A stretch of DNA of 64,000 nucleotides, from the IMG/VR virus record IMGVR_UViG_2541047873_000001, one strand, 5' to 3'. Of this stretch, positions 1 to 64,000 are shown one piece after another. Numbering within the stretch: the stretch's first letter is position 1; each line of letters opens with the position of its first letter. The translations under genes and the position numbers were made by a program. The notes below the pieces were generated by a model, which worked only from the letters and a program-made list of their open reading frames with translations, did no database searches and had not been told where the DNA came from. This DNA comes from a virus (taxonomy: Duplodnaviria > Heunggongvirae > Uroviricota > Caudoviricetes).

Positions 1-671
1 GGCACCGTGCAAATACATGCCCGGCAGGTTTAGTGCGTAAAGTGGTTTCAGCGAGAGCATTTTACGGAGTAAACGACAGTGACTTGAGCCACGGAAGGTC
101 TTTTTATGGTGTTCATTGATGATGATCTGGCAGTGAGTATGTTAAGTGGGCCAGGCTGCATCGGGTCATCATCAGTGCACATCCTCAACGTTAAGGAGGC
201 GCAGAGTTGGGTTTTCCTCTTATTTTGCTGACTCTGAGTCTCCTTAACGTTGCGGTAATGCACCTATGCGGATGTGGCCTTGCATTGTGTCTTGAAAGAA
301 TGGGGTAAGGCCGGGGATATTCCCAGGGGGAGGCACCCCCGCTGCAACGAACAGCCATAGACGGCAGTCGAGTGATGAAAACGTGAAAAGACTTTAAACC
401 TCGTTACGGCTGGCGTGGCAAACGCGACAACCGGGATAGGACGGTGACGGGCGGAGAGAGAGCCGCTTCAAGATAAAAGCCGACTATGGATTCCTTTCTG
501 CGGGCCTTTGAAAGTGAATCTTGCTCAGGCAGTCGGCTTTTATGTTGATACGTAGCGATAACCGCGACAGGCGCGGCGGTAAGTATGGCGGGGTTATTCC
601 TTCCCCGTTGAGGACACCGAGTTGCCAGGTTGACCATACGCCTAAGTGGCAATACCGCGAGTGGGATATTT

Positions 672-697
672 GCCCACCTTCGGGTGGGTGTTTTTTC
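672..697 (+). terminator. rho-independent terminator-like hairpin
   Basis: Stem cccacc/ggtggg with ttcg loop followed by a T6 run; ORF 521-736 reads through it so is probably not real. Confidence 0.5.
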
Positions 698-1157
698 AGT
701 GTTTTCGTCATGGTTAGCGACTTTGCGGCGGTTTAGAACCCGACCATTAAAGTAAATGCAAACGATGATCTGATGATGGTAGCGGCCTAAGAAGCCTGAC
801 GCCACGGGGTATGAGTCGTCCCCCGTCAAAAAATCGACCGCAGAGTGTCCCCGTCTGTGTATTAGGGAACGGGGAGGCATAACAGGCAAGGGCGCTGGTG
901 TGATTAACCAGATGAATGAGAAGGGTCAGGTCTTTCTGGTCAGCGCCCTTACCTGTTACGTCCCTCCCGCGTAACAGCCATTGGTTAATGGCTTTCTGGG
1001 ATAATGTCTTGTAACGGGTATATCCCGTCATGCTGAAGGCGCTAATCACGCTGGAAGCCAGGGTTATGCATCCCCTGTTACCGAATTGCAGCCAGGGCGC
1101 GGTGCGCCGAAAAGCATACGGAGGTGGAAGCCCTCGCCGGAGACGTACCCGGCAAGT

Positions 1158-1234
1158 GATGGTGTAGCTCAGTAGGATAGAGCAGCAGCCTTCTAAGCTG
1201 TCGGTCGGTGGTTCGAATCCACCCACCATCGCCA
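1158..1234 (+). tRNA. tRNA-Arg (anticodon TCT)
   Basis: Cloverleaf by eye: 7 bp acceptor gatggtg/caccatc, D-arm gctc..gagc, anticodon loop cttctaa, T-arm ggtgg-ttcgaat-ccacc, encoded CCA. Confidence 0.8.
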
Positions 1235-1239
1235 ATTTA

Positions 1240-1326
1240 GGGGAGTTAGTCCGTAGGGGTAGCGGGGTAGACTGTAAATCTACTGTCATTGCGACTCGGA
1301 TGGTTCGACTCCATCACTCCCCACCA
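1240..1326 (+). tRNA. tRNA-Tyr (anticodon GTA), type II
   Basis: Acceptor ggggagt/actcccc, anticodon stem gtaga/tctac with loop ctgtaaa, long variable arm, T-loop ttcgact, encoded CCA. Confidence 0.75.
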
Positions 1327-1330
1327 AATT

Positions 1331-1406
1331 GCCGGTTTAGCTCAGTTGGTAGAGCGCCTGCCTTGTAAGCAGGATGTCAGCGGTTCGAGTCCGTTAACCG
1401 GCACCA
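1331..1406 (+). tRNA. tRNA-Thr (anticodon TGT)
   Basis: Acceptor gccggtt/aaccggc, D-arm gctcagttggtagagc, anticodon stem cctgc/gcagg with loop cttgtaa, T-loop ttcgagt, encoded CCA. Confidence 0.8.
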
Positions 1407-1414
1407 ACACAACA

Positions 1415-1488
1415 GGTAAGGGTATTTTGCGACGTCGGAGATCGCCGAGCTTGGCAGAGGGTTCGAATCCCTACGAAGTACCCTTACC
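1415..1488 (+). ncRNA. tRNA-like element (degenerate tRNA or structured small RNA)
   Basis: Perfect 10 bp closing helix ggtaagggta/tacccttacc enclosing a D-arm-like hairpin (gcga..tcgc) and a canonical T-arm (aggg-ttcgaat-ccct), but no anticodon arm can be fitted. Confidence 0.3.
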
Positions 1489-1594
1489 GTTGTGATGAAT
1501 GCACAGGCTGATGTGCCGCAACTACAGTAGTGCGCGCTTTGCGGGGCTTGCTACAACCCTGTGTCGGAGTTCAGCACCGACCATCACAATCACT

Positions 1595-1681
1595 GGAGAG
1601 TAGGGAGCATGGTGCTCAAGCGGTCTTGAAAACCGTCCCATTGCGCAAGCGATGATGGTTCGATTCCATTACTCTCCGCCA
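1595..1681 (+). tRNA. tRNA-Ser (anticodon TGA), type II
   Basis: Acceptor ggagagt/actctcc, anticodon loop cttgaaa, long variable arm, T-arm atgg-ttcgatt-ccat, encoded CCA. Confidence 0.75.
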
Positions 1682-2110
1682 GCGCAACGTTAAGAGTATT
1701 TGGCTAATTAAGCGAATGCCGGAAGCAGAACCGGATCACCAAATGCGTACAGGCGTCATCGCCGCCCAGTCAGCCAAATGCTCTTACCATTGCGGTGAAT
1801 GCGGCTAAGCGCACGCGGAACAGTTAAAACAGTAAAGGTGGTCTTTTTACTGGCGTAACGAGAATCCATAAGTGATCCGGCGTTAATTGTTAACTGGTTA
1901 ACGTCACCGGGAGGCACCCGGCACCGCAACCTAACAGCAATGGCGTTTTGTCTTAAAAGGTGGCTGCAAGTGATGGATTTTTGGGCGTTTGCCGATAAAA
2001 ACCCGGAGTGGACATTATTGTTTCTGCTGGTGGTTGCATACGGGGTAGAGCAAGCGGCAAAAGCCTTACGCGGTTCTGGCAAAAAGCGTAAGCGTAATTA
2101 ACAGTAATCT

Positions 2111-2186
2111 GGCCCTTTAGCTCAGTGGTTAGAGCGGGCGACTCATAATCGCACGGTCACCGGTTCAAGTCCGGTAGGGGCCACCA
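2111..2186 (+). tRNA. tRNA with CAT anticodon, most likely tRNA-Ile2 (lysidine type) rather than Met
   Basis: Acceptor ggccctt/aggggcc, D-arm gctcagtggttagagc, anticodon loop ctcataa, T-loop ttcaagt; body closely resembles E. coli ileX-type tRNA; P1 also encodes a tRNA-Ile. Confidence 0.7.
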
Positions 2187-2638
2187 CATTTGGTTGTAAC
2201 ACGGCGTATGGCACATGCGTCGTTAGCGGTCTGGTGTAGCTGTTAGGTACCTTTTACTAACACTGCATGGGCACACCAGGTAGCCGGAATGTGCAAGCCC
2301 CGTTCATAGCGTCGGACTGCGGATTCACCATCCTGGCGATTCGGTGTGACAGCCGGAAGAGCACGGCGTACAACAGGAAAAGGCGTTTAATTAGCGTGAG
2401 CGCCGTTTCCGTTGTGGTAATTGCGGCTATGCGCTCGTGACGAAGCCATTTTCATTCACTACGTTCTGATAAGTGTCGTCGCCGGGCGTGGCTAACCTGG
2501 CAGGTGGAGGCACCACCGCCACAACTCCTTTCAATTCATCATATAGCCGCTCAGGCTGTAACCCTTAATTAATACGAAGTTACGACGTCACTACCGGTTC
2601 AGCCGGGGGATAGTCGCGCGTGTAAAAAAGGAGACGTT

Positions 2639-3214
2639 ATGTTAACGGCGAACGATAACGCGTATTTAGAAGATGATCTCGTTTTGAGTGACTTTATAGG
2701 GCGACGAGAATGCTGGACGCAAAAGCGCGAGGAGCTTTATGCAGCGTTAGTTCGTAAAGGCGTCAACATCGAAACCGCACAGAACGGTGATATGACAGTG
2801 GTAAGTGTTGGACTGCACGGCGTAAGTGTGTCAGCAATCAATCATGAGCCGTACATTGCGTTATCCGAGTCGATGGTAAGGTTAGTTAAGTTCCTGAAGT
2901 ACACAGAAGCGAATAACGTGCTCATCGCCAAAAAGAACATCCCGTTCTCATCGGCCTTTTACTGGATGATGAAGGGGCTTGATGCCCGGCGAACATCATG
3001 GCCTAAAGGGAGCTATATATCGATGCTCCGTGGCAGTGTTGGTAGCAAAGAAAAGCTCGTCGAATTCCTGCCGGAAGAGGCATTCGATATTGTTGAAGGT
3101 TGTGATGTGATGGTTATGCCTCGCCTGGTAATGATGAATGGGGATTTACAGGCGCAGACAGACTGGTTTGCAACTGGAGTTGATATTATCGCTACTGACT
3201 GGGAGGTTTTTTGA
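2639..3214 (+). CDS. hypothetical protein with DUF2829-like C-terminal domain
   Basis: 191 aa ORF; C-terminal half has W..G...RR.SWPKG and terminal TDWFATGVDIIATDWEV signature resembling DUF2829 (Tad2-type) domains. Confidence 0.5.
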   Translation: MLTANDNAYLEDDLVLSDFIGRRECWTQKREELYAALVRKGVNIETAQNGDMTVVSVGLHGVSVSAINHEPYIALSESMVRLVKFLKYTEANNVLIAKKNIPFSSAFYWMMKGLDARRTSWPKGSYISMLRGSVGSKEKLVEFLPEEAFDIVEGCDVMVMPRLVMMNGDLQAQTDWFATGVDIIATDWEVF

Positions 3215-3594
3215 TGTACGAGGCTACTAAATTACGCACTGAGGATGCGATGCACATTGGTTGGGACATCATCACCTGCAAGATAACATCATGCAAGGCT
3301 ACACGCACAGACGCCGGACACAAGAGCACAATATCAGGTTATGTCGTGATGTCAGTCAGGAGTGTGCGCATACGCTTCAGATGGAAAGCCAGCCAGGTTA
3401 CATCATCAATGCCGCTTACCGTCGAGCAGGATTATTTATGCTTACCCGAAATAGACGGAGCGTTGCTGGTGGGCAATAGTGGTCGAAAAGCCGATTTTGA
3501 AGCCAGTCTGAAGATGGCGCAGGCGGTGATCAACAAACATAAAGGGAAGTGGGAGGCAAAAGTTAAGCATGTTGTTCGTTTATCCCGCTGGTAG
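3211..3594 (+). CDS. hypothetical protein
   Basis: 127 aa ORF whose ATG overlaps the upstream stop (TGATG coupling); no recognisable domain. Confidence 0.35.
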   Translation: MMYEATKLRTEDAMHIGWDIITCKITSCKATRTDAGHKSTISGYVVMSVRSVRIRFRWKASQVTSSMPLTVEQDYLCLPEIDGALLVGNSGRKADFEASLKMAQAVINKHKGKWEAKVKHVVRLSRW

Positions 3595-3607
3595 TGTTAG
3601 CAAATTG

Positions 3608-3625
3608 ATATTAATTTTCTAATAC
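3608..3625. promoter_or_regulatory. C1 operator-like site
   Basis: attaattttctaataca, one mismatch from the recurring 17-mer AAATTAATTTTCTAACA; sits ahead of the gene preceding pacA, as P1 Op88 sits ahead of lpa. Confidence 0.45.
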
Positions 3626-3701
3626 ATCATGTTTTTGACAGTCTTCTCAGTATTAACAAGCTGATTATCATCCCCTCGGTCTTTTTCTATCCGGGGGATA
3701 A

Positions 3702-4094
3702 ATGGAGCAAATCAGTAGCGCCGAAATAGCGGATATCATGATCAGGGCTAACTGCTATCTGACGGTCACCGAAATCACCAGCCGTGCAAAAGCACAATAT
3801 CCTCACCTTCATGTGTCGCGCGTAAACGTAAATAACATCATACGTTTTTTTGTTCGTTCCAGTCGTGCCATTTGCGAAATAGACGACCGCGTATACCCCC
3901 GGAAATATTGGTTACATGGCCTGAATGGATACCAGTTCAAGGTGCGCGGGCGCACTCCTGAATTCGGTCGGCTGTTGGTGAAAAACACCAACCGAAAGAT
4001 AGAAGCTCAATTACGAAAGGAGCAGCGTCAGTTGGTGGCGATGACTAACCAGCTATGGAACGCCGCTGTGAAAAAACGTGAGGCTTCCCTATGA
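3702..4094 (+). CDS. Lpa-like late promoter activator candidate (by synteny)
   Basis: 130 aa basic protein directly upstream of pacA, preceded by an operator-like site; same arrangement as P1 lpa-pacA-pacB; no sequence-level identification. Confidence 0.35.
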   Translation: MEQISSAEIADIMIRANCYLTVTEITSRAKAQYPHLHVSRVNVNNIIRFFVRSSRAICEIDDRVYPRKYWLHGLNGYQFKVRGRTPEFGRLLVKNTNRKIEAQLRKEQRQLVAMTNQLWNAAVKKREASL

Positions 4095-5455
4095 CGTTAA
4101 TTAACTGGGAAGCGCATCGAGCTAAGTTCCTGGAGTTAAGAGAAGAAACCGGGATCACCATAAAAGAATATTGCGAGCAGCATGACCTCAGCTTTAACAC
4201 CGCCAGAAAGCATCTCAATATGAAAAAAAATGAGGTTAAGGCGAAAGCTAAGGCTGCCGGGAAAAGTACAAAACAGCGCGCAAAAAGCAGCGCCACCGGC
4301 TCAAAAAAAGAGCAAAAAAAGGCTGATAAAAGCACAGAATTTACAAAAACTGACAAATCGTTAGCTGGTGGACGGTTCCGCGCCATGCCGCAAAAACAAA
4401 ATGCGGATCACAAAGAAAAGCCAAGTAATAACAACAAGATACACAAGGATGTGAAGGGATCATTTTGTGATGAAATGGGAGAAATGATCCCTAAAAGCAG
4501 CGAAAAAGCCCAACGAAACAAGGGATCATTGCAAATGATCCCTGACTCATCAGCTCAAAGCGCCACTTTGCCTGCCACCAACGTCGCCCGTGAGATGATG
4601 AAGAACGGCGCGACTGAACATTTACGACTTGCGATACAGATGGCGCAGGAACGAGCAATTCAGTATCAGGCCATCGTTGACCAGGAAGCGGAGCGACTAC
4701 AGGAAGAGATTGACGCCCTCGGCGATACACAGCCAGAGGGGATGCACCCAGGGCAGCGTCTTCTCGGCCTAATAAGCGATGCGGCCTACTACATGAATGA
4801 CTTTATCAGTAGGTTGGCAGCCATCTACCAGACCGAGCAGAAGCTACGCCAGGGGGATGAAAAACTTGCGCAGGGCGCGCGTCAGCAGGCATTCAGGGAG
4901 GCTGAGGCCAGAGAAAAACTGGCGATTGCCCGCCTGCAAGCCGAGCAGCGTGGCAAAGAGATTGAGTATCGCATTGGCGCTGACGCACGCGCCGCCAGGG
5001 TTATCGCCGCCGCTATACGTATGCGTGAGCGCGAGGAGCTGGACGATATAGGCGTAGCTGAATATATCGAGCGGCAGGGCGTCAGTGTCCCGGCTATCCT
5101 GGCGGCACGAGCGGCAAAAGCGATCTCACTTCTGGAGCCTCCGGTTTCTGACGTTAACGATGTTGATGATGAGCAACTGGATAAAGAGGCGAAGCAGTTT
5201 GCCGAGCAACAAGCTGGACTCCCACAATGGCTTGCACAACGCCGGGCTGAAGTAGCGAAAATCGTTGATAGGCTTGGGATGGGGGATTACGACCGGAACG
5301 GAGAACGTAAAGCCGGTGAATTTGAGGCCAATGATGAAGACCTGAATATAGACCCTTCCGCCACGGCTGATATCTACGGTGATTATGACGCGGGGGATAC
5401 CGGTTTTGATGCTGTAGATGACGAGATTGCGATAGACCAGCCGGAGGATGACTAA
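4091..5455 (+). CDS. pacA: terminase pac-recognition subunit PacA-like
   Basis: 454 aa; N-terminal HTH-like segment, long charged coiled-coil middle; stop overlaps the large terminase start (TAATG); contains the GATC cluster. Confidence 0.6.
   Translation: MTLINWEAHRAKFLELREETGITIKEYCEQHDLSFNTARKHLNMKKNEVKAKAKAAGKSTKQRAKSSATGSKKEQKKADKSTEFTKTDKSLAGGRFRAMPQKQNADHKEKPSNNNKIHKDVKGSFCDEMGEMIPKSSEKAQRNKGSLQMIPDSSAQSATLPATNVAREMMKNGATEHLRLAIQMAQERAIQYQAIVDQEAERLQEEIDALGDTQPEGMHPGQRLLGLISDAAYYMNDFISRLAAIYQTEQKLRQGDEKLAQGARQQAFREAEAREKLAIARLQAEQRGKEIEYRIGADARAARVIAAAIRMREREELDDIGVAEYIERQGVSVPAILAARAAKAISLLEPPVSDVNDVDDEQLDKEAKQFAEQQAGLPQWLAQRRAEVAKIVDRLGMGDYDRNGERKAGEFEANDEDLNIDPSATADIYGDYDAGDTGFDAVDDEIAIDQPEDD
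4403..4546. other. candidate pac site (Dam-methylatable hexamer cluster)
   Basis: Five GATC-containing hexamers (GGATCA / TGATCC) in both orientations within about 140 bp inside pacA, including two copies each of gggatcatt and aatgatccc; P1 pac has clustered TGATCA/G hexamers within pacA. Confidence 0.5.
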
Positions 5456-6963
5456 TGGCTGGTGGTCGTAAGATTAAGTGCGTCACCAGTGATCCACGTT
5501 GGCGCGATATGGTTATCAGGTATCGATACAACTTTACCCAGGCGGTTGTCGATATTTTTGGGATGTTACCCTCCCACCAGCAGCAGCAGATCATTCAGTC
5601 AGTGCAGGAGACGGGGAGCAGGACGACCGTTACGTCCGGACACGGAACGGGTAAGTCGTCCCTTACCGCGATGTTGCTACTAATTTTCATGATCCTGTTC
5701 CCCGACGCCCGCGTCATTATTGTTGCGAACAAAATAGGCCAGGTAAAAACAGGCGTATTCAAATACGTGAAACAGTTTTGGGCGAATGCTGTTAAGCGTC
5801 ACGGCTGGTTACAGACCTATTTTGTCCTGTCTGACACCATGTTTTATGAGCGTTCCCGTAAAGGGATATGGGAAGTGCTCTGTAAAGGTTATCGACTCGG
5901 TAACGAAGAGGCACTGGCGGGGGAGCACGCTGAGCATTTACTGCTAATCCTTGATGAAGCATCGGGCATATCCGATAAGGCGATTAACGTCATGACGGGG
6001 GCGTTAACGCAGAAAGATAACCGTATGCTCATGCTTTCCCAGCCTACGCGTCCAAGCGGTTACTTTTATGAATCTCACCATTCAAGGGCAAAGGCAGAAG
6101 GCAATCCGGAAGGTGTCTGGACGGCAATAGTCCTTAACTCTGAAGAATCACCATTCGTTGAACCGAGCTTTATTCGTGAGAAATTGCTGGAGTACGGCGG
6201 CAGGGATTCGCTGGAGTACATGGTTAAGGTGCTGGGCCAGTTCCCGCGTGCAATTAACGGGTATTTGCTTGGTCGTGATGAGTGCGACCGCGCCGCACGG
6301 CGTAAAGTGTTGCTGGAGAAAGATTGGGGCTGGGTAGCGACCGCTGACGTCGGTAATGGTCGCGACAAATCGGTGCTCAATATATGCAAAGTATCCGGTT
6401 ATCGTGAGAAACGACGCGTTGTGAACTTTAAGATACTGGAGATGCCAGGCACTATGGACCCGTTGGCTTTTGCCGACTTTATCTATAACGAATGCACTCC
6501 TGATAAATACCCGAACATCACCATTGCTGTGGATGCTGATGGCTTTGGTTCAGATACGTGTGCGCAGCTTGTCCGCCGTGGTGCTAATCCCGTTCGCATC
6601 CGTTGGGGTAAGCCTATGTTTGCGCTAAGAGACAGAGAACGCTTTGTCAATCAGCGTGCTTACGCCAATATTATGGCAGGGGATGCCATTAAATCAGGGC
6701 GTATGCGTATCGATAGTGACCCCAAAACCGCAGATCAGGCATCAAAAATCCCGTATATGCTTAACGAAGAAGGGAAGGTAGCGATGATGCGCAAGGAGCA
6801 CATGCGGCAGAAGTTAAACATCAAGTCGCCGGACAGATGGGATACCTACTGCTTCACTATGCTGGTGGATTACGTGCCTGCTAATGAAGACATTGGCGCA
6901 GAACTCGCAACATTCCGCGATCAGGTGTTGGCAGAAGTGGATATTCCTGATATTGACATTTAA
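5455..6963 (+). CDS. pacB: terminase large subunit PacB-like
   Basis: 502 aa; Walker A-like GHGTGKS and downstream LLILDEASG (Walker B-like) ATPase motifs; follows pacA with 1-nt overlap. Confidence 0.75.
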   Translation: MAGGRKIKCVTSDPRWRDMVIRYRYNFTQAVVDIFGMLPSHQQQQIIQSVQETGSRTTVTSGHGTGKSSLTAMLLLIFMILFPDARVIIVANKIGQVKTGVFKYVKQFWANAVKRHGWLQTYFVLSDTMFYERSRKGIWEVLCKGYRLGNEEALAGEHAEHLLLILDEASGISDKAINVMTGALTQKDNRMLMLSQPTRPSGYFYESHHSRAKAEGNPEGVWTAIVLNSEESPFVEPSFIREKLLEYGGRDSLEYMVKVLGQFPRAINGYLLGRDECDRAARRKVLLEKDWGWVATADVGNGRDKSVLNICKVSGYREKRRVVNFKILEMPGTMDPLAFADFIYNECTPDKYPNITIAVDADGFGSDTCAQLVRRGANPVRIRWGKPMFALRDRERFVNQRAYANIMAGDAIKSGRMRIDSDPKTADQASKIPYMLNEEGKVAMMRKEHMRQKLNIKSPDRWDTYCFTMLVDYVPANEDIGAELATFRDQVLAEVDIPDIDI

Positions 6964-7000
6964 AAGCCCCGGCGATTCGGGGCTTGTGGGTGGCTTGCGA

Positions 7001-8038
7001 TTACCAGAGTTTTGCCGCGTACATCGTTTGTGTGAATGTGTACCCATAGCGTTCTTCAACGCTTTTACCGTATTTTTTCCTGGCTTCAGTAAGGCGGATG
7101 CCTGTCAGGTCATCGCCGGAGGCAATCATAACTTCCAGTAGTTCCAGGTCCATTTTATCCAGCCTTGCCATTGCATCTTTAGCCTCTTGAATTTTCCGGC
7201 TAACGATCTGGTGTATGGCTGGATCGGCTTCGGCCAGCATTTTATCTGATTTGTTTTTTAAACTCTGATTGCGGATATCAATGTTTCTCAGGATATATGA
7301 CTTCACGACATAGCTTGGCTGCTGCTTTTCCAGATCACGAACCCGATAAAGGTCAAATTCGCCGAGAAGTCCGCACGGAAGCGGTTTAATGCCAGTGTAA
7401 ATGGTAAGGGTGCGGCGCTCACCAACGTTGTTAACAACGGGAATCTCTGTGTTTGCTTTTTTTGCAAAGATCAGCGCACCGTGCGTACCCACTCTGAAGC
7501 GTGAAAGTCCATTGTTGCCCTCGATATTGGTGGTAATCACCACATCGGTATAACCTTCTTTTCTTGCGCGGTATACCTCGCCCTCACGTTCAGCGGCGAA
7601 GAATCTGCGTTCTTCTTCAAGCGCACCGACAACCTGTGAAAATATCCTGTTTTTCATGCTTTTCTTTATAGTTTTATCGTATTTTTTCAACAGGTCTTCG
7701 CGCGTAAATGTTCTCGTTGTGGTTGCGCTTTGCATAACGATATGCGTACTCTGATTAGTATCCTCAACAATGAATGGGATCGGTAAATAAACCGACTCAA
7801 CAATGTTTGAGGCTTTGTCATCATCCTTGCGACACAGATCAACAAAGGCTTTCCATTCGGCTACGCATTTTTCAGCTTCTTCTAATACAGCCGGATCATG
7901 TGTTAATGCAACATGGCGAAATTCCTCGCCAACATAACTGGTATCATGGAAAACAGAGTTTGCGACCACCAGCTCTTTCCACCGTTCAGCGGTTTGCAGG
8001 AACCGTTTGTACTCATTCTCGATCGACTTCTTACTCAT
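7001..8038 (-). CDS. c1: C1-like immunity repressor (by position)
   Basis: About 345 aa from the internal MSKK start (track ORF extends to 8326 with no better start); lies between pacB and the recombinase as c1 does in P1; operator-like sites flank its promoter. Confidence 0.5.
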   Translation of the reverse strand: MSKKSIENEYKRFLQTAERWKELVVANSVFHDTSYVGEEFRHVALTHDPAVLEEAEKCVAEWKAFVDLCRKDDDKASNIVESVYLPIPFIVEDTNQSTHIVMQSATTTRTFTREDLLKKYDKTIKKSMKNRIFSQVVGALEEERRFFAAEREGEVYRARKEGYTDVVITTNIEGNNGLSRFRVGTHGALIFAKKANTEIPVVNNVGERRTLTIYTGIKPLPCGLLGEFDLYRVRDLEKQQPSYVVKSYILRNIDIRNQSLKNKSDKMLAEADPAIHQIVSRKIQEAKDAMARLDKMDLELLEVMIASGDDLTGIRLTEARKKYGKSVEERYGYTFTQTMYAAKLW

Positions 8039-8056
8039 TATTCCTACTCGATTTAG

Positions 8057-8067
8057 TTTTCTAACAT
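8057..8067. promoter_or_regulatory. C1 operator-like site (c1 promoter region)
   Basis: ttttctaacat core; a second inverted copy (tattagaaaa) lies at about 8131-8140. Confidence 0.45.
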
Positions 8068-8233
8068 AAAAGTCCTGTGACAAATTTATGCCGAATAACA
8101 AGGTGAGTAAAGGATAAAACCGCTTTTTTTTGATTGTTCCTATTAGAAAATGTAACCAGGAGCGGCTACCGCATGGCTGACGGATTTGCGAAGTGATCTG
8201 GTCGGTGTTTTTTTGGGAAAAAGTCCCGATTTC

Positions 8234-8265
8234 TAACTTTAAATAATTGGCATTATTTAAAGTTA
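8234..8265. other. rox-type site-specific recombination site
   Basis: taactttaaataat-tggc-attatttaaagtta: perfect 14 bp inverted arms around a 4 bp spacer, about 150 bp upstream of the recombinase gene; matches my recollection of the Dre target rox (reverse complement). Confidence 0.8.
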
Positions 8266-8417
8266 GGCTATAATCTCCAGTAAACAGGCAGTATTGACAA
8301 GGATGAAAAATCATGCCTCGAATCAAAGGCTTGAATTTTGAAAATTAACTTATAACTACCCTGTCAGTTTTCTATTTTTCACGTAGCGTTATCTGTATAT
8401 AGAGGTTTAATAGTTTC

Positions 8418-9446
8418 ATGGGTGAACTAGTTATCTCCGGCGGTTCTGGTGGTTTTCTGCGCGATATTGGCACCGAATACCAGGAAGCTGCAAAAAACTT
8501 TATGCAGTTCATGAACGACCAGGGAGCTTATGCCCCAAATACACTTCGTGATCTCCGTCTGGTGTTTCATTCCTGGGCGCGGTGGTGTAACTCGCGCCAG
8601 CGCCCCTGGTTCCCGATTACGCCGGAAATGGCCCGCGAGTATCTTCTCCAGTTGCATGAGGCCGATCTGGCTTCGACCACCATTGATAAGCACTATGCCA
8701 TGCTTAACATGCTGCTTTCGCAATGTGGCCTCCCGCCGCTGTCGGACGATAAAAGTGTGTCTCTGGCCATGCGGCGCATCCGGCGCGAAGCGGCAACGGA
8801 AAAAGGCGAGCGAACAGGCCAGGCTATACCGTTGCGGTGGGATGATCTGAAATTGCTCGACGTGTTGCTGTCCCGTTCCGAGCGGCTGGTGGACCTGCGC
8901 AATCGGGCGTTTCTCTTCGTGGCATACAATACCCTGATGCGTATGTCAGAAATCTCGCGCATCCGCGTCGGAGATCTGGACCAAACAGGTGACACTGTAA
9001 CGCTGCATATTTCACACACGAAGACCATCACGACCGCCGCAGGACTTGATAAGGTGCTTTCTCGTTACACTACCGCCGTACTGAACGACTGGCTGGAGGT
9101 GTCCGGACTTCGAGAACATCCGGACGCGGTGCTATTCCCGCCAATACACCGCAGTAATAAGGCCAGAATCACGACAACGCCCCTTACTGCACCTGCAATG
9201 GAGAAAATATTCAGCGATGCCTGGGGGTTGCTGAACAAACGAGATGCCACGCCGAACAAGGGAAGATACCGGACGTGGACAGGCCATAGTGCGCGTGTTG
9301 GTGCGGCAATTGATATGGCTGAGAAACAGGTGTCAATGGTCGAGATCATGCAGGAAGGCACATGGAAAAAGCCCGAAACACTTATGCGATATTTGCGCCG
9401 TAGCGGGGCATCCGTTGGTGCAAATAGTCGCCTGATGGATTCATAA
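8418..9446 (+). CDS. dre: Cre-family tyrosine recombinase (Dre-like)
   Basis: 342 aa; colinear with P1 Cre by eye (WFP, LAFxxxAYNTLxRxxEIxRIRVxD, GHSARVGAAxDMA, C-terminal Tyr region). Confidence 0.9.
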   Translation: MGELVISGGSGGFLRDIGTEYQEAAKNFMQFMNDQGAYAPNTLRDLRLVFHSWARWCNSRQRPWFPITPEMAREYLLQLHEADLASTTIDKHYAMLNMLLSQCGLPPLSDDKSVSLAMRRIRREAATEKGERTGQAIPLRWDDLKLLDVLLSRSERLVDLRNRAFLFVAYNTLMRMSEISRIRVGDLDQTGDTVTLHISHTKTITTAAGLDKVLSRYTTAVLNDWLEVSGLREHPDAVLFPPIHRSNKARITTTPLTAPAMEKIFSDAWGLLNKRDATPNKGRYRTWTGHSARVGAAIDMAEKQVSMVEIMQEGTWKKPETLMRYLRRSGASVGANSRLMDS

Positions 9447-9463
9447 ATTAATTTTCTAACAAT
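9445..9463. promoter_or_regulatory. C1 operator-like site
   Basis: taaattaattttctaacaa immediately after the recombinase stop; the 17-mer recurs at 24982-24998. Confidence 0.45.
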
Positions 9464-9490
9464 CTTTTTAGACAGTGCATTTTAATGTAA

Positions 9491-9522
9491 AGTACCCTCG
9501 CCTATTGCGGAGGGTACTTTGC
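9491..9522 (+). terminator. hairpin terminator after recombinase gene
   Basis: 9 bp stem agtaccctc/gagggtact with 10-nt loop, short T tract. Confidence 0.4.
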
Positions 9523-9863
9523 ACAATCGTATTACGGAATCAAAACGCTTCACTGTTGACGGTTACACCATAACCTTCACTGCGGGCGTTAAGCGCGACC
9601 AGGCGGTCGTGGTGTTCGGTGTTATGACCGGGCTTGATGCCGTTCCCGTGTTTAACCTCGAAAAAAACTGGCGAAATCTGGAGGAAGCTGAACGCTACGT
9701 CCGGAAAGTAACCGTCATTGCTGCTGAAAAACTCCTGGCCCACTATCAGGAAAATTATCGCGCTATGACCGAGAAAATTAACCATGTTTTCACTCGCCCC
9801 ACCAGCGGCTTCATTGCCCCTGATGCAAATGCCGGGCGCTATCCGGCAAGGGGGCGCAAATGA
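9519..9863 (+). CDS. hypothetical protein (start uncertain)
   Basis: Track ORF begins with TTG; codes in the same direction as downstream genes. Confidence 0.4.
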   Translation: MHNRITESKRFTVDGYTITFTAGVKRDQAVVVFGVMTGLDAVPVFNLEKNWRNLEEAERYVRKVTVIAAEKLLAHYQENYRAMTEKINHVFTRPTSGFIAPDANAGRYPARGRK

Positions 9864-10348
9864 AAACTTACTACCCATCCCTGAACTGCTATCCAACCAC
9901 TAATCCTGAGCTGTCAGGGAAACTTCTGTCCCTCCTGGCTGATAGTCCTGATGAATGGCATAAGCCTGGTGATATCAACACACAGTTCCCTGAGTACGGG
10001 TGTATCCGCACCAGAAATGAGCTGAAGAACCTCATTGCTCACGGTTTTGTCCGTCACCGTAGCGGGAAAGGCTATCAGTTGGCCATCCCACAAGGAGAGG
10101 CAAGAGAACTCTTTGGCTATCGAGAAAGCCAGACGCAAGCGCGGGTGATCGCAGAAATTATCCGTAATGGCAGCGTCTATGCCCGCAAATTCTGGCTGTC
10201 TGGCGGTGGTGATGCATCACAGTTCTTGCGTGCTGTGCGATCGCTGGAGGAACAAGGTGTTATCGAGAATACCTGCGTCTCCGTTCCGACCGCTCCGCAT
10301 ATCAAACGCCGGATTTATACATTTACCCGGAGAGCTAAAAAGCAATGA
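9860..10348 (+). CDS. hypothetical protein, possible winged-helix DNA-binding
   Basis: 162 aa; basic segments (HGFVRHRSGKGYQL) suggest a winged helix; start overlaps upstream stop. Confidence 0.45.
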   Translation: MKTYYPSLNCYPTTNPELSGKLLSLLADSPDEWHKPGDINTQFPEYGCIRTRNELKNLIAHGFVRHRSGKGYQLAIPQGEARELFGYRESQTQARVIAEIIRNGSVYARKFWLSGGGDASQFLRAVRSLEEQGVIENTCVSVPTAPHIKRRIYTFTRRAKKQ

Positions 10349-10839
10349 TTAACGTGAAAGTGAAACGCCTTCATCCGGCGGCAAAACTCCCCGTTTACGC
10401 CACCGCCGGATCGGCGGCGATGGATTTTGTTGCTGTTGAAATAACGCCGGGTATCGATAGCAACGGCGCTATTTCCTCAAGCTGGTGGGTGCATACCGGC
10501 CTCGCTATGGCGATCCCTCCTGGCTGGTGTCTGAAACTTTATCCTCGTTCCGGATTGGGCTGCAAAAAGCATACGCGCCTGGCTAACTGCGTAGGAATTA
10601 TCGACTCCGATTATCGCGGTGAAATCAAAGCAAAACTGATTACAGATCCCGGTGGTGAAGGCGTTTGCCTCAAGCCAGGAATGGCGGTCATGCAAGGCAT
10701 TTTTGAGCGTGTTGAACCGGTATCGCTGGTAGAAGTTGATGAACTCGATGAAACAGAGCGAGGTGCTGGTGGCTTTGGTAGCACATCGGAAGACCGCATT
10801 GAAATCAAGCGTACACCGCTTCAGTACGCAAAGTTTTAA
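10345..10839 (+). CDS. dut: dUTP diphosphatase
   Basis: 164 aa; dUTPase motifs PxYATxGSAAxD, RSGLG, GxIDSDYRGE, C-terminal GxGGFGSTS. Confidence 0.9.
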   Translation: MINVKVKRLHPAAKLPVYATAGSAAMDFVAVEITPGIDSNGAISSSWWVHTGLAMAIPPGWCLKLYPRSGLGCKKHTRLANCVGIIDSDYRGEIKAKLITDPGGEGVCLKPGMAVMQGIFERVEPVSLVEVDELDETERGAGGFGSTSEDRIEIKRTPLQYAKF

Positions 10840-10853
10840 GTAGAGGAAAGGCT

Positions 10854-11504
10854 ATGAATAACATGCCAACGAAAGAGCTTTTTAAGTTCCTTCCCAAATA
10901 CAAAGCTCACAAAAACGTTAGTGCATCGAAAATCAAAAATGTTGTTATTTTCGGCGTAACTGATGCCCCACTTTGGGGCTGCATCGAACTCGTTGAACCA
11001 AAAGGGGCAACAGTTTGTGTTGACGCAATGTTTTTACAAAAACACCGACCAAAAACTGGCGGGTATCTGATCGTTTATGAAAACGGTTATCTGTTCTATG
11101 CCCCGGAGAAACCATTTGAGGAATGCTATGGCCTGGTTAACGACGCCTCCAAAAATGGAACCACGGTCATCATTACGGATGACAACGGCGTGATGATTAA
11201 TCTTACTGGGAGCGTAACTATTTCTGCTGGTGGCATCACCACCCAGCAAGAAGAAATCGACCTTGAAGCAGCCGACTTCTCTGATGCGCTAATGTGGTTG
11301 AAGGAAGGCAAGAAAGTTGCCCGACGCGAGTGGAAAGGCGAAAAGCAATTCTGCTGGTTAGTTCTCGCTGGAAGCGTCAATTTACACGGCATTCACGTTC
11401 CTTATGGTGACCATTTTGTATTGAAAGATGCACAAAATATGGACAGCGTTTGGTTGCCGTCTGTGGATGATTTACTGGCCTGTGACTGGTTTGTTGTGGA
11501 GTGA
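10854..11504 (+). CDS. DUF2829 (Tad2-like) domain protein
   Basis: 216 aa; C-terminal about 75 aa FSDALMWLKEGKKVARREWKGEKQF ... WLPSVDDLLACDWFVVE fits the DUF2829 pattern; N-terminal about 130 aa unknown. Confidence 0.6.
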   Translation: MNNMPTKELFKFLPKYKAHKNVSASKIKNVVIFGVTDAPLWGCIELVEPKGATVCVDAMFLQKHRPKTGGYLIVYENGYLFYAPEKPFEECYGLVNDASKNGTTVIITDDNGVMINLTGSVTISAGGITTQQEEIDLEAADFSDALMWLKEGKKVARREWKGEKQFCWLVLAGSVNLHGIHVPYGDHFVLKDAQNMDSVWLPSVDDLLACDWFVVE

Positions 11505-11510
11505 TTTAAC

Positions 11511-12308
11511 GTGGAAAATACCAAGAACATTCAATATCGCCTGCGTAACGGCCTGCTGGTGGATGTAAACGATGATATGTCCCTGCCCTTTGCCACCATT
11601 GAGCGAACCATCCTTACATACCTGGGTTTAGACGAAGAGTTAGATAGTGAGAATGGCATTGCTATCTGGCGTGACGGAAAAACGGGAGTCAGACGTTTTA
11701 TTACGGCAAGAGGCATTCAGTGCACACAGGAAGAATTGTTTGAACTGGCGCAGTCTTATGGATGCATCGCGTTAGATCCCCTGCATGACCCAGCCATAGC
11801 GCAACAACTCATTCGAGAGCTGTCGCTTTCGGTCACGCCAATAATCTTCCGCCAGGGAACCTTAACCGGCACATGGCGTGTAGAACGCATCTCTAAATAT
11901 CAGCCATATAATATCCATTTGAACGGCACTATTACTGGTGTGGATCAACCAGTAGCAGGTGAAAACAAAGACCTGGAACTTGCAGTAATGATGGCTGCTT
12001 GTCGCGTGCTTGGCCTGGGCAAGCAGATGTTTATCCATTTCCCAAACGGCGCGGAAGGCGAAGTAGAGCTGATTTCCTGCGACTTTTCCTTAACCTGGAT
12101 GCTTGATGAATTCCTGGACAAAACAGTATTCCGTGCTGAAGAACTGGATATGTATGTCACCTCAAGTATTCCTAATGACGTGAAAGTTGAGGCCATCGCT
12201 ACAGCCAGGGCGAAATGCCGTGCGGCGATTGCAGAACAGGCCAAAGAAGAACAGTCCGATGAAGTCGCGGCAGATGTGGAAGCAGAGGATGCTGATGCTG
12301 ACGCCTAA
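11511..12308 (+). CDS. hypothetical protein with acidic C-terminus
   Basis: 265 aa from GTG start; C-terminal acidic tail EAEDADADA; hairpin terminator follows at about 12358-12390. Confidence 0.5.
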   Translation: MENTKNIQYRLRNGLLVDVNDDMSLPFATIERTILTYLGLDEELDSENGIAIWRDGKTGVRRFITARGIQCTQEELFELAQSYGCIALDPLHDPAIAQQLIRELSLSVTPIIFRQGTLTGTWRVERISKYQPYNIHLNGTITGVDQPVAGENKDLELAVMMAACRVLGLGKQMFIHFPNGAEGEVELISCDFSLTWMLDEFLDKTVFRAEELDMYVTSSIPNDVKVEAIATARAKCRAAIAEQAKEEQSDEVAADVEAEDADADA

Positions 12309-12388
12309 AAGCAAGAAATTAGCTGGCTGACAGCAGAAAAAATCATTGAGTGATAGTAGGAAGCCCGCTTGGTTGAGCGGGCTTCTTT

Positions 12389-12769
12389 TCAAATATTGGA
12401 ACCATATAGTTCACGTAGTTTTTCCGCTACTGAAGATACGGGGATTTCACCAGTTGCAGCCCCCACCGCAAGTTCCACCAGCACGGGAGAATCATATACC
12501 TGTATACCGTTACGGCGTAGAAATAGCAGCGCACTGTTTAGCGCGGTACGCTTATTGGCATCATTGAATATATGCCCTCTCGCTGTAGCCACCAGGTAGG
12601 TGGCGGAGACTTCGAAAAGGTCGGTGATCTCTTCGTAGGCAACTCTGGCCTGAACTCTCCCGATAATGGCCTCTGCCCTACCCGGATCTGACATTCCCGG
12701 CAGGCCGCCGTAGCGGTTTATATTCGCATCATGAAGCGCAATAAGTTCTTCCGGTGATATATGCCTCAT
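12389..12769 (-). CDS. doc: Doc toxin (Fic-fold kinase)
   Basis: 126 aa, near-identical by eye to P1 Doc ([17 protein letters not shown]...[23 protein letters not shown]). Confidence 0.95.
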
Positions 12770-12990
12770 TATCGGTTAACCAGTTCCTTGTTGGTGGAGT
12801 CCAGGGTGTCAAACAGGGATGCAAATTCAGCATCCAGCGCCGCTTTTTTGTAGGCTTCGAAAGTAGCCTTGCTGACAATTACTGCTGGCTCACGGCCTCT
12901 GCGGGTGATTTCAACCTCTTCCCCTGCTTCAACATTATTGAGCACTTCGCTAAGGTTGCCGCGTGCGGTACGGAAGTTAATGGATTGCAT
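12769..12990 (-). CDS. phd: Phd antitoxin
   Basis: 73 aa from [39 protein letters not shown], matching P1 Phd; stop overlaps doc start. Confidence 0.95.
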
Positions 12991-13098
12991 AAACACCTCG
13001 TGTACTCGTTATGTGTACGCAATTATAGGTTTTAATGATGCTGAATACCACTTCTTGGTGCCTTAAATCCTCGAGATGCAGTCTTGCAATTGCTGGGA

Positions 13099-13521
13099 TT
13101 AAGCAGAATAAGTGGTTGGAATTCTGAGCAGTAATCCAATCTTGGCTATGTGCTCATATGGCAGCTCTCCGGTTTTACCATCATGTATCGAGGCTATCAG
13201 ATTCAATTCATGCGCCGCTTTACGAATTTCAGTTTCTGATGGAACAAGGCGAAAACCGATGGGTAACATTTTGATATAGAAAGGTAATAGTTCGTACTTC
13301 ACCCGTAACTGTGCTGCCGCATCTTTCAAATCATGGATGATTTCTTGTTTTAAGTCAGAGCGGGGATTCGATAGCTTTGCTTGGTTAGACAATAACAGAT
13401 GCGATATTTCCCCCAACTGTTCCTTGAATGAAATGTAAGACTCAACCCCCTTGATGATGAGTCGACCTAGGACAAAAACGCTTACTCCAGTGACAACAGT
13501 GACAAAAGCAGACGAACTCAT
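13099..13521 (-). CDS. membrane-anchored hypothetical protein (low-GC moron)
   Basis: 140 aa; N-terminal transmembrane helix (AFVTVVTGVSVFVLGRLII); lower GC than flanks; sits between phd-doc and humD. Confidence 0.55.
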   Translation of the reverse strand: MSSSAFVTVVTGVSVFVLGRLIIKGVESYISFKEQLGEISHLLLSNQAKLSNPRSDLKQEIIHDLKDAAAQLRVKYELLPFYIKMLPIGFRLVPSETEIRKAAHELNLIASIHDGKTGELPYEHIAKIGLLLRIPTTYSA

Positions 13522-13655
13522 TCGCGTACCTAAAAAGAGAATTATAACCTCATCTTATCTTCAAGTGAGTAACCGCGTCTAATGGGAGGAATCATTTAAA
13601 TGGCCAGGGCGATATAGGTCCAGTCATGCCTCTCTATGGTTTCTCTGAAAACAAA

Positions 13656-14045
13656 TCATATAGCAGGACTATCATCAAATTCACCGCCCCTGGCGTCATT
13701 GATAATGTGGGTGATCACACCAAAAACAGCATTACTGCCCGTGTATCCATCGTCATCCACTGGTAACGCCTCTTTCTTCCCGGTGCTTAAATCCTCCAGG
13801 TGCTGGCGCGGATACTTCCTGTATCTCTTTATGCGATATTCACCCTCCATAGCGCATATAAGCAGTGAACCATCAACCGGAGTAAGTGAGGAATCAACCA
13901 CCAGCAAAGCACCTTGCAATATTCCCTCACGGTGATGGCTGTCTGCCGCCCGCATGAAGTAGGTCGCAGAAGGATGTCTGATTAGTTGCTGATCAAGAGA
14001 AATTCGGCTTTCAACATAATCCGCCGCAGGAGAAGGGAAGCCCAT
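13656..14045 (-). CDS. humD: UmuD-like S24 peptidase
   Basis: 129 aa; UmuD/LexA C-terminal domain motifs (FPSPAADYVE, RAxxDSH..GIL.G.LLVVDSS, GEYRIKRY). Confidence 0.85.
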   Translation of the reverse strand: MGFPSPAADYVESRISLDQQLIRHPSATYFMRAADSHHREGILQGALLVVDSSLTPVDGSLLICAMEGEYRIKRYRKYPRQHLEDLSTGKKEALPVDDDGYTGSNAVFGVITHIINDARGGEFDDSPAI

Positions 14046-14063
14046 AGCGTTTTACCTCAATAA

Positions 14064-14083
14064 TACTGTTTATTCATACAGTA
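14064..14083. promoter_or_regulatory. LexA (SOS) box
   Basis: tactgtttattcatacagta = TACTGT-N8-ACAGTA, 20 bp upstream of the humD start. Confidence 0.8.
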
Positions 14084-14168
14084 TACATTGAAAAGGCATA
14101 GTTTGTGAAAGCGGGGTTTGTAGGCGCGCCACGCTGGGGGCTAATCACATTTCTCCCCCAGCTTGCCG

Positions 14169-14420
14169 TTATTTTTTTGGTGCATCCTCGTTCTGATACA
14201 CCGGATCGCTCCCTTTTGGCAACTGGAGGCTTAACTGCCGGTAGTGCCGTAGCCGTTCCATGAAATAGGCGCGCAGGTTTTCCGGTTGCTCACGGGCCAC
14301 CTGCTCTGCAATCACAGGTATATTCAGCCGTTCTTTGTAAGCAACGCCGCTGGCGGCAAGGTCTACGTTCACCTTGTCTCGCTCTTCCTGGCTTTTAGCT
14401 GCTATATTTCGATCTGACAC
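14169..14420 (-). CDS. hot: Hot, homolog of DNA polymerase III theta subunit
   Basis: 83 aa; [43 protein letters not shown] aligns with HolE theta. Confidence 0.75.
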
Positions 14421-15055
14421 AAGAAACCTCCAGGAGTTAGTGGATCAGGCACATGCACAATAACGTTCTCAATGTTAGCCGTTCAATTCAGACAATCAGG
14501 GACTGCACCAGTGTGGTGGCATCAATCCCATTGCGAAACAGCATAGACGAACTGCAAATTCGTGTATTGAATCCGAATCAGGCTAATAAGCAATTGCGCT
14601 TTATTTTGACGCTGAAAAGTGAAACAGAGGGGATAAAGCACAGCGTAAAAGTGTTTTCTGAGGCCATTCTGCTTAATGGGAAGCTCCGGCATCTGATAAG
14701 GCCAGAACGTCAATATCCTGACGTCCTGGCGCGAGAAAAAGACCTTCTTTCTGAAGTTCAGGATAGGGTGATCGATTTCGTCAAATGCTATCCCCTGCAT
14801 TGAGGGCAGATGTTCCCTTCCGCAAAGTAGGGAAAACTGCTATCAAGTTCATCACACCATCTGCGATGGTCGTAGCACCAAAACGCCTCCCACGGTGCAC
14901 GGAAATACTTCATCCATCAGGACACGCGATCAGGTATATCTGCTGGTGGCAGTTCTTCTGGCAATAATTTGCCTGATAATTCCCTTTCCGCCCGCGACAG
15001 CATTTTTTTGAGGCTCGCGTTCTCTTTTTCAAGCTCATCTACGCGCACCTGTAAT

Positions 15056-15508
15056 TCAGCTTTCGTTGGCATGGTCCGCCTCATGCTTTTCAGCCACCAG
15101 CGGCAATAAAGCCCTGGCCATCTTATGAACCAACAGAGCATCGATAATGCCAAGCGTATGCCCCGGCTTAATGTTTAATGCCGCCTCAAGGTGACACCTT
15201 TCCAGGTCACTTTTCTCGGCTTGTTTATGATGATCTGGCGTAATAACGTCGCCCAAAACACGGCTAATTCTTTCTCGTAATTGCTGGGTGCCAGCACACT
15301 TGATCGCTGTATCGTGGAGACGGTTAACCAGTTCGCGATAAACATGCGGCTTAATTCGGATACGTTCACCGGTGACGCCCTTTCCTGGTGCTGGCACCGA
15401 ACTATCCGGAATATCCGGATAGTTGCCAGCCAGTCTGCGCAAAACAGCCTTAACACCCTCAATACGGTCATCATCGCAATTTTCCAGCGTATCTATGCGG
15501 TCGTGCAT
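15056..15508 (-). CDS. hypothetical protein sharing a domain with the C-terminus of the 23528-24166 product
   Basis: 150 aa; YRELVNxLxDxA....GTxQLRER motif shared with the other ORF. Confidence 0.5.
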   Translation of the reverse strand: MHDRIDTLENCDDDRIEGVKAVLRRLAGNYPDIPDSSVPAPGKGVTGERIRIKPHVYRELVNRLHDTAIKCAGTQQLRERISRVLGDVITPDHHKQAEKSDLERCHLEAALNIKPGHTLGIIDALLVHKMARALLPLVAEKHEADHANES

Positions 15509-15562
15509 GATGATTGCGTTATCAATATCAGGATTGCCGGTCCACTCATTACCGCGATTGGA

Positions 15563-16138
15563 TTAGGCAGCCTGGTTGCCGCGTACTGGTTGATTCTCGG
15601 CTTTACCCTGTCTGTCGTCGCTGCATGAATGCCCTTCCAGCCAGACCAGTGCTTGTCGCATGAAATACGCAATATGCTTGCCGTGGTAATCGTCTTCATC
15701 GATGTGAAAAGCGATACTGCGGATATATTCAATTGCGTTTTCAATGGCCTCCGGCGTTACCGGTGCTGACATATTTTGATTTTGGAGTGCCAAGACGCGG
15801 CTGGCATCCTCTACGCCTTTAACTGCATCTGCGCAGTAGTTATAGCGATTGCATTCCACTAACTTCTGCTTGAGATTTTCAATTGCTTGTGCGACATCAG
15901 CCTGCAATTCCGGAACTGGCGGAGTGGCATATAACGGCACCCACTTTGGTGCTTTATCCCCGACCGAACGCTGATACCAGTCACCCGGTTTGTATTCATA
16001 AAACTCACCAACAGGCTCTGCTTCCAGCGATGCCAGCGCAATTTCATAAGCACGGCGCTCAATATTGTCTCGCACGTCCAGACTGCCTATGCGCTCTTTG
16101 ATTTCTTTAATCAGTTCTTTGTCGGTTAAAGTGGTCAT
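15563..16138 (-). CDS. hypothetical protein
   Basis: 191 aa, codon-like composition, same orientation as flanking operon. Confidence 0.5.
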   Translation of the reverse strand: MTTLTDKELIKEIKERIGSLDVRDNIERRAYEIALASLEAEPVGEFYEYKPGDWYQRSVGDKAPKWVPLYATPPVPELQADVAQAIENLKQKLVECNRYNYCADAVKGVEDASRVLALQNQNMSAPVTPEAIENAIEYIRSIAFHIDEDDYHGKHIAYFMRQALVWLEGHSCSDDRQGKAENQPVRGNQAA

Positions 16139-16148
16139 AAATTATGCC

Positions 16149-16682
16149 TCAGTTGTATCCGATTGGATTAACCGCAACAATAACGCCATCCGCGAACAAA
16201 TCTTTAATGAGGTGTTCGCTCGGCTCGCCTTTTTCGTACTCTTCAATAAGGTAAGTGTCTCCATCCTCATTGATATAAACTGGAAGAATGGAACCGTTGA
16301 TGAAGTAGGTTCCGTTGTTATCGAGGATTTTTGCCTCGGCGATTTGTTTTTTGGTAAAAAGATCTTCTTTTTTCAAAGTTGCCATATCTGTTTCCTTATG
16401 TGGGTTAATTTTATTGTGTAGCTTCCTGAATGGGGTCCACACTATATCGATATACAGTTCAACTAACGGTTCAAATACTTTCCCCATTAGAACAGTCACT
16501 AATATTGAGGCTATTGGTATCAGCAACACGAAAAACAGAATGATAAACAGCAATTCTATTGCTCTACTCTTTCGCGGATATTCTTTTCTGAATAAAGTGG
16601 GCATTTCCTCCCCATTAAATGCCTCAATGATTTCTCCAGTGTTTTGCGCTGCACCTGAATTATCTTTAAATCCTTCTTTCAT
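16149..16682 (-). CDS. membrane hypothetical protein (AT-rich moron)
   Basis: 177 aa; central hydrophobic helix (LLFIILFFVLLIPIASILVTVLMG); region is about 39 percent GC versus about 50 percent around it. Confidence 0.5.
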   Translation of the reverse strand: MKEGFKDNSGAAQNTGEIIEAFNGEEMPTLFRKEYPRKSRAIELLFIILFFVLLIPIASILVTVLMGKVFEPLVELYIDIVWTPFRKLHNKINPHKETDMATLKKEDLFTKKQIAEAKILDNNGTYFINGSILPVYINEDGDTYLIEEYEKGEPSEHLIKDLFADGVIVAVNPIGYN

Positions 16683-17410
16683 CGTTTGCTATCTTCCTCA
16701 CACCCAAGATATGAAAGAGATGTAATTGCTTTTGCACGGAAACCACCAACCTTGCTAAGTGCGCTTTTAAGTGCGTCAAGGTCAGATTGTGATTTGATCA
16801 TGAAAGTTAACCGCGCAATTCCAGACATAGAGTCAGAACCATTCACTGCGTTGTAGTGATATATGTATCGGGTGACTGATTGAGTCACGCCCTCCTGCTG
16901 GTGGTTTATATTGGCGTCCTGTCTTGTGTTGGCCTGCTCCAACTCTTCGATACGTTCAGCCATCGCAGCACACTCTTCAAAGTTGCTTAATGCTTTTCGC
17001 TCCGATTCAGCGCATTGTTTTTCCAGTTCTGCTATGCGCTTACCTCCATCCGCGATTACTCCCTCGTAATGCTCGCGCTGCTCGTTGAGTTTTGATTTTG
17101 CCGACTCCAGTTGTTTTGTTAGTTCCGCAATACGGCAAACATCGTTGATACGCGTTTCCTCTAATGCGTTGATCTCATCCAGTAGTGCCAGCGCAACTTT
17201 TGGTGGGATAGCCGCGATATAACGGGCATTAGCACCAGCATTCCTTTGCCCATCAATGCCAGGCCAGTCAATAAAGTATCCGCAATGCCTACCCTCAGAC
17301 GTGCGCGAAGGATAAATGCCGTTATGACCCGGCAAAATATATGCTACCCATTCATCTTGCGTTGCCTGTTCCGCCGCCTCGCGCAGTTCTTGATAGTTAA
17401 TTTTGCTCAC
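16679..17410 (-). CDS. Ead/Ea22-like protein
   Basis: 243 aa; N-terminal MSKINYQELREAAEQA shared with two paralogs downstream; coiled-coil centre. Confidence 0.65.
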   Translation of the reverse strand: MSKINYQELREAAEQATQDEWVAYILPGHNGIYPSRTSEGRHCGYFIDWPGIDGQRNAGANARYIAAIPPKVALALLDEINALEETRINDVCRIAELTKQLESAKSKLNEQREHYEGVIADGGKRIAELEKQCAESERKALSNFEECAAMAERIEELEQANTRQDANINHQQEGVTQSVTRYIYHYNAVNGSDSMSGIARLTFMIKSQSDLDALKSALSKVGGFRAKAITSLSYLGCEEDSKR

Positions 17411-17663
17411 TGGTTGCCTCCGCTTCCCACGTTTTCAGACTTTCACCACAGAACGGGCAAAATGAAATTCGAATCGGCGATTTAGAAAACTCGCCTGACC
17501 GCAGCATGATCAGGTCTTGTGAATGAATTAATGCATGGTTATAGATTTTGTATTTCAGCAGACCTTTTCGCGTCGTGTATTCAGCGTCATGTTCCAGGGA
17601 TTGCGTCAACGCCGCGCACGGTTCTATCTTGTTGCCATTAATTTGGCATTTTGACTCACTCAC
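17397..17663 (-). CDS. small zinc-ribbon hypothetical protein
   Basis: 88 aa with CxxC pair (CPFCGES). Confidence 0.4.
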   Translation of the reverse strand: MSESKCQINGNKIEPCAALTQSLEHDAEYTTRKGLLKYKIYNHALIHSQDLIMLRSGEFSKSPIRISFCPFCGESLKTWEAEATSEQN

Positions 17664-18246
17664 TGGTTGCCCCCTGAATACGCTTAAACTCGATTACCCA
17701 TACCCACGGGTTAGATAGCCAGTTATCCTGCCCGTAAATACTGCGCCAGATATCACCAAAACCAACGCGATAAACAGCTTCAGGTGGCGTAATCTTGTAC
17801 GTCGCCGGAGTTGCGCCTTCTGCTTTAGCATCTGCCTCGCTCATGTCATGCAGCCGTTCCACACGCACGTCGGTAATTTCCAGAAGAATGCGCGATGCCC
17901 AGCGCGGCATGTGAATTGATGGCGTCCACTTTTCTGATACTGGTTTATTACAAACATCGACCGGAACCCGGTGCGTTTGTTCTGTCCAGGAGTTACGCAC
18001 GCTTGCGCGATAAACCAGCGTTGCGACGTCCGTCGCTTTGCCATGTACCCGGTAGGTTTCGCGAACCCAAATACGATCGCCCGGTTGACCATATGGACAA
18101 TGCTTGGCAAGCAACTCTGCGGCAACTGCTCGTCCATAGAATTTTTCTTCAACAATCCTGCGAGTCTGTGTTTTATTCCCGCCAAGAATTGCCCGGACCA
18201 TCTCATCGTTAAAAATCATCCCGCGTTCTTTCATTTTTTGATCCAC
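17656..18246 (-). CDS. hypothetical protein
   Basis: 196 aa; N-terminal MIFNDEMVRAILGGNKTQTRR motif; family not placed. Confidence 0.5.
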   Translation of the reverse strand: MDQKMKERGMIFNDEMVRAILGGNKTQTRRIVEEKFYGRAVAAELLAKHCPYGQPGDRIWVRETYRVHGKATDVATLVYRASVRNSWTEQTHRVPVDVCNKPVSEKWTPSIHMPRWASRILLEITDVRVERLHDMSEADAKAEGATPATYKITPPEAVYRVGFGDIWRSIYGQDNWLSNPWVWVIEFKRIQGATSE

Positions 18247-18250
18247 TCCA

Positions 18251-19246
18251 TCAGTTATTGAACGTGATCACTCCGCGCTCGATGGCGAAGTCGAAAAGCT
18301 GGTTGGCGGCTACGTAAAGGCGTATGCCATGTGCTTTTTCCCATGCCCGGACATCGTTTTCTGCGCTTCTGGCGCATTCATCGCAAAGAGGAACGGCCCA
18401 GCGATCGTGTTCGTTTAACGAGCGGGCGCGGTACATGAACGGGTGATTAACTTTGCCTCCGCATCCGATGCACGGACGAGAAATCACAAACCGGAGATAA
18501 GCCGGGCTTTTACCGAGAACCGCTTTTGGTCGGCGCATATACAGCAGGCCGGAATCCTCATCTACAGACAGGTTGACGATCTGCTCTGCGGTTATGTCCA
18601 CCAGCTCACGGGTGCTGTGCTCCCAGGTGATATCCGATTCTTTCAGTGTGCCGGTAGGGATTTCCTGTTTTGGCTGACAAAATGCAATGCGACCGGCTTC
18701 ATCTGGCAGCTCGTCTTTCAGATTCCGGCGAATGGCCCAAAAAGTGAGTTCAACCATGCTCAGATCGCGTTCTGGCGGTAGTTTTAACTCGCTCGCAGCC
18801 CAGTTCATAACCCAGTTGGCACGATTCAGGGATAACTGGTCATCCAGCTTGCCGTACCCCTTCATCATGTATTCCGCATCATGCTTCCAGCACAGGCGAA
18901 CGGCAGAGCCGTTATAGAAATGAGTGGTTAGCTGGTGGCTGCAATCGCGCTTATCGTGCGCCTGGCAATCGTGGATATTGGAACTTACCCAATGAACAAG
19001 CGAATCTTCACCGCCTAATGCGTTAAATACGCGCTCGCTTTGAAAAAATGCTTTCAGAGACTGGTTGGCAACCAGCGAATAGTTCAGATCCACTACGCCA
19101 TCTGGCGTGTTTTCAGCCTGTTCGCGCGGAAGTGGAGAGATAATGAAACGGCGACCTGCGCCAATGTAGTTGCTGGTGGGCTTGTCTACCGGAAAGACAG
19201 CCACACCAGCTCCGTTTACGAAATGAGGTGTGATTATTGCACTCAT
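18251..19246 (-). CDS. DUF968 (YdfU-like) protein
   Basis: 331 aa; C-terminal Cys cluster RPCIGCGGKV...PLCDECA typical of lambdoid DUF968 proteins; first gene after an operator-like pair. Confidence 0.55.
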   Translation of the reverse strand: MSAIITPHFVNGAGVAVFPVDKPTSNYIGAGRRFIISPLPREQAENTPDGVVDLNYSLVANQSLKAFFQSERVFNALGGEDSLVHWVSSNIHDCQAHDKRDCSHQLTTHFYNGSAVRLCWKHDAEYMMKGYGKLDDQLSLNRANWVMNWAASELKLPPERDLSMVELTFWAIRRNLKDELPDEAGRIAFCQPKQEIPTGTLKESDITWEHSTRELVDITAEQIVNLSVDEDSGLLYMRRPKAVLGKSPAYLRFVISRPCIGCGGKVNHPFMYRARSLNEHDRWAVPLCDECARSAENDVRAWEKAHGIRLYVAANQLFDFAIERGVITFNN

Positions 19247-19288
19247 AATGTATACCGACTCTGTTTTGTTCCGAGCGGTAAAATAATA

Positions 19289-19319
19289 TGTTAGAAAATT
19301 AAAATCAATATTCTAACAC
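19289..19319. promoter_or_regulatory. pair of C1 operator-like sites
   Basis: tgttagaaaattaaaatcaatattctaacac: two inverted copies of the TTCTAACA core between two leftward operons. Confidence 0.5.
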
Positions 19320-19350
19320 GGTTATGAGTGCATAAACGATGTGTTCAGGA

Positions 19351-20037
19351 TTACGGCTGTCCTCCCTTCACCTGCTTTAGCGTCAGATTTCCGCAAAAAA
19401 CCGCGCCAGTGTCTATGTAGTGCTGGTTCCAGAAAGATTTCGGGCTGTTTACTGGCGTATGCCCGAAAATAAAGCTATCTGCACCAGTGATCATTCCACC
19501 AACACCATCAACCGCGTCATAAAATCGCTCACGCCGCCAGGTAACATTGAGATCGCTAACAGGTTTACCAAACTGGTATTCGTTATCAGGATAGTCGGCA
19601 TGGGCTATAACGATAGTTTTATGCCCGGTGTTCAACTCAATGATATAGGGTAAACGTCTTACCAGCTCCACCAGCGCCCTGGCTAATATTTCCCGATCAG
19701 CGTCCAGCATGAAGAACCATTGGCCGCCATTCATTAGCCAGTTATTCACGTTGCCTGCGGGGCTTAACGCATCGATCATTAATCGCTCGTGGTTTCCCAT
19801 AACCGACCGAAACCAGGGCATCTGCAATAGCTCCAGGCATTCAACATTTTCGGTGCCGCGATCGATAAGGTCGCCAACCGATATCAGTAAATCCTGTGTC
19901 GGGTCAAAGTCCACACGATGAAGTTCAGACATCAATCTGGTGTAGCAACCATGCAGATCACCAACAACCCATATGTTTCTGTAGCCTGAACCATCAATAC
20001 GGCTATATAAATTCACTTCATGCAGCGCCTGGGTCAT
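19351..20037 (-). CDS. Ser/Thr protein phosphatase (lambda PPase family)
   Basis: Metallophosphatase motifs GDLHG, GDLIDRG, GNHE from internal start MTQALHEV. Confidence 0.85.
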
Positions 20038-20345
20038 GCGGCAACCTTCTCCCGCAGCCAGATACAAACCGGGCCATCTTCAGTGTCATGAATAGAGCCA
20101 ACAAACCATCCTTCGCCCTCTGGTCGCTCTGGTTCCCAGGCGGCAATATCGGGACCATCTGCGTCCAGATTAAAATGATCTTCATCCATACTGCGAATAG
20201 TCCACTGAAGATTATTTTCCTTCATCCAGGCGTCAAATTCCTCAGTGGATATATATTCACGATCTGCGCAAAACTTTTCATACTCCGGATGTGTCCAGCA
20301 GCCATATTCATCACGTTCTACCGGCATTTCTTTAATGATGCTCAC
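20034..20345 (-). CDS. hypothetical protein
   Basis: 103 aa, overlapping starts and stops in a tight leftward operon. Confidence 0.45.
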
Positions 20346-20566
20346 TCTTCATCCTCCAAGTCGGCAACGGCCTCCATCACATCAGAACCGCGAATAACCT
20401 CAAAAGCACGGCAGGCCATTTCAAACACCTGTTGTTCTTGCGGATGCGGTGACTCCCAATACTTAAAACCAGGTCGATGCTCGTAACCCAACATGGAATA
20501 AAAATCGCCAGCAAGTTCAATCGCGGCATCAACAAGTTCGCGATTTGTCATCGTCTGTTCTGTCAT
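20342..20566 (-). CDS. hypothetical protein
   Basis: 74 aa, translationally coupled in the operon. Confidence 0.4.
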   Translation of the reverse strand: MTEQTMTNRELVDAAIELAGDFYSMLGYEHRPGFKYWESPHPQEQQVFEMACRAFEVIRGSDVMEAVADLEDEE

Positions 20567-20838
20567 TTTGTTTTCTCCTGTCTGAACATCACTATCATCA
20601 GGTCGCCTTTTGTCGCTATCCTGGCTGTTGTACCTGGTTCAATGCGGCTAAGCTCAAATGCGTCATAGAACGCTTCTAATGCCTTCTGGCGTAGTTCCTG
20701 TTTGCGCCGTTTTTTCCACTGTTTTAGGAAAATGGAACCCAGCCATCGCCATGTACGGGACATGATGTAAAGCCAACCGAGAAGTGCCAGACCGGTATTT
20801 AGGAGCGTATCGATCGTTATTGTCGTGTCGATATTCAC
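20563..20838 (-). CDS. small membrane protein
   Basis: 91 aa with one transmembrane helix (TLLNTGLALLGWLYIM) and basic stretch. Confidence 0.45.
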   Translation of the reverse strand: MNIDTTITIDTLLNTGLALLGWLYIMSRTWRWLGSIFLKQWKKRRKQELRQKALEAFYDAFELSRIEPGTTARIATKGDLMIVMFRQEKTK

Positions 20839-21545
20839 TGGCTGCCTCCTTTGCGAAGCTGTTCAGCAATACTTACGCATATCTCTGCGCCTCTAATCAG
20901 CCCCGGAACGTTCTTGTTTGGCCCAACTTCACCATCGACAAAATCAATCATCGCGTTACGAGCCATATCCACGCCCTGCGCACGTACTTCAGCCAGGAAA
21001 GCATCGGTGGCTGGGGTGTCAACACGGATACTGTCGCGCAAGATGAAAAATGCATTGAGCATTCCAGTCTCTGGCACTTCATCCTGATGCTTCTCATACG
21101 CATCAAGAGCCTTCATCATCTCAGCTCCGAATGGTTGAGGGTGCACAGACTTCAGCTCCGCATTCTCCGCCGCCAGCACCACGCGTTCGCTCTCCAGTTC
21201 TGTAATGCGCCGTCTTGCAGCATCCAGTTCAATCGACAATTTTCCCAACTGCTCTTTATGCTTCTTGTATTCCTGATATGCGTGCCAAGACTGACCTTTG
21301 CGCACACTATCCGTGATATCAGTAATCTGTTCTGGTGTTAGCGTGGTCAGTGGCTGTGCTGGGAAAATCAGCACTTTCCCGGCATCCCAATCAAAACCCA
21401 CCTGAATTGACTGAACCTCAACTGATGGTGTTGAACCGATGCGACCAGGCGAATGAACAACGATCGTTACATTCATATCGCGACGATGGCTGTGGTTGTT
21501 GGACAAAATACGATTCACCAACTCCGAGAATTTGGAAAATTTCAT
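20835..21545 (-). CDS. Ea22-like coiled-coil protein
   Basis: C-terminus ...[10 protein letters not shown] shared with the 22550-23224 product (…AQLRKGGNQ); coiled-coil centre. Confidence 0.55.
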
Positions 21546-21907
21546 GCTGATTCCCTTTGCTCTTCCTGGATAATGTTGTTGCAATCTTTCACGCACTCGT
21601 TGCAGATGAAAACGTTGTCCCCGGCAATTAACTTTTTAACGGTGTGCTGGGATTTGTTGCAGAAGCTGCAATAAAGCGTTGGACTGGCTGATACGGATGG
21701 TGCGCCAGATGTCAGCCGCGCGATGTCGTTCTTGCGACGCAATATCACACGGCTGCACTCGACCAGCATCTCCGGGGATATATCCTCCTCCGTGGCGAGC
21801 GCCTCCAGACGTTCGAGCAAGCGAAATACTTTTTCCTGGGTGATTGCAGAATGCGATGTGGTCATCTCACTCTCCTTTGAGGCGAATGCCAGCGGCACGG
21901 GAATCAT
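21542..21907 (-). CDS. small protein with ClpX-type zinc-binding domain
   Basis: 121 aa; C-terminal [35 protein letters not shown] matches the ClpX N-terminal C4 zinc-binding domain. Confidence 0.6.
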
Positions 21908-22553
21908 TCCATCGCTTTACTTCTTCACGAATTACGTCAATGCATTCTTTCGAATCCATTAGGTAATCTTCATCAAAAAGCCTTTCCTGTTCGTTTTCTA
22001 TCGCAACAATGATTGCTTCAACTAACTTTTGTGCCTGAGAACCACTTTCTAACTCTGCAATGCGCTTCTCTGCGGCTTCCAGCTTCTCGCGCATATCGTC
22101 AACGTACTCGACCAGAGATCCGCCAGCAGGAATTTCGCACTCCTCGACCAGTTGGAAGTAGATATCAGCTGCGGCCCGTGTGTTGCTATGCCTAGCGTCG
22201 CCCATCTCACCTTCACGAAGAGCATCGCGTTCGGCGGTAAGATTGGCTATTTTGCTGTCTTTGCCTTCAAGCTCAACGCGCAGCTTCCCTACCGTTAGCG
22301 CAATATCCTCGTTCTCCTGGTCGCGGCGTTTGATGTATTGCTGGTTTCTTTCCCGTTCACCCAGTAGTGCCAGCACGGTTTCTGGTCCGGCCAGAAATTT
22401 GAAGGCGTTGAGCGCATCAATATCCACACCGTAATCTTTAAGTTCCTGTTCACTTAACAAATCATCATCAGCTGGCAACATTAACAGGCGTTCCATTGCT
22501 GGAATTGCACGTTCCGCCGCCTCACGCAGTGCCTGGTAATTAATTTCGCTCAT
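21867..22553 (-). CDS. Ead/Ea22-like protein
   Basis: 228 aa; N-terminal [16 protein letters not shown] paralogous to the 16679-17410 product. Confidence 0.65.
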
Positions 22554-23224
22554 TGGTTGCCTCCTTTGCGAAGCTGGGCAGCGAACCTATCAGCTGCATC
22601 CGCGCAAGCAGAAGCAACGGAATCAAAAAATGGATCATCTCCTGTATCGCGCATCGTCAAAGCGAATGCCTCCACCCCTTGTGCCTGTATTTCTACAAGG
22701 GATGCCTTAGATGTACTGCTTTTCGCCTCGCCTAATTCGTTATGAGCGATGTTCGCTATACATGCGATGTCTATATCTGGATGATTAATTGGGCAATGGC
22801 TAAGAATTGCCTCAAGTGCTGCTTTTTTGCTTTGGCATTCCGCCACCAGCGCCCCGCAATTGCTTTCCAGCTCTGCAATACACTTTTTAGCGGCCTCCAG
22901 CTCAACACGCAGATTCTCAAGCGTTAGAGCCTTCTCCACGTTCTCGTCCAGCAGTTCAATCACATCAGGATCGCTACCATCAACTACTGATATGCGCGAA
23001 TTTTTGTAATGCTCGTCAGCATAAGTTCGTCCAGTTTTGAAGCATCCGTCATCCTCCATGCCGGAACAGGCATAAACAACATGTGATCCAGATATGCGCT
23101 GCATTGACATTTCCTCGCCACAAACAGGGCATTTAGGCGCTGGTTTCGGTGAATAACGTTCACGTAACGGATAGTAAAGCTCGATCTCCGCCAGTTGCTC
23201 TGGCGTTAAACCTTCAGACTTCAT
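22550..23224 (-). CDS. Ea22-like protein with N-terminal zinc ribbon
   Basis: 224 aa; CPVCGEE...C..C motif, coiled coil, Ea22-type C-terminus. Confidence 0.55.
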   Translation of the reverse strand: MKSEGLTPEQLAEIELYYPLRERYSPKPAPKCPVCGEEMSMQRISGSHVVYACSGMEDDGCFKTGRTYADEHYKNSRISVVDGSDPDVIELLDENVEKALTLENLRVELEAAKKCIAELESNCGALVAECQSKKAALEAILSHCPINHPDIDIACIANIAHNELGEAKSSTSKASLVEIQAQGVEAFALTMRDTGDDPFFDSVASACADAADRFAAQLRKGGNQ

Positions 23225-23531
23225 GTACTCTCCTTTCGAAATAAACGTACTGATTAATCATTCCCAGGGGCATTTCGAGTTTTTCTGCGATCTCACGGCG
23301 GGGAACACCACACTGATGAAGCTGCCGCGCCAGTTCTATATCGCTCTGCCGGTATTTGGCTGACTGGTGAAAGTCTCCTTTCAGAATCATGCTGATCCGC
23401 AGTTGCCGCGCTTTAGTCCTGACAGCACCACCGGTACGCCCGATCAGTCTCCCAATACCCTCGACTGTCATAGTCCCGGCGCACTGGCGGAGTATCATGA
23501 TTTCTGCCCTTCCCCATCCCCGCCAGCTCAC
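23214..23531 (-). CDS. small HTH DNA-binding protein
   Basis: 105 aa with HTH-like segments (TVEGIGRLIGRTGGAVRTKARQL, GVPRREIAEKL). Confidence 0.45.
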   Translation of the reverse strand: MSWRGWGRAEIMILRQCAGTMTVEGIGRLIGRTGGAVRTKARQLRISMILKGDFHQSAKYRQSDIELARQLHQCGVPRREIAEKLEMPLGMINQYVYFERRVHEV

Positions 23532-24166
23532 GCAGAACTCCTTCTAACCAAAAGAACGCCATCTTCAGAAACAACGTTGCAGGACTTCAGGTAATTCATT
23601 GCCTCTTTCGGTAATGGATTCTTTGGATCGGCGCTTGCCAGGGATTTCGATAACCTCATGATAAATTTGATCATTACCTTCTGACGGAGCTTGTGCTCAT
23701 GAGATGCAGACAGGTAATAGGAAATGGTATGGGCTAAACGCTCACGAAGCTGTTCTGTGCCGTGATATACAGCAGCGATATCACGCAGTGCATTGACCAG
23801 TTCCCGGTAAATATGCGGAGCAACCTGGCATTCAATGTTGGTTGGTGACTCATAAATTACATTCAGCCCCAGCTTTTGAGCCAGCTCGTGCTCTGCACGA
23901 GCGCCAACTGATTCCTCCCACCCCTTGAGCAAATAGACCGCATTAGCCGAACGCACCATTGCAAGGCAAATATCCATGTATTCGCTCTGGCAGAGGCCAG
24001 CAGGTAACAGCGCCGGATTCAGAACAATATGCCCTACCTCCATCAGCTCTTTTGCTTTCGAAAAAAACGCTGTGCGGTTGTAGTCGGGATAACCAGTCAT
24101 CGGACCCGCGATGTAAATTTTCATAATGCGTTTTGACATCAAAGTTTCCCCAGGAACGTTACGCAA
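23528..24166 (-). CDS. DUF4406-like (nucleoside deoxyribosyltransferase-like) protein
   Basis: Internal start MKIYIAGPMTG...YN...F is the DUF4406 signature; C-terminal extension shares a domain with the 15056-15508 product. Confidence 0.55.
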   Translation of the reverse strand: MRNVPGETLMSKRIMKIYIAGPMTGYPDYNRTAFFSKAKELMEVGHIVLNPALLPAGLCQSEYMDICLAMVRSANAVYLLKGWEESVGARAEHELAQKLGLNVIYESPTNIECQVAPHIYRELVNALRDIAAVYHGTEQLRERLAHTISYYLSASHEHKLRQKVMIKFIMRLSKSLASADPKNPLPKEAMNYLKSCNVVSEDGVLLVRRSSA

Positions 24167-24335
24167 AAGTTGATGAGAGCAAAGAGTTCAATGCCCAGCT
24201 CAAACAACGCCAGGACAGTGAAAAACAGGGCATATAGCAACCCAATTTCTGTACCGGATTGCTGGTGGATTGCACTTATTGCGACAAGCATCATGACCTC
24301 CTGATATAGCGTCTGAAAAAAAGTATCTTCATTTT

Positions 24336-24367
24336 GTGTTAGAAAATCAATTTTGATTTTCTAACAC
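24336..24367. promoter_or_regulatory. palindromic double C1 operator-like site
   Basis: gtgttagaaaatcaa ttttgattttctaacac: perfect 32 bp palindrome of two operator cores between the leftward operon and ref. Confidence 0.6.
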
Positions 24368-24411
24368 ATTTGATCAACCATAGCGGCGATGTAGACAAAC
24401 CGGGTATTTCT

Positions 24412-24987
24412 ATGAAGCAAAGCTATTGGGAGAAACAGACACAAAAAGCCCTGCAAAAACTGGCTGATCCGAAATGGCGGGAGGAACAAAGGGCAAAGCG
24501 TCTTCAGCAAGCTCAACGCCAGCAGCAGCGTGCGCGAGAAAAAGCCGCATCGCCTGAATATCGGCAAAAGAAAATTGAAAAAGCGAAGCAATATGAACAG
24601 CGAAGAAAAGAGAAGGCCGCTTCTGCTCCTGTCAAAAAAACTCGCGCGTCACGCGGCCTGAAAGGCAGAACACTCACAGCAGATGAGCGCCGGATACAAA
24701 CTGCCATCGGTGCTCTCCCCTGCATTGCCTGCCATATGCACGGACAGCATAGCCCTGTGGTATCCCTGCACCACATCTTCGGAAGAACAGCAGAGAACGC
24801 GCATAAATACGTCCTCCCTTTGTGTAAATGGCACCATCAACACGCAGCGCCAGCAGAGATCCGCGAGCAATACCCCTGGTTGGTTCCTGTTCATGCTGAT
24901 GGAAAAATAGGCGGCAAAGCAGATTTCAGGCGGCACAATGCTGATGAAATGACGTTGTATCAGATGGTGACTGAATTAATAAATTAA
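24412..24987 (+). CDS. ref: Ref-like HNH endonuclease (recombination enhancement function)
   Basis: Lys/Arg-rich N-terminus then HNH core GALPCIACHMHG...SLHHI.GRT...PLCKWHHQ resembling P1 Ref; operator-controlled as in P1. Confidence 0.7.
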   Translation: MKQSYWEKQTQKALQKLADPKWREEQRAKRLQQAQRQQQRAREKAASPEYRQKKIEKAKQYEQRRKEKAASAPVKKTRASRGLKGRTLTADERRIQTAIGALPCIACHMHGQHSPVVSLHHIFGRTAENAHKYVLPLCKWHHQHAAPAEIREQYPWLVPVHADGKIGGKADFRRHNADEMTLYQMVTELIN

Positions 24988-25592
24988 TTTTCTAACATTT
25001 TAAGTTGAATTATGAGATCCACCGTTGTACATTCACAACCGATTGGTACACCGGTCAACTTTTTGAGACAAACCGTTTGGTTTTTCGTATGATTGCCGCC
25101 GCCATACCAATGGCGGTGCAATATAGGTGGCTGAAAAGCCCCCGTTGACTCACGGTGTTCCAGCCTTTATTGCGCCGCCACCAGACCGTGGAACAGTCGA
25201 TGGCGGCTCCGAAAGCAAGGAGTCACTACACTATGAACAGCTACTGTCTTTTCCCATCACTCGTTGTCCGCCACTCACGCGATAATCTGCATTCTTTACT
25301 CGCGCTGGGGGTGTCAAAATGACCGTTCGCTACCTCAACTTTCAAATCCAGAACATCACTGGCGGTTGCTATGACTGGTTTGTCACTCTCGGAAAAGAAG
25401 TGATCACCGGGAAGCTGGATGAAGTGAAAGCTAAAGCAATGGCCTACGCCTGCAAGCAAGCCCAAAAGAAGAAAAGAAAAGCATAAGAAAACACACAGTT
25501 GCGCCCTGGCATTATCGTGGGGTATATTTCTACGGCACCTTAGAAAAACGGGTGCCGGGATTGGAACCCCGGATAATGCAAAAGGCGACACA

Positions 25593-25616
25593 GACGCCGA
25601 AAGCGTCTTTTTTTGT
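25593..25616 (+). terminator. rho-independent terminator
   Basis: gacgc-cgaaa-gcgtc hairpin followed by T7. Confidence 0.7.
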
Positions 25617-25639
25617 GTCATGCCATCGCACAGCCATGC

Positions 25640-25790
25640 GTAGCGTTTAGCTCAGAGATCAATGGTAGTGCTGGCTGGGCTGCCGAAAGGCAGGCCGGTT
25701 CCCTTTTGCGCCGGTAGTTCCAACCCAGTCAGTGCTACCGCCATTGAGATTGGAACCTCACGCGGTAGCTCCTTAAATTAGCAAAAGGAG
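25640..25790 (+). ncRNA. c4-like structured regulatory RNA candidate
   Basis: No ORF; 16 bp stem (25664-25679 with 25724-25739) enclosing hairpins; repeated GGTAG/CTACC elements complementary to the region just ahead of the downstream RBS; position matches P1 c4. Confidence 0.35.
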
Positions 25791-25799
25791 GCTGCCAAT

Positions 25800-26015
25800 A
25801 TGGCTACTATCCCTACCCCAACTCATTCTGAATTTATCTGGCGTTTCTATTCCTGCCAAAAACACCTCTATATCTGCGTAATGGCTGCTACCGAAGCAGA
25901 GGCGCGCTCATACCTTCCCGAAGAACCCTGTATTTTTGCTGCTCGCTTCACTCTTGATGCGATGGAGATCCTCAATTACTGGAATCTGCCGATGAACTGC
26001 GTGGAGGTGCACTGA
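25800..26015 (+). CDS. small protein in Icd position
   Basis: 71 aa ORF with strong RBS (aaaggagg) overlapping the antirepressor start, as icd overlaps ant in P1; no sequence-level call. Confidence 0.3.
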   Translation: MATIPTPTHSEFIWRFYSCQKHLYICVMAATEAEARSYLPEEPCIFAARFTLDAMEILNYWNLPMNCVEVH

Positions 26016-26956
26016 TGAATCTGTCCATCTCTCAAAAAGCGACAATGACCAGCATTGAGATCGCGGAACTGGTGGGAAGTCGTCACTCTGATGTTAAACG
26101 CAGCATCGAAAGACTTGTTGCTAAAGGAGTTATCCAACATACGCCATTGGCTACAGTTGAGAATAATCAATCACTTAGCCCTAATAAATACACAAAAGCC
26201 TATTTCTTCGAAGGCGAACAAGGCAAGCGCGATAGTATTATCGTCGTCGCGCAGCTCTCTCCGGAATTCACCGCCCGGCTGGTGGACCGCTGGCGCGAAC
26301 TGGAGAATGTCAGGGGACCGTTAAAATCAAAAGCCGAAATCCTGGCTGAAATGGCGCAAATGCATCTTGAGCATGAACGCAGGATCAACGCCGTAAATGC
26401 CCAGGTAGCCGAGGTATCGGCACAAGTGTCCAGGGTCACCGAAACACTTGAGCAGATCAAGAAAGGCAATATTCCAGAAGGCTACATTGGCTATCGCCAG
26501 TTGGCGGCAAAATGCGGCCTGACTGAAGCCAAATGCCGCAACCTGGTCAACGCTTACCGGATACCCACTGATACGCATGAGTTTTTAACTCCCGACGGTT
26601 TGCTTGCGCGACGCTCCATTGTGGCCCTGGCCCCCTTCCGGAAAGCCTTTAAGCAGGTTATGTCGGAGGCAGAACCACGTAACAAACGCTGGTATCATCC
26701 CAGGATGGGGCTATTTCAGGCCATTCACCATCCTGTGCCTGAAAGTCCAAAGGCAAACCTGTCGTTGCATACCGCCAGAGAGAAGATTAAAACAGGGTAT
26801 GCAACCGTATGCCGTCGAGCATCCTGGCCTGAAAGTGTCTGGGTATGGCCCGAAAGAGGCTCACGGAAAAACTGGCGCACCATTCGCGACGGCAAGATCT
26901 GTGCGATTGATTTACAGCCAGAAGATGTAGCAGCGACCGACTGGATTGTTAGTTAA
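26015..26956 (+). CDS. antirepressor, Rha-family N-terminal domain
   Basis: 313 aa; N-terminal MTSIEIAELVGSRHSDVKRSIERL typical of Rha-type phage regulatory proteins; hairpin terminator at about 26964-26986. Confidence 0.65.
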   Translation: MNLSISQKATMTSIEIAELVGSRHSDVKRSIERLVAKGVIQHTPLATVENNQSLSPNKYTKAYFFEGEQGKRDSIIVVAQLSPEFTARLVDRWRELENVRGPLKSKAEILAEMAQMHLEHERRINAVNAQVAEVSAQVSRVTETLEQIKKGNIPEGYIGYRQLAAKCGLTEAKCRNLVNAYRIPTDTHEFLTPDGLLARRSIVALAPFRKAFKQVMSEAEPRNKRWYHPRMGLFQAIHHPVPESPKANLSLHTAREKIKTGYATVCRRASWPESVWVWPERGSRKNWRTIRDGKICAIDLQPEDVAATDWIVS

Positions 26957-27012
26957 TAGATTTGCCCCGGTCATGCCGGGGCTTTAACTACTAAGTGACC
27001 GGACACAGCAAA

Positions 27013-27333
27013 ATGTATGCCACGAAAAAAATTGATTTCACTTATTCTTCCGCCACAATTGAGCGGCGCTTCACCCTCATTAGAGAGTTGGAACTGTCAA
27101 AAGTCTGGTATCAAATTCTACTGGATGAAGAGTTCTCACTGATGATAATGGCTAAAAAAGAAGCAATGCCGAATGACCGGCATAAAGTCATTGCCAGCCT
27201 TGACCTGGTGACAAACAGATACTGGGAGACAGAGGAACTGCGTGAAGCGGGAGTAATTCGTGACCTGATGGAGAGTTCCGTTCCCCGCCGCTATCGTGCG
27301 GGAAACGAAATCTCCGTGATTAAAGGGGCTTAA
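27013..27333 (+). CDS. hypothetical protein
   Basis: About 106 aa from MYATKK; no recognisable domain. Confidence 0.4.
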   Translation: MYATKKIDFTYSSATIERRFTLIRELELSKVWYQILLDEEFSLMIMAKKEAMPNDRHKVIASLDLVTNRYWETEELREAGVIRDLMESSVPRRYRAGNEISVIKGA

Positions 27334-27809
27334 AGCTCACCAGCACGCTGTTTTTCAAGCGTAGATTTAACATTGGGCGCTTTCCCTTTAAAAGAATGGA
27401 AAGTGCCACATTTTTCTGTTTTAACCTCGCGCAGAGCTTCGCCATCGGCGTTCTGCCATTGATGAGATAACGTCATATCACCGCGAGAAGGAACATCCAG
27501 CGAGTACAACGTGTAAGTTCCCCCCATCTCGGCATACTCCTGGAACACATAGCTCATTACGTCAGATTCAGTTTTCCGGTGCGCGTTATCAACCTTATTC
27601 CCATTCAGAAATATGGCGTTCGGATAGATTTTTATATCAAACCTACCGCACTTTACCTGCAAATTCCCAGCATTAGCAATCAAAGGAAAAAACATTAATG
27701 CCGCTATAGCCAGCTTATTCAAGTTTGATGTCTTTGTTGAAGAAAATGGTTTCTCTTTTTTTATGCGTATCATTTCATTAACTCCAGACATTGTTGTCTT
27801 TTCATCCAA
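27330..27809 (-). CDS. secreted or lipoprotein-like hypothetical protein
   Basis: N-terminal signal peptide (KLAIAALMFFPLIANA). Confidence 0.5.
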   Translation of the reverse strand: MDEKTTMSGVNEMIRIKKEKPFSSTKTSNLNKLAIAALMFFPLIANAGNLQVKCGRFDIKIYPNAIFLNGNKVDNAHRKTESDVMSYVFQEYAEMGGTYTLYSLDVPSRGDMTLSHQWQNADGEALREVKTEKCGTFHSFKGKAPNVKSTLEKQRAGEL

Positions 27810-27816
27810 TTTGAGG

Positions 27817-28446
27817 TTAATTAGTACAATTCATTTTTGCAGCGACTTCGGCTACCCCACGATCAATGTAAGGCTGCTCACTTAATATCTTTTGGATCTC
27901 ACTACGAATGCATTCCGCTGTAGGTTGCTTAGGTGCTTGTTTTTGCTTCGCGGATCGTTCAAGTTCCATCATGTTATTGAATCCTGCCACATCACTTTGC
28001 CGAAGCATCCCTTTCCGGATAAGAAACTGCTGCCCTTCAGGCACCCAAGCCAGCATATACAAAGGCTGCAATAGATCTCCCATTCCTTGCTGACGATAAA
28101 GCTCAAACTGCAACACGCCGTTACTTAACACCGACATTGTGTCTTTGGTGGAATACCCTGTCTTTTGTATGGCTTTGCCTGTTTCATCTGCTGCATATGC
28201 AAATACACAGAACTCAATGTTGCTTTTAAAGAATGGCTCTACAGGTTTCAGCGGGATATTTTCTTTCTGGCAATAGTTTGAAACTTCATCAGGCGTATAG
28301 TTTGTTTTGGCGTTTCGCAACACCTTCAGCCCAGCCTCATACTTTGCAGGTAACGCGCCTGCATAGGCAGCATTAAGAGAAACTCCCCCCAATATAACCG
28401 CGAGCACTGCTCCCAAAACCCTTAACTTCACAAAACCATCCTTCAT
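27817..28446 (-). CDS. secreted hypothetical protein
   Basis: 209 aa from MKDGFVKLRVLGAVLAVILGGVSLNAAYA (signal peptide); track ORF extends further upstream. Confidence 0.5.
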   Translation of the reverse strand: MKDGFVKLRVLGAVLAVILGGVSLNAAYAGALPAKYEAGLKVLRNAKTNYTPDEVSNYCQKENIPLKPVEPFFKSNIEFCVFAYAADETGKAIQKTGYSTKDTMSVLSNGVLQFELYRQQGMGDLLQPLYMLAWVPEGQQFLIRKGMLRQSDVAGFNNMMELERSAKQKQAPKQPTAECIRSEIQKILSEQPYIDRGVAEVAAKMNCTN

Positions 28447-28711
28447 GTAAACAAACTGAAGTTTTATGTTACAAAAACAAACATCTACGCCAAAATGACT
28501 TAGGCCAAATTCAGCGCGAATAAAAAAATCAAAAAAATTGTTGACACTATTCTGGAAATCACAATCTGGACAAAATCCATTGCGCAAACGGCTCCCGTTG
28601 AAGGTTCTTTTGACGACTAACTTTCAGCCGATGCGCGGTAGGGAGTCATAACGCCAAAGCAGGCCGCCATGTGCGGCCTTTTTTTGTGCCTGCTATCGTG
28701 GAGTAAAAGCC

Positions 28712-29365
28712 ATGCAAAAGATCGCAATATTCAGTCTTTCTACTAACAAGCCGCTGATGGCTACGGCAGTCCTGAAAGACGGCGCGCTTGTAATTGACAA
28801 AGTAAAGCCGCTCCCTGCATCTGCTATTGAACAAAAACGAAAAATTCCACCAGCAATTGCCGAGCTGCGTAAAAGTGAATTTAAGGTGCTGGTTGACGAA
28901 ATCACGCCAACCATTTCAGCCGGTACAGGTGCCAGCCAGGTAACATTAAAAACACGGCACGCCGACGGCAGAGCAGCGATCATTGTCGGCATGGAGAGAT
29001 ACCGGGAGCTGAAACTACAAAGGCTGCTATCCCTGCCTGACAAGAACAAAGGGGCATTTGAGATCCCCGACTCTATCGTCGATACCGAATACAACGGCAA
29101 CGGTGAAGAGGTTTATCGAGTTAACTGGCAAGATATCCGACCAGAGCACATCCTGATGATTCTGTGCTGCTATGCAACGGTATACCACAATGTTGCCAGC
29201 GCGGATTACCTGAAACAAATGACAGGAGCGGTAGAGAAAGAAAACAAAGCAGGGATAATGGCCTCGTTCCTGTCCATTATCAGCGATCAAAAAGCTAAAG
29301 CAGGAAATACCCAACCAAAATCGCTGGCCGGGCAAGTAATTGATGAAGATACGGTGATACTTTAA
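28712..29365 (+). CDS. hypothetical protein
   Basis: 217 aa; preceded by TTGACA and TGGAAATCACAA motif. Confidence 0.5.
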   Translation: MQKIAIFSLSTNKPLMATAVLKDGALVIDKVKPLPASAIEQKRKIPPAIAELRKSEFKVLVDEITPTISAGTGASQVTLKTRHADGRAAIIVGMERYRELKLQRLLSLPDKNKGAFEIPDSIVDTEYNGNGEEVYRVNWQDIRPEHILMILCCYATVYHNVASADYLKQMTGAVEKENKAGIMASFLSIISDQKAKAGNTQPKSLAGQVIDEDTVIL

Positions 29366-29696
29366 TCAACTCAGTAGCTTTGTTAACTCCCTTAATACCA
29401 GGTAGAAGAGTAACAAAAATACTAACGCCAGTATTTGCGTGGTCAACGAGGCGTTCATAAACAGAACAATTAGCTTTAACAATTCGAGAATAACGTCCAT
29501 GTCATTCACACTATTTAATTTTTAATCTACAGCCAGCAAACAATGAAGCTGGCCCCCGCATAAAGATTAATGAAAGTCACTTGTCACCAGTGAGGGGATT
29601 TATGAACCACATCCCCCTGAACTGGTGGACTGTCTATTTCTCGCATTTCACACCCTGCATACAGTTCCCCCCAGGTTATGACTGTGAGGAACTGTT

Positions 29697-30026
29697 ATGA
29701 GTTACAGCAGGCTCGACGATCGATGCATTGAAGACGATGTGCTGCGCGCACTATTCCATCAGGAGATGATCAAGCGGGTATCGGAGTACCACTCCGATAA
29801 TTTCCAGTACACGATAAAAATTGATGAGGTTTATCGCTCAGACCTGGCGGCCTATCGCGCCTATGGCAACGCTGATTTGCGCTGGGTATTTCGCGTGCTG
29901 GTGGGCCATGAGTCAGAAATGGAAGAAATGCCGGTAGGGACAACGTTAACTCTTCCTGACGCAGCATGGCTAAGAAACAAGATTCGCGATTACGCTGGCT
30001 CGGCACCGGAGATAGAAAATGCCTGA
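29697..30026 (+). CDS. hypothetical protein
   Basis: 109 aa; stop overlaps next gene start. Confidence 0.45.
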   Translation: MSYSRLDDRCIEDDVLRALFHQEMIKRVSEYHSDNFQYTIKIDEVYRSDLAAYRAYGNADLRWVFRVLVGHESEMEEMPVGTTLTLPDAAWLRNKIRDYAGSAPEIENA

Positions 30027-31215
30027 CTTCCTGAAAAATCAGGACGGGCGATATATCACTGACGGCCTGTCCTCTAAGGATTTCACACGCGTATTTGAAC
30101 TCATCAGGAAAGAGCAAAACCGCAAACGCCGCCAGGCGCACAGGACACTCACGCCGGGCAGGCTTAGGAATAAATCAGCCGAAGACATTCTTAAGCTGGG
30201 GAAAAAGAAAGGCGGCACGTTCTTTACGCGTGACGATCTGAAAGGCTTCGAAAAGCTGCGAAGCAAAGCACGCGAAAAATACGACAGCAAGACGGCTGGC
30301 ATTACATACGCACAACTGGTAGCGTCCAGCCAGGCTATCGATATTAAGCGAGCAAATAACGCCGTAGACGACGGTTCTGGTATCAAAAGAGCTACGCCCG
30401 TATCTCTTCGTCACAATGTGATTAATATCCGCGTGGAAGCGTCCGATATATCCGTTCACCAGCACCACATTGTCCGGGTACGTTTTGAAGAATGGGATCA
30501 GATGGTCGATGACATCGCAGAAGACGATAAATCAGCCCTGAAAGTCACAAAATCACTGTGTGCCGGGCGAGTGTCTTTCGATTGTGACTGCGGTCGCCAT
30601 CAATACTGGTATCGCTACATCGCCACTGCGGGTAACTTTGCCCTGGCCCCGCCAAAAGAATACGCCTATCCAAAAGTTCGCAACCCTAAGCTGCAAGGCG
30701 TCGCCTGTAAACATGTGATCCACTCAATGACACGACTACAGTCTGCCAGTTGGCAGATGAGTATTGCTCGCGCCCTGCAAAAAGCTGCAACGCAAGTTGC
30801 CTTTGGTGACGATCGCCGCCGCACGACAAAACACTTCACAAAAGAAGACGAGAAGGCGTTCAATCGAAACCGTAGCAGCAAAACGAATGTTGAGGCAGCT
30901 AAACGTGAATGGAAGCTCTATCAGAAACGCCAGGCCGCTTTAAGCACAAAACTGGCAAAGGACAACGGCAAGATTGACAAGCTACGTGACCAGCTGACCA
31001 GGGCCAGAAAGTTGTCCGATGCACAGAAAAAACGGGCAGCAGCAAAAGAAGCAGCCTTGCAACGTGAGAAACAGAAAAACAAGGAGCTTCAGCAACGCCT
31101 TGCCGATCAATTCGCACTGAAGAAGCAAGCGTTCATTGATGCGCTGGTCATGACAGGAACGTCACCTGAGCAAGCTGAAAAAATGTTTATGGAGTATGTG
31201 AAGAAAGGTTCTTAA
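30019..31215 (+). CDS. SWIM-type zinc-finger protein with basic coiled-coil C-terminus
   Basis: 398 aa; CDCGRH...CKH (CxC..CxH) SWIM-like motif; Lys/Arg/Gln-rich coiled-coil C-terminal third. Confidence 0.5.
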   Translation: MPDFLKNQDGRYITDGLSSKDFTRVFELIRKEQNRKRRQAHRTLTPGRLRNKSAEDILKLGKKKGGTFFTRDDLKGFEKLRSKAREKYDSKTAGITYAQLVASSQAIDIKRANNAVDDGSGIKRATPVSLRHNVINIRVEASDISVHQHHIVRVRFEEWDQMVDDIAEDDKSALKVTKSLCAGRVSFDCDCGRHQYWYRYIATAGNFALAPPKEYAYPKVRNPKLQGVACKHVIHSMTRLQSASWQMSIARALQKAATQVAFGDDRRRTTKHFTKEDEKAFNRNRSSKTNVEAAKREWKLYQKRQAALSTKLAKDNGKIDKLRDQLTRARKLSDAQKKRAAAKEAALQREKQKNKELQQRLADQFALKKQAFIDALVMTGTSPEQAEKMFMEYVKKGS

Positions 31216-31223
31216 TTTACAAC

Positions 31224-31248
31224 AAAGGCGGTTATCCCGCCTTTTATA
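31224..31248. terminator. bidirectional hairpin terminator
   Basis: aaaggcgg-ttatc-ccgccttt flanked by T runs on both strands, between convergent genes. Confidence 0.6.
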
Positions 31249-31986
31249 TTACTTGTCCTTTGATGTCGATTGAGACTCATATATTGTCTCTACGTCATCT
31301 ATTAGTTTATTAATACCCCACAATCCAGTGTCTTTATAAAAATCGCTTTCTTCAATTGCTTTTAATAAATCGGCAAAATCTTCTTGGGTGGAAATTCTTT
31401 TCTTTTTTGCTTTATATACATCGACAATTACTTTTATGCCGTGATACAGAGCCAATCTGGCACTCTCAGTCTCTCTCTTCTTCTCTTCAATTGCAGACAA
31501 TAATTTATATTGATCTTCTGTTTGCTTTTCTAGACTTAAAAGCTTGCTCTCTTTTTGCTTCAAGTTGATCTGCAACTCTTTTATTCTTGCCCTCTCTTCT
31601 AAATCAAACTCATAGTCAATGTATCTAATTCTTGCATAGTTCCTGCCTGTTGCTTTTGATATATACATTGTTATATAAGGCATTACCACTGACGCAGTGG
31701 TTCCATATATAAATGGCATAACAAAATGAGCCACAAACGGAGATACAATGATGGGGCCAACATAAGGAAAGTGATATTTCTCACCAACCCATACTATAGA
31801 CAATGTTGTATATATATCGTACTTTGATTTAAATAATATAATAATATCCTGCCAGTTAACGACAAAGAAAGAAACCACAACATATGCAAACAACTTATTG
31901 AATAACTTGTCTCTTATGGCTTCTTCTATTGTGTTCCTGACTGTGACATTTTCATCTTTATTTTCTAATGATGAATCTTTGCTCAT
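31249..31986 (-). CDS. AT-rich membrane-anchored coiled-coil protein
   Basis: About 245 aa; roughly 33 percent GC versus about 50 percent flanks; hydrophobic helices in residues 30-110 then long coiled coil; immediately downstream of higA on the same strand. Confidence 0.6.
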   Translation of the reverse strand: MSKDSSLENKDENVTVRNTIEEAIRDKLFNKLFAYVVVSFFVVNWQDIIILFKSKYDIYTTLSIVWVGEKYHFPYVGPIIVSPFVAHFVMPFIYGTTASVVMPYITMYISKATGRNYARIRYIDYEFDLEERARIKELQINLKQKESKLLSLEKQTEDQYKLLSAIEEKKRETESARLALYHGIKVIVDVYKAKKKRISTQEDFADLLKAIEESDFYKDTGLWGINKLIDDVETIYESQSTSKDK

Positions 31987-32047
31987 ATAAAAATTCAAAC
32001 CTTCTTATCTTTATTTTTGGTGAAGGCGGTCTTCCAGACCGCCAAAC

Positions 32048-32407
32048 TCAAACACCAACCAGGCTTTCAAGAGGAATGCCAAACTGGGAATGTAAACGAC
32101 GAATCATAGGTAACGTCAAATTTCGCGTGCCATTAAGCACTTCGTAAACACGGTTTGACTTACCAATTGCCGGTTCCAGATCCTTCACTGTCAGCCCTTG
32201 CTGTTCCATACGAAACTTAATGGCTTCAATAGGTGATGGTGGCTCAATTGGGTAATGCTTTTTCTCGTACTCTTCGATGAGCAGGCACATTACTTCAAAG
32301 AAATCGCCTTCCGGTGTGTTCATTTCCGGTTCGTTATCGAACATCGGTTCGACCGCACGCAGTGCGGCCTCATAATCTTGTTCTGTACGGATAGGTTTAA
32401 TGTTCAT
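32048..32407 (-). CDS. higA: HigA-type antitoxin (HTH)
   Basis: 119 aa; C-terminal HTH GKSNRVYEVLNGTRNLTLPMIRRLHSQFGI resembles HigA. Confidence 0.75.
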   Translation of the reverse strand: MNIKPIRTEQDYEAALRAVEPMFDNEPEMNTPEGDFFEVMCLLIEEYEKKHYPIEPPSPIEAIKFRMEQQGLTVKDLEPAIGKSNRVYEVLNGTRNLTLPMIRRLHSQFGIPLESLVGV

Positions 32408-32410
32408 GAT

Positions 32411-32713
32411 TTACTCCAGTTCTATTGTATCCGCTTCAATGGCATCATATTCCTTATGTGTTCCAATAAACTTAACGAACATCCATCCTCGCTGATAAGC
32501 AATTGCGACAATTAACCTGTAATCATTTCCCTTAATATTAAACACCACGCGCCTGTTTTTAAGGATGCTGGCTGTCCGGTACTGTTCTTTGATCTCAGCC
32601 GGATTTTTCCAGTCAGCCTTTGTTGCTTCATCAACCCATGCCTTTAATGGCTGTTCTGCATCGGGATTCTTCGCCCAGAAATCCCTTAGTGTTTTTACCG
32701 AAATTATTTTCAT
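32411..32713 (-). CDS. higB: HigB-type toxin (RelE/ParE superfamily)
   Basis: About 100 aa from MKIISVK; FNIKGNDYRLIVAIAY...FIGTHKEYD matches the HigB pattern; toxin gene precedes antitoxin. Confidence 0.8.
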   Translation of the reverse strand: MKIISVKTLRDFWAKNPDAEQPLKAWVDEATKADWKNPAEIKEQYRTASILKNRRVVFNIKGNDYRLIVAIAYQRGWMFVKFIGTHKEYDAIEADTIELE

Positions 32714-32732
32714 CACAGATTCCTTCTCTCTG

Positions 32733-32779
32733 AAAGTATAGTAGTCCCAATATGGGACAATGTAAAGCACTTTAGTCCC
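32733..32779. promoter_or_regulatory. tandem palindromic operator candidates in higBA promoter
   Basis: agtcccaatatgggac and agtcccatgctgggat: two imperfect palindromes 31 bp apart just upstream of higB. Confidence 0.5.
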
Positions 32780-32857
32780 ATGCTGGGATATGAATTGAAA
32801 TCACAATCTCCAGACAATGCCCCTCGATACCAGATAAATCGACCTTTGAGGACGCTT

Positions 32858-33649
32858 ATGGGCCGTTTTGATGAATGGCTTGCTGATGATGCAAGCCTGA
32901 TGAGAAAGGGAACAGAACATGACAGCACGCAGAGAGAAGAGACAACGACGGTTGAAGCGAATGAAGGAAGCACAACGGAAAATGGGAATGTCAGTGCAGG
33001 GCCATTCAGTATTCTGGAAGAGCACGCCGCCACCCAATCTAATAGCCATGATAATTGGCCTGATAATGCTGGTGACTCTGTTACGGAAGTGATTGAACCT
33101 GACATCGCTCCCCTACCGGCATCGCTCGCTAACAGAGAACCAAACCAGCAGCTTAAAACCCGATATAACGGACACAAAGCGTTCAACGACCAGATCCGCG
33201 CCGATTGGATGCTCATTATTGAATCAAGCCCTGACGCATTCGAGGCGCTTTTATATCGCCCGGCTGATGGCACCTATGGCGTCGTAAACGATGAAACAGG
33301 TGAAGAGTCATTCACGCAACTGGACAACAACCAGCGTGAGCTTACCTATCTGGAACCGGAAATCGTATACGTCCTGGACAACCCGGACGGAAGGGATTCG
33401 TTTCATGCCATTGATGCCGATGGAGAACAGGATGGTCTTGCTGATGAAGTGCTAATCCTGCGTATTGCTGCAAACAACGTACCTGTTGGTTCAATCCTGG
33501 AATGGAACGAAGAAATGGCGAATGGCCTCGCCCGCCGCTGGTGGTACGTGCACCGAATCTTCAGCTACGGAACACAACACGTCGGCTCCCTTTATTACTG
33601 CATCCCGGCTAGGAACTTTGATACCACTCAAAACGGAGTGATCGAATGA
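32858..33649 (+). CDS. acidic hypothetical protein (possible baseplate or virion protein)
   Basis: About 263 aa from MGRFDEW, very acidic; first gene of an operon ending in a spike protein. Confidence 0.45.
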   Translation: MGRFDEWLADDASLMRKGTEHDSTQREETTTVEANEGSTTENGNVSAGPFSILEEHAATQSNSHDNWPDNAGDSVTEVIEPDIAPLPASLANREPNQQLKTRYNGHKAFNDQIRADWMLIIESSPDAFEALLYRPADGTYGVVNDETGEESFTQLDNNQRELTYLEPEIVYVLDNPDGRDSFHAIDADGEQDGLADEVLILRIAANNVPVGSILEWNEEMANGLARRWWYVHRIFSYGTQHVGSLYYCIPARNFDTTQNGVIE

Positions 33650-34413
33650 CATCCAACAAAACTCTCCTGTCCCGCATTGGCGAGTGGCAGACAACGCGTA
33701 CTGGAAAATTCCAGACAACTGGTCTGGAAAGAGTGGATAACGCTTTTGCTACGCTAATCAGCGACATTTTTTCTGACGTAACGCTGGTGGAACCAGCAAA
33801 AGAAGAAAGGCGCTTTGCATCATTCCTGAGTCGCCCACCAGCGGAGCGTGTTTATGTTGCCCGTTTTGATAACGCGGTCGAGTTCCTTAAAGCGGTTCGC
33901 CGTGCTAATGCCGGGCAAGGGAGAAAGCCAGAGAATCCGAACATTAATCGCGATGCGCTCCCTCTGATTAATATCTCGCGCTCAATGGATATCAGCTATA
34001 TCAACAATGACCAGCAGATAGACCGCAAAAGCTGTGATCACTTCTGCGAACCTGACAGCGGTATGCCTTTAGTAGCCCTGGAATACACCCAGGCAAATCT
34101 GACGTATGACGTTACGTTAATGGCGACGGATAAGGCGACCATGAGTCTGATGTGTAATTCGCTAGGAGCACGTCTTCGCTTGATGGCAGGAACGCAGTTT
34201 GAAGCAACAACCCCGCTGGTACGAGTACCCGTCCCGCTAATTTGCGCGGTTCAGGATGCTAAAGACATCAGTTTTACTGATGTTTCAGCCCCAATTGGGG
34301 AAGAGCGTATTTATGCTGCACAAACGGCAATTAGTGTTATAGCAGACGTGATCACCGCCTGGGAGCTGGACGCGAAACGAATTATTACTGAAACCTCTCT
34401 GAGAATGGGGTAA
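33646..34413 (+). CDS. hypothetical structural protein
   Basis: 255 aa, translationally coupled. Confidence 0.45.
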   Translation: MTSNKTLLSRIGEWQTTRTGKFQTTGLERVDNAFATLISDIFSDVTLVEPAKEERRFASFLSRPPAERVYVARFDNAVEFLKAVRRANAGQGRKPENPNINRDALPLINISRSMDISYINNDQQIDRKSCDHFCEPDSGMPLVALEYTQANLTYDVTLMATDKATMSLMCNSLGARLRLMAGTQFEATTPLVRVPVPLICAVQDAKDISFTDVSAPIGEERIYAAQTAISVIADVITAWELDAKRIITETSLRMG

Positions 34414-34416
34414 GCC

Positions 34417-35397
34417 ATGTCCCAGGAGCTACAGCAATACTTTCTACAGTCCATTACCATCAACGGAAACAAAGTGCCCAGGGAGTGGATATTCACTGCC
34501 GTATATGTGGAAAAGGCAAACCTGCGAGCACCATTGCTGAAACTGGAAATTCACGACATTACCGGCACCATAATTGATGACTGGAAAACAAAATACGGCG
34601 CAGCACTGGTTGCAGAGATGGGAGATCCACAAGGCAATTCAGGCACGTTTAAAACAACTTTTTTCGTAACATCTGCGGTGCTGGCTGGTGATGTCATCAC
34701 GGTCATTGCAGTCAGTGAAGACGTTCGGATATTTAAGATCCCCGCTATACGGGCTAACCTGCATACAAATAAAACGCCTGATACCATTTTCAAGACGTAT
34801 ACCGGTACACTGAAAATCGCCTCCAGCGCATTGAAACGAAGCTGTACGTACCATCTTTCCGCCGGGGAAAAACCCTCCAAAATGCTATCTGAAATGGCCC
34901 GCGATAAAGGCGCTTTATGCTGGGCCTGCCGTGGTCAGTTTAACTTTTATACATTAGCTGACCTTATGAAAGCCAAACCATCATTCACCTATGAAGGGAA
35001 CAACCCCAGGGCGGAATACACGATTTCAAAAATGAGGCTTATACAGCAAGAGTATGCCGTTACGGCAAATACTCAGTATCGATTTACCGGCTATTCAATG
35101 ACTGAAGGCTATGTCGAATATGGCGATAGCTCACTTCCAATACGCTATATATCCGATCCGGATATGGAAACTCTGCGCAATATGCAATTGTCGCTCGTAC
35201 CCAAAATGGATATTGAGGTCGCGGGTAATCCCGACATCACGCCGGGAATGGTTATTGAGATCCTCGTGTATCGTTACGACCAGGAAAATAAGCTGGACGA
35301 ATCGTTGCCTCGTAAGCTGTTGGTGAAAAACGTAGCCCATTTTGAGGACCGGATCGGCTATACAACACGAATGATATTAGGAGTACCCAACCAGTGA
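34417..35397 (+). CDS. baseplate hub-like protein candidate
   Basis: 326 aa directly upstream of the spike gene. Confidence 0.4.
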   Translation: MSQELQQYFLQSITINGNKVPREWIFTAVYVEKANLRAPLLKLEIHDITGTIIDDWKTKYGAALVAEMGDPQGNSGTFKTTFFVTSAVLAGDVITVIAVSEDVRIFKIPAIRANLHTNKTPDTIFKTYTGTLKIASSALKRSCTYHLSAGEKPSKMLSEMARDKGALCWACRGQFNFYTLADLMKAKPSFTYEGNNPRAEYTISKMRLIQQEYAVTANTQYRFTGYSMTEGYVEYGDSSLPIRYISDPDMETLRNMQLSLVPKMDIEVAGNPDITPGMVIEILVYRYDQENKLDESLPRKLLVKNVAHFEDRIGYTTRMILGVPNQ

Positions 35398-36071
35398 AAC
35401 GCAGAGCGCAAATCGTAGGGACCAAACACCCTGCCGGACTTATGCGAGCGCAGGTCCGCATACTGCCTGACTGGAACGGTGTACCGGATGAAGACCTCCC
35501 ATGGGCAGAGTATCAAATGCCTATCGGTAACGCCTTTACACCTACAGTCAGCGGCGATTTAGTCTGGGTCGAATTTCCTTATCTGGATGCTAAAGGCAGG
35601 ATAGACACGCGCCGACCTTTAATCGTTGGTGCGGCGCAGGATGCCCCAGGAGGCGTACCAAATGTGCCTCCGGAAGCCTCCGGACAAGGAAGTGGATGGT
35701 CGCCAGAAGAAGTTGATGGTGCCCCTGCCCGCCCCCAGTTTTCGGCGACTGAAGATTTTGTTATTCACCGAAACAATATCCTTGAGGTCAGAACGGCTGG
35801 CGGTGGCTATGAAATAGCAAACACCGCCGCAGGATCAAGGATAGGGATGAACGAATCCGGCCAGATTTACATAATCGGCCCGGCGAATATAGTGCTTAAT
35901 GCTGGAGGTGAGGTTAACGTCAAATCAAGCAGCAAAACCAATGTATCCTCAGATGGAGACGTTAATGTAAAAGGCAGCAATGTAACCGTCGCAGCTGATG
36001 GTGATATAGCCCTGAAAGCTGGTGGCGCGCTAAAAGCAACAGCGAGCAATTTCTCCTTTGTGAAGGGATAG
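35394..36071 (+). CDS. baseplate central spike (gpV/gp5-like)
   Basis: 225 aa; Gly-rich C-terminal beta-repeat region (NVKSSSKTNVSSDGDVNVKGSNVTVAADGDIALKAGG). Confidence 0.55.
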   Translation: MKRRAQIVGTKHPAGLMRAQVRILPDWNGVPDEDLPWAEYQMPIGNAFTPTVSGDLVWVEFPYLDAKGRIDTRRPLIVGAAQDAPGGVPNVPPEASGQGSGWSPEEVDGAPARPQFSATEDFVIHRNNILEVRTAGGGYEIANTAAGSRIGMNESGQIYIIGPANIVLNAGGEVNVKSSSKTNVSSDGDVNVKGSNVTVAADGDIALKAGGALKATASNFSFVKG

Positions 36072-36100
36072 CAAAATGCAAAACTGTATTAGATAATTGA

Positions 36101-36117
36101 GTTTTATTTTCTAACAC
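36101..36117. promoter_or_regulatory. C1 operator-like site
   Basis: gttttattttctaacac ahead of the rdgC operon. Confidence 0.5.
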
Positions 36118-36130
36118 AGTTTTGCTAAAC

Positions 36131-37036
36131 ATGAGATTAGTCGCCTTTAAAAACATATACGTCTATCGCCTTGCCCGCGAAATAAAACTGGACTCAACCA
36201 CCGTTAGTGATGCCTTAAGCCAATTCACATTCACTCCATGCGCATCACAAGAAATGGCAAAAGTCGGATGGGTGCCGGTTCTGGCTGACAACCTGATCCA
36301 TGAATACCACGGTTTTCTACTTCTCCAGCAACAGCGAGAAATTAAGCTCCTGCCCTCTCATGTCATTAAGGAGGAAGTGCAGAAAAAAGTGGAAAAGCTC
36401 GAAAATGAGCAATCTCGTAAGCTGAAGAAGTCGGAAAAAAACACCCTGAAGGATGAAGTTCTCCACTCTTTGTTGCCTCGTGCATTCACTCGCAAATCAT
36501 TGTCGCGAATCCTTATTGATCGCGACAACTATCTGGTCTTCGTAGAAGCTTCCAGCGCCAGAAAAGCTGAAGAAATGCTGGCGCTCTTACGTAAATCACT
36601 TGGCAGCCTGCCAGTGATTCCATTCACGCCGATAGAACCGCTCGAAATGACTATGACCGAATGGTTCAAGTCAACATTTCCTCAAGGCTTTAAAGCAGGC
36701 GAAGAAGCCATATTGAAATCTCTGTTCGATGACGGCGGCGCAGTTCGTTGCAAGAAAGTAGACCTACAGTCAGAGGAAATAATGACTCATATTGAAGCCG
36801 GAAAAGTTGCAACAACAGTTGCAATCAACTGGCAGGACCGCGCGACCTTCAGGTTAAACGATGACATGAGCATCAAAGCACTGACGTTTTGCGATGATCT
36901 CTATGACCAGAACGATGACATCGACCGTGAAGATGTTGCCCAGCGATTTGATGCTGACTTCATTCTGTTCACAAGCGAATTATCCGCGATGTTTAGCTCG
37001 CTGGTGGAGGCCATTGGCGGTGAAGCAGAGCATTAA
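36131..37036 (+). CDS. rdgC: recombination-associated protein RdgC
   Basis: 301 aa; colinear with E. coli RdgC (FKNxxVYRL, FTPCxSQxMAKxGWVP, LKDEVLHSLLPRAF, LALLRKSLGSLPV, DELRDQNEDIDREDxAQRFDADFIL). Confidence 0.85.
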   Translation: MRLVAFKNIYVYRLAREIKLDSTTVSDALSQFTFTPCASQEMAKVGWVPVLADNLIHEYHGFLLLQQQREIKLLPSHVIKEEVQKKVEKLENEQSRKLKKSEKNTLKDEVLHSLLPRAFTRKSLSRILIDRDNYLVFVEASSARKAEEMLALLRKSLGSLPVIPFTPIEPLEMTMTEWFKSTFPQGFKAGEEAILKSLFDDGGAVRCKKVDLQSEEIMTHIEAGKVATTVAINWQDRATFRLNDDMSIKALTFCDDLYDQNDDIDREDVAQRFDADFILFTSELSAMFSSLVEAIGGEAEH

Positions 37037-37700
37037 TAACCGACCGCTGGCGGTGAGTCTTTGTGATTATACAGGGAATATGGTTTCCCCCTGGCTGGAA
37101 CACGGCATTGATGCAGTCATTGTCGATCCGCAACACCAGGAGTCCGGCAGCCAATTGATGGAGTCAGGTGCTGTACTCACACGTATCAGCGCAATTATTG
37201 ACAGTGATGAGGTCTACAATTTCCTTCGGAAAAATTTGCACAGAGTTGTATTTTTAGCCGGTTTCCCTCCGTGTACTGACCTGGCTGTATCTGGCGCACG
37301 CTGGTTCGCAGATAAAGCGAAAAAAGATCCGGTTTTCCAGTTCAAAGCAATGCAGGTTGTCTGGCAGTGTTACGACATTGCAAAGATGATTGGTTGCCCG
37401 TACATGATTGAAAACCCGGTCAGCCAAATATCGACATTCTGGCGTAAACCTGATCACATATTCCATCCTTATCACTTCACTGCATATTGCAAGGAAGACA
37501 ATTACACCAAAAAAACATGCCTGTGGAGCGGACAAGGATTCATCATGCCAACTCCGCGAATCGACGAGTCGTTAGGTGATCCAGACAACCGAATACACAA
37601 GGCACCGCCAGGACCTGAAAGAGCGAATTTTCGTAGCGCGACACCTTACGGTTTTGCAAGAGCTGTATTTGAAGCAAATAAGGAGGGAATCCGTGGCTGA
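37020..37700 (+). CDS. degenerate C5-cytosine methyltransferase-like protein (start uncertain)
   Basis: AGFPPCTDLAVSGA resembles C5-MTase motif IV (PCQ to PCT), MIENPVS resembles the ENV motif; motif I region degenerate; stop overlaps dam start. Confidence 0.45.
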   Translation: MKQSINNRPLAVSLCDYTGNMVSPWLEHGIDAVIVDPQHQESGSQLMESGAVLTRISAIIDSDEVYNFLRKNLHRVVFLAGFPPCTDLAVSGARWFADKAKKDPVFQFKAMQVVWQCYDIAKMIGCPYMIENPVSQISTFWRKPDHIFHPYHFTAYCKEDNYTKKTCLWSGQGFIMPTPRIDESLGDPDNRIHKAPPGPERANFRSATPYGFARAVFEANKEGIRG

Positions 37701-38610
37701 TATTGGTGCTAAATTTATTTCTTATAGCGACAATCATCGTCCTGCGGCGGAAGCCACTATCAGCCATATGCGACGTATTCGCTCGGAGGACGAATTTGAT
37801 CGCCCCGTCTTTAAGTGGGTCGGCGGCAAATTTTCTGCACTGCCCATTATCTTCGAACACCTGCCCCACGGAAAACGGTTGATAGAACCTTTCGTTGGAG
37901 GTGGCGCTGTTTTCACTAATGCCGGATTTAAAAGCAACCTGCTGAACGATATCAATAATGACCTGATTAACTTCTATCAGACATTGCAGCGTGAAGGGCA
38001 TTCTCTTATCACACTGGCATATCGTTTTTTTCAGGATTACAACTCTGCTGATGCATTTTTGAATGTTCGCAATGCATTCAACAATGGTGCTTATGATTCC
38101 CTTCACCATGCAGCGGCGTTCCTGTATCTCAATCGTCATTGTTTTAATGGCGTCACTCGCTATAACCGTAAAGGAGAGTTCAACGTCGGATATGGAAAGC
38201 AGAAATCCCCCCACTTCCCTCTCGCGGAAATGGAGGCGTTCCTGGCTGACGATATTTCAAAGTATTCGGAATTTGTGTCCGGCGATTTTGCTGGTGTAAT
38301 TGAGGCTGCAGGGAATGATGATGTGATTTTCTGCGATCCCCCCTATGAACCATTGCCCGACACTACCGGATTTACAAATTACTCAGGGCATAGCTTTAGG
38401 TTTGAAGATCAACAACGGCTGGTGTCACTGCTGGTGGATGCCCACAGACGCGGAGCGAAAATTGTGATAACAAACAGTGGTGCGCCTAACATTCGCGAAC
38501 TTTACGTTGGCAATGGCTTCAAGGTGTATCCTATGCCATCCCGTCGCTCTGTATCCTGTAAAGCATCAACCCGAATGATAGCTAACGACATTATAGCCAC
38601 GCTCAATTAA
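37693..38610 (+). CDS. dam: DNA adenine methyltransferase (Dam family)
   Basis: GTG start after aaggaggg RBS; FKWVGGK, EPFVGGGAV, FLYLNRHCFNG, DPPY motifs; hairpin terminator at 38613-38636. Confidence 0.9.
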   Translation: MADIGAKFISYSDNHRPAAEATISHMRRIRSEDEFDRPVFKWVGGKFSALPIIFEHLPHGKRLIEPFVGGGAVFTNAGFKSNLLNDINNDLINFYQTLQREGHSLITLAYRFFQDYNSADAFLNVRNAFNNGAYDSLHHAAAFLYLNRHCFNGVTRYNRKGEFNVGYGKQKSPHFPLAEMEAFLADDISKYSEFVSGDFAGVIEAAGNDDVIFCDPPYEPLPDTTGFTNYSGHSFRFEDQQRLVSLLVDAHRRGAKIVITNSGAPNIRELYVGNGFKVYPMPSRRSVSCKASTRMIANDIIATLN

Positions 38611-38644
38611 GAAAAGCCCCATATGGGGCTTTATAACATCAAAT

Positions 38645-38740
38645 AAACGCCATTACGGTACACTAATAACACCATTCTGGTACTAAAAAGGCATCAAGGT
38701 AGTATCAAAATACCACATGGAACCAAAACGGTGTTATTCC
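38645..38740. repeat. partition-site repeats downstream of parG
   Basis: Repeated aacacc...ggtactaaaa and ggtatcaaaatacc motifs, also found upstream of parA. Confidence 0.5.
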
Positions 38741-38744
38741 GGCG

Positions 38745-39032
38745 TCATTTTGTATCCTCAGACTCTGCAAGCATGAGGATAGCATGGCGGATCATATTCA
38801 ATTTGCTGCGATTATGCTTTTTGCTTAACGCATCAAGTACCTGGTACTCGTATTCATTGAAGCCAACACGAATGGATTTAAAATCACGTGGGGCGTCCTT
38901 ATCGAGCACTTTGTTGTCTTCTGGTTGCTCACCCGGCACCAAATCAGCTTTGCTGGCAAAAGCCTCAATTCGGCGTTCAAGATCGAGGTCTTTTACTTCG
39001 GGGGCTTTTACCGATTTACGAGGCTTAATCAC
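38745..39032 (-). CDS. ParG-like ribbon-helix-helix centromere-binding protein
   Basis: 95 aa; small protein overlapping the ParA stop; C-terminal SIRVGFNEYEYQVLDALSKKHN resembles RHH partition proteins. Confidence 0.5.
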   Translation of the reverse strand: MIKPRKSVKAPEVKDLDLERRIEAFASKADLVPGEQPEDNKVLDKDAPRDFKSIRVGFNEYEYQVLDALSKKHNRSKLNMIRHAILMLAESEDTK

Positions 39033-39666
39033 TTAATAACTCCTTAACCAACATCTGGATTTCACCTTTAGCTTTCCCGTTGTCCATCTCAACAACGCCC
39101 TTCCCTTCAGCCATACAATCGCGGTAAACCTTGCGATCGCGAATGATGGTTTTCAGCAACTTCAGTTGCGGATATTCAGCAAGGTACTCTTTGGCCTCAT
39201 TGGCTTCATTCACAACCGGATTGGATGGGGCCATTGTTAAGACTGCGCACGCCTTAATGCTAGGATTAGGCATCAGATCCAAAGCCTCTTCAAAGACTTC
39301 AACAAAATGCGCCAGCGTGTCTAAATCTGGCTGAGATGGCCTGAATGGAACAAGCAAAACATCCGCCGCAGTAATACCGGTGCGCATCTCTTTGCTATCA
39401 CGACCAGCGGTATCAACAACCACAAATTCATAACGCTTGTCCAGATCAAGAAGTGTTTCACGAATATTCCCAAACTTCTGGACGCAATGAATTACTGGAG
39501 AAACCTCTGCCGCATTACGGTCCGATGCCCAACGGGCAGATGTTCCTTGCTTATCTGCATCAAGTAGAACTACGTCCTTATTTGCGCGGGCAAGCTCCGC
39601 ACAAATGTTTACGCTGGTGGTTGATTTGCCACAGCCACCTTTTTGGCTGGCTACCAATATAATCAT
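39025..39666 (-). CDS. parA: ParA-family partition ATPase (small ParF type)
   Basis: 213 aa; deviant Walker A KGGCGKST at N-terminus, no N-terminal HTH extension. Confidence 0.85.
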   Translation of the reverse strand: MIILVASQKGGCGKSTTSVNICAELARANKDVVLLDADKQGTSARWASDRNAAEVSPVIHCVQKFGNIRETLLDLDKRYEFVVVDTAGRDSKEMRTGITAADVLLVPFRPSQPDLDTLAHFVEVFEEALDLMPNPSIKACAVLTMAPSNPVVNEANEAKEYLAEYPQLKLLKTIIRDRKVYRDCMAEGKGVVEMDNGKAKGEIQMLVKELLSD

Positions 39667-39669
39667 ATC

Positions 39670-39900
39670 CGTTCCTCGGTGTTATTTTGGTATCAAAATG
39701 GTTCCAAACAGAAGCCTTATTGATGCGGTTTTGGCTCTATAGTGGAGTCACTATGCTTTGCAAAAGTATAACACTAAACACTCTAAATTTGCCCTCTGTT
39801 GCATCCTGTTTAACACGAAATCAGCCTCAAAGTGGAACCAGACACAAAACAGCACCATAACAACACCGTTTTGGTACTAAAATAACACCAGATTAGAACC
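39670..39900. repeat. partition-site (centromere) repeats upstream of parA
   Basis: ggtgttattttggtatcaaaatggttcc and aacaccgttttggtactaaaataacacc: iterated GGTA(C/T)(T/C)AAAA and AACACC elements. Confidence 0.55.
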
Positions 39901-39907
39901 ATGACAG

Positions 39908-39936
39908 TATAAAAAAGGCTGCAAATTGCAGCCTTT
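39908..39936 (-). terminator. rho-independent terminator after parR
   Basis: On the minus strand: hairpin ggctgcaatttgcagcc followed by T6. Confidence 0.6.
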
Positions 39937-39951
39937 GAAGATGTAGATTTG

Positions 39952-40317
39952 TTAATCAGGGAGTGAGTTTGCCAAATTCTGTGCAGAGCGGCTTTTCGAA
40001 ACGCCAGGTTTTTTAACATCCACTGAGGCAGAGGGGTTTCCTTCAGGGTTTTCCCGAACTTCAGGCGAAATTTCAAGAAATGAAACCAGCATTTTTCTGA
40101 TCACTTCAGGGCTATTATCACCGGATAAAAGCGATGCCAACATGGGAGGTAATCTGCTATCAACCTCGCCAAGAGCGATACCTGCAAGCATCGCTGTGCG
40201 CGCCATATCATTGCGATCTCTTAATGGATGGCCCTCAAGTTTTGCATCAGCATATTGCTCACTGGCGTTAAGACCAGGACGAAGATAAAACAATACTTTT
40301 CGACGTTCCTGAGACAT
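39952..40317 (-). CDS. parR: ParR-like centromere-binding protein
   Basis: 121 aa directly downstream of parM; N-terminal RKVLFYLRPGLN...ARTAMLAGIAL resembles R1 ParR. Confidence 0.55.
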   Translation of the reverse strand: MSQERRKVLFYLRPGLNASEQYADAKLEGHPLRDRNDMARTAMLAGIALGEVDSRLPPMLASLLSGDNSPEVIRKMLVSFLEISPEVRENPEGNPSASVDVKKPGVSKSRSAQNLANSLPD

Positions 40318-40327
40318 GGCAACCTCA

Positions 40328-41287
40328 TCAACCGATAGATTTTAGACCATAGACAAGAGCAAGTTGTGGATCATCAGCAACGAAAAACCTATCGTCACGA
40401 ATGTTTACCTGCTCACGGATAGCATCAGCAACAAGCGGCGCGCCGCCACCAATGACCATAACATGCGTGTATCCTTTGAAATCACTGATCACATCCAGTA
40501 CGCGTGTACGGAGTCGTTCTATGCTTGACGAAATGGCTTTCTTAACATCATCAATAGCTGACGGATCGTTAATATTGTCGGTCAAATAATCCTCATCATC
40601 ACGATTAATGATTAATTGATCGACATTATAATTAGAGGTTTCGGTATTCGCTTTTGCAAGTGCCTGTCTGACCTCTTTAGTTACCAGCGAAACGCCGAGA
40701 TTAGAATCGCCAAATACGCGAGAAACGGCGGTCATTTGCCCGGCGACCATCGACACATCCAGAGTGGTCCCACCAAGATCAACAATAAGCACAGAATGCG
40801 CTGGCACAAGGCTGTCGCACAGACCGATCCCTGCGGGTATTGACTCCGGGCGCACAGTCACTTTTTTGATAGTAAAAACCTGACCTTTGTTAAGGGTGAC
40901 TGGTCGCATCAGGCTGGCCTTTTTCCGCTCAATATTTTTCATGTTGTATTGTGCGTCGTCGTCATAAAACTCTGCCAGTGGCAACGTGACAACTATTTCC
41001 ACTTCTTGAGGCTCAATGCCACTTGTAAGCAGGGCATGATGAACAGCAAGCACATTAAGCGGGCTGTATTGCCATTCAACGTTATTCGTCGGCAGCACAT
41101 CCGGCGAGATCAAGTCATATGAATATTTTTCGTCATCAATGATGTAGTTAAACGGCTTTCCTGCGCCAAATGTGGCGGACCATCCACGTTTAAAACTGTT
41201 CGGACAGATATGGGTTCGAGTTTCCCCGTCTTGTTCCCACAGCATTTTGATATTGGTAGAACCATCGTCGATAAAAATGCGCATCAT
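40328..41287 (-). CDS. parM: ParM actin-like segregation ATPase
   Basis: Internal start MMRIFIDDGSTNIKM matches the ParM/StbA N-terminus; actin-fold phosphate motifs (DLGGTTLD, VIGGGA). Confidence 0.85.
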   Translation of the reverse strand: MMRIFIDDGSTNIKMLWEQDGETRTHICPNSFKRGWSATFGAGKPFNYIIDDEKYSYDLISPDVLPTNNVEWQYSPLNVLAVHHALLTSGIEPQEVEIVVTLPLAEFYDDDAQYNMKNIERKKASLMRPVTLNKGQVFTIKKVTVRPESIPAGIGLCDSLVPAHSVLIVDLGGTTLDVSMVAGQMTAVSRVFGDSNLGVSLVTKEVRQALAKANTETSNYNVDQLIINRDDEDYLTDNINDPSAIDDVKKAISSSIERLRTRVLDVISDFKGYTHVMVIGGGAPLVADAIREQVNIRDDRFFVADDPQLALVYGLKSIG

Positions 41288-41294
41288 ATTGCTC

Positions 41295-41480
41295 CACTTC
41301 TGAGACACATTTGAGAAAGAATTGAATTTTATATGAGAAAACAAAATAAGACCAGAAGTTAGATAGCGTAAAAAGCATCAAACTAGAGATGTAAAAGAGA
41401 CACAAAAGAGACTTATATGACACATGATATACCCACGATACCCATTTGAGACAAATCAGAGACAAATATGAGAAGTAAGA
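41295..41480. repeat. parC-like centromere iterons
   Basis: At least eight copies of (T/A)GAGA(C/A)A at about 10-11 bp spacing upstream of parM. Confidence 0.6.
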
Positions 41481-41536
41481 AATCTGAAGAGTGAAAATCA
41501 CAAAGTGGAGAAGATTTAAGAAAAAGGAGGTGTTAG

Positions 41537-41821
41537 ATGAGTGCAATAGCGACCAGTGACACAGTTTGTTCTGGTCATGGAGGATTCCCTCCGCGACCTG
41601 TAGCAGAAACAGTTTCCTGGTTTACCGTAAATGGAAAGCCAGTGGTTGTAGATGGGGGAGCGTTCCCCAGCCATACTGACGGAAATAGCGCGCACCCCGG
41701 ATCAGCCGTATCGACGCGCTCATGGTTTGCAATAGGCGGGAAAGGAGTTGTTTGTGTGGGAGATCCCCTTTCTTGTGGCTCAGTCATCGCCAATGGTGAG
41801 GCAATTTTTCAGGTGTCATAA
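41537..41821 (+). CDS. PAAR-domain protein
   Basis: 94 aa; Gly/His-rich with repeated (D/S)GG/GHG elements and conserved Cys typical of PAAR spike-tip proteins. Confidence 0.75.
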   Translation: MSAIATSDTVCSGHGGFPPRPVAETVSWFTVNGKPVVVDGGAFPSHTDGNSAHPGSAVSTRSWFAIGGKGVVCVGDPLSCGSVIANGEAIFQVS

Positions 41822-42615
41822 TGCTTGATTCAATCGCTGAAGTTAATGCATTCAAAATTCTAAATGCATCTGGCACAACTACGCCTGCATCTATCACGCT
41901 AAGTAAAACAGCGTCATCCAATGCCAGTTCTCTGGAAGAGAATATCCAGGCTCTTATCCTGAAGGATAAAGCATACCCGGCGTCGGTGGTTTCATGGGTC
42001 AATCAGCTTTCTGTCTTTTCAGAACAACTGAAAACTGTCAGTGCAGAAGCAACCAATTTAGCCGACTCGCTGTCTCCGTATACTTCGCCAACTGAATTAC
42101 TTCAGATGAAAATTGGCTGGGAATGTTACGTCAAAGGTAATGAGTTATCTCCTCCGCCAGAATTTGCTCTCGTAACAGTTATGGGAGATACCCTGCATCC
42201 GCAATCGCTTATTGACGCGTTGGCTGCATTTGAACTGGTGCCAATCACTTCAGCCATGACTGCTATAAATGCAAAAGTTCAGGCGTCAAGCGGGGAGGCT
42301 TCAGGCAACGGAAGTTCCACCGGAACAACACAGCAACCAGCACTAACAGAAGAAGAGATCAAAGCACTAAAAGACGCTGTGGAAGCAGCAACAGAACAAA
42401 TAAATGCAATAAACAACACGAGCAGTAGTCTCTCAACACTTGCACAGCAAGTTAAGGACTCTACAGGAAAAGCCAAACAGGGACTGGAGAATGCTGTAGC
42501 TATTACGTTAACCGGTTCTCTACTGGGCGATGAAGTAATGAGTCCGGCAATCAGTTTGATCATGCCACAAGGTGTAATCGATGCGCTCCAAAGCAACGCT
42601 AAAAAGGAACCATAA
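41821..42615 (+). CDS. hypothetical protein coupled to PAAR
   Basis: 264 aa; ATG overlaps the PAAR stop (TAATG); Ala/Ser/Thr-rich, no recognisable domain. Confidence 0.5.
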   Translation: MLDSIAEVNAFKILNASGTTTPASITLSKTASSNASSLEENIQALILKDKAYPASVVSWVNQLSVFSEQLKTVSAEATNLADSLSPYTSPTELLQMKIGWECYVKGNELSPPPEFALVTVMGDTLHPQSLIDALAAFELVPITSAMTAINAKVQASSGEASGNGSSTGTTQQPALTEEEIKALKDAVEAATEQINAINNTSSSLSTLAQQVKDSTGKAKQGLENAVAITLTGSLLGDEVMSPAISLIMPQGVIDALQSNAKKEP

Positions 42616-42686
42616 CCACACCATTTAAGCCCATAAATGGTTACAAATTGGTACACATATCACACCAACAAAAAAATCTGAAGAGG

Positions 42687-43145
42687 ATGGTTTTGAAAAA
42701 GATAATTTTGATAGTAGTTGCGCTTTTAGCCATTTATGGAATTTACCGTACTACGGCGGCAGTTATCGATCACATCAGGTATATCCGTTCCCTGGAAGAC
42801 TCAAAATCACAACTTGAAAGCGAGAACAACACGCTTTCTACCGCATTGCAGTTAAGTGAAAAGTCGCGATCTGCCATGATGGCTGAAAACGAAAGAATTA
42901 AAACACTGGAGAAGGAGTACCAGCGCAAAACAGCAGAACTGAATACCAGCCTGATCAAACAACGGGAGGAAAGCCAGAATGAAATCAATCGTCTTGAAAC
43001 TGCGTTACGCAATGCCGGGGTTAATGATGTGCGTGTGCCTGATGACGTTATCAGGATGCAGCGGGAACGGGCAAAAGAAATCAATCAGCGTGCCAATGCA
43101 AATTACCGTAGAAGCCACCAGCAAACCGCAGGGAAATCTGATTGA
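42687..43145 (+). CDS. i-spanin (Rz-like)
   Basis: N-terminal transmembrane helix then coiled-coil periplasmic domain; start chosen at MVLKK after RBS. Confidence 0.6.
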   Translation: MVLKKIILIVVALLAIYGIYRTTAAVIDHIRYIRSLEDSKSQLESENNTLSTALQLSEKSRSAMMAENERIKTLEKEYQRKTAELNTSLIKQREESQNEINRLETALRNAGVNDVRVPDDVIRMQRERAKEINQRANANYRRSHQQTAGKSD

Positions 43146-43302
43146 TTATACCCCTTGCATAGTGCCAGAGGACACGCCTGTGCTGTTAAACAAGTATCCG
43201 GCATACACTGAACAGTTATTCAGCACTATCGATGAATGCAACCGACGAAACGCACTGAATAACCAAAGGAATAGGGAGATTTGGGAAGGGAAGGGGGGTT
43301 AA
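42979..43302 (+). CDS. o-spanin (Rz1-like lipoprotein), overlapped architecture
   Basis: Signal peptide with lipobox LSGC; begins in an alternate frame inside the i-spanin gene and extends beyond it. Confidence 0.6.
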   Translation: MKSIVLKLRYAMPGLMMCVCLMTLSGCSGNGQKKSISVPMQITVEATSKPQGNLIDYTPCIVPEDTPVLLNKYPAYTEQLFSTIDECNRRNALNNQRNREIWEGKGG

Positions 43303-43485
43303 GGCTCCTGAAGCCAGATGTCCTGGCTGTCAGCTTCTTCGAAACCGTGACAGACGTTAAAGTCACTCAAGCGATACTGGCGCTGACGGCCTCTATTTCG
43401 CTCATGCCAATGCATATATCCACCAGCAAATTGAACCGCCCCGGGAATCCTGGAGACTAAACTTCCTGAGAAAGAGGTAAACAGG

Positions 43486-43812
43486 ATGACTAAAAATACT
43501 CGTTTTTCCCCCGAAGTCCGTCAACGGGCAGTCCGTATGGTTCTGGAAAGTCAGAGCGAATATGACTCACAATGGGCGACAATTTGTTCCATTGCTCCAA
43601 AGATTGGCTGTACGCCGGAGACTCTGCGTGTCTGGGTTCGCCAGCATGAGCGGGATACCGGGGGCGGTGATGGAGGGCTCACCACCGCTGAACGTCAGCG
43701 TCTGAAAGAGCTGGAACGTGAAAATCGTGAACTGCGCCGCAGTAACGATATCCTTCGCCAGGCTTCCGCTTATTTTGCGAAGGCGGAGTTCGACCGCCTC
43801 TGGAAAAAATGA
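43486..43812 (+). CDS. IS629 transposase OrfA
   Basis: 108 aa HTH/leucine-zipper protein, recognised as IS629 OrfA by eye. Confidence 0.9.
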
Positions 43813-44699
43813 TGCCACTGCTGGATAAGCTGCGTGAGCAGTACGGGGTCGGACCGCTATGCAGCGAACTGCATATTGCCCCGTCAACGTATTACCACTG
43901 TCAGCAACAGCGACATCATCCGGATAAACGCAGTGCCCGTGCGCAGCGCGATGACTGGCTGAAGAAAGAGATACAGCGCGTATACGATGAAAATCACAAG
44001 GTATACGGTGTGCGTAAAGTCTGGCGTCAGTTGTTACGGGAAGGTATCAGAGTGGCCAGATGCACTGTGGCACGTCTCATGGCGGTTATGGGACTTGCCG
44101 GTGTTCTCCGGGGTAAAAAGGTCCGTACGACCATCAGCCGGAAAGCCGTTGCCGCAGGCGACCGCGTAAACCGTCAGTTCGTGGCAGAACGACCTGACCA
44201 GCTGTGGGTGGCTGATTTTACTTACGTCAGCACATGGCGGGGCTTCGTCTATGTGGCGTTCATCATTGATGTGTTTGCCGGATACATCGTGGGGTGGCGG
44301 GTCTCATCGTCCATGGAAACGACATTCGTGCTGGATGCACTGGAGCAGGCGTTATGGGCCCGTCGACCGTCCGGCACGGTCCATCACAGTGATAAAGGTT
44401 CTCAGTATGTATCGCTGGCCTACACACAGCGGCTTAAGGAAGCCGGATTACTGGCATCAACAGGAAGTACAGGCGACTCGTATGACAACGCGATGGCGGA
44501 GAGCATCAATGGTCTTTACAAAGCGGAGGTAATACACCGTAAGAGCTGGAAAAACCGTGCAGAAGTGGAACTGGCCACACTCACGTGGGTGGACTGGTAT
44601 AACAATCGACGATTGCTGGAAAGGCTGGGCCATACTCCTCCGGCAGAAGCAGAAAAAGCTTATTATGCTTCCATCGGAAACGATGATCTGGCAGCCTGA
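43809..44699 (+). CDS. IS629 transposase OrfB (DDE catalytic domain)
   Basis: 296 aa in the -1 frame relative to orfA, overlap at the A-rich aaaaaatg region consistent with programmed frameshifting. Confidence 0.9.
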
Positions 44700-45081
44700 G
44701 TTCACAGATAAAACACTCTCCAGGAAACCCGGGGCGGTTCAAATGCCAGCGGACAATCGCTATAGTCGATGTAGCCAATACCATTACCCAAACGCGCTTC
44801 GCGCGCCCCGGCTTTCCAGGACAGCAGAAAAGAGTCACGATCTGCCAGCATGACTACAAAATCATCTGGATCGCCTATGCAGTGAAGAATGCCTGCCTTG
44901 CATAACTGTTTGAGTGCCTTGGACTGACTCAGGATGTCTTCACCGTAATACTGAAAACAATCATCAACAATAGCGGGATAGCCAGCGGGTGGATTCAGGC
45001 TGGTTGGTATAGCTGACGCGATAGCCAGCATTAAACGATATTGTGTTTTCGATGGGTTCGCGTGACTCATGTTTCCTCTAC

Positions 45082-45474
45082 TCACTGTCTCCATGCATTT
45101 TTCAGCTCCGGAATATCAGCCATTTCAACCAGCTTCCGAAGCCCCGCGCTGACCTTCCCATTACCAACCGCAGCAAGCCAATCCCTTACTGACTTCGGCA
45201 TATAAAGAGTGGTGGTTACAGGATCTTCCACTCTTACAGGTGTGCCGATTTGAGGCCACTTAACAGATGCCAAAACGTCAGAAGGCGGGGTAAGCGCGGG
45301 AACATTAAGAATAGCCTTTCCTGAATGGAGAATCACGATTCGTTCAGCCAGGGAAAGAATGTCTCTTTCAGTAAGGATTGATGACAGTTGAGCTTCTACA
45401 AGGCATCTGCTGCTTGTATTCAGAGAATGGCTTTTAGCACCATTTTTGTATGAAACGAAGATCTTGTACGCCAT
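45082..45474 (-). CDS. hypothetical protein
   Basis: 130 aa; first gene of the leftward operon fronted by operator-like sites at 45491-45554. Confidence 0.5.
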   Translation of the reverse strand: MAYKIFVSYKNGAKSHSLNTSSRCLVEAQLSSILTERDILSLAERIVILHSGKAILNVPALTPPSDVLASVKWPQIGTPVRVEDPVTTTLYMPKSVRDWLAAVGNGKVSAGLRKLVEMADIPELKNAWRQ

Positions 45475-45490
45475 TTGTTCTAATGTTTTA

Positions 45491-45554
45491 TGTTAGAAAA
45501 TTAAGATTAAACCATACTAACACAAGATTGTTAACGAAAATTATTTTTCTAATG
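45491..45554. promoter_or_regulatory. C1 operator-like sites in divergent promoter region
   Basis: tgttagaaaattaag (inverted) and ttttctaatgc cores between the leftward operon and the capsid gene. Confidence 0.45.
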
Positions 45555-45633
45555 CTATTGACTAAATAACAAAGTGAGTATTGTCACCTCGTCAAAAGAA
45601 TCTTCACGCCGCGCCCGAATTTAGGGTTTAACC

Positions 45634-47331
45634 GTGAACAAGAACATTGAGCCAGCTCGTAAGCGCGAGCGCGAGATTATGAATCGGGCGGCAAGCGTCA
45701 TGGCTATGACCGTCGATCCAACCACTGATGCTGCCGGTAACATGATTACCGACAACGAAGTGATGATGGCTAACCTGGAAAAAGCTATCCAGAAAGAGCC
45801 AATGTTTGAAGGCGTTGGACCAGAAGCAGCTCGCCAGATCATTGGTAGCTGGGCCATGTCTATTCATGAATACAAACGCCAGCATGGGCATTATCCGGCA
45901 AGCGATGTATTAGCCAACGCCCATGTAGCACTTGAGCGCCTGATGATGGAGTCCGCTAAAGAGACGCATGAAGGCGCTGGCAAAGCCATGTTTGAATCAG
46001 TAGCCAAGGACATGCGCACCTCCGATGGTGTAATGAAGGTTGCACAATATGCCGCACTGATCCTGCCTGCTTCTCTCGGCGCAGCCACCAGCGACGCATG
46101 TACGTTTATCCCTTGTGATCGTGATGAAACCAATATTTACGAGCTGACCAACGTTGCTGGTACAAAATTCGGTACATTCGAGCAGGGCGATGAACTGAAC
46201 ATGCAGTCTGCTGGCGTGTATTCGCAGATGAAACGCCTGTACATCCTGACCGAAAAAGGCGATGGCAGCAAAACCACCTTCCAGTTTGATATCCAGAACT
46301 TCGAAGGCCAGGCCTGCCCGCTGCGCCAGGGCTACAACAAACTGCTGATTAACCGCAAACCGTCCAAAGTAGATGATGGTGACGGCAACCTGTATTTCAA
46401 CGACAAAGACGTCAACGGCAACTCTTTCTCTGCTACAGCAAAAGTTAAATACGATACCGGCGTTATCGATATCACCTTTAATGAAGCACCAGCAGAAGGC
46501 ACAGAAATCGCTGTTCAGGTTGAAATCAACATTGAACGCAATCCGAGCCTGATACCAGTCATTAACCAGTCCATGCGCAATTACGCCCTGCGCCCGTCGC
46601 AGTACGTGATCGCATCCGAACATACGGTTATGACAGCATCTGACCTGAGCCGTGAACACGGACTCGAACTGGCAGCATTGCAATTCTCCGCAATGCGCAA
46701 CTGGATTTCCCACGAAATCGATATGATGCGCCTGCGCACTCTGGTATTCCACACAGTTTACGGTCGTGAATTTGATGTGGCACTGCCAGAAGCGCAGAAC
46801 TACGAATCGTGGGTTGGTTTAATTCGCCATGTAGTGAACGCGCTGTCACAGGACATGGCTGACCGCACCCTGACTACCGGTATCCGTGGTGGCTTTGCTG
46901 GTGGCGATGCTGCTAACTTCCTGCGTTCCTTACCGCCGCAGCACTTCCAGTTGGCACCGGGCTATGTACAGTCGCCGTACATTCAATACATCGGTACCCT
47001 GTTTGGTTCCATTCGTATCTACGAAGTGCCGAAGCCTATCTGCAAACAATTCCAGGAACATGGCTACGACTTTGGCCTGGACGACATCTACTTCTATGGT
47101 CGTGGCGAAGGCATTGGTAAAGCTGGCCTGGTCGCTGGTGATGCTGTGCCTGCTATTCCGTATGTCCACGAAACAAATCCAGCCCTGGTAAACCGCACCA
47201 CTCTTTGGGGTACAGCAATCAACGATGTGCATCCGCGCAACGGTGAGAACTATTTCACTCGCCTTCGCCTGACACGTTCGAAAGAAGGTGCGATTGACAT
47301 GTTGAGCGGGCAAATCAACGAAAAAAAGTAG
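45634..47331 (+). CDS. major head protein candidate
   Basis: 565 aa from GTG start; size and position ahead of the tail genes match P1 gp23; no domain-level confirmation. Confidence 0.5.
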   Translation: MNKNIEPARKREREIMNRAASVMAMTVDPTTDAAGNMITDNEVMMANLEKAIQKEPMFEGVGPEAARQIIGSWAMSIHEYKRQHGHYPASDVLANAHVALERLMMESAKETHEGAGKAMFESVAKDMRTSDGVMKVAQYAALILPASLGAATSDACTFIPCDRDETNIYELTNVAGTKFGTFEQGDELNMQSAGVYSQMKRLYILTEKGDGSKTTFQFDIQNFEGQACPLRQGYNKLLINRKPSKVDDGDGNLYFNDKDVNGNSFSATAKVKYDTGVIDITFNEAPAEGTEIAVQVEINIERNPSLIPVINQSMRNYALRPSQYVIASEHTVMTASDLSREHGLELAALQFSAMRNWISHEIDMMRLRTLVFHTVYGREFDVALPEAQNYESWVGLIRHVVNALSQDMADRTLTTGIRGGFAGGDAANFLRSLPPQHFQLAPGYVQSPYIQYIGTLFGSIRIYEVPKPICKQFQEHGYDFGLDDIYFYGRGEGIGKAGLVAGDAVPAIPYVHETNPALVNRTTLWGTAINDVHPRNGENYFTRLRLTRSKEGAIDMLSGQINEKK

Positions 47332-47472
47332 CAGTGGCGAACGTGTCAGTTTCACCAACGGCAATTGAAGTAAACGAAGGTGAAACTATCGCCGCAAGCA
47401 CTTCAAAGACACGAAAAACACCCAAAAAGAAGTAAGACCAGCCCCTGAATAGGGGGCTATATGGAGGAAAAA

Positions 47473-47751
47473 ATGGCTGATATTCAGGTAACTATTACAC
47501 CTTCCGATGCGACAGATAAATCTTTCACTATCGAGTCAGATCATCCGGAAATTGTGAGCGTAGATGGCAAAACCTGTACCGCACTTAAAGCAGGTCAGGC
47601 TGTGCTCACTATCAAGACCACCGATGGCAATAAAACGGCAACATGCACCGTAACGGTTAATGAAGCCACAAAGAACGTAAGCGCCGTCAGCGTTGAACCG
47701 TCAACCAAAGAAGTGACGGTAGGTGACAGCTTCACGGTCGGCGAAGCCTGA
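47473..47751 (+). CDS. Ig-like (Big_2-type) domain protein
   Basis: About 92 aa; beta-rich with SVDGKTCTALKAGQAVLTIKTTDGNKTATCTVTV typical of Big_2 folds. Confidence 0.5.
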   Translation: MADIQVTITPSDATDKSFTIESDHPEIVSVDGKTCTALKAGQAVLTIKTTDGNKTATCTVTVNEATKNVSAVSVEPSTKEVTVGDSFTVGEA

Positions 47752-47816
47752 TAAAAGTCTCCCCATGCTAATGGGGAGACTTCTCTCATCCGCTCGATAA
47801 AGAGGAAAAGAGCAGC

Positions 47817-49472
47817 ATGAATAAAATTGGTTTTTCTGTTGGTCAGGCGGCGGGCGTTGCGGTAGCGGACGTAAATGCCGATGCTATTCTGTCCAACACA
47901 TCTGGCGGTGCTTCCGTCTTTGCCGGGCTGGTGATTTCCCGCAGAGGAGCACCAGGCAAGGTTTTGCAGGTTACAGCAGCCAACTATCAGAGCGTGTTAG
48001 GTTCACCTCTTCACCCGCGCACCGGGGCCGCATTTGAACCATATCGCCACGTTGAACGCGCAGTAAAAGGCGGCACCGGTTATGTGGTTCGCGTATGCGC
48101 AAAAGACATGAAAGTACCGGGCATTGCCGTTTCTGTTCAGGCCAGGTCGAAAAGCACCAAGTCAGCAAAAACTCTGCAAATTGCTCCGACCGAAGCAACG
48201 GTAAATATCGGCGATACACTGACCGTTCGTGCCGTTTCTGGAGCCACTTCTCCGGTAACTTTCGCTGCAAGCGAAACACCTGAAATTTCCGGCAGTGAAC
48301 TGGCTATTTTCTACATAAAGGACGGTGATGCTTCGACAAACCGCACGTTATCACTGACCCGTGAGGACGAAGAAAATGACCTGTTCACTCTGGAACTGAA
48401 AGAGACACAGACCGATGGTTCTGTAGAAACATTGGAAAGCTACCAGGTTTCTTTCGATCCGGATGCAACGAACGATATGGGCCAGCCAGCATGGATTCCT
48501 GCGTTGTTAGAAAGTCAGTCCTCCAGGCTTGGAGCTGTACTGGCTGATGGTGCCGAAGACTCCGCTCACTTGCTGACTTTCGAAGATGTAGCGTTTGAAG
48601 GCGGTACAGATGGCGATCTGTCCTCAATTGACGCTGATGATTATCTGAAAGCGTTAGAGGTTCTCGAAGCGTCAGAAGTTAATTATACCGCGCTGCTTTC
48701 TCTGGGCTGCTACGACGCATCCGTGCTGGCAAAAATCAATTCGCTGGCAGAAGACGTTCGCGTGGATATGTTCTACGACCTGAAATGTGCTCAGACTGGT
48801 GAAAACGCTATCGCAGAAGCTAAATCACATGGTTTCGGCAAATCCCACCAGGCTGCACGTTATCACTTCCCGTACTCATGCCGTGACACTTTCAGCGGTA
48901 TGAATGTGGTTTACGGAATCAGTTGTGATGCGTTCGTGGCAAAAGCGAAAGGCGTTGCGCTTGTGTCTGATGTAGGCGGCTGGCATTACGCCCCGGCTGG
49001 TCTGTCTCGGGCAATCATTGATCGCCAGAACATCACCAGACTCTCCGGAATTGGCACAATCGATCGTGAAGCGTATGTGACCGCTCGTATTAACCCTGTA
49101 AGCGTTGCAGCGGATGGTTCTGTCTACATCGACGACTCCCTGACGACATACAGCAAAAATAACTATCTGCGATTCCAGCACGTTTCATCACTGATGAATG
49201 CAATTGCCCGCAATTTCTATGAAGTTGCTCAGGCAATCAAGCATGAACCTGATGGCGTTACGCAGGAAAGTCTGACTAACGCACTGACAGATCTTCTGGA
49301 CCGTTTTTATGCGGCTGGTGCGCTGGTTACACCACGCGATGAATCTCAAGGTTCTGACCCTTATGTGGTCAAGGTAACTCAAAAAGACATCGACTTGTGG
49401 GAAGTGGAATGGTCCGTGTGCCCAACAGGCACTGCCCGTCGAATCCTCGGCAAACCAATCCTGATGCGTTGA
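47817..49472 (+). CDS. tail sheath-like structural protein
   Basis: 551 aa with an Ig-like insert; assignment by size and position only; a capsid role is not excluded. Confidence 0.4.
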   Translation: MNKIGFSVGQAAGVAVADVNADAILSNTSGGASVFAGLVISRRGAPGKVLQVTAANYQSVLGSPLHPRTGAAFEPYRHVERAVKGGTGYVVRVCAKDMKVPGIAVSVQARSKSTKSAKTLQIAPTEATVNIGDTLTVRAVSGATSPVTFAASETPEISGSELAIFYIKDGDASTNRTLSLTREDEENDLFTLELKETQTDGSVETLESYQVSFDPDATNDMGQPAWIPALLESQSSRLGAVLADGAEDSAHLLTFEDVAFEGGTDGDLSSIDADDYLKALEVLEASEVNYTALLSLGCYDASVLAKINSLAEDVRVDMFYDLKCAQTGENAIAEAKSHGFGKSHQAARYHFPYSCRDTFSGMNVVYGISCDAFVAKAKGVALVSDVGGWHYAPAGLSRAIIDRQNITRLSGIGTIDREAYVTARINPVSVAADGSVYIDDSLTTYSKNNYLRFQHVSSLMNAIARNFYEVAQAIKHEPDGVTQESLTNALTDLLDRFYAAGALVTPRDESQGSDPYVVKVTQKDIDLWEVEWSVCPTGTARRILGKPILMR

Positions 49473-49515
49473 TTTATCTTCCCCGCTGAAACGCGGGGAT
49501 GAATGAGGTTTCCTA

Positions 49516-50262
49516 ATGAAAAACTATTCTGTTGTTGATCCATTCATGCGCGCGCTATTTGCAGGCAAAACAGCCGATAACGCAGATACAGCCATACTGG
49601 AAAGCGCCAAAGATTCTGGTTGTTTTGAAAGTGGCGATAACGCCATCCTGGAAAGTGCCAAGAATGGAACAGATGGCGCGGATATCGAAGCCGCAATGAT
49701 GGAAGCGGTGGAATCCCGTGCACAAAGTGACATCCGCAGTCTGGCAGCTTCAATGCTGGCGAGCTGGGTAGAAGATGGCGACCCTGAAGCGGATTCATTT
49801 GATGCGCTGGCAATCACAATGGCTGGCCTGGCCGACATTGACGAAGACACGGAACTGACCGACGAACAGGTTGACGCATATAACGACGCACTCGCGGCGT
49901 TGGCTAACGCGGCTGTGGCCCTGGGCGCTGATCAGGACGACGTCACCGAGATGATCGATGACGAAGATGACGCGGCAGCAGAACGCGTATTTGACGCACT
50001 GTCAGAAAGCGATAGTGAAATGATGGAAGAAGCCATTGCGATTTACACCGTTGCTGGTGGCAATGCAGCAATGCTCGAAGCTGTCAGCAAAAAAGTCGTT
50101 CGTGATGGCAAGGTTACTATCATCCGCAAACGCCCGCGCCCGCGTCGCATGACGTCCTTACAAAAGCAGGCGCTGAAAAAAGCTCGCCGTAAGGCACATA
50201 CGTCGATAGCTAACACTCGCCGCCGTAAGTCTATCCGCATCCGCAAAAAACGCGGTCTGTAA
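49516..50262 (+). CDS. acidic structural protein with basic C-terminal tail
   Basis: 248 aa; highly acidic body, last about 45 aa strongly basic (RKRPRPRR...RRRKSIRIRKKRGL). Confidence 0.5.
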   Translation: MKNYSVVDPFMRALFAGKTADNADTAILESAKDSGCFESGDNAILESAKNGTDGADIEAAMMEAVESRAQSDIRSLAASMLASWVEDGDPEADSFDALAITMAGLADIDEDTELTDEQVDAYNDALAALANAAVALGADQDDVTEMIDDEDDAAAERVFDALSESDSEMMEEAIAIYTVAGGNAAMLEAVSKKVVRDGKVTIIRKRPRPRRMTSLQKQALKKARRKAHTSIANTRRRKSIRIRKKRGL

Positions 50263-50325
50263 TGATGTAAGCCACCTGTAATGGTGGCCTGTTTGGGAGA
50301 AATAGCAGTGATTTGCGGCGCGATC

Positions 50326-50898
50326 ATGGCAGACGGCATAAGCCCGCTAATGAAAGCCTACATCAAGTCAAGTGAGGATATGGTAGTCGGATATATCGGC
50401 GAAGGTTCCTCTGCCGAACTATCGTCTCTGTGGCAGTCGCCATTTGAAGATAAAGCGATGGGCAGCATGTTAGGCGCTATTAGCGAGGCTGCATCATCTC
50501 TTGCAGGCATCGTGCAGACATCATCAGGGTACACGAGTAAAAGCCGGTTCAACTCCACCCTCGTGTGGGAAGGGCAACAACCGCCGGAATTTACCCTTGT
50601 CCTGGATTTTTTAGCTACATCCAGCGCAAAAATTGAGGTGAATGACGCCATCACGACGTTGCTGAAAATGGCATCGCCAGAACTAAACGACATTACGCCT
50701 TTTGGTCGAGTCCCGGAGGCCGTAACGATAAATATCGGCAGGAACGTGATGTTAACGAACGTTGTGATCAAAAGCGTCAGCTATCAGCTTGACGCCCCGC
50801 GCACATCGGAAGGCTATTTCACCCACAACACGGTCACTCTGCAATGCAGTGGCAACACATCTATTAACCGCAGCAATATCTCATCTGTTTTTGTTTAG
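50326..50898 (+). CDS. hypothetical tail or structural protein
   Basis: About 190 aa in the structural operon; start uncertain. Confidence 0.45.
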   Translation: MADGISPLMKAYIKSSEDMVVGYIGEGSSAELSSLWQSPFEDKAMGSMLGAISEAASSLAGIVQTSSGYTSKSRFNSTLVWEGQQPPEFTLVLDFLATSSAKIEVNDAITTLLKMASPELNDITPFGRVPEAVTINIGRNVMLTNVVIKSVSYQLDAPRTSEGYFTHNTVTLQCSGNTSINRSNISSVFV

Positions 50899-50906
50899 GA
50901 GTAATT

Positions 50907-51398
50907 ATGGCCGGTTTTTCAAACACAAAAGCCGATCTCGCCTTCCTGAAAGCCAGATTCAACAAGAACCTGGCAGCAGGCGAAAAATTAATTGGCACTG
51001 AATATTGGATGACCATTAAGGGATACGAAAATCTGTCAGTGCTGATCCGCACCGCGCAGTTACCGGAAATGACGCGTGAAGACGTAGAAGATTACGCTCC
51101 AGGCGGTATGAAGTTCAACCAACACGGCCCGCTGCGTAACTCAGGTGAATTTCAGGTTACCTGTGCGGAGACGATTGAAGGTGTTGTACTCGCTGCCGTC
51201 AAAGAGATGGTTTATCAGAAGAAATATCTGGATATCTCTTTCCAGGCTGCCGCTGAATCTAACAGCGGTGACAGCAAAGGTCTGTCACGTACTTACTCAC
51301 ACTGCAAAGTGTATTCCGATGCCGTTGATTTCTCATCAGAAGATGTAACGGCGGTTGTCAGACCGACCCTGCGTATTGTGTACAACTGGGTTGAGTAA
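50907..51398 (+). CDS. tail tube-like protein candidate
   Basis: 163 aa; size and position after the sheath-like gene. Confidence 0.4.
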   Translation: MAGFSNTKADLAFLKARFNKNLAAGEKLIGTEYWMTIKGYENLSVLIRTAQLPEMTREDVEDYAPGGMKFNQHGPLRNSGEFQVTCAETIEGVVLAAVKEMVYQKKYLDISFQAAAESNSGDSKGLSRTYSHCKVYSDAVDFSSEDVTAVVRPTLRIVYNWVE

Positions 51399-51449
51399 TA
51401 CCGATCCCGCTCAAAAGAGCGGGATTATCCCCCTCCGTCCGGAGTATTT

Positions 51450-52001
51450 ATGACACCTTCTGAACTATTAGAAAGCGTTAAAGCGCGATTCAATCCTCTT
51501 CTTGTACGGGAAGAGGAAACACTGAAAGCATTCCTGCTCAAAGCGTTGACTACTTACCAGGACAGGGCAGGCGTAGTTAAGGCGTTAAAGCTGGAGAAAT
51601 CAGACGGCACGGCGATCCCTGTTCCGGATGATTATCTGTCTCTGGTCCACGTCACTGACCACAACGGGCTTCTGGTTTACGCCGACGAGATTGCCGGTTT
51701 TGTCGAACTTGAGCTTACCGGTTCTGAACGCTGGCCTTTCAAGATGCAATACCTTGTAAATCTCCGCGATCGCAACCTGGATGAGTGGCAAGTGCCACCT
51801 GCGATTATCGGAATGCTTGAGGAATATCTTGAAGCACTTATCAATGTCCGCAACGTTGCCCGCCAGCGAAGGGCGTCAATTGATGGCAAGTTTGATTACT
51901 CCGATCTTCCTGATGAGGCGACGCTCTACGCGCGTGTTCAGGAGATAGAAGAAAAAATGGCAGCCAACCGGGCCATTATCCCTGGTGCTACCATTTTTTA
52001 A
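51450..52001 (+). CDS. hypothetical structural protein
   Basis: 183 aa. Confidence 0.45.
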   Translation: MTPSELLESVKARFNPLLVREEETLKAFLLKALTTYQDRAGVVKALKLEKSDGTAIPVPDDYLSLVHVTDHNGLLVYADEIAGFVELELTGSERWPFKMQYLVNLRDRNLDEWQVPPAIIGMLEEYLEALINVRNVARQRRASIDGKFDYSDLPDEATLYARVQEIEEKMAANRAIIPGATIF

Positions 52002-52014
52002 CACGGAGGGCTAC

Positions 52015-52722
52015 GTGAGTATTTTTAGTGCTACAACGCAAACGCTAGCCAGTGCGGTATCGTTTAGCGCGAAATCGTTCACCAGCAACCTTATCAGCGA
52101 CATTCTGGATAGAGCGGTGTCTGGCAGTGGCGTTAGTGGGAGCTACGGCAATGACATCGCTTACGGAAAGAACGTAGTTGCTACGGCTATGCGTATCCGC
52201 TATGCCCAGGGCTGGCAGTGGACGGTAGACGTAGACGGATTAAGCGGCTTTGATATGTTCGTTAAGGACATCACTTACAGTAGCGGGAATATTGAAACAG
52301 AAAGCAAAATCATTGGTAGCGTCGAGTTCAATAAGCCAACGCACGTAACCGCCGGGCCGGTAACAATGACGGTCAGAGACACAGAAGACGGCAAAATAAT
52401 GAATTGGTTCAAAGAGCGCCGCGCTCGTGTAACCAATAGCGATGGTACGCTAAACCTGCCGCCAGATTATCTCATGAATATCAGGCTATACCGCGTTACA
52501 CAGGAAGGCGGGAAAGAGCTGGAAGAGGAAATGCGTGTATTTCCGACTCAGATAGGAGAGATCAGCCGCTCACGTGATCAGGTGTCCGAATTCTTGTCCT
52601 ATCCGATCACGTTCCAGCGATACACATCTGCCGGTTCCGGCCTGTCCGCATTAGTCAATGGAGCTGCTGGTTTAGCAACAAGCGCACTTAAAAGCGCCGC
52701 CAGCAACGTGATCAAGTTTTGA
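52015..52722 (+). CDS. hypothetical structural protein
   Basis: GTG start after acggaggg RBS; about 235 aa. Confidence 0.45.
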   Translation: MSIFSATTQTLASAVSFSAKSFTSNLISDILDRAVSGSGVSGSYGNDIAYGKNVVATAMRIRYAQGWQWTVDVDGLSGFDMFVKDITYSSGNIETESKIIGSVEFNKPTHVTAGPVTMTVRDTEDGKIMNWFKERRARVTNSDGTLNLPPDYLMNIRLYRVTQEGGKELEEEMRVFPTQIGEISRSRDQVSEFLSYPITFQRYTSAGSGLSALVNGAAGLATSALKSAASNVIKF

Positions 52723-52759
52723 AATGCAGTATTAAAGTGCGAGAAGGTGGGGAAGGGGC

Positions 52760-53050
52760 AAACTTGAGGGCAATATCTACACCTGCTGTTTACGTCAATG
52801 ATGGCATTTTTTACACATCACAACAAAATCAACGCGTTACAACCATAAAACATTCAACAGTAGTGCGATAAAAATAGCTATAGCATACGATGCCATCTGA
52901 GGGTGATTTTTACACATTCCTTATTAATCAATAAATTACAAATAATGTTAGCCGTTAAAGATCCAACCAACTAACTAATGATGTAAGAATTGCCCTCAAT
53001 CTCCCATCTTTAAGGGCAAATCCTACACCTACAGAGAGGTGTAGAAATTG
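52760..53050. repeat. iteron cluster downstream of repA (incA-like)
   Basis: About five iteron-like copies in both orientations (ttgagggcaatatctacacc, ctgagggtgatttttacaca, ttaagggcaaatcctacacc and inverted copies). Confidence 0.6.
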
Positions 53051-53053
53051 CCC

Positions 53054-53809
53054 TTAAGACTGCTGATAGGTGAATTTTATTTTTGTAACTCTGCCACCTT
53101 CTGTAACCTCTGAGAAAACTATTTTCATTTTTGTGTTTTTTTCGATTTCAGCTACAGCTTTTGCCAGAAAGCTTCTCTTAAATTCGGCGTACCGTTGATA
53201 GCTTTTGGGAAGACCATAACGCTCCCGCATCCATTCAACGCCAAGTATAGCGAAGCCGCTCCCATCATCCTTTCTATACTGGCATAAGGACTCATAAAGC
53301 CGCATAGAATAAGGGTTTGTCAGGCGAGACACTTCAGTAAAATTCAGCCTCGTGAACCTCTTATCAAGCAGAGTAAAAAACGGCATGAGATATGGATTCA
53401 GATGAATAATGTAAGTCCCCCGGCGTGGTGAGTAAGCCTCCTTAATCATCCAGGGATAAGACTCATAACTGTCTTCTGATTCGGTTGATTCATCAGGGTT
53501 ATATATCGTGACTTTCTTCTCACTAAGTCCGGAGATAGCTTTACGAATATCCTTGCTGGCTTCAGCAGAGGGCAAATTATACATCTCTGCATATTCGTTG
53601 ACCGTCAACTCACAGGCACCTGAACCAAGAACGCCATCCTTAGAAGCATAGCGAAGTCTTCCCACCACAATAAACAACAGTCGCTTTTGGTCGCGTGTCA
53701 GGTGATAAGCCGCCTCTGTGATCTCATTGGCCTGCGCCAAGCTACGGCTAATTGGTGTCGCTGATTCAATCAGACTGACGGCTTTTGCCGTTAATTCCGC
53801 TCTGTTCAT
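53054..53809 (-). CDS. repA: replication initiator RepA (iteron-binding)
   Basis: About 251 aa from MNRAEL; flanked on both sides by iterons as in the P1 R replicon. Confidence 0.75.
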   Translation of the reverse strand: MNRAELTAKAVSLIESATPISRSLAQANEITEAAYHLTRDQKRLLFIVVGRLRYASKDGVLGSGACELTVNEYAEMYNLPSAEASKDIRKAISGLSEKKVTIYNPDESTESEDSYESYPWMIKEAYSPRRGTYIIHLNPYLMPFFTLLDKRFTRLNFTEVSRLTNPYSMRLYESLCQYRKDDGSGFAILGVEWMRERYGLPKSYQRYAEFKRSFLAKAVAEIEKNTKMKIVFSEVTEGGRVTKIKFTYQQS

Positions 53810-53832
53810 AACCCTGTGTGATCCTTCAAATG

Positions 53833-53952
53833 GTGAGGGCAATTTTTACATCACTTTGAGGGCAATTACTACACCTTTTGAGGGCAAATCTTACACCTGC
53901 TGAGGGCAAATCTTACACCTCAATAGCTTAATTGAGGGCAAATCTTACACCT
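53833..53952. repeat. origin iterons (incC-like), five direct repeats
   Basis: Five copies of TGAGGGCAA(A/T)T(C/T)TTACACC at about 22-23 bp spacing immediately upstream of repA. Confidence 0.8.
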
Positions 53953-54038
53953 TGGTCCTCTACAAGCCCCGCCACCCCTGGCCTCCGTGATGCCTAAAAA
54001 GGATCTAAAAAGGATTAAAAAGAGAAAAAGGTTTATAA

Positions 54039-54047
54039 AAATACTCT
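54039..54047. promoter_or_regulatory. DnaA box
   Basis: ctgtggata (reverse complement tatccacag) next to an AT-rich stretch with GATC sites (aaaaaggatctaaaaaggattaaaaag). Confidence 0.5.
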
Positions 54048-54195
54048 GTGGATATGTGAATTGCGTCACTTAAGGTGTAAAAATCACCCTCAATAGTTGC
54101 TGTTCGATCGACAAAGATCCTTATTCAATACTCCCACAAATCACACACTCCCTATCCTCTGAAAAACTAACTGAACCTAGCTTTCGGAGGAATCC

Positions 54196-55020
54196 TTGAA
54201 CATTCCCAAATTCCCATTGCCTTCACAGCCTGAAATAGAAATTCAGTTTCATGCACCTACTGTGAAAGATGCCCTGAAATATTCAGACATCAATCCGGCA
54301 GAAGACGAGGCAACCACAACAGAATACCTCAATGCTATGCAAGACGGCGAAATTAACGACAGCTCAAACTGGACAGTTCAGGATCGCAGAACCGCGCTTT
54401 GGTGGATCTTTGTTAATTCCAGGCCTGATGCCGTCATGACTTACTCATACGAGTGTGGTCACTGTGGAAACGTTCATCACGCAGATATTAACCTTTCAGA
54501 CCTTGCCGAAACGGTAGAAATCCTGACTGTCCCGCCGTTTATTAAAACTATGGTCCCTATAAACGGAGTACCAACCGAGTGGACGCTTAAACCACTAACA
54601 GGGAAAGGAGCTGAATTGCTTGAGCGTATGCGCGCCACTTTGCCTGATATGAAAACTCCAGAGTACAGTGCTGAGGTTGCTCGTCTCCGCATAGCTGAGT
54701 TGGCCTTGTGTACATCTCTGAACGACGATCCAGAAGACTTCACACAAGCTGCAAACAGACGATTCGATATCATTGAAAACATGGCTCTGGAAACCGAGTT
54801 TACCCCTCTGGTAGCTCGCATTCAGCTCATGCAGAAAGACCTTCGCCACGGCTTAAAAATGGCTATTGAACGAGGCACAAGCCGCCTGATCCTACCGCCA
54901 CAACGCTGCAAAAACGCTAAGGAGGGTGCAGACGTGACTACCACGCTGTACGCCCCATTTCTCAATAGAGAGTTTATCCCATCAATTAGATCTGAATGGA
55001 TGGCTAACCATTATCAATAA
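54196..55020 (+). CDS. hypothetical protein
   Basis: 274 aa; contains CGHCGNVHH. Confidence 0.45.
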   Translation: MNIPKFPLPSQPEIEIQFHAPTVKDALKYSDINPAEDEATTTEYLNAMQDGEINDSSNWTVQDRRTALWWIFVNSRPDAVMTYSYECGHCGNVHHADINLSDLAETVEILTVPPFIKTMVPINGVPTEWTLKPLTGKGAELLERMRATLPDMKTPEYSAEVARLRIAELALCTSLNDDPEDFTQAANRRFDIIENMALETEFTPLVARIQLMQKDLRHGLKMAIERGTSRLILPPQRCKNAKEGADVTTTLYAPFLNREFIPSIRSEWMANHYQ

Positions 55021-55071
55021 CCTGACGTTATACGGCTACCAGCCAGTTAGTGACGTTGAACAATTACCGCA

Positions 55072-58000
55072 GTGGCGGGCACTCCATATGGAAAAAGCAC
55101 TGGAAGAGAAATACAAAGCCCACGCCAAAAAAACAGGGTGATCACCGCCGATGTAAGTGAGGTTATTTTGAACGATAAAAAAGACCGAATAGCGATAATC
55201 GACGCAATACAAACGGCAAACGCGAAAGAGCTAGCTGCGCTTTCAGAAATAAAAAAAGCACTTGAGTCTTACGGACGCAATCCTGATACCAGCGACGCAC
55301 CACAAGGACGCGTAAGTCGTCGCCTGGCCCGAACAGGGAAAGCAGGGGCGCAACGCAACAGTTTCACACAGGGGCCGTATAAAGACCGGCTCCCTACCAG
55401 GAAACAGAGATTACGTATAAACAACACTAGCGAGATAGATAATCCGCAAAAAGCAGCAGCAGATCACCGCACCGCTCATTCGGAATCAAAAACAGCACCG
55501 CTGGCTGAAGGCAAAGCCACGAAGTCATCACCTGAGCGCATTCAATCGCTCACTCCTGACATTCAGCCTGCAAGGCAAGAACAACCAGTTAGAGAAAACC
55601 AGAGCATCGCTGGTGCACCGTTACGGGATAGCAACGGACGATTTGCCTCTCAGAAAAAAAACGAGGATCTCGCACGCCAGAATGAGCTACGCGCACAGGC
55701 AAAACTACAGGTTGGGTTCCTGCGAAAACTCGGTTCCATTATGGGGGTTGATGGTTCAGGGAAAGCCGACGATGGAGCTGTAACCGATGCTGCCGGGGTA
55801 GGGGCTGGTGGTCCACTATGGATGGCAGCACGGGGCGTATTTGATATCAGCCGCGAGATTACTGGTAAGGCTAAATCATTGAAAGAATGGATAGATAATG
55901 GCAACGACAAGGCGGCTGGCGCACCGGTGGTCGCAAAAGCCCCCGCCATTACTTACCCGGCACCTGACAATGAAAGGAAGACTCCAGATAACGCGCCCGG
56001 TTCAGCAAAGGCATTTACTGAAGCCGTTAAAGAAAAATCTGTGCGTGCGATCGAAGAACAAACGAAAGTTCTTCAACGCAACGACAGCCAGATAATTGAT
56101 GAGCTGGAAACTGTATCCGAAGAGATCCGGAAGCTAAGAAAGTCCCAGGAGAGTGGGCTAAAACTGAGCGACCTCCTCGGCGGTGGCAGATTACGTACCA
56201 AAATATCCCCTACACGCGGTCGTAGCAGTGCACGTGGTGGCAACACGGGCCGCACTGGAGACAGTAAAGAAAACAAGGGCAAGAAGGGAAAAAACACCAG
56301 CAAACCTACTGAGACGGGCAGGAGTCAGGAAGGCAAAGAGGGGAAAAAAAATCAGCCAGGCAAAAACAACAGTGCGGGCGAGGAAAAAAATCGGACAAAA
56401 AATGCTGGTGGGAACGAGGGTAGTACCTCACCAAAATCATCGGGTGATAAATCTTCAGTTAAAACCAGAGCAGGTAAGGTCACTGAAGAAAGTGTAGCCA
56501 AAACGGCGACTGGTGGAGCGGCAGGGAAAGACGCTGGTAAAGCGGCAACTTCCGCTGGGGAAAGCCTTACCAGGAAAGAGGCGGGTAAGGTTGCCGTTGC
56601 CACTGGTGAAAACATCGCGAAAAAAGAAGCTGGAAAAGTGGCTCTCAAAGCTGCCGGAGGTGTTGCCGCAAGGGCCGGATTCAGGGCGATTCCAGTCATC
56701 GGCCAGGTGGCTATGGTTGGTTATGATGCCGTAGACGGCTACAGCGACACAGAAGCGCAGAGGGCGACTTATAACCTGAAGGAAGGGCAGGACGTTACAA
56801 CACAGCAAAAGAGCGCCTACGCCGCTGCTAACGTCCTGGATATGGGCGGTCTGGTGACGGGAGCGGCTAACCTCATTGGCGAGGGGATGTCCGCGCTAGG
56901 CTTTGAAGGTGTCGGACAAAAACTTCAGAGTCTTGATACCAGCAATATCGCTCGCGGCATAAATAGTTCTATCGACGCGTCGAAGAACGCATTCAGCAGC
57001 CTAAAAGAATCGTTCTCATCAAGCAGCGAAGGCACTGCGCAGGTTAAGAAAGCCGTTGAAGATGGCACCAAGCAAACGGTAGCCGCAATTAATGATCTGG
57101 CCCGACAGCTACAGGGCGGGCGCAGAGGTGAGGATGGCGTGGGTGAACACGGCTACAAATCGCCAGACGAATTTAAAGCGCCTGAAAAAAATACAATAAC
57201 GGCTGATCTGAATATAGGCGGAAGCAACGCCAAGAACAGGAATTACCGGAATAACAACCTGGGGAACCTGGTTTTTGCAAATCAGGAGGGGGCGGTACTG
57301 GAAGCGCCGAACGCGAAAGGCGAACAGCGTTTTGCGCGGTTTAATACGCCCGAAGAAGGGATTCGGGCATTGGCAAACCAGGTATCGAGTTATTACAACG
57401 GTACAAGTGCTGCCGCCGGGTATCAGAAGCTGCAAACAGTATCCAGCATCATTTCAAAATGGGCACCACCAACAGAGAACAACACCAATCAGTACATTGA
57501 AAACGTCAGCAAATATCTCGGGGTATCCCCCAACGATAAAATAGACGTTAGCAACCCTGAAGTTATGACGCACCTTGTTCGCGCCATTGCGACGAAGGAG
57601 GGGGGTAACCCGGCGGTTAACAACAATTTCATCAAAACAGCTCTTGGTTCATTCAACGCTAAAACTGGGCGTTGGGAAGGGCAATTCAATGATGAAACGC
57701 TGGAACACATTAATAAAATCCAGAAGGAAAAGGGCGGTCCTCTAATCGCTCGCAACTCCCAATATAGTGTCGGTAGCAAAGTCAAATACGCCAACGGCTC
57801 ATCTTCTGCTATTCCTGCGTCAAGCGTAGCCCAGGCTGTAATGCCTAGCCCTACTGACGTGGTTCAACACGCACAGGCAGCTAAAAAACCGAAGGCAGCT
57901 CAACAGGAAAATGCCCAAGCGATCAGCCACGCGAAAGCTAGTGGCAATTCTTCCGCCGCAGCCGGATTGACGGAGCGGTTAATGAGTGCAGACGGTGTTG

Positions 58001-58935
58001 GGGGCGTCATCGCCGGGATAGTTGGGGGAGATCCCAATATGGGGCTAAATCTCGGCCCCGTCAGTTCTCCGGAAGAGATGTCCTCGTTAGCAGCAAAAGC
58101 CAAGCAATTGGATAAGTTTCTTGTTGAAAAAATATCCAGAGCAACGGGCAAAAACTTTAGTTTCCAGAAGGCGGAACAGATCGCCGATATCACTACGGCT
58201 ATACAGCAAAAGCGCAACGTTAACCGCGATACAGAAACCATTGGCCTGCTTCCGGAGAGTCCGGCAACCATCAGCGAGAAGCGTGCCACATCGACACCGG
58301 CGGGTGTGCAGATGTACGACAACGGCTACAAGGTGGTTGAAGGTGAGGACAGGGGCTTCTTTGGCTCGCTATTTGATTCAACTGTGTCAGGGCTTAACCA
58401 GGTAGGCTCCGCCGTCCTCCCCGCCGTTGGAGATAACCTCTCGCGACTTGTGGGCGGTATTGATAGCACCGGAATGTTAAATGACTTTGTATTGCAGTCC
58501 TCTGGACAGAATACCGATGTTGCTCGCGCTATTAGTCCGTTAACAAGGAGTGTTGGCGGTTGGCTGAATGGTGGCATACAGAAAACGGCGGATACGATCA
58601 GGGACACAACTGGCGCAATCAATCAAAGCCTGTTTGCTTCGGGCGTGGCTGCTAAAGAACCGTTCCTTGCAATGCCTCCGCAGCTACCAATCGTCACGGA
58701 CCTCGCACGAAGCGGAATAAGGCAGATGCTAACAACAGATACCGCAAATAACGATCCGGCTATGTTGAAAGCACTGGAGAACGTTTATTCCGTTCTTAAA
58801 GAGATTCTTGGCGTAAGCAAAGACAACCGCAAAGGCGATCAGGACAAAGTTGTGAACACATCACAACCACAACCTCGTCAGCGTGCCAGCACGACTATCA
58901 ATGACCCATCTCTTGACAAATTACTGGAGGATTAA
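55072..58935 (+). CDS. tape measure / injection protein with putative peptidoglycan hydrolase domain (start uncertain)
   Basis: About 1287 aa; Lys/Gly-rich region with repeated KEAGKVA units; conserved-looking block (NNLGNLVFANQ...FARFNTPEEGIRALANQV...ISKWAP...LVRAIATKEGG) suggests a cell-wall hydrolase domain; P1 Sit is an analogous protein. Confidence 0.55.
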   Translation: MAGTPYGKSTGREIQSPRQKNRVITADVSEVILNDKKDRIAIIDAIQTANAKELAALSEIKKALESYGRNPDTSDAPQGRVSRRLARTGKAGAQRNSFTQGPYKDRLPTRKQRLRINNTSEIDNPQKAAADHRTAHSESKTAPLAEGKATKSSPERIQSLTPDIQPARQEQPVRENQSIAGAPLRDSNGRFASQKKNEDLARQNELRAQAKLQVGFLRKLGSIMGVDGSGKADDGAVTDAAGVGAGGPLWMAARGVFDISREITGKAKSLKEWIDNGNDKAAGAPVVAKAPAITYPAPDNERKTPDNAPGSAKAFTEAVKEKSVRAIEEQTKVLQRNDSQIIDELETVSEEIRKLRKSQESGLKLSDLLGGGRLRTKISPTRGRSSARGGNTGRTGDSKENKGKKGKNTSKPTETGRSQEGKEGKKNQPGKNNSAGEEKNRTKNAGGNEGSTSPKSSGDKSSVKTRAGKVTEESVAKTATGGAAGKDAGKAATSAGESLTRKEAGKVAVATGENIAKKEAGKVALKAAGGVAARAGFRAIPVIGQVAMVGYDAVDGYSDTEAQRATYNLKEGQDVTTQQKSAYAAANVLDMGGLVTGAANLIGEGMSALGFEGVGQKLQSLDTSNIARGINSSIDASKNAFSSLKESFSSSSEGTAQVKKAVEDGTKQTVAAINDLARQLQGGRRGEDGVGEHGYKSPDEFKAPEKNTITADLNIGGSNAKNRNYRNNNLGNLVFANQEGAVLEAPNAKGEQRFARFNTPEEGIRALANQVSSYYNGTSAAAGYQKLQTVSSIISKWAPPTENNTNQYIENVSKYLGVSPNDKIDVSNPEVMTHLVRAIATKEGGNPAVNNNFIKTALGSFNAKTGRWEGQFNDETLEHINKIQKEKGGPLIARNSQYSVGSKVKYANGSSSAIPASSVAQAVMPSPTDVVQHAQAAKKPKAAQQENAQAISHAKASGNSSAAAGLTERLMSADGVGGVIAGIVGGDPNMGLNLGPVSSPEEMSSLAAKAKQLDKFLVEKISRATGKNFSFQKAEQIADITTAIQQKRNVNRDTETIGLLPESPATISEKRATSTPAGVQMYDNGYKVVEGEDRGFFGSLFDSTVSGLNQVGSAVLPAVGDNLSRLVGGIDSTGMLNDFVLQSSGQNTDVARAISPLTRSVGGWLNGGIQKTADTIRDTTGAINQSLFASGVAAKEPFLAMPPQLPIVTDLARSGIRQMLTTDTANNDPAMLKALENVYSVLKEILGVSKDNRKGDQDKVVNTSQPQPRQRASTTINDPSLDKLLED

Positions 58936-58940
58936 GACCG

Positions 58941-59315
58941 ATGCTTTATGAGATTGATGCCCGCCTTCAGACAAACGAGAGCGGGGTGGTGATCGCTGAA
59001 GGCGACACAAACGCCTGGATAGCCCGACTCGATGAATGGCTACGGACACCAAATGGCAGCGTTTACGGATTGCCGTCATGGGGGAATCCGATGGAGGAGT
59101 TCAAACACGAACCCTTCGGTTCTGATACGTCACACATTGTTGAAGTGGCGATTGAAGCGCGAATGATGACGAAGCTACAGCAGGACTTACCAGGGCTTGG
59201 ACTCCAGGCGATCCGCTGCGCGACTGTCTCTGAAGACCAGTTACTAATTAGCTTCCAGGCAAAAGGAGGCACCGTGAATGTTGTTATGCAGAAAGATAGC
59301 GGAGATACAGCGTGA
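58941..59315 (+). CDS. baseplate protein candidate
   Basis: 124 aa directly after the tape-measure gene. Confidence 0.4.
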   Translation: MLYEIDARLQTNESGVVIAEGDTNAWIARLDEWLRTPNGSVYGLPSWGNPMEEFKHEPFGSDTSHIVEVAIEARMMTKLQQDLPGLGLQAIRCATVSEDQLLISFQAKGGTVNVVMQKDSGDTA

Positions 59316-60742
59316 GTATTACCGAATTACTGGACAAGTTTAATGCCAAGCTGAACGAAAACCCCTGGTGGGCGCGATTTGTAAACAGCCAGTTTATTCA
59401 AATGCAGTCCGTTTTGGGCGCGCAGATTGTTTATATTGCGCGTACATTTGCAAGCCGTGCACTTACAGAAGGATTCATTTCCACCGCGACGCGTAGAGCA
59501 AGTATTCTCGCGGCAGCGGAAGACCGTGGCTATGTCGGTCGTTTGGTCGATGCGTCATACGGCACTGTTTCCATCACCAACAAAACCGACAGGGATATTA
59601 CTCTACCCGGAGGGGCTGAATTACTGACAAGTGACCAGACACCAATTGCAACCAGCAGTAGTGTTGTTATCCCTGCTGGTGAAACAGTACCCGGCATAGA
59701 AGTAAAACAGCATGAAGCAGTCAGCGTAACGTTCGACGTGGTGCAAGAAACACCATTCTTGACGCTGTTACTTTCCCGTGAGTTAACAGCAGAAGTCGCC
59801 AGCCTGGAAGTTGTCGTGATAACTAATGGTGTCGAGGAAAAATGGACACATAACCCCCTGTTCCGCATGTCCAGGGATAACAGTAAACATTATGTGTTGG
59901 TTTATAAGCCGACAGAACAGATCGGCGTGCGCTTCGGTGATGGATCAATGGGGATGATGCCAGCGGCAGGGAGTCAGGTACGCATTGATATTATGGCAAG
60001 CCTCGGTGATTACACGCTGGCTGAAGGCCAGAAACTTGAACCAGCAGGGAACATCTCCGGGTATGTCGAATCACTGGAAGTAAAAACCGATTCGATCATT
60101 TCTGGCGGTGGTGGCATGGAAACTACCGAGGAAACCCGAAACAGGGCGCAGTATTATGTGGCCTACGATGAGCAGGTTGTTTGGGGCGGTGATTACCGCC
60201 AGTTCATTCAGAACGTGGTCAGTGGCACGTCATGGCTTAACGTGTGGGGGGAGGCGCTACAGGAGAAAATCACGGGCTTTGATGTGCGTAATATCAACAA
60301 AATTTTCTTTTGTGGGCACAAGCCCGGCGTAACACAGGAAGCTCTGAAAACAGAGATATTATCAGCCCTTGAGAGTATCCCTAATGAGCTGAATAAGAAG
60401 TTCGAATACGTCGCCACCAATGAACAGCCGTTCAACATCAAATTTACCGGTATCGTAAAAAAGAGTGTGCTGGTGGATGACGCGCTAACTGCAATTAAAG
60501 CGGCACTGGAGGAGAACTTCGGTAAAGACTCCATGTCATTTAGCCAGCTATTGCAGAGTGATGACGATTCACAGCAATGTTATGCACAGGTCAAAGTAAA
60601 AGATATCTGGCGAGTAATCGAATCGCTGGATATGTTCCTGTCTTATGACGTGGCTACGCAGAACATGAAAGAAGCTGTGTACTTTAATGATTTTGTTTAT
60701 CTGGACGTGGAATCATCAACGTTCAGCATAACCTATCCGTAA
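59312..60742 (+). CDS. baseplate J-like protein candidate
   Basis: 476 aa; position and size fit a baseplate wedge protein. Confidence 0.45.
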   Translation: MSITELLDKFNAKLNENPWWARFVNSQFIQMQSVLGAQIVYIARTFASRALTEGFISTATRRASILAAAEDRGYVGRLVDASYGTVSITNKTDRDITLPGGAELLTSDQTPIATSSSVVIPAGETVPGIEVKQHEAVSVTFDVVQETPFLTLLLSRELTAEVASLEVVVITNGVEEKWTHNPLFRMSRDNSKHYVLVYKPTEQIGVRFGDGSMGMMPAAGSQVRIDIMASLGDYTLAEGQKLEPAGNISGYVESLEVKTDSIISGGGGMETTEETRNRAQYYVAYDEQVVWGGDYRQFIQNVVSGTSWLNVWGEALQEKITGFDVRNINKIFFCGHKPGVTQEALKTEILSALESIPNELNKKFEYVATNEQPFNIKFTGIVKKSVLVDDALTAIKAALEENFGKDSMSFSQLLQSDDDSQQCYAQVKVKDIWRVIESLDMFLSYDVATQNMKEAVYFNDFVYLDVESSTFSITYP

Positions 60743-60751
60743 GAGGTCACA

Positions 60752-61594
60752 ATGCAGAATAACTGGCTAAAAGAGCGTCTGACGCAATTTAAACAGGATT
60801 CTAAATTGTGGGCCGCCTTTGTTGATACGATTCAGGACGTGTGGAATGAATCGGTTGAACCTATTCTCACGCGAATAAGCAACCGTAAATCGTTTTTCAC
60901 AATGGCAAGGGAGGATATGGACACTCGCATTGCTGAATATGGTCGTTTCTTTGTTATCACAGAAACGGACAAAACACGCAGGCCAATGCTATTAGCTCAA
61001 CGACTGGATGAGGTGCACTTCAAAGGAACAGTAAGGCCGATAGAGCAAACGTTCTGGCGTGAATTTGGCACAATCCCCGTCTCATGGGAACCTTTGTATG
61101 CGCCTGTCGATACAGAAAAACATCCCTATGGTTCATTCTTCGCGACCGCAAATGAAATACCGACCGCTCAGGCACAATATGGTGAGTTTTTCCTGACATC
61201 CAGAGGGCTGGTTGTCGTCAACCAAAATAAGCTGTATCGAGCTTATGATAGCGATGACCGAGACGTTGCTGTACAGAAGCTACTTGCTGATTTTGATACG
61301 GTTATAGCGCCGCTATTGCCATTGCATATCGTGTTTGATGGTGTTTCTTTCCAGTTAAGCGCAACATTGCCGGAAATGGCGGAGATCCTGAATTGCTTAT
61401 CTGCGGAAGTGTCCTTTATTGAGGGGGTGTACACGACGCAAGAGATGGTCGATGAGCTATCTATTAGCGATACGATCATTCAAATAGGCGGCATCCAGTT
61501 CGCAGGAAGGCCAGACCGGACGACGGAAAGAGTGCTTCATCTCGATGAACTCCCGCTCGACGCCTGGGCGCTGGATTATAATTTTGCACCTTAG
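60752..61594 (+). CDS. baseplate or tail protein candidate
   Basis: 280 aa. Confidence 0.4.
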   Translation: MQNNWLKERLTQFKQDSKLWAAFVDTIQDVWNESVEPILTRISNRKSFFTMAREDMDTRIAEYGRFFVITETDKTRRPMLLAQRLDEVHFKGTVRPIEQTFWREFGTIPVSWEPLYAPVDTEKHPYGSFFATANEIPTAQAQYGEFFLTSRGLVVVNQNKLYRAYDSDDRDVAVQKLLADFDTVIAPLLPLHIVFDGVSFQLSATLPEMAEILNCLSAEVSFIEGVYTTQEMVDELSISDTIIQIGGIQFAGRPDRTTERVLHLDELPLDAWALDYNFAP

Positions 61595-61710
61595 CAAACC
61601 AGGCCCCGCCAACCTGGGTGGGGCCATTTCTCAAAACAAAAGACCACTGGAAATCACAAACTGAACATACTGCCCTTCGATTTATTGCTTGTTAAAGGGG
61701 CTATGTTCGT

Positions 61711-62157
61711 ATGGCTGAAACTTTAAAATCCCAAAGCGATTCCAGTATTTACAAGGCGCAACTCCTTTCTTACTACTACTCTCGCCGTGCAGAGTCTGCA
61801 ATCGGCAGAGGTGAGCGTTTTGTTATGACAAAGGCTTATTGGTGCAAGTCCGATCTTGTGACGGTAAATAGTGCTGGTGGCTGGACTATTTCTGATATTC
61901 CGCTCGACTTCAAGTTAAGTGATGCACAGCATTTTGCTGAATCCAATCTCATTCTTTCCAGCCTCGATGGTGTCATTACGATTAATGCCGCTTTTCCACA
62001 AGAAACGATGCCGGACGATACACCTTACGATTTCAATACGCTGGTTCTCGTAGATGCAGAGGATCAGGCTTTTGGGGTTGTTTGTACTCAACAGGACACC
62101 TTATTCAAAGGTAAGCGATACAGCTTGCTCATGACCATTGAACAGGTCGAGGGATAA
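61711..62157 (+). CDS. hypothetical tail protein
   Basis: 148 aa; preceded by TGGAAATCACAA motif. Confidence 0.45.
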   Translation: MAETLKSQSDSSIYKAQLLSYYYSRRAESAIGRGERFVMTKAYWCKSDLVTVNSAGGWTISDIPLDFKLSDAQHFAESNLILSSLDGVITINAAFPQETMPDDTPYDFNTLVLVDAEDQAFGVVCTQQDTLFKGKRYSLLMTIEQVEG

Positions 62158-62159
62158 TT

Positions 62160-64000
62160 ATGTGCGCAGATAAAGTAAAGAACATTGTCACCTTATCTTC
62201 GGACATTTCCGCTCCACTAATTGCAGACATGCAATACTTTGAGCTGTATAGCACCGAAGCTCTAAACAGGAAGATGAAAAATATCGTTCTGCCCGGTGTG
62301 TACTGTGGGTTTGAACCGGTGCCAGGGGATGGCCTGTTTGTGCGGATTACATCCGAGAAAACAGAGGGAAGAGGGGCGGCTTCAGTTGACGTGGGTAAAT
62401 GTCAGATATCCGTGCAGCAAGTCAGTGATGTTGTTGTTCCTGTAGAAGCAGGTGTAACGACAATCATCGTTCTTGAAGCTAATTACGAACATGGAGTGAA
62501 AACCAGCCAGGTAGATAGTTCATCGGATATTAGCGCAGCGAGAATTATAGCTCTCGTTGATGAGGGCATAGCATCTAACCAGATTGAGCTATGCCGAGTG
62601 ATCGTGCCTGACAATGCTCAAGCCGTTACCGCAGATATGATTAGCACTAAATATCGCGCTAATCGTGCTGTAGGTGTTGAGTTCTCCAGTGCTTTGGATA
62701 GTGACGAAGAATATAAAGCTGCAACCCCCCTTGCTATCAGCACGTTAAATAAACTTAAAGCTCCGGTTGATAGCCCGGAATTTATAGGTATCCCTACATC
62801 TCCAACTCCGGAACAAGGTACAAACAGTACACAAATCGCAAACGCTGCCTTTGTTCAGGCCGCTATAACCGCCCTTATTGATGGTTCTCCTTCAGCGTTG
62901 GATACGCTGAAAAAAATTGCAGATGCAATAAACAATGATCCCCAGTTTAGCCAGACGATTAATGATGCTTTAGCTCTTAAAGCGCCGTTATTAAGCCCGG
63001 CATTTACGGGGGTTCCAACAGCTCCTACGGCGTCACAAGGTACGAACAACACTCAGATTGCAACAACCGCTTATGTTCGTGCCGCTATTTCTGCATTGGT
63101 CGGCTCATCACCAGAAGCTCTTGATACTCTTAATGAGCTTGCTGCGGCGCTGGGCAATGACCCGAACTTTGCGACTACAATGACAAATGCCCTGGCAGGT
63201 AAGCAGCCTCTCGACGCAACCTTAACCGCGCTCGCTGGCCTGGCGACGGGGGCAAATAAATTACCGTACTTTACCGGAACAGACACTGTAGCCCAGACTG
63301 ATTTAACGTCAGTCGGTCGCGATATTCTTGCTAAAACAAGCACACTGGCTGTTATCCAATACCTTGGTTTAAGAGAACTCGGAACCAGCGGAGAAAAGCT
63401 CCCCCTGTTGAGCACAGCTAATACCTGGAGTGCACGCCAGACTTTCAGCGCGGGGATCACTGGTACGCTGACCGGGAACGCCGATACTGCGACGAAATTA
63501 AAATCAGCCAGAAAGATTAACGGTGTGGCATTTGATGGGTCGGCAGATATTACTCTGACCCCTGAAGATCTTGGCTTAACGGATATTGCTTCTCAAGCTG
63601 GTAACGCAGTTCAGCGTTCTGGCGACACAATGGGGGGGCAGCTAAAAATTGGCACAATAAATGCCCTTCGAATATTTAACCAGGACTTTGGCCTTATCTT
63701 CAGGAGATCCGAGGAATATCTTCATCTTATCCCGACAAATGAAGGGGAGGGTGAAAATGGTGACATCGGGCCATTAAGACCATTTTCTATAAACTTAAGA
63801 ACTGGGTTGGTGTCCATCGGTAACGGCGTAAAAGTTGGCGGTGGTATTACTGGTAATTTGACGGGAAACGCAGATACTGCCACAAAGCTCAAGACAGCTC
63901 GAACGATCGGCGGAGTGTCATTTGATGGCAGCGCCAATATCGACCTGCCTGGCGTGAATAAAACAGGTAATCAGAGCACTACCGGCAATGCTGCAACCGC
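62160..64000 (+). CDS. tail fibre protein (partial, runs off window end)
   Basis: Open frame from ATG 62160 to the window end with no stop; repeated QGTNxTQIAxxA(F/Y)V...GSSPxALDTLxELAxAL and TGNADTATKLKxAR.I.GV.FDGSA.I fibre repeats. Confidence 0.8.
   Translation, partial: MCADKVKNIVTLSSDISAPLIADMQYFELYSTEALNRKMKNIVLPGVYCGFEPVPGDGLFVRITSEKTEGRGAASVDVGKCQISVQQVSDVVVPVEAGVTTIIVLEANYEHGVKTSQVDSSSDISAARIIALVDEGIASNQIELCRVIVPDNAQAVTADMISTKYRANRAVGVEFSSALDSDEEYKAATPLAISTLNKLKAPVDSPEFIGIPTSPTPEQGTNSTQIANAAFVQAAITALIDGSPSALDTLKKIADAINNDPQFSQTINDALALKAPLLSPAFTGVPTAPTASQGTNNTQIATTAYVRAAISALVGSSPEALDTLNELAAALGNDPNFATTMTNALAGKQPLDATLTALAGLATGANKLPYFTGTDTVAQTDLTSVGRDILAKTSTLAVIQYLGLRELGTSGEKLPLLSTANTWSARQTFSAGITGTLTGNADTATKLKSARKINGVAFDGSADITLTPEDLGLTDIASQAGNAVQRSGDTMGGQLKIGTINALRIFNQDFGLIFRRSEEYLHLIPTNEGEGENGDIGPLRPFSINLRTGLVSIGNGVKVGGGITGNLTGNADTATKLKTARTIGGVSFDGSANIDLPGVNKTGNQSTTGNAAT

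Follow-up and report, generated by a model that had tools for sequence, protein, structure and literature searches.

Predicted type II and type Ib partition cassettes in tandem on the conserved backbone of D6-like (P1-g2) phage-plasmids

The window, i.e., the whole stretch of 64,000 nucleotides analyzed from the IMG/VR record IMGVR_UViG_2541047873_000001, is a D6-like (P1-g2) phage-plasmid. Two adjacent cassettes with four genes, all encoded on the minus strand, lie between the Dam methylase region and an upfC/PAAR-like gene, and the element also carries a D6-type capsid and a RepB replicon. In the order of transcription, the locus comprises the following features:

41296..41482, minus strand: putative parC-like centromere/control region of the type II cassette, with three blocks of iterons that have a TCTC(A/T) core and lie 11 bp apart
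40328..41284, minus strand: parM (stbA), actin-like segregation ATPase of 318 aa, assigned with Pfam and the PDB
39952..40317, minus strand: parR (stbB), encoding the type II adaptor of 121 aa, a predicted RHH protein that would bind the centromere, assigned with Pfam and the PDB
39914..39936, minus strand: intrinsic terminator between the cassettes, made up of a 10-bp stem with 5 G-C pairs and a subsequent T run
39667..39912, minus strand: putative upstream centromere/operator region of the type Ib cassette, with GGTDYY hexamers at about 11-bp spacing
39025..39666, minus strand: parA, small type Ib Walker ATPase of 213 aa without an N-terminal HTH, assigned with Pfam, NCBIfam, and the PDB
38745..39032, minus strand: candidate type Ib centromere-binding protein (D6 orf61 homologue) of 95 aa, overlapping the parA stop by 8 nt
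38633..38744, minus strand: downstream array of the type Ib cassette, with about 10 GGTDYY/RRHACC-type hexamers at 10-11-bp spacing (statistical count 5)
38613..38632, minus strand: terminator hairpin closing the parA-RHH unit, directly past the convergent Dam methylase gene

Each cassette is a separate transcription unit, with the ParMR unit transcribed first and the ParA unit second, and the terminator hairpin between them is also found in D6. The initial annotation had described the region as a tandem of two complete partition systems that differ in type. This description is borne out, as each cassette combines an NTPase gene, a downstream gene for a predicted RHH-type adaptor, and phased repeats; it is homology, anatomy, and conservation that point to two systems.

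Both halves of the actin fold are present in ParM, which was assigned to the Pfam families StbA_N (2.1e-69) and ParM C-terminal domain (8.9e-56) and contains the actin-fold motifs DDGSTNIK, DLGGTTLD, and GGGA. It is 54% identical to the R1 ParM in the PDB end to end (residues 1-318, E = 1.7e-110) and 42% identical to the ParM of L006, a pB171-type locus that was recovered with the 2jd3 ParR sequence and stands in for pB171 in the comparisons. Compared to D6, ParM retains 93.7% amino-acid identity at near-saturated synonymous sites, corresponding to a dN/dS of about 0.013. The parR gene starts 10 nt past the parM stop. Its product was assigned to the Pfam family Plasmid_stab_B (StbB family) with 3.1e-14 and 53 bits against a cut-off of 25, and it matched the pB171 ParR in the PDB (2jd3) with 3.6e-7 over residues 3-78, while identity to the pB171-type ParR amounts to 33% in the N-terminal domain. 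Overall, 65% of the amino acids are identical between this ParR and that of D6, with 11 of 14 conserved in the C-terminal stretch of about 14 residues. The synonymous divergence of parR from D6 is too high for an estimate of dN/dS.

Upstream of parM, 10 GAGA cores were counted on the plus strand where 0.7 were expected, all of them on one strand (P about 4e-9). Nine of the 10 are phased in three blocks of three, namely a distal block at 41470/41459/41448, a middle block at 41408/41397/41386, and a proximal block at 41335/41313/41302 with a fourth, degenerate slot at 41324, and the outlier lies at 41508. The autocorrelation at lag 11 reached a z of 5.2, and the last iterons adjoin the ribosome-binding site GGAG of parM (41296-41293). 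The 11-bp phasing of the nine cores agrees with a previously proposed parC-like array at helical spacing upstream of parM, but the cores are distributed over three blocks and do not form a continuous array. The accompanying count of at least eight (T/A)GAGA(C/A)A iterons did not hold, as only six sites fit this strict consensus, which proved too narrow. The same layout of TCTCA-core blocks occurs in D6 and NZ_CP069886, even though parC is unalignable between them and the window. A sigma-70 consensus scan of parC returned no promoter, and the parM promoter was not located.

In the type Ib cassette, the deviant Walker A motif KGGCGKST occupies residues 9-16 of ParA. The Pfam families AAA_31, MipZ, CbiA, and VirC1 all exceeded their cut-offs (VirC1 with 1e-12), and the PDB entry of ParF from TP228 was matched with 3e-18 over residues 4-211. 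ParA missed the equivalog cut-off of the NCBIfam model ParA_partition (NF041546) with 158 versus 180 bits, despite an E-value of 2e-46 and coverage of the whole model; judged by the NCBI threshold, it is a relative and not an equivalog. Its identity to the pB171-type ParA and the IncI/K ParA is 43 and 45%, respectively, and its dN/dS against D6 is 0.055.

The 95-aa protein encoded downstream of parA consists of a basic N-terminus (MIKPRK), a helix at residues 16-29, a flexible linker, and a predicted C-terminal RHH domain at about residues 52-92. Its sequence matched nothing in Pfam, NCBIfam, or the PDB, including ParG (Pfam; PDB 1p94), and a word-indexed homologue search returned close relatives only. 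The RHH fold is predicted from an exhaustive HMMER search, from Pfam scans across the family, and from the second of two AF2 runs. The first AF2 model, which was based on nine aligned sequences, scored poorly (pLDDT 61), and its Foldseek matches were not used as evidence; none were significant, with ParG at the top (E = 1.3). Weak RHH matches only (CopG and HP0222, E about 0.1) were obtained with a 78-sequence family profile against the PDB and are suggestive. Relatives of the protein match NikA-like and TraY RHH families, and family members consistently partner a small ParA beside replication genes (RepB, RepA_C, and IncFII_repA). The dN/dS of the RHH gene is 0.12. Homology to the pB171 ParB was rejected after comparison with the pB171-type protein (BLASTP E = 2.1, hhalign probability 0.7%), as was homology to the IncI/K ParB (hhalign probability 0.1%). 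The earlier term "ParG-like" can therefore be retained for the predicted RHH fold but not for family membership, given that neither a Pfam ParG match nor similarity to the pB171 ParB was found.

Repeat arrays had been reported on both flanks of the ParA pair, and the enrichment of the hexamer GGT[GTA][CT][CT], counted in either orientation, together with an 11-bp period confirms them, although the downstream array is weak on periodicity alone. The upstream flank contains 10 hexamers versus 1.5 expected (P about 5e-6), with lag 11 as the top or joint-top lag of the autocorrelation (z = 5.2). Its distal array includes positions 39900, 39889, the 39878 region, 39867, 39856, and 39839, and an inverted repeat of 25 nt (I2, 88%) is also present in this flank. 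Three inverted hexamers, GGAACC-N5-GATACC-N5-AACACC, are located at 39705-39678 directly before the parA ribosome-binding site. A sigma-70 consensus scan upstream of parA called no promoter; a candidate extended -10 of parA, TGTTATACT, was assigned by eye at 39773-39765, and D6 and NZ_CP069886 retain both this element and the proximal site. In the downstream flank, five hexamers were counted versus 0.7 expected (P about 8e-4), and lags 11 and 22 were the top two with z of 2.9 and 2.7, respectively, which is weak by itself (P for the maximum lag 0.11). This flank also holds the inverted pair AATAACACC...GGTGTTATT and an inverted repeat of 17 nt (I10, 88%). Four of the six exact GGTGTTAT octamers of the whole window fall within the two flanks, forming one inverted pair in each. 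Arrays with 11-bp spacing on both flanks were likewise found in the distantly related ParA-RHH cassettes L007 and L009, including directly downstream of the RHH gene, and the pB171-type par2 locus also has arrays on both flanks.

A comparison with sequenced D6-like plasmids, as had been suggested, revealed that the four genes correspond to orf58-orf61 of D6 (MF356679 / NC_050154), with order and orientation unchanged. Nucleotide identity of the locus is 98.7% to NZ_LR890273.1 and 85% to phage D6, and the four-gene arrangement is shared by the D6-like (P1-g2) relatives NZ_LR890273.1 and pYU39_89. The locus occurs in 122 PLSDB plasmids and the D6-type capsid gene in 121, with hosts in both sets comprising 98 Escherichia, 17 Salmonella, and 6 Shigella records and one additional Enterobacter record in the par set. 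The closest full-length relative has no annotated P1-type parAB, and its RepB replicon is about 11 kb off. That P1 itself relies on one type Ia ParA/ParB/parS system, as pointed out by the initial annotation, is established knowledge, and the contrast is expected for the D6 (P1-g2) subgroup.

StbA, StbB, and a possible ParA already appear by name in the GenBank record of D6. For a D6-like plasmid, the partition functions were given as cop, parA, stbB, and parM (PMC6799933), ParA-Ib and an RHH protein were listed for D6 (PMC8026635), and the partition genes of P1-g2 were reported to be located separately from the replicon (PMC7969092). Pairs of type-I-RHH and type-II systems are present in 971 PLSDB plasmids, with pB171, R27, and pINV as tested double systems (PMC13245405). 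Since the double arrangement is annotated in D6, occurs in essentially every D6-like plasmid, and is common on enterobacterial plasmids, it is ordinary. Besides the label 'cop' (PMC6799933), a literature search, which did not cover the D6 genome paper, turned up no published account that describes the hexamer arrays on the flanks or treats orf61 as the adaptor, and it returned no functional data for either cassette in D6-like elements.

The two cassettes differ in their history. Among D6-like plasmids, ParR falls into two discrete alleles, with 7 records at at least 95% identity and about 113 at about 59%. Unlike D6, the window shares the second ParR/parC allele with 6 other PLSDB plasmids, and all of them lack glnS, which adjoins orf61 in D6. 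The coding patch of parA and the RHH gene (about 38780-39700) is 98-100% identical at the nucleotide level to the main D6 group, and main-group plasmids encode a ParA protein identical to that of the window (100%), whereas the neighbouring parM and the capsid gene reach only 81 and about 80%, respectively. The boundary of this patch is sharp, and both arrays that flank it remain diverged.

Among characterized systems, the locus recalls pB171, the classic case of type II and type Ib cassettes lying adjacent on one low-copy enterobacterial replicon. There, par1 corresponds to ParMRC and par2 to ParA/ParB with parC1 and parC2 (Ebersbach and Gerdes 2001; Ringgaard et al. 2007; via PMC4270457 and PMC13245405). 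Like par2, the type Ib operon of the window has centromere-type repeats upstream and downstream. However, the pB171 operons diverge from the shared parC1, which permits regulatory cross-talk, and those of L006 are likewise divergent, while the cassettes of the window are co-oriented, have their own upstream array each, and are separated by a terminator. The array period also differs, with 7 bp in the pB171-type locus and 11 bp in the window, and the small adaptors of the two share no detectable sequence similarity.

The type II cassette resembles R1 ParMRC in that ParR belongs to the same Pfam family and 11-bp-spaced direct repeats reach the parM start. The R1 parC consists of two sets of five 11-bp iterons that flank the promoter; the parC of the window, in contrast, is built of three blocks of three with four slots in the proximal block. 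The type Ib cassette resembles ParF/ParG/parH of TP228 in its small ParA without HTH, for which ParF is the best solved relative, in an adaptor with a disordered N-terminal part and a predicted C-terminal RHH domain, and in short repeated boxes along the DNA. In TP228 the repeats lie upstream only, whereas the arrays of the window occupy both flanks and its adaptor lacks a sequence match to ParG.

Taken together, the identified genes and the folds of their products, their separation into two transcription units, the phased repeat arrays, the conservation in the lineage, and the purifying selection make it quite probable that the region represents two independent, complete plasmid-partition cassettes in the conserved D6-like backbone, which would ensure that each daughter cell inherits the low-copy prophage plasmid. 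By analogy with the characterized R1, pB171, and TP228 systems, from which the steps of binding, ATPase activity, and movement are all drawn, dimers of ParR would bind the 11-bp-phased TCTC-core iterons of parC with their N-terminal RHH domain. The ParR-parC complex would then use the conserved C-terminal tail of ParR to capture ATP-ParM filaments at their ends, so that the growth of paired actin-like filaments would push sister plasmids apart; ParR bound to parC would probably repress the operon as well. In the second cassette, the 95-aa RHH protein may coat the hexamer arrays that flank its own operon on either side, with ATP-bound ParA dimers sitting on the nucleoid. Its flexible basic N-terminus would stimulate ATP hydrolysis by ParA, and the resulting ParA gradient could position the plasmid along the nucleoid. 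Binding around the parA promoter and ribosome-binding site may provide autoregulation.

That both cassettes are used can be argued from the retention of the pair in essentially all D6-like plasmids and from the strong purifying selection on parM, parA, and the RHH gene. It is nevertheless conceivable, at a clearly lower likelihood, that both are intact and only one performs real segregation in E. coli, the other being conditional (on host, temperature, or growth state) or mainly a determinant of incompatibility or exclusion against related phage-plasmids. The very different evolution of the cassettes, with ParR/parC alleles on the one side and a near-identical parA-RHH patch across sublineages on the other, would fit such an arrangement, and hierarchy or condition-dependence has precedents in the double-par plasmids SCP1, R27, and pINV (PMC13245405). 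As one system can dominate in SCP1 and pINV (PMC13245405), a contribution of both is not assured.

A past cointegrate, offered earlier as a reason for the double locus, is disfavoured by the near-equal numbers of locus and capsid records and by dN/dS values of 0.013-0.12, and it seems improbable that the locus is a remnant of such a cointegrate or of module capture with one cassette decaying. The parA-RHH pair does occur alone beside unrelated replicons (the Kacie_13 plasmid and metagenomic contigs) and thus moves as a module, and the sharp recombination patch in the window fits capture as well. The reading frames of parM and parA are broken in NZ_CP069647.1, but this is a single copy with many indels at 94% identity, which fits an assembly error. 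Since the locus is intact in about 120 D6-like plasmids spanning about 20% backbone divergence and dN/dS is low for parM, parA, and the RHH gene, any capture would predate the lineage, with both parts maintained since. It is still harder to credit, and indeed highly improbable, that ParA and the RHH protein serve a purpose other than partition, whether as a VirC1/VirC2-like pair, a relaxosome accessory, or a regulator with its ATPase partner, or that ParMR acts in lytic development instead of prophage maintenance. The VirC1 match of ParA and the NikA-like and TraY matches among relatives of the 95-aa protein point in the former direction, yet the elements are typed as non-mobilizable and lack a relaxase, the best structural matches of ParA are the partition ATPase ParF and a ParA, family members adjoin replication initiators, and phased arrays on both flanks correspond to the centromere layout of pB171 par2. 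A lytic role of ParMR is opposed by the close relationship of ParM to the R1 partition motor and by the adjoining parC-like array.

Within the favoured reading of two partition cassettes, it may be, though this is a tentative and rather unlikely proposal, that the two are not simply redundant and lead separate evolutionary lives, with ParR/parC split into two specificity alleles while ParM stays 94% identical, and with the parA-RHH coding patch recently copied between sublineages. Such a pattern would fit a division of labour, with ParMRC giving each lineage its own partition identity (incompatibility group) and ParA/RHH acting as a common positioning module that can be exchanged and that withstands drift in its degenerate hexamer arrays. 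Should the mosaic reflect different roles, the D6-like group would offer a natural set to test why plasmids keep type Ib and type II systems together, a question that concerns many plasmids (the 971 in PLSDB) and was not first raised by this window.

The locus adds to the existing annotation the assignment of orf61 as a predicted RHH adaptor, the mapping of hexamer arrays on both flanks, and the two ParR/parC alleles. These additions could aid the annotation of roughly 120 D6-like plasmids, in which these genes mostly carry the label 'hypothetical' or 'AAA family ATPase'. The locus otherwise matters little beyond annotation; it would explain the stable inheritance of D6-like prophage plasmids without a P1-type ParAB.

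The window belongs to a D6-like (P1-g2) phage-plasmid, and its closest relative was the E. coli plasmid NZ_LR890273.1, which is 98.7% identical across positions 38560-41560, compared with 85% for phage D6. NZ_LR890273.1 is a non-mobilizable plasmid of 92.8 kb with a RepB replicon that carries phage structural genes, phd/doc, higBA, and a Cre-like recombinase; P1-type parAB is absent from its annotation. Its RepB initiator lies about 11 kb from the par locus, and P1-g2 partition genes have been described as located apart from the replicon (PMC7969092). An insertion of about 1.3 kb at 43432-44739 interrupts sequence that is otherwise 99% identical to NZ_LR890273.1. It holds two overlapping ORFs, 43486-43812 (108 aa) and 43809-44699 (296 aa), which by eye resemble an IS3-family transposase pair (orfA/orfB). 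The locus features are given in transcription order.

Features of the double partition locus
41482-41296, minus strand: repeat region (parC-like), first in transcription order
41284-40328, minus strand: parM, second
40317-39952, minus strand: parR, third
39936-39914, minus strand: strong intrinsic terminator between the cassettes
39912-39667, minus strand: second repeat region, upstream of parA
39666-39025, minus strand: parA
39032-38745, minus strand: 95-aa ORF (ribbon-helix-helix, RHH, adaptor gene)
38744-38633, minus strand: third repeat region, downstream of the 95-aa ORF
38632-38613, minus strand: terminator ending the parA-RHH unit

Since both an intrinsic terminator and a repeat region separate parR from parA, the genes form two transcription units and not one four-gene operon. 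Homology, anatomy, and conservation all supported the initial annotation, which had described two complete partition systems of different types in tandem.

The type II cassette was identified by both of its proteins. ParM matched both Pfam ParM domains (2e-69 and 9e-56) and shared 54% identity with R1 ParM over its full length and 42% with a pB171-type ParM. ParR passed the Pfam Plasmid_stab_B threshold and matched the N-terminal RHH domain of pB171 ParR (2jd3, 3.6e-7); 11 of its last ~14 residues are identical to D6, while the whole protein is 65% identical. Upstream of parM, 10 GAGA cores were observed on a single strand where 0.7 were expected (P ~4e-9), with lag 11 as the strongest autocorrelation signal (z = 5.2). 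These cores lie on the + strand, reading as TCTC in the parM sense, at 41302, 41313, and 41335, at 41386, 41397, and 41408, and at 41448, 41459, and 41470, plus one at 41508. The parC-like array thus consists of three phased blocks and not of one run. The same block layout with a TCTCA core occurs in D6 and a main-group plasmid, although the region cannot be aligned with the window. The ParM/ParR pair with its upstream array at helical spacing stood as first described, while the proposed count of at least eight (T/A)GAGA(C/A)A iterons did not, as that consensus is too narrow and fits six sites only. Beside the array, a divergent gene on the + strand (41537-41821) starts about 55 nt past the last phased iteron; relatives have it annotated as a PAAR-domain protein, and the D6 record lists it as the homologue of P1 upfC.

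The ParA of the second cassette is a Walker ATPase of 213 aa that lacks an N-terminal HTH and has the deviant form of the Walker A box. Its closest solved relative was ParF of TP228 (3e-18), and it was 43% identical to pB171-type ParA and 45% to IncI/K ParA; it scored 158 bits against an NCBIfam equivalog cut-off of 180. The 95-aa protein gave no direct Pfam or PDB match, and an exhaustive HMMER search retrieved 125 related clusters of likewise small proteins. Among 78 of these relatives, 24 matched Pfam NikA-like and 20 RHH_1, others matching RHH_7, TraY, or TacA, all of which are ribbon-helix-helix families. At every inspected locus a member of this family was encoded directly 3' of a ParA of about 211 aa, usually with a replication initiator adjacent. 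Because its relatives match RHH families and the family is partnered with ParA, fold and genomic context identify the 95-aa protein as a type Ib RHH adaptor. The earlier label "ParG-like" holds for the RHH fold and fails at the level of sequence: membership of the ParG family was ruled out, and homology to pB171 ParB or IncI/K ParB was not detectable.

Both flanks of the parA-RHH pair carry the hexamer GGT[GTA][CT][CT], consistent with the initial description of a small Walker-type ParA between repeat arrays. It occurred 10 times upstream of parA (1.5 expected, P ~5e-6) and five times downstream of the RHH gene (0.7 expected, P ~8e-4). The spacing was about 11 bp in both flanks, at z = 5.2 for the upstream array and 2.9 for the downstream one, which is weak on autocorrelation taken alone. 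In addition, each flank has two longer units in inverted orientation that are based on GGTGTTAT; the 64-kb window contains six exact copies of this octamer, four of them in these two flanks. Three inverted hexamers spaced 11 bp apart (GGAACC-N5-GATACC-N5-AACACC) immediately precede the ribosome-binding site of parA. About 60 nt upstream of them lies TGTTATACT, which we read as a putative extended -10 of the parA promoter; a consensus promoter scan did not flag it. Both this element and the three hexamers are kept in D6 and NZ_CP069886.

Distant relatives of the cassette (L007 and L009) also carry 11-bp arrays on both flanks, and those of L007 share the hexamer type of the window (GGTGCT/AGCACC). 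L007 is an 85-kb Logan contig (ERR12361423) with the ParA-RHH cassette at 1600-2940 and an RHH protein of about 44% identity. Its arrays of AGCACC/GGTGCT/GGTACT hexamers are very regular at 11 bp, with a downstream lag-11 autocorrelation of 0.5; the neighbouring genes gave no Pfam matches. In D6 (L001 2069-3730) and the main D6-like group (NZ_CP069886.1, L012 1-430), glnS, encoding glutaminyl-tRNA synthetase, lies between the Dam methylase and RHH genes. It is not present in the window (38610-38745) or in close relatives, so that the downstream hexamer array adjoins the methylase terminator here.

The nearest mechanistic model is the double par locus of pB171, whose par2 likewise has arrays on both flanks (parC1 and parC2). 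The array period is 7 bp in par2 and 11 bp in the window, and the adaptors are unrelated in sequence. The cassettes are divergent in pB171, whereas those of the window are in tandem and therefore have no shared parC1. Components of the locus have been recorded before: the D6 GenBank record gives StbA for orf58, StbB for orf59, and a possible ParA for orf60; cop, parA, stbB, and parM were reported as partition functions of D6-like Salmonella plasmids (PMC6799933), and a review table assigns ParA-Ib with an RHH protein to D6 (PMC8026635). A 2026 survey counted 971 PLSDB plasmids with a type-I-RHH plus type-II pair and described this combination as reported earlier, with pB171, R27, and pINV as its cited examples (PMC13245405). 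The literature searched, which did not include the D6 genome paper, yielded no functional work on the ParMR or the ParA-RHH cassette of a D6-like element. D6-like phage-plasmids are thus already known to carry this double system, an arrangement common on plasmids, and for this reason its interest as such is low.

Comparison with sequenced D6-like plasmids, as the initial annotation had proposed, located the par locus in 122 PLSDB records and the D6-type capsid gene in 121. Both sets comprised 98 Escherichia, 17 Salmonella, and 6 Shigella hosts, with one additional Enterobacter record in the par set. Relative to D6, the RHH gene had a dN/dS of 0.12, and the values for ParA and ParM were 0.055 and about 0.013, while the synonymous sites of ParR were too diverged for an estimate. 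A past cointegrate had been suggested as one possible reason for the two systems; since the locus is as widespread as the capsid gene and its dN/dS values are low, a decaying cointegrate remnant is unlikely.

One 94% identical relative, L013 (NZ_CP069647.1 27950-31536), has parR alone annotated and shows fragmented frames, with parM split into 230 and 117 aa and parA into 114 and 81 aa. Either real decay or assembly indel errors may account for this.

By analogy with the characterised R1, pB171, and TP228 systems, ParR would bind the phased parC iterons and capture growing ParM filaments through its C-terminal tail, pushing sister plasmids apart. In the type Ib cassette, the RHH adaptor would coat both hexamer arrays, and its basic, flexible N-terminus would stimulate ParA-ATP on the nucleoid, creating a ParA gradient that positions the plasmid along it. 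Each adaptor probably also regulates the operon that encodes it.

Judged from nucleotide and protein identities, the two cassettes have different histories. Compared with NZ_CP069886, parA was 99.4% identical (98% at third codon positions) and the RHH gene 97.9%, whereas parM, only a few hundred bases from parA, was 80.8% identical (50% at third codon positions) and the capsid gene 79.7%. The parA and RHH coding sequences form a sharp mosaic patch from about 38780 to 39700 that is 98-100% identical to main-group D6-like plasmids and ends at both flanking arrays, which are only 19-92% identical. Among D6-like plasmids in PLSDB, ParR exists as two discrete alleles: in 7 records it is at least 95% identical to that of the window, in about 113 the identity is about 59%, and intermediate values do not occur. 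The parC region (41296-41536) was not alignable between these allele groups, while ParM was still about 94% identical. The patch looks like recent gene conversion or recombination confined to the parA-RHH coding region, and the ParR/parC specificity pair appears to reflect older diversification. Together, the patch and the ParR alleles make a modest evolutionary point, drawn from identity comparisons.

Follow-up and report, generated by a model that had tools for sequence, protein, structure and literature searches.

The window analysed here, a 64,000-nucleotide stretch of a tailed phage genome (Caudoviricetes; IMG/VR record IMGVR_UViG_2541047873_000001), encodes baseplate, spike, capsid, sheath and tape-measure proteins. 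The region was 96.6–99.2% identical to seven circular, non-mobilizable plasmids of ~90–94 kb from E. coli and E. marmotae (e.g. NZ_LR890273.1), and many D6-like plasmids matched it at about 88% with gaps; the nearest named phage was D6. By its D6-like plasmid relatives and its virion genes, the genome is classed as a D6/P1-like myovirus maintained as a plasmid. Within it, a gene for a PAAR-type protein is followed on the same strand by a gene for a 264 aa protein and by two spanin genes (Table 1). Both open reading frames of the pair are present as an earlier note on this DNA had described them (41537–41821 and 41821–42615), and the overlap it reported between the PAAR stop and the start of the partner amounts to a single shared base, the stop TAA occupying 41819–41821 and the ATG 41821–41823.

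Table 1 Features of the PAAR–UpfB locus and the associated spike gene, by position in the window.
Feature	Position	Strand	Basis and remarks
gp5-type central spike gene, without lysozyme domain	35394..36071	+	phrog_430, E = 8e−43; P1 Gp5; expected to be capped by the PAAR protein
Shine-Dalgarno sequence AAGGAGGTG, strong	41524..41532	+	4 nt 5' of the PAAR ATG; read from sequence
PAAR-type gene for a predicted spike-tip protein	41537..41821	+	94 aa, ATG start; homolog of P1 upfC, D6 orf57 and T4 5.4
Shine-Dalgarno-like AGGTG, within the PAAR gene	41811..41815	+	5 nt 5' of the UpfB ATG; read from sequence
TAATG junction	41819..41823	+	One base common to the PAAR stop and the UpfB start; read from sequence
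UpfB-family gene, proposed spike-tip 'tripod'	41821..42615	+	264 aa, ATG start; all-helical, acidic
i-spanin gene, Rz-like	42648..43145	+	phrog_214 'Rz-like spanin', E = 1e−14; N-terminal hydrophobic helix in translation
o-spanin gene, lipoprotein	42979..43302	+	Lipobox LSGC; phrog_456, E = 2e−5; weak Pfam O_Spanin_T7; P1 mlp homolog

Each gene of the pair has its own Shine-Dalgarno sequence. We regard both as real genes rather than chance open reading frames because the pair is kept in 44 phage-plasmid loci, among which UpfB identity falls to 22%. No sigma-70-like promoter and no convincing terminator was found between the PAAR gene and the spanin genes, and a sigma-70 scan of 41250–43500 returned no promoter match. 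Only one site in the window (29564–29582, minus strand) matched exactly the late-promoter motif of P1 (AAGTGACTT-N4-TANNNT, taken from P1 LP23); no match fell near PAAR, and the motif was not enriched relative to shuffled sequence; the late promoters of D6-like phages may therefore differ from those of P1.

Downstream of the pair, the o-spanin gene begins inside the i-spanin gene and ends past it, an overlapped architecture. The true start of the i-spanin is likely the ATG at 42687 (MVLKKIILIVVALLAIYGIY...) and not the listed TTG at 42648. The i-spanin gene is kept downstream of UpfB in the D6-like loci L002–L032; in P1 (L001), where ppfA corresponds to it, a tblastn search with the i-spanin gave no match. 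Just after the spanins, an IS3-family insertion (43432–44739; orfA 43486–43812, orfB 43809–44699) splits the homolog of a 152 aa minus-strand gene that follows the spanins in NZ_LR890273.1. This insertion is absent from the 98–99% identical relatives L004–L006, in which a 5-bp overlap is seen at the junction.

Upstream of the PAAR gene, the minus strand carries genes for ParM, a Plasmid_stab_B (ParR-like) protein and a small ATPase of ParA type. The stretch that separates PAAR from the parM start contains GAGAC/GAGAA iterons (41302–41474), several of them spaced 11 bp apart, which form a parC-like site. With these iterons on one side and the Rz-like and lipoprotein spanins on the other, the PAAR gene sits where the earlier note had placed it, between a parC-like centromere and the spanin genes. 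The parC-like site and the ParR-like gene (39952–40317) shared only 41–65% nucleotide identity with D6, and parM and the ParA-like gene 75–98%, a pattern that resembles a change in the specificity of partition or incompatibility. The ParM/ParR-like pair is adjoined by a further small pair of partition type (38745–39666), comprising a 213 aa ParA/MipZ-type ATPase and a 95 aa upstream-overlapping open reading frame; the window, like D6, seems to hold two partition cassettes side by side.

A PAAR protein and a member of the UpfB family

The 94 aa protein scored 30 bits (E = 6e−7) with the Pfam PAAR_motif family (PF05488), above the gathering score of 27, and matched phrog_281 (E = 2e−28). It aligned with P1 UpfC (PDB 9vyi_A) from end to end, residues 1–94 against 1–94 (E = 6e−36), with no extension domain, and also with T4 gp5.4 (PDB 5iv5, E = 7e−7; 5iv5 and 4ku0, E of about 1e−6). 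The product of 41537–41821 was the only PAAR-like sequence in the window. Four of its residues (H14, H46, H53 and C80) were invariant in the PAAR proteins of 19 lineages; from published PAAR structures, we take this His3Cys set to be the expected Zn ligands at the vertex of the cone. The protein is almost certainly a homolog of P1 UpfC and T4 gp5.4 and, as such, the predicted tip of the spike.

A suitable spike is encoded in the same window, as the product of 35394–36071 matched P1 'Gp5' (PDB 9vzk chain q, E = 1.5e−53). In P1 cryo-EM, UpfC was built as a monomeric tip atop the gp5 trimer (PMC12810830). Capping of the spike in the virion by the PAAR protein is established for the P1 homolog only (PMC12810830; bioRxiv 10.1101/2025.07.21.665459), and deletion of upfC in P1 left plaques without defect (Gonzales et al. 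2022, PMC9024508).

The partner had been described as an Ala/Ser/Thr-rich protein of no recognisable family. Its composition was as stated (Ala+Ser+Thr 34%; pI 4.5, 27.5 kDa). Its family can be named: residues 1–261 matched positions 1–263 of phrog_1559 (E = 5e−101), and tblastn recovered D6 orf56 at 58% identity and P1 UpfB, P7 Upf63.6 and related proteins at about 31% over 99% of the length. These matches place the protein, over its full length, in PHROG 1559, the P1 UpfB family; Pfam has no family for it. The similarity is already recorded in the D6 entry. The family is small, with 70 representatives at 50% identity in an exhaustive profile search of 1.84 billion representative proteins. 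Complete members are all about 240–265 aa long and consist of this one domain alone, and the 21 phage records that carry UpfB are all P1-, P7-, D6- or JK004-like. A Pfam search with the 264 aa protein and 46 relatives (47 members, E ≤ 1) returned nothing beyond low-complexity and coiled-coil noise.

The sequence carries no transmembrane segment (maximum 19-residue Kyte-Doolittle hydropathy 1.48), and the translation has no signal peptide and no lipobox. No PHROG match to a lysis family and no Pfam or PHROG match to a chaperone family was obtained. An AlphaFold2 model (pLDDT 80, pTM 0.70) comprised 10 helices in an all-alpha fold with a disordered Gly/Ser linker, in agreement with the published alpha-helical description of UpfB (PMC13611949). 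A Foldseek search of this model against the PDB found nothing significant (best E = 0.15). The N-terminal 14 residues (MLDxxxQxxAFxxL) were the best-conserved block of UpfB family-wide, at 43% compared with about 20–29% elsewhere, and were modelled with low confidence in the AlphaFold2 monomer. An N-terminus that is conserved yet low in confidence when modelled alone is what would be expected if the segment took up its fold against a partner. We infer that these 14 residues may be the element that docks on the PAAR cone, which is itself conserved, and that the variable helical body would be exposed and face the host envelope.

Linkage of the two genes across related phage-plasmids

We collected 44 loci with a UpfB homolog and mapped PAAR and the spanins within them. 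All sampled loci belonged to phage-plasmids that encode capsid, sheath, baseplate and tape-measure proteins. A PAAR gene lay no more than 5.5 kb upstream of the UpfB gene, on the same strand, in every locus (44/44). PAAR was directly upstream of UpfB in 39 of the 44, and 35 of those 39 (35/44 overall) had the 1-nt stop/start overlap seen in the window, including lineages whose UpfB is only 23–30% identical to that of the window. A gap of 8 nt separates the two genes in P1 (with the start as re-read here), and one of 15 nt in L037 and L038. In L042 and L043 a holin-like gene (phrog_3427) stands between PAAR and UpfB, its stop overlapping the UpfB start. UpfB is coupled to whatever gene precedes it, and the overlap therefore reflects a compact operon and is weaker evidence for a specific partnership with PAAR.

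As annotated, P1 upfB (L001 4944–5789) begins with a 49-nt overlap with upfC. UpfB homologs all begin with MLD, MLE or MLN, which corresponds to an ATG at L001 5001, 8 nt past the upfC stop and with GGAG upstream. The match suggests that the annotated P1 upfB is probably too long.

In the most distant clade (L033, L039 and L040), UpfB identity was about 22%, still with a match to phrog_1559 at E = 7.5e−24. There the spike and PAAR genes came first, then two to four small genes, one of them holin-like, and after these UpfB, major capsid and sheath; in L040 the PAAR gene starts 8 nt after the spike gene. The ancestral order was probably spike–PAAR–(lysis genes)–UpfB–capsid, and the window is collinear with this layout bar insertions. 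It departs from it by rdgC-like, dam-like and minus-strand partition genes between spike and PAAR, and by the IS after the spanins. The earlier note was right that the PAAR gene is apart from the spike gene (35394–36071), the two being separated by 5.4 kb with rdgC/hrdC-like, dam-like and partition genes between them. Its view of this location away from the baseplate as special did not hold, as the location is common to P1 and D6 and is explained by insertions, and in L040 PAAR adjoins the spike. Judged from gene order, the apparent displacement of the PAAR gene is best explained by the insertion of accessory and plasmid genes (rdgC, dam and partition) behind the spike gene of an ancestral late operon.

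Lysis and spike-tip genes were interleaved throughout the phage group. Small genes occupy the interval between PAAR and UpfB in several distant relatives (L042 5633–6001; L040 6963–7919; L033 1047–1900; L039 4543–5043): the holin-like phrog_3427 gene and, in L033, L039 and L040, also a conserved gene of ~167 aa (phrog_3108, motif ETCAAETLLG). In the metagenomic relative L041 (54–3500), the DNA methyltransferase gene located upstream of PAAR encodes Hint and LAGLIDADG domains, a sign of an intein.

Divergence of UpfB among D6-like elements

PAAR was always much better conserved than UpfB. Relative to the window, identities were 88% versus 59% in D6, 78% versus 41% in L028 and 59% versus 32% in P1. 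Among 21 E. coli D6-like elements, UpfB had the lowest mean pairwise identity of five neighbouring genes (80%), the PAAR, both spanin and capsid proteins averaging 92–95% in the same elements. Similarly, between the window and D6, UpfB was 59% identical and the neighbouring genes 84–88%.

This divergence was concentrated in particular stretches of the gene. Nucleotide identity between the window and D6 was 44–61% across 41825–42487 and 76–93% on the flanks. At the protein level, UpfB residues 1–14, 80–110 and 223–264 were 86–90% identical, whereas residues 15–79 and 111–222, which are helical stretches, were only 26–53% identical. From these comparisons, the helical body of UpfB in the window is judged to be a different allele on an otherwise similar D6 backbone. 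The helical body is swapped between near-identical phage-plasmids.

Proposed role of the pair at the spike tip

In a cryo-EM study of P1 from January 2026, UpfB was held to form a helical 'tripod', described there as novel, that has its anchor point on the tip made by UpfC; the assignment combined medium-resolution density with the fit of an AlphaFold3 trimer, and no atomic model was built (PMC12810830). A helical-tripod role for the UpfB family was thus first proposed in 2026, and UpfB has no entry in the PDB. A later paper presented an independent AlphaFold3 model with three helical UpfB copies on UpfC (PMC13611949), and a second cryo-EM study of the P1 baseplate made no mention of UpfB. The tripod assignment in P1 is plausible and not yet firmly established. 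Gonzales et al. (2022) also made a upfB deletion in P1 (PMC9024508), and a CRISPRi screen of P1 scored both upfB and upfC as non-essential. Both genes are dispensable for plaque formation in P1 (PMC9024508; CRISPRi screen), and therefore no phenotype links them to entry.

We propose that the two genes of the window form the spike-tip module of a D6/P1-like myovirus, with UpfB as a tripod on PAAR, and put the probability of this reading at roughly 0.7, our confidence being lower for the UpfB part than for the PAAR part. The homology, the conserved linkage, the helical fold and the lack of enzyme or membrane domains form its basis here. Virion location and stoichiometry are taken by analogy from the P1 homologs. 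The gp5-like spike (35394–36071), a beta-helical trimer, would have its blunt end capped and sharpened by a single PAAR copy. Three UpfB copies, or three trimers, would be fixed to the faces of the PAAR cone and project past the tip as a flexible tripod. When the sheath contracts, this PAAR/UpfB assembly would be the first part of the virion to enter the host envelope, and it is presumably shed together with the spike. The genes for PAAR and UpfB would be co-transcribed with the spanin genes and translationally coupled.

The pair is a divergent copy of the known UpfC–UpfB module of P1-like phages and not a new system. It shares with P1 both protein families (PAAR about 57–59% and UpfB about 31–32% identical over the full length), the order upfC–upfB–i-spanin–o-spanin beside plasmid maintenance genes, and a gp5-type spike without lysozyme (PDB 9vyi, 9vzk; PMC12810830). 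The two differ in the junction (a 1-nt overlap in the window versus 8 nt apart in P1, by the re-read start), in the neighbouring plasmid module (ParM/StbB and a small ParA versus RepA/ParAB) and in the highly diverged UpfB sequence. The orf57–orf56 pair of D6, a D6-like phage-plasmid of ~92 kb, is closer still, with the same positions, the same 1-nt overlap, and PAAR and spanins that are 88% and 84–86% identical, respectively; it differs in its UpfB, only 58–59% identical, and the window additionally has the IS3-family insertion after the spanins.

The spike tip of phage T4, gp5.4 (PDB 4ku0, 5iv5), likewise consists of a single PAAR domain (~95 aa); it caps the gp5 beta-helix, and plaques form without it. 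T4 has no UpfB homolog, all 21 phage records with UpfB falling in the groups named above, and its gp5 carries a lysozyme domain, which the spike of the window does not. Gene 5.4 lies near gene 5 on the T4 map.

In type VI secretion (T6SS), too, a PAAR cone on a trimeric spike holds an adjacently encoded protein (cargo, or one bound through Eag or DUF4123 adaptors) that is carried into the target envelope. The window has no T6SS genes and no adaptor or toxin domain, and the partner is non-covalent, helical and of a phage-specific family; the resemblance is one of principle only. As a claim of family, the analogy of the earlier note with T6SS effectors and adaptors was not upheld, there being no T6SS context and neither a toxin nor an adaptor domain. 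Its suggestion that the partner is a virion protein linked to PAAR agrees with the P1 work of 2026, in which the UpfB tripod is modelled on UpfC (PMC12810830), and the genes are neighbours in every sampled lineage.

Three other roles for UpfB were weighed against the tripod. It is unlikely that UpfB is a non-virion assembly factor or chaperone that keeps PAAR soluble or loads it, as the Eag and DUF4123 adaptors of T6SS do. Such a protein could well be encoded directly downstream of PAAR and in translational coupling with it, as UpfB is in most lineages, and be non-essential, as both UpfB and the PAAR protein are. It would also agree with the P1 virion LC-MS/MS paper, which does not name UpfB in its main text or main-text tables; the same proteomics, however, missed UpfC, gp5 and gp26, and the omission of UpfB is weak evidence for that reason (PMC9024508). 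Against a chaperone, the extra tip density in the P1 cryo-EM fits the UpfB model (PMC12810830), and UpfB matched no adaptor or chaperone family.

Somewhat more doubtful is a role as delivered cargo that acts in the recipient, for example by perturbing the membrane for DNA passage or countering exclusion or defence, analogous to a PAAR-borne T6SS effector. A protein at the extreme tip would enter first (PMC12810830), and the helical body of UpfB is the least conserved of the five neighbouring genes, as described above (mean 80% versus 92–95%; 59% versus 84–88% between the window and D6). At long range, however, the spanins diverge as fast as UpfB, so fast divergence is not unique to it. UpfB also contains no catalytic or toxin domain, its model resembled nothing in the PDB at a significant level (best Foldseek E = 0.15), and its loss in P1 gave no plaque phenotype.

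A third role, which we consider very improbable, is that of a lysis or envelope accessory working late with the holin and spanins, its proximity to PAAR being mere operon layout. UpfB does always adjoin lysis genes: the spanins lie downstream in the window, D6 and P1, a holin-like gene is directly upstream in L042 and L040, and in L042 its stop overlaps the UpfB start. Yet UpfB has none of the transmembrane segment (maximum hydropathy 1.48), signal peptide or lipobox that would accompany such a role, and the holin, antiholin and endolysin functions of P1 belong to other genes (lydA, lydB and lyz). The PAAR gene shares this lysis neighbourhood and is nevertheless certainly structural, and the cryo-EM assignment puts UpfB on the spike tip (PMC12810830).

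Further identities were rejected. The window and the sampled loci are phage-plasmids and not T6SS or VgrG loci, and no DUF4123, DUF1795/Eag, DUF2169 or toxin domain was found, which dismisses a T6SS effector or adaptor. A holin, antiholin or spanin was dismissed in the absence of a transmembrane segment, signal anchor, lipobox or lysis PHROG. Genes for tail assembly chaperones occupy the interval from the tube gene to the tape-measure gene and in most cases have a programmed frameshift; the UpfB gene lies elsewhere, 12 kb from the tape-measure gene (55072–58935), and its product had no chaperone family match. On these results the partner is neither of the things that the earlier note had set against its own proposal, a tail assembly chaperone or a holin-family protein unlinked to PAAR.

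With regard to the proposed tripod, the allele of the window enlarges a small, phage-specific family by a divergent member, and the 'hypothetical protein' label that RefSeq gives on such plasmids can be replaced by 'UpfB-like spike-tip protein'. The linkage of PAAR and UpfB persists across lineages with UpfB identity down to 22%. This linkage, together with the gene order, the N-terminal block and the swapped body, points to the likely positions of the docking element and of the surface turned towards the host. It is possible, if rather doubtful, that UpfB is a fast-evolving, exchangeable attachment of the tip whose helical body sets how the host envelope is engaged or evades exclusion by resident prophages. 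If this were true, the allele of the window, 59% identical to that of D6 on a backbone that is 84–91% identical, would give a different entry specificity.

Follow-up and report, generated by a model that had tools for sequence, protein, structure and literature searches.

An IS629 insertion in the orf53-like gene of a D6-like phage-plasmid from Escherichia coli KOEGE 73

In the 64,000-nucleotide stretch of viral DNA analysed here (the window), a complete copy of IS629 sits inside a minus-strand gene that corresponds to orf53 of phage D6. We consider it highly likely that the element moved by transposition into orf53, the second of two genes in a putative early operon (orf52–orf53), on a D6-like phage-plasmid of E. 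coli KOEGE 73, and that the result is a recent, probable null allele, restricted to one isolate and probably silenced in the lysogen by the repressor C1. In kind, such an event – the insertional inactivation of a prophage gene by IS629 – is already known, and this one is an ordinary example from a single isolate. The features on which the discussion draws are collected in Table 1.

Table 1. Features of the window discussed in the text, in order of position
Feature	Position	Strand	Remarks
Operator-like sites before lpa	3595/3611		
Operator-like site before c1	8053		
Operator-like site, dre side	9448		
Operator-like sites before DUF968/HNH gene	19289/19305		
Operator-like sites before ref	24337/24353		further site at 24984
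Operator-like site before rdgC-like gene	36103		
i-spanin gene (Rz-like)	42687–43145	+	phrog_214, E = 1e-14
o-spanin gene	42979–43302	+	LSGC lipobox; phrog_456, E = 2e-5; frame other than that of the i-spanin gene
3' part of interrupted gene	43299–43431	-	with AAT at 43429–43431 encodes the rest of codon 110, residues 111–152 and the stop; no start codon
AAT target-site duplication, left copy	43429–43431		alignments to the IS-free plasmid meet here, with an overlap
IS629 (IS3 family), complete copy	43432–44741	+	1310 bp; strand is that of the transposase genes, antiparallel to the interrupted gene
Left terminal inverted repeat (IRL)	43432–43456	+	TGAACCGCCCCGGGAATCCTGGAGA
IS629 orfA	43486–43812	+	108 aa; HTH_Tnp_1, PF01527, E = 7e-13
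ALIL frameshift-stimulating pseudoknot	43767–43883	+	across the orfA/orfB overlap; RF01497, full length, 120.2 bits against a gathering score of 50
IS629 orfB	43809–44699	+	296 aa; HTH_21 and rve DDE integrase core, PF00665 E = 8e-28; NF033516 transpos_IS3 E = 1e-93
Right terminal inverted repeat (IRR)	44717–44741	-	TGAACCGCCCCGGGTTTCCTGGAGA on the minus strand
AAT target-site duplication, right copy	44742–44744		
5' part of interrupted orf53-like gene	44745–45070	-	with AAT at 44742–44744 encodes native residues 1–110
Upstream operon partner, D6 orf52-like	45082–45474	-	130 aa; phrog_7830, unknown function
D6-type C1 operator-like site before orf52	45491–45504	+	exact match to TGTTAGAAAATTAA; 1 nt downstream of the -10, over the expected transcription start
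Candidate -10 of orf52–orf53 promoter	45506–45511	-	TTTAAT; 17-nt spacer from the -35; read from sequence, inferred
Candidate -35 of orf52–orf53 promoter	45529–45534	-	TTAACA; read from sequence, inferred
Second, weaker operator-like site	45541–45554	-	3 mismatches, inverted; just upstream of the -35; core TTAG.AAAATAA conserved in relatives

Elements of the IS3 family move by copy-out/paste-in transposition and leave behind a target duplication of 3–4 bp. The copy in the window has all the parts of such an element: imperfect inverted repeats of 25 nt that start with TGAACC at both ends (26 nt with 92% complementarity according to a repeat-finding tool), an orfB (start 43809) that reads in the −1 frame relative to orfA (start 43486), the pseudoknot across their overlap and an AAT duplication on either side. 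Its inverted-repeat pattern marks a single element in the 64-kb window, with 0.00 occurrences expected by chance. Identity was judged against elements annotated by depositors in nucleotide records: the copy is 99.5% identical over 1310/1310 bp to elements entered as 'IS3 family IS629' in Stx-phage records (LC567824.1 and LC567828.1), and many E. coli genomes carry copies that match it at 100%. On the strength of this anatomy and of these identities, positions 43432–44741 are an intact IS629; the initial annotation had likewise named an IS629 of 1310 bp with a 3-bp aat duplication, and boundaries, inverted repeats, AAT copies and sequence identity agree with it.

The carrier is contig KE701393.1 of E. 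coli KOEGE 73 (195a), from the 2013-era draft assembly GCA_000459875.1, whose deposited locus is identical to window positions 41702–48094. All 64 kb of the window run collinear with plasmid NZ_LR890273.1 (92.8 kb), at identities of 97.6–99.8% and with a mosaic accessory stretch at 14–28 kb; from 28 to 64 kb, IS629 is the sole interruption. The gene order starts with lpa–pacA–pacB–c1–dre (3.7–9.4 kb) and continues through a ParM/StbA partition system, a PAAR (upfC-like) gene, an upfB-like gene and the spanin pair to a major capsid gene resembling P1 gene 23. Between the c1 product (7001–8038) and the prophage repressor of D6 the identity is 80%, and the genes around c1 are arranged as in the D6 immC record AY753669.1. 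Judging from its collinearity with NZ_LR890273.1 and its gene content in D6-like order, the element is a D6-like, P1-related plasmid prophage – that is, a phage-plasmid – rather than an integrated prophage, so that the term 'prophage' used for it previously holds, provided that no chromosomal integration is read into it.

Within this element, the interrupted gene is closely packed between its neighbours. Upstream, 11 nt separate the end of the co-oriented orf52-like gene (45474–45082) from the ATG at 45070 and contain a GAGGAA Shine–Dalgarno sequence, an arrangement that fits the proposal that the interrupted gene is the second in an operon. A guess that the C-terminus of the orf52 product forms a ribbon-helix-helix domain found no support in Pfam, even at E = 10, nor in the PDB. 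At the other end, the stop codon of the interrupted gene (43299–43301) overlaps that of the o-spanin gene (43300–43302), and the latter gene overlaps the 3' end of the former by 3 nt (43300–43302); the two lie on opposite strands and thus do converge, as had been claimed. The o-spanin and i-spanin genes in turn overlap at 42979–43145, are assigned to 'Rz-like spanin' by PHROG and have the characteristics of a two-component spanin pair.

A word-recurrence scan of the intergenic region upstream of orf52 (45475–45633) found that TGTTAGAAAATTAA recurs across the window. When up to 2 mismatches are allowed, the motif TTAATTTTCTAACA occurs at 11 sites in the 64-kb window against 0.77 expected, a count reached in 0 of 100 shuffles; all 11 sites are intergenic, and they include three head-to-head pairs spaced 16 bp apart. 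The derived consensus, TTAATTTTCTAACA(c), has the TCTAA core and 10 of 17 positions in common with the P1 operator, yet the P1 consensus itself, ATTGCTCTAATAAATTT (PMC8546580), has no match within 3 mismatches anywhere in the window, which rules out operators of the P1 type. The D6-type C1, for its part, has no match in P1 at E ≤ 1e-5. By analogy with P1, the motif fits the operator of a diverged, heteroimmune C1.

Two such sites, one exact and one weaker, bracket a candidate promoter of orf52–orf53. Six relatives, in which the surrounding DNA is about 86% identical, have the two hexamers and the two operator cores without any change. A sigma-70 scan did not call this promoter, because its −10 hexamer, TTTAAT, breaks the position-2 rule of the scan. 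The layout of the sites suggests that orf52–orf53 are repressed by C1 and expressed early. The operator-like sites that the initial annotation had placed in front of the operon thus gain substance from an over-represented motif and from its position around a promoter conserved across relatives.

Of the 152 codons of the gene, 110 (up to F110) precede the insertion, which lies directly behind the invariant block YIDYSDCPLAF. The reading frame now continues into IS sequence as far as 44702, so that its product consists of 110 native and 12 IS-encoded residues (EPPRVSWRVFYL) – 122 aa if translation starts at the ATG at 45070, or 130 aa if it starts at an upstream ATG at 45094. This truncated product has been deposited as WP_024191212.1 and EQV90349.1. 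The C-terminal 42 residues (111–152) are lost, among them the invariant G113, H116, H137 and G138 and the nearly invariant C136, F139 and Q150. Given the loss of invariant residues, the interrupted gene is probably a null allele; the winged-helix-like N-terminal half (residues 8–75) is complete in the truncated product, which could on that account have partial or dominant-negative activity. Other genes should escape polar effects, since the operon has no gene beyond this one and the neighbouring o-spanin gene converges on it; the o-spanin has a normal length of 107 aa (110 aa in D6).

The occupied site was found at no place with at least 80% coverage in 5,426 complete E. coli genomes or 72,556 PLSDB plasmids, and in a collection of 15 billion proteins the truncated, IS-fused product occurs on 1 contig, against 837 with the intact, identical 152-aa protein. 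The target duplication is perfect, neither half of the gene has acquired secondary lesions and the IS629 copy is identical to other active-looking ones. Both the ratio of 1 to 837 contigs and the undecayed gene halves argue that the insertion is recent and specific to this isolate, as had been suspected from the first.

The protein of the interrupted gene has no match in Pfam, NCBIfam or PADLOC and belongs to PHROG 8101, annotated as 'unknown function'; the N-terminal half (residues 8–75) shows a weak winged-helix-like similarity in comparisons with MarR-, SarA- and ArsR-like proteins. Compared with D6, orf53 differs by 32 synonymous and 2 non-synonymous codons (98.7% amino acid and 92% nucleotide identity), whereas the corresponding figures for the neighbouring orf52 are 54 and 26. 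The excess of synonymous differences in orf53 argues that it is under strong purifying selection. Homologues among 50,697 phage records are confined to D6 and Vibrio phage douglas 12A4 (33% identity), and P1 and P7 have no match at E ≤ 0.01. A relative that is 59% identical encodes its orf53 homologue downstream of ref on a P7-like element, near c1 and an integrase gene and without an orf52 homologue, which rules out that orf52 and orf53 form an inseparable pair. Judged by this genomic context, orf53 would be a separable accessory gene, located once again in early-region territory.

How could the disruption of such a gene persist? If the D6-type C1 binds the two operator-like sites that bracket the promoter, orf52–orf53 would probably be silent in the lysogen; provided that the operon is so repressed, the knockout would cost nothing during plasmid maintenance, and the insertion would be able to stay. 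It is also conceivable, if improbable, that the insertion was selected rather than neutral – through relief from the cost or toxicity of leaky early expression, through a crippled induction that helps to domesticate the plasmid prophage or through a promoter pointing outwards from the right end of the IS. The purifying selection on orf53 speaks for a selected event, as the loss of such a gene is not trivially neutral for the phage, and there is indeed a promoter-like site at the right junction of the IS: a hybrid TTCAAA-17-TATAGT (44738–44766, plus strand), from which an antisense RNA would run over orf52 towards the capsid gene. The ends of IS3-family elements are known to contribute −35 elements. 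However, matches of this kind are not above chance, with 1 found against a shuffle mean of 3.0, and the junction promoter was for this reason retained just as a part of the minor selection scenario. Nor does the gene show recurrent or parallel insertions among 101 E. coli plasmids, the present case being a singleton; and under C1 repression in the lysogen a neutral hitch-hike is the simpler account.

Still less probable is that the insertion is an assembly artefact, with a repeat collapsed or misplaced in the plasmid contig and cells that carry no real insertion. The source is a draft assembly, a mixed population is conceivable, and copies of IS629-like elements are abundant in E. coli, repeats being a classic source of misjoins. 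A misjoin, however, would not yield a complete IS with both inverted repeats and a perfect 3-bp target duplication; moreover, the two flanks match one and the same plasmid in collinear order, meeting at a single point of it, and the 90,569 bp of KE701393.1 are what a D6-like plasmid of some 89 kb would measure with 1.3 kb added. A genuine transposition event remains by far the better explanation.

That the two flanks of IS629 are the halves of one gene can be read from the site with the element removed. In-silico excision of the IS together with one AAT copy yields a 459-nt ORF on the minus strand, from 45070 to 43299, that encodes 152 aa without an internal stop, in line with the initial claim that the frame is restored. 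The frame is broken if 1, 2, 4 or 5 flanking bases are removed with the IS instead; removal of 0 bases also keeps it, because the IS with its duplication measures 1313 nt and the IS alone 1310. The reconstructed protein is identical at 152/152 positions to WP_024214619.1 of an IS-free relative, with 1 synonymous nucleotide difference between the genes. A comparison with IS-free relatives had been suggested as a check: in 5 of the 5 that were read (including WP_024214619.1, D6 orf53 and WP_000020025.1), a single 459-nt CDS is annotated, not two genes.

More broadly, the excised sequence aligns in one piece to NZ_LR890273.1 (99.5%) and to another 100 plasmids of E. coli, so that 101 E. coli matches to the empty site lie on plasmids and 0 on chromosomes; the empty site is also matched in plasmids of Salmonella, Shigella and E. 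marmotae, and in phage D6 at 86% nucleotide identity. Both halves are covered by one protein of about 135–152 aa in homologues with identities as low as 26%. A structure model of both halves as a single chain is confident (pLDDT 93.5), although a model built from 11 close homologues had been unusable (pLDDT 49.5) and confidence came once an exhaustive profile search added distant homologues. Given above all the 152/152 identity to a single annotated CDS, the two halves are one gene, equivalent to phage D6 orf53. The contrary notion, that they are separate genes with a frame continuity that is coincidental, has in its favour the sole point that 1 in 3 joins made at random keep the frame, and beside the single CDS in the relatives, the 101 empty plasmid sites, the identical protein, the full-length homologues and the single-chain model its chance is close to nil.

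The immediate consequence of these results concerns annotation: WP_024191212.1 and EQV90349.1 are IS-fusion truncation artefacts of the 152-aa protein, and the locus is best treated as a pseudogene. Insertions of IS629 into prophage genes are a well-known cause of differences between E. coli strains, and the isolate would represent a natural knockout of a strongly conserved, orphan and apparently early accessory gene of D6-like phage-plasmids, elements found widely in E. coli and Salmonella of clinical and animal origin. The candidate operator for the D6-type C1, together with the regulon that it outlines in the window, could aid the annotation of early genes in D6-like elements. A more far-reaching view is also possible, although we regard it as unlikely: orf52–orf53 could be an uncharacterised, C1-controlled early module of these phage-plasmids, for example a regulator or a function that targets the host or its defences, with an orf53 fold that has no known relative beyond its winged-helix-like half, and the KOEGE 73 element would then be a knockout in which the IS possibly alters phage-plasmid induction or host range.

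Among known systems, the element can be set beside phage D6 (MF356679.1). The two have the gene order ParM/StbA, upfC (PAAR), upfB, spanins, orf53, orf52 and major capsid in common, with identities of 98.7% for the orf53 protein, 80% for c1 and about 86% for the flanking DNA; they differ in that orf53 is intact in D6, as in the other relatives examined, and interrupted in the element from KOEGE 73. Its putative regulation resembles that of P1, whose C1 has lpa under its control and some 22 scattered, asymmetric operators to which it binds (PMC8546580), and in which a C1 site occludes a ref promoter (PMC4713147): in both cases the operators or operator-like sites are dispersed and asymmetric, often head-to-head, lie before lpa, ref and c1 and overlap promoters.

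As to the inserted element, it differs in nothing from known IS629 and its isoforms IS1203 and IS3411 – the length, the inverted repeats ending in 5'-TG...CA-3', the orfs in −1 frame, the ALIL pseudoknot, the 3-bp duplication and the preference for prophages are the same – and the insertion site alone is new. IS629, of which IS1203 is an isoform, has been reported to leave target duplications of 3–4 bp and to reside mostly (62%) in prophages (PMC3271280). In E. coli O157:H7, too, it disrupts prophage genes in a strain-specific manner and with duplications of 3–4 bp (PMC3271280); unlike the lambdoid chromosomal prophages of that lineage, however, the carrier in strain KOEGE 73 (195a) is an extrachromosomal, D6-like phage-plasmid.

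Set against phage D6 (locus L002, 3651-4109), where the gene is intact, the interrupted orf53-like gene (43299-43431 joined to 44745-45070) differs by 32 synonymous codons and only 2 non-synonymous ones, and its product is 98.7% identical in amino-acid sequence; genes nearby are 80% (orf52) and 85% (i-spanin) identical to their D6 counterparts at the same level. The interrupted gene is under the strongest constraint in its neighbourhood. A homologue, 59% identical, occurs in a metagenomic P7-like element (loci L006 and L007) that also encodes a C1 repressor (PF27008) and an integrase; there it lies in an operon downstream of ref (RecA_dep_nuc), with no orf52 homologue in that setting. Standing as it does there behind ref and without its operon partner, the gene is thus mobile between the early operons of P1-like elements.

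The D6-type C1 operator-like motif, with the consensus TTAATTTTCTAACA(c), is found at 11 sites within the window against 0.77 expected. These sites, often paired head-to-head with a spacing of 16 bp, precede lpa, c1, ref and the rdgC-like gene, among others. Directly upstream of lpa lies a 191-aa ORF (2639-3214, + strand); its annotation, carried over by collinearity from NZ_LR890273.1 (WP_021551771.1), an IS-free plasmid and the closest relative, places it in the Tad2 family of Thoeris anti-defence proteins.

Coordinates of tabulated features (window positions unless a locus is named)
Feature	Coordinates	Strand	Remark
Regions of metagenomic P7-like element with homologue of interrupted gene	L006 4380-6861; L007 429-2915		homologue 59% identical
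D6-type C1 operator-like sites	3595-3624, 8053-8066, 9448-9461, 19289-19318		motif TTAATTTTCTAACA(c)
D6-type C1 operator-like sites	24337-24366, 24984-24997, 36103-36116, 45491-45504		motif TTAATTTTCTAACA(c)
Weaker copy of operator-like motif	45541-45554		
ParM/StbA-type partition system	40328-41344	-	adjoins PAAR-motif gene
PAAR-motif protein	41537-41821	+	counterpart of P1 upfC; first in upfC-upfB-spanin gene string

A 16-mer, AATAACAARGTGAGTA, is present twice on the + strand, upstream of the major capsid gene (45565-45580) and between c1 and dre (8094-8109); it could belong to a late (Lpa-type) promoter or represent a shared signal of another kind. Among relatives, the block ahead of the capsid gene is strongly conserved. 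A promoter-like TTCAAA-17-TATAGT (44738-44766, + strand) spans the IS629 right end and flanking DNA and faces the capsid gene, in antisense orientation to the 5' part of orf53 and to orf52. With a single hit where shuffles average 3.0, such sites are not above chance.

A homopolymer run at the o-spanin gene's 3' end (43288-43293) is G6 in the window and G5 in NZ_LR890273.1. The o-spanin is 107 aa long in the window and 110 aa in D6, while the G5 state lengthens the ORF to 126 aa, across the end of orf53. The two records also differ by 1 nt in an A-run (42670) that precedes the i-spanin start; for each of these differences, a sequencing error in one record is a possible cause. An accessory mosaic region (14150-28010) matches this relative only in short blocks of 96.8-99.7% identity, between which lie non-matching cassettes of small ead/Ea22-like and hypothetical genes, compared with 98.9-99.8% identity over the rest of the window.

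With respect to P1, no site in the window comes within 3 mismatches of the P1 operator consensus, yet the two motifs have a TCTAA core in common. Partition differs as well: where P1 relies on ParAB, the element studied here carries a ParM/StbA-type system instead.

Follow-up and report, generated by a model that had tools for sequence, protein, structure and literature searches.

A plasmid replicon of probable mini-F ori2/RepE descent in a D6-like phage-plasmid of the P1 supergroup

Besides the P1 replicon, phage-plasmids of the P1 supergroup use p0111 as an alternative plasmid replicon (pO111_2, JL22, and SJ46). Its initiator, which also carries the NCBI label “RepB family”, is about 40% identical to P1 RepA and occupies the position of P1 repA beside parAB. 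To our knowledge, the literature assigns P1-like phage-plasmids to either IncY or p0111. The parts of the F replicon (mini-F: ori2, repE, and incC; IncFIA) have been listed (PMC13028717), and the second winged-helix domain of its initiator, RepE, contacts GTG and GtCA (PMC4980987). For D6-like plasmid prophages, the published mention is of a “repB associated with iteron sequences” (PMC6799933). P1-like and D6-like phage-plasmids have been found together in the same E. coli isolates, and the D6-like replicon is absent from common plasmid-typing databases (bioRxiv 10.1101/2025.09.12.675607).

Here, we compare with these systems a locus at 52.7-54.2 kb of a 64-kb stretch of DNA (the window, by which we mean that stretch at its full length). 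We propose, with a probability of roughly 0.88, that a D6-like phage-plasmid of the P1 supergroup uses the locus as its plasmid-maintenance (theta) replicon and that this replicon descends from the mini-F ori2/RepE family, not from P1 oriR/RepA. Its anatomy, its homologies, and its conservation above the neutral level are established below. The replicon itself is ordinary and already known, as D6's own and that of about 110 plasmids.

The region is 99.9% identical to that of three E. coli plasmids (90-93 kb) and 90% identical in DNA to that of phage D6 (98% in Rep), and in both the window and D6 it is flanked by homologues of the tail genes tub and pmgB. The rep module lies antisense to its neighbours, within this late tail-gene block. 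Matches to the replicon number 111 plasmid records, of which 108 are non-mobilizable; the module is retained in these circular plasmids across three genera, and the sublineage of the window accounts for six of the 111. The locus has the Rep, the iterons, and the tub/pmgB position of the D6-type replicon, which MOB-suite classes as rep_cluster_1704 on all fetched relatives. The same replicon is found in pYU39_89, a D6-like plasmid prophage in which the gene is named “repB”.

The initiator gene is placed as follows:

53054..53809, minus strand: rep, a 251-aa initiator with two winged-helix domains, of the RepE (mini-F) lineage

The start codon (ATG) is at 53809 and the stop codon at 53056-53054 on the minus strand; because the gene is on this strand, upstream of rep corresponds to higher plus-strand coordinates. 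Rep has both domains, WH1 and WH2, of a winged-helix (Rep_3) iteron-binding initiator, with Pfam matches to Rep3_N (2e-29, 103 bits; cutoff 22.4) and Rep3_C (3e-15, 56.8 bits; cutoff 21.1). It is the same length as F RepE and homologous to it in full, with 50% identity over 228 residues by BLASTP (E 2e-86) and a match of E 2e-73 to the RepE chains of PDB entries 1REP and 2Z9O. Database relatives of Rep grade without a gap from 98% identity down to the level of RepE (78, 72, 64, 60, 57, 55, and 52%). Against the NCBIfam RepE equivalog NF010305, Rep scores 281.4 bits, under the cutoff of 342 (F RepE scores 537.8), and function equivalent in detail to that of RepE is therefore not guaranteed. The helix SAEASKDIR of the first winged-helix domain is common to the two proteins; the counterpart of RepE R118 in Rep is Glu, and the putative DNA-binding segment of the second winged-helix domain differs between them at several residues. 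Relative to D6 orf42, 247 of 251 residues are identical (98%). Codon positions 1 and 2 are 99% identical to those of D6 and position 3 is 77% identical, with four amino-acid and 58 third-position changes, a pattern that indicates strong purifying selection on rep.

The origin side of the locus, together with one site inside the gene, comprises these features:

53834..53951, plus strand: origin array of five direct 19-bp iterons (repeat search, matrix scan)
53810..53833, minus strand: 24-nt leader from the last iteron to the ATG, invariant in six plasmids
53952..53989, no strand assigned: G+C-rich spacer (68% G+C, by composition) separating the iterons from the A+T-rich region
53990..54046, minus strand: putative A+T-rich unwinding region (75% A+T), aligning with the F ori2 A+T-rich region
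54047..54055, minus strand: DnaA box ATATCCACA, an 8/9 match at a position homologous to the tandem F ori2 DnaA boxes
54074..54092, minus strand: inverted iteron TGAGGGTGATTTTTACACC past the DnaA box (20.8 bits)
53567..53585, plus strand: iteron-like site AGAGGGCAAATTATACATC within rep (19.8 bits, rank 11 in the window)

The origin iterons start at 53834, 53857, 53879, 53901, and 53933 (spacings of 23, 22, 22, and 32 bp), and three of the five match TGAGGGCAAATCTTACACC exactly; read along the rep-sense strand, the origin iteron is GGTGTAAGATTTGCCCTCA. A consensus scan allowing up to three mismatches returned seven matches against 0.02 expected in shuffles. We also built a scoring matrix from the five origin iterons alone and scanned both strands of the 64-kb window. 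The locus at 52.7-54.2 kb holds 13 of the 14 best matches in the whole window, eight of the 13 being sites outside the training set of the matrix, and matches of at least 15 bits outside the locus amount to one in about 125,000 positions. The five iterons are all identical between the window and D6, two of their spacers differ, and 53800-53898 is unchanged across six plasmids. Overall, iterons are 95.6% identical to those of D6, compared with 63% for other intergenic DNA and 76.8% for rep third codon positions.

The inverted copy at 54074-54092 has the same sequence in all six aligned plasmids, and the equivalent position in the 72% relative is taken by three inverted copies. The site within rep, which reads GATGTATAATTTGCCCTCT on the rep-sense strand and codes for MYNLPS, occupies the same codons in the 72%, 64%, and 57% relatives and is preserved there even at synonymous positions; it is missing from the 78% relative and only half-present in F. 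It is a possible extra Rep-binding site. Neither of these two sites was listed in an earlier note on this DNA.

Matches to the DnaA box at eight of nine positions occur nine times in 64 kb against 14 expected, so the match alone carries no significance. We accept the box on positional homology alone, as it stands in the same place as the boxes of F and is kept in all relatives; the column TCCAC is invariant in F and six relatives. A degenerate second box, AATTCAC, precedes it. The A+T-rich region (75% A+T, compared with 52% for the window) has repeated CCTTTTT/TTTTTAG motifs and contains one GATC (54002). Two further GATC sites lie beyond the inverted iteron (54106 and 54116), and neither is kept across the aligned D6-type plasmids. 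Region and box together are 93.5% identical to D6. The spacer is weakly conserved in sequence between the window and D6, and a spacer in the equivalent position is present in F, P1, and all relatives.

When F ori2 is aligned with the window and five relatives, the DnaA box or boxes, the A+T-rich region, the spacer, and the iterons line up base for base, and TTTTTAGATC within the A+T-rich region is common to F and the window. The locus therefore shows the mini-F origin layout, i.e., a DnaA box, an A+T-rich region, and 19-bp direct iterons about 22 bp apart upstream of rep. One iteron half, ATTGCCCTCA, is identical in the two systems and may be read by the SAEASKDIR helix. The other half is GGTGTAAG in the window and TGTGACAA in F, and the IncFIA iteron, TGTGACAAATTGCCCTCAG, agrees with that of the window in the ATTGCCCTCA half only. 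Because the positions that differ are those contacted by the second winged-helix domain of RepE, iteron specificity is taken to differ from that of F. Other differences concern the number and arrangement of sites. There are five origin iterons in the window and four in F; the second array numbers six copies of both orientations in the window and five, all inverted, in F; and its first copy, inverted in both, overlaps the rep stop codon in the window and directly follows it in F. The window also has two elements additional to F, one an iteron-like site in rep and the other an inverted iteron past the DnaA box, and its replicon has neither the dimer operator (an inverted repeat) of F nor sopABC next to it.

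An initiator at 50% identity, an invariant SAEASKDIR helix, and an iteron half shared with F could mean that the element is functionally IncFIA, with F RepE and Rep cross-reacting on iterons and the element incompatible with F instead of forming a group of its own. We consider this improbable. At the bases contacted by RepE, the other half-site is GTGAC in F and TGTAA/TGTAG here; the putative DNA-binding segment of the second winged-helix domain departs from that of RepE; and both the score under the equivalog cutoff and the separate MOB-suite cluster, rep_cluster_1704, set the replicon apart. Natural co-residence with a true RepE plasmid was sought in strain MIN14, one plasmid of which carries the MOB-suite label IncFIA; RepE was neither annotated in the whole record of that plasmid nor found by tblastn in its first 50 kb.

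Within the ori2/RepE family, to which we assign the locus, control of rep appears to follow a different plan from that of F. In F, the last iteron and the ATG are 97 nt apart, and the interval holds the inverted repeat TGTGACAA..TTGTCACA; judged by its length, the 24-nt leader of the window is too short for an F-style promoter and dimer operator. The leader holds GATCACAC (53823-53816), similar to the right arm of the F operator, and a repeat search found no short-range inverted repeat in these 24 nt. Among inverted half-iterons close to the ATG, the sole candidate pair of F-type operator arms, GATGTAAA and GATCACAC, was rejected, the two lying about one helical turn wider apart than in F. No canonical sigma-70 promoter for rep was predicted on its strand. 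With no room elsewhere, the rep-proximal iterons would have to contain the rep promoter, and autorepression would then probably act through iteron occupancy, as in P1. Pairs of -35 and -10 elements assigned by hand within the iterons have spacers of 10-12 or 20 nt, and only an extended -10 reading survives. The candidate promoter element is TGTAAAAAT (53850-53842, minus strand) in the rep-proximal iteron, in the same register as TGTGACAAT of F. More speculatively, autoregulation may have been rewired in the D6 branch of the RepE family, with the F dimer operator lost, the rep-proximal iteron serving as an extended -10 promoter, and the intra-rep iteron acting as a further Rep-binding site (a roadblock or pairing partner). 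We hold this to be possible but rather unlikely; if true, it would place an F-type initiator under P1-style control.

Downstream of rep lies a second array:

52765..52783, plus strand: d6, TGAGGGCAATATCTACACC, the outermost copy of the control array (22.7 bits; repeat search)
52799..52817, plus strand: d5, TGATGGCATTTTTTACACA, a degenerate iteron-like copy (17.1 bits; repeat family D2)
52898..52916, plus strand: d4, TGAGGGTGATTTTTACACA, an iteron-like copy (17.2 bits; I4, with 95% complementarity to the copy at 54074)
52980..52998, minus strand: d3, TGAGGGCAATTCTTACATC, an inverted copy (27.3 bits; two mismatches to the consensus)
53011..53029, plus strand: d2, TAAGGGCAAATCCTACACC (24.4 bits; two mismatches)
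53038..53056, minus strand: d1, TAAGGGCAATTTCTACACC, an inverted copy (22.6 bits) that opens with the three bases of the rep stop codon

These six copies span 52765-53056, four in the orientation of the origin (52765, 52799, 52898, and 53011) and two inverted; three are degenerate. An inverted iteron that overlaps the rep stop codon or lies just after it is found in the window, in D6, and in the 78%, 72%, 64%, and 57% relatives, and it abuts the stop codon in F. Copies d2 and d1 form a 21-nt inverted pair, 6 nt apart (inverted repeat I5, 90% complementary). This pair at the 3' end was rejected as an F-type dimer operator, its polarity being opposite to that of the F operator. The outer part of the array has diverged from D6 (about 63% identity); d6 is kept in D6-type plasmids though its flanks are only about 63% identical, and both d4 and the position of d5 are conserved in these plasmids. 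A 48-bp segment of D6-type plasmids, containing an inverted pair of P1-type iterons, is without counterpart in the sublineage of the window; in D6 (NC_050154), the pair directly follows tub. An Rfam scan returned sub-threshold miRNA-like matches only, from the iteron hairpin, and no sign of antisense-RNA control. The components described in the earlier note are thus all present: an iteron-controlled replicon with an initiator gene, an origin array of five direct upstream iterons spaced about 22 bp apart, and a second, downstream array of iteron-like copies in both orientations.

That note had also called the replicon P1-type and matched it to P1 oriR/incC/incA. As an analogy of layout, this stands: P1 and the window are alike in overall architecture, in their five origin iterons, in having no room for the rep promoter outside these, and in a second array of mixed orientation, and both replicons serve P1-supergroup phage-plasmids. 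As a statement of family, it does not. P1 RepA matches Rep by BLASTP at E 0.056 with no real alignment, compared with E 2e-86 for F RepE, and a tblastn search with P1 RepA matched 36 phage records, D6 not among them. The iterons are unrelated (P1 GATGTGTGCTGGAGGGAAA). The P1 iteron core has no match within the window, in keeping with the earlier claim of a different iteron sequence, and a P1-iteron matrix found no match in 52.7-54.2 kb, its best in the window being weak and far off. Both a DnaA box and an A+T-rich, GATC-containing stretch do lie beyond the upstream array, as proposed, but the stretch holds one GATC where P1 has a cluster of five. Further differences are the nine incA iterons of P1 against six copies in the second array here, and a genome position by gene 23 in P1 against one between tub and pmgB. 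Likewise, parAB/parS adjoins the P1 replicon, whereas in the window the genes of partition type are found about 12 kb from the replicon (39025-41344) and encode ParM, a small ParA-like ATPase, and a ParR-like protein.

A true P1-family (oriR/RepA, IncY-like) replicon in which the iterons had merely diverged would account for the common order of DnaA box, A+T-rich region, G+C-rich spacer, five iterons, rep, and two-orientation second array, for a promoter with no room outside the iterons, and for the weak membership of P1 RepA in the same Pfam superfamily (Rep3_N, 25.7 bits). As to family membership, this reading is refuted by the comparisons with P1 RepA and F RepE and by the alignment with F ori2; with P1-type iterons, the five-GATC cluster, and adjacent parAB/parS all absent as well, we find it scarcely credible. 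The p0111 replicon was also rejected (pO111_2 RepB, the PlasmidFinder p0111 reference, versus Rep, BLASTP E 0.023, 18/64 identities). Published finds of P1-like and D6-like phage-plasmids in the same E. coli isolates (bioRxiv 10.1101/2025.09.12.675607) agree with the predicted separation from the P1 incompatibility group.

Another reading treats the locus as a decaying relic, the plasmid state being kept by some other replicon of the element. Such a history would suit the odd placement within a tail-gene block and antisense to its neighbours, the three degenerate downstream copies, and the failure to find a canonical promoter. It is nonetheless very unlikely. The rep gene is intact and under strong purifying selection; the iterons, the DnaA box, and the A+T-rich region are conserved well above neutral; and the module has been kept in 111 circular plasmids from three genera. 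Moreover, in the annotation of the complete twin plasmid (89.7 kb), rep is the sole plasmid-type initiator, and the only other replication gene is repL, the lytic replicon.

For a functional replicon of the ori2/RepE family, we infer each step of its operation from the sequence and from homology with F. Rep monomers would bind the five 22-bp-phased iterons (53834-53951) and, together with host DnaA at its box (54047-54055), would open the A+T-rich region (53990-54046), after which the host helicase would be loaded. The six downstream iterons, the inverted copy at 54074, and possibly the intra-rep site would be the counterparts of F incC and P1 incA. These control copies would keep the copy number near one through titration of Rep and Rep-mediated pairing with the origin. 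Specificity would depart from F in the half contacted by the second winged-helix domain of RepE (TGTGAC in F, GGTGTAAG here). Unlike in F, there would be no separate dimer operator, and autorepression would probably consist of iteron occupancy, as in P1. On the more speculative reading given above, lytic-phase transcription could also switch the module off, as it lies antisense within the late tail-gene block. A P1 late-promoter -22 box was not found near pmgB.

In summary, these findings on the replicon do not overturn current understanding, and their significance is modest. D6-like phage-plasmids occur widely in E. coli, Shigella, and Salmonella, and the kinship with RepE/ori2, together with the defined iterons, offers a typing marker and a basis for predicting incompatibility. 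Plasmid replicons that are interchangeable within the P1 supergroup number at least three (P1 RepA, p0111, and RepE-type). Being a naturally occurring form of the F replicon without the dimer operator, the clade could help to separate the roles of RepE monomers and dimers.

The rep gene of this D6-like phage-plasmid, flanked by plus-strand homologues of P1 tub and pmgB, encodes an initiator of the F plasmid RepE type. The protein matches Pfam Rep3_N and Rep3_C (2e-29 and 3e-15), is 50% identical to F RepE across 228 residues (E 2e-86; equal protein length), and matches PDB RepE chains at E 2e-73. It is not a P1 RepA homologue (E 0.056; no real alignment), and the p0111 initiator of pO111_2 gives E 0.023; the p0111 protein is itself ~40% identical to P1 RepA, and each is a weak Rep_3 superfamily member. 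Against the NCBIfam RepE equivalog, Rep scores 281 bits, under the 342 cutoff, and its database relatives are graded (98, 78, 72, 64, 60, 57, 55, and 52% identity), merging into ordinary RepE proteins. In the protein alignment, helix SAEASKDIR of the first winged-helix domain is invariant, and the putative WH2 DNA-binding segment, LP.SYQR...F.R.FL, differs at several residues.

Features of the replicon (window coordinates; upstream of rep is toward higher coordinates)
52765, 52799, 52898, and 53011: second array behind rep, copies oriented like the origin iterons
52980-52998 and 53038-53056: second array, inverted copies
53809-53054, minus strand: rep, 251 codons, ATG at 53809 and stop at 53056-53054 (sequence reading of 52,000-55,200 and ORF listing)
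53834, 53857, 53879, 53901, and 53933 (starts): five direct 19-bp origin iterons upstream of rep (repeat finding and consensus search)
53952-53989: G+C-rich spacer, 68% G+C
53990-54046: A+T stretch, 75% A+T, in which the CCTTTTT motif recurs and GATC occurs once
54047-54055: DnaA box ATATCCACA
54074-54092: further inverted iteron copy, on the far side of the A+T stretch and DnaA box from the origin iterons

Because rep lies on the minus strand, the five repeats at 53834-53951 are upstream of it; they are spaced by 23, 22, 22, and 32 bp, and three of the five have the exact sequence TGAGGGCAAATCTTACACC. The spacer, A+T stretch, and DnaA box all fall between these repeats and the 54074-54092 copy. 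Behind the gene, the second array totals six copies, with the rep stop codon inside copy 53038-53056. The iteron consensus, allowing up to 3 mismatches, had 7 matches against 0.02 expected. When a weight matrix trained on the five origin copies only was run over both strands of the 64-kb window, 13 of the 14 top matches fell within the 1.5 kb of the replicon, 8 of them independent of matrix training. A single match of at least 15 bits among ~125,000 positions lay beyond it (TGAGTGCAATAATCACACC, 19227-19245, minus strand, 17.3 bits); it starts one base into the ATG of ORF 18251..19246 and is probably due to chance. The DnaA box is not significant by itself across 64 kb (9 found, 14 expected) and is accepted because of its positional homology with F ori2.

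That homology emerges from an upstream-region alignment of the window, D6, four relatives, and F. The DnaA box(es) align (F TTATCCACTTATCCAC, window AATTCACATATCCAC), followed by TATTTTTATAA and T-tract repeats including TTTTTAGATC, then a G+C-rich spacer and the iterons in the same order; judged by this alignment, the origin and F ori2 are homologous. The rep-sense iteron is GGTGTAAGATTTGCCCTCA in the window and TGTGACAAATTGCCCTCAG in F, with the half ATTGCCCTCA common to the whole family, F included, and the other half unlike that of F. It is in this variable half that WH2 of RepE contacts GTG and GtCA (review of RepE-DNA structures, PMC4980987). The layout also recurs in the loci retrieved for the 78, 72, 64, and 57% Rep relatives: all four have four to six direct iterons that end shortly before the rep start and a stop codon overlapped or closely trailed by an inverted iteron, while further copies behind rep vary from 1 to about 13.

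The earlier note had described a P1-type iteron replicon with its own iteron sequence. Its observations (repA, iteron arrays, a DnaA box, and an A+T stretch) are confirmed, and its interpretation holds for replicon class and prediction but not for family. "P1-type" stands as an analogy, given the lack of room for a rep promoter outside the iterons and a second array of mixed orientation, as in P1 incA, whereas the five incC copies of F are all inverted; family membership belongs instead with F RepE/ori2. Neither a P1 core search nor a matrix of 14 P1 iterons found P1 iterons in the locus, and the A+T-rich region has one GATC, compared with the five Dam sites annotated for P1 oriR; neither of two other nearby GATC sites is conserved across aligned D6-type plasmids. 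The "own" iteron proves to be of the F family, with a change in one of its half-sites. Separately, positions 53964-53986 of the G+C-rich spacer (AAGCCCCGCCACCCCTGGCCTCC, plus strand) resemble by eye the P1 oriR spacer (AGGCCGCGCCACGTCTGGCTTAG, rep-sense) at ~17 of 23 positions, in opposite orientation relative to rep.

The predicted incompatibility group apart from P1 fits an unrelated initiator and iterons, and the co-occurrence of P1-like and D6-like phage-plasmids in a few E. coli isolates fits such a separate group (bioRxiv 10.1101/2025.09.12.675607). No true RepE plasmid was found naturally co-resident in the one case examined, strain MIN14. Its plasmid NZ_CP069648.1 (pMUB-MIN14-2) is typed "IncFIA,IncFIC" by MOB-suite, per PLSDB, but no RepE is annotated in the record or detected by tblastn of the first 50 kb, only an IncFII-type RepA; the IncFIA label is unreliable in this instance.

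Relatives of the window do carry P1-type iterons. D6 (L002, 5708-5749) and three D6-type plasmid sequences (L015, 389-430; L016, 305-346; L017, 311-352) have an inverted pair, TATGTGTGCTGGAGGGTTG and, inverted, CGTGGGTGCTGACGGGAAA, scoring 23.7 and 17.1 bits on the P1-iteron matrix. Both sites are contained in a 48-bp segment that closely follows tub, where the RepE-type array has its outer edge; the segment is missing from the window's sublineage (gap between 52741 and 52742). Since D6 has no P1 RepA homologue, these are orphan sites, which might act as decoys targeting P1-type plasmids or be left over from recombination. In the 78% relative (L009, an 87-kb metagenome contig), the array behind rep (4765-5290 and 3661-3720) consists of ~180-bp units. 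Every unit combines a back-to-back P1-type pair (19-25 bits) with RepE-type iterons of both orientations and a G+C-rich stretch like the P1 oriR spacer; the P1-type sites total eight. The best P1-iteron match in the window itself (GATGTGCTCTGGTCGGATA, 29134-29152, minus strand, 16.6 bits) stands alone, a long way from the replicon.

Constraint on the replicon was assessed in six aligned sequences (the window, D6, and four other plasmids). Window-to-D6 identity is 95.6% in iterons, 93.5% in the A+T-rich region plus DnaA box, 99% at rep codon positions 1 and 2, 76.8% at position 3, and 63% in the remaining intergenic DNA. All five origin iterons are identical in the two, although two inter-iteron spacers differ, and 53800-53898, which covers the leader and the three rep-proximal iterons with their spacers, does not vary among the six sequences. 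Such class-by-class conservation is sequence-level evidence that the replicon functions. Another invariant block, AAATCACACACTCCCTATCCTCTG (54138-54161), lies upstream of the pmgB homologue within variable intergenic DNA; it lacks the P1 late-promoter box and may serve the tail genes downstream as a promoter or regulatory site.

The control region departs from F. There, 97 nt separate the last iteron from the ATG and hold the promoter and an inverted repeat (TGTGACAA..TTGTCACA) that is bound by RepE dimers (PMC13028717). The window and the 78% and 72% relatives have only 24 nt, such that a rep promoter would have to overlap the iterons; the 64% and 57% relatives, with at most about 42 nt, likewise lack the F operator. 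No canonical sigma-70 site was predicted for rep, but by inspection the rep-proximal iteron contains TGTAAAAAT in the same register as TGTGACAAT of F, and we infer that both are extended -10 elements. Within rep, an iteron-like site (53567-53585; rep-sense GATGTATAATTTGCCCTCT, codons MYNLPS; 19.8 bits, ranking 11th across the window) includes an exact TATAAT hexamer in rep sense. It is retained in the 72, 64, and 57% relatives, including synonymous positions (Leu TTG or CTG, Pro CCC), is missing from the 78% relative, and is only half-present in F. The most novel possible reading of the locus combines a putative operator-less promoter embedded in the iterons with this conserved intragenic iteron. 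Rep residue 124 (53443-53445) corresponds to RepE Arg118; the window has Glu at this position, D6 and the 78% relative have Asp, and more distant relatives have Arg or Lys. The F mutant R118P has a much higher copy number, ascribed by its authors to more monomeric RepE (PMC13028717); the identity of this residue may be relevant to dimerisation in a clade without the dimer operator.

Three E. coli plasmids (90-93 kb) match the segment at 99.9% identity, and phage D6 matches it at 90%. Matching plasmid records number 111, from Escherichia, Salmonella, and Shigella, and 108 of these are non-mobilizable. The complete twin plasmid encodes phage structural genes together with repL, cre-like, phd, and similar genes, and rep is its sole plasmid-type initiator gene. 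On this gene content and the D6 match, we assign the window to the D6-like members of the P1 supergroup, the group named P1-g2 by Pfeifer et al., in which replication and partition genes lie apart (PMC7969092). The partition genes at 39025-41344 encode a ParM/ParR-type pair plus a small ParA-like ATPase and do not adjoin the replicon; partition is actin-type and ~12 kb away.

Partition genes and a neighboring methyltransferase
37576-38610, plus strand: Dam-class adenine methyltransferase
39025-39666, minus strand: small ParA-like ATPase
39952-40317, minus strand: ParR/StbB-like protein
40328-41344, minus strand: ParM

The rep gene was already annotated in D6 as orf42 ("replication initiation protein ... 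similar to P1 gene repA?"), whose protein is 98% identical to window Rep. Iterons associated with repB have been mentioned in print for this group (PMC6799933), and a 2025 preprint used D6 repB, which it notes to be missing from plasmid-typing databases, as a screening marker (bioRxiv 10.1101/2025.09.12.675607). Given that annotation and these published mentions, the replicon is already known; what this analysis adds is its placement in the RepE/ori2 family, together with a base-level map.
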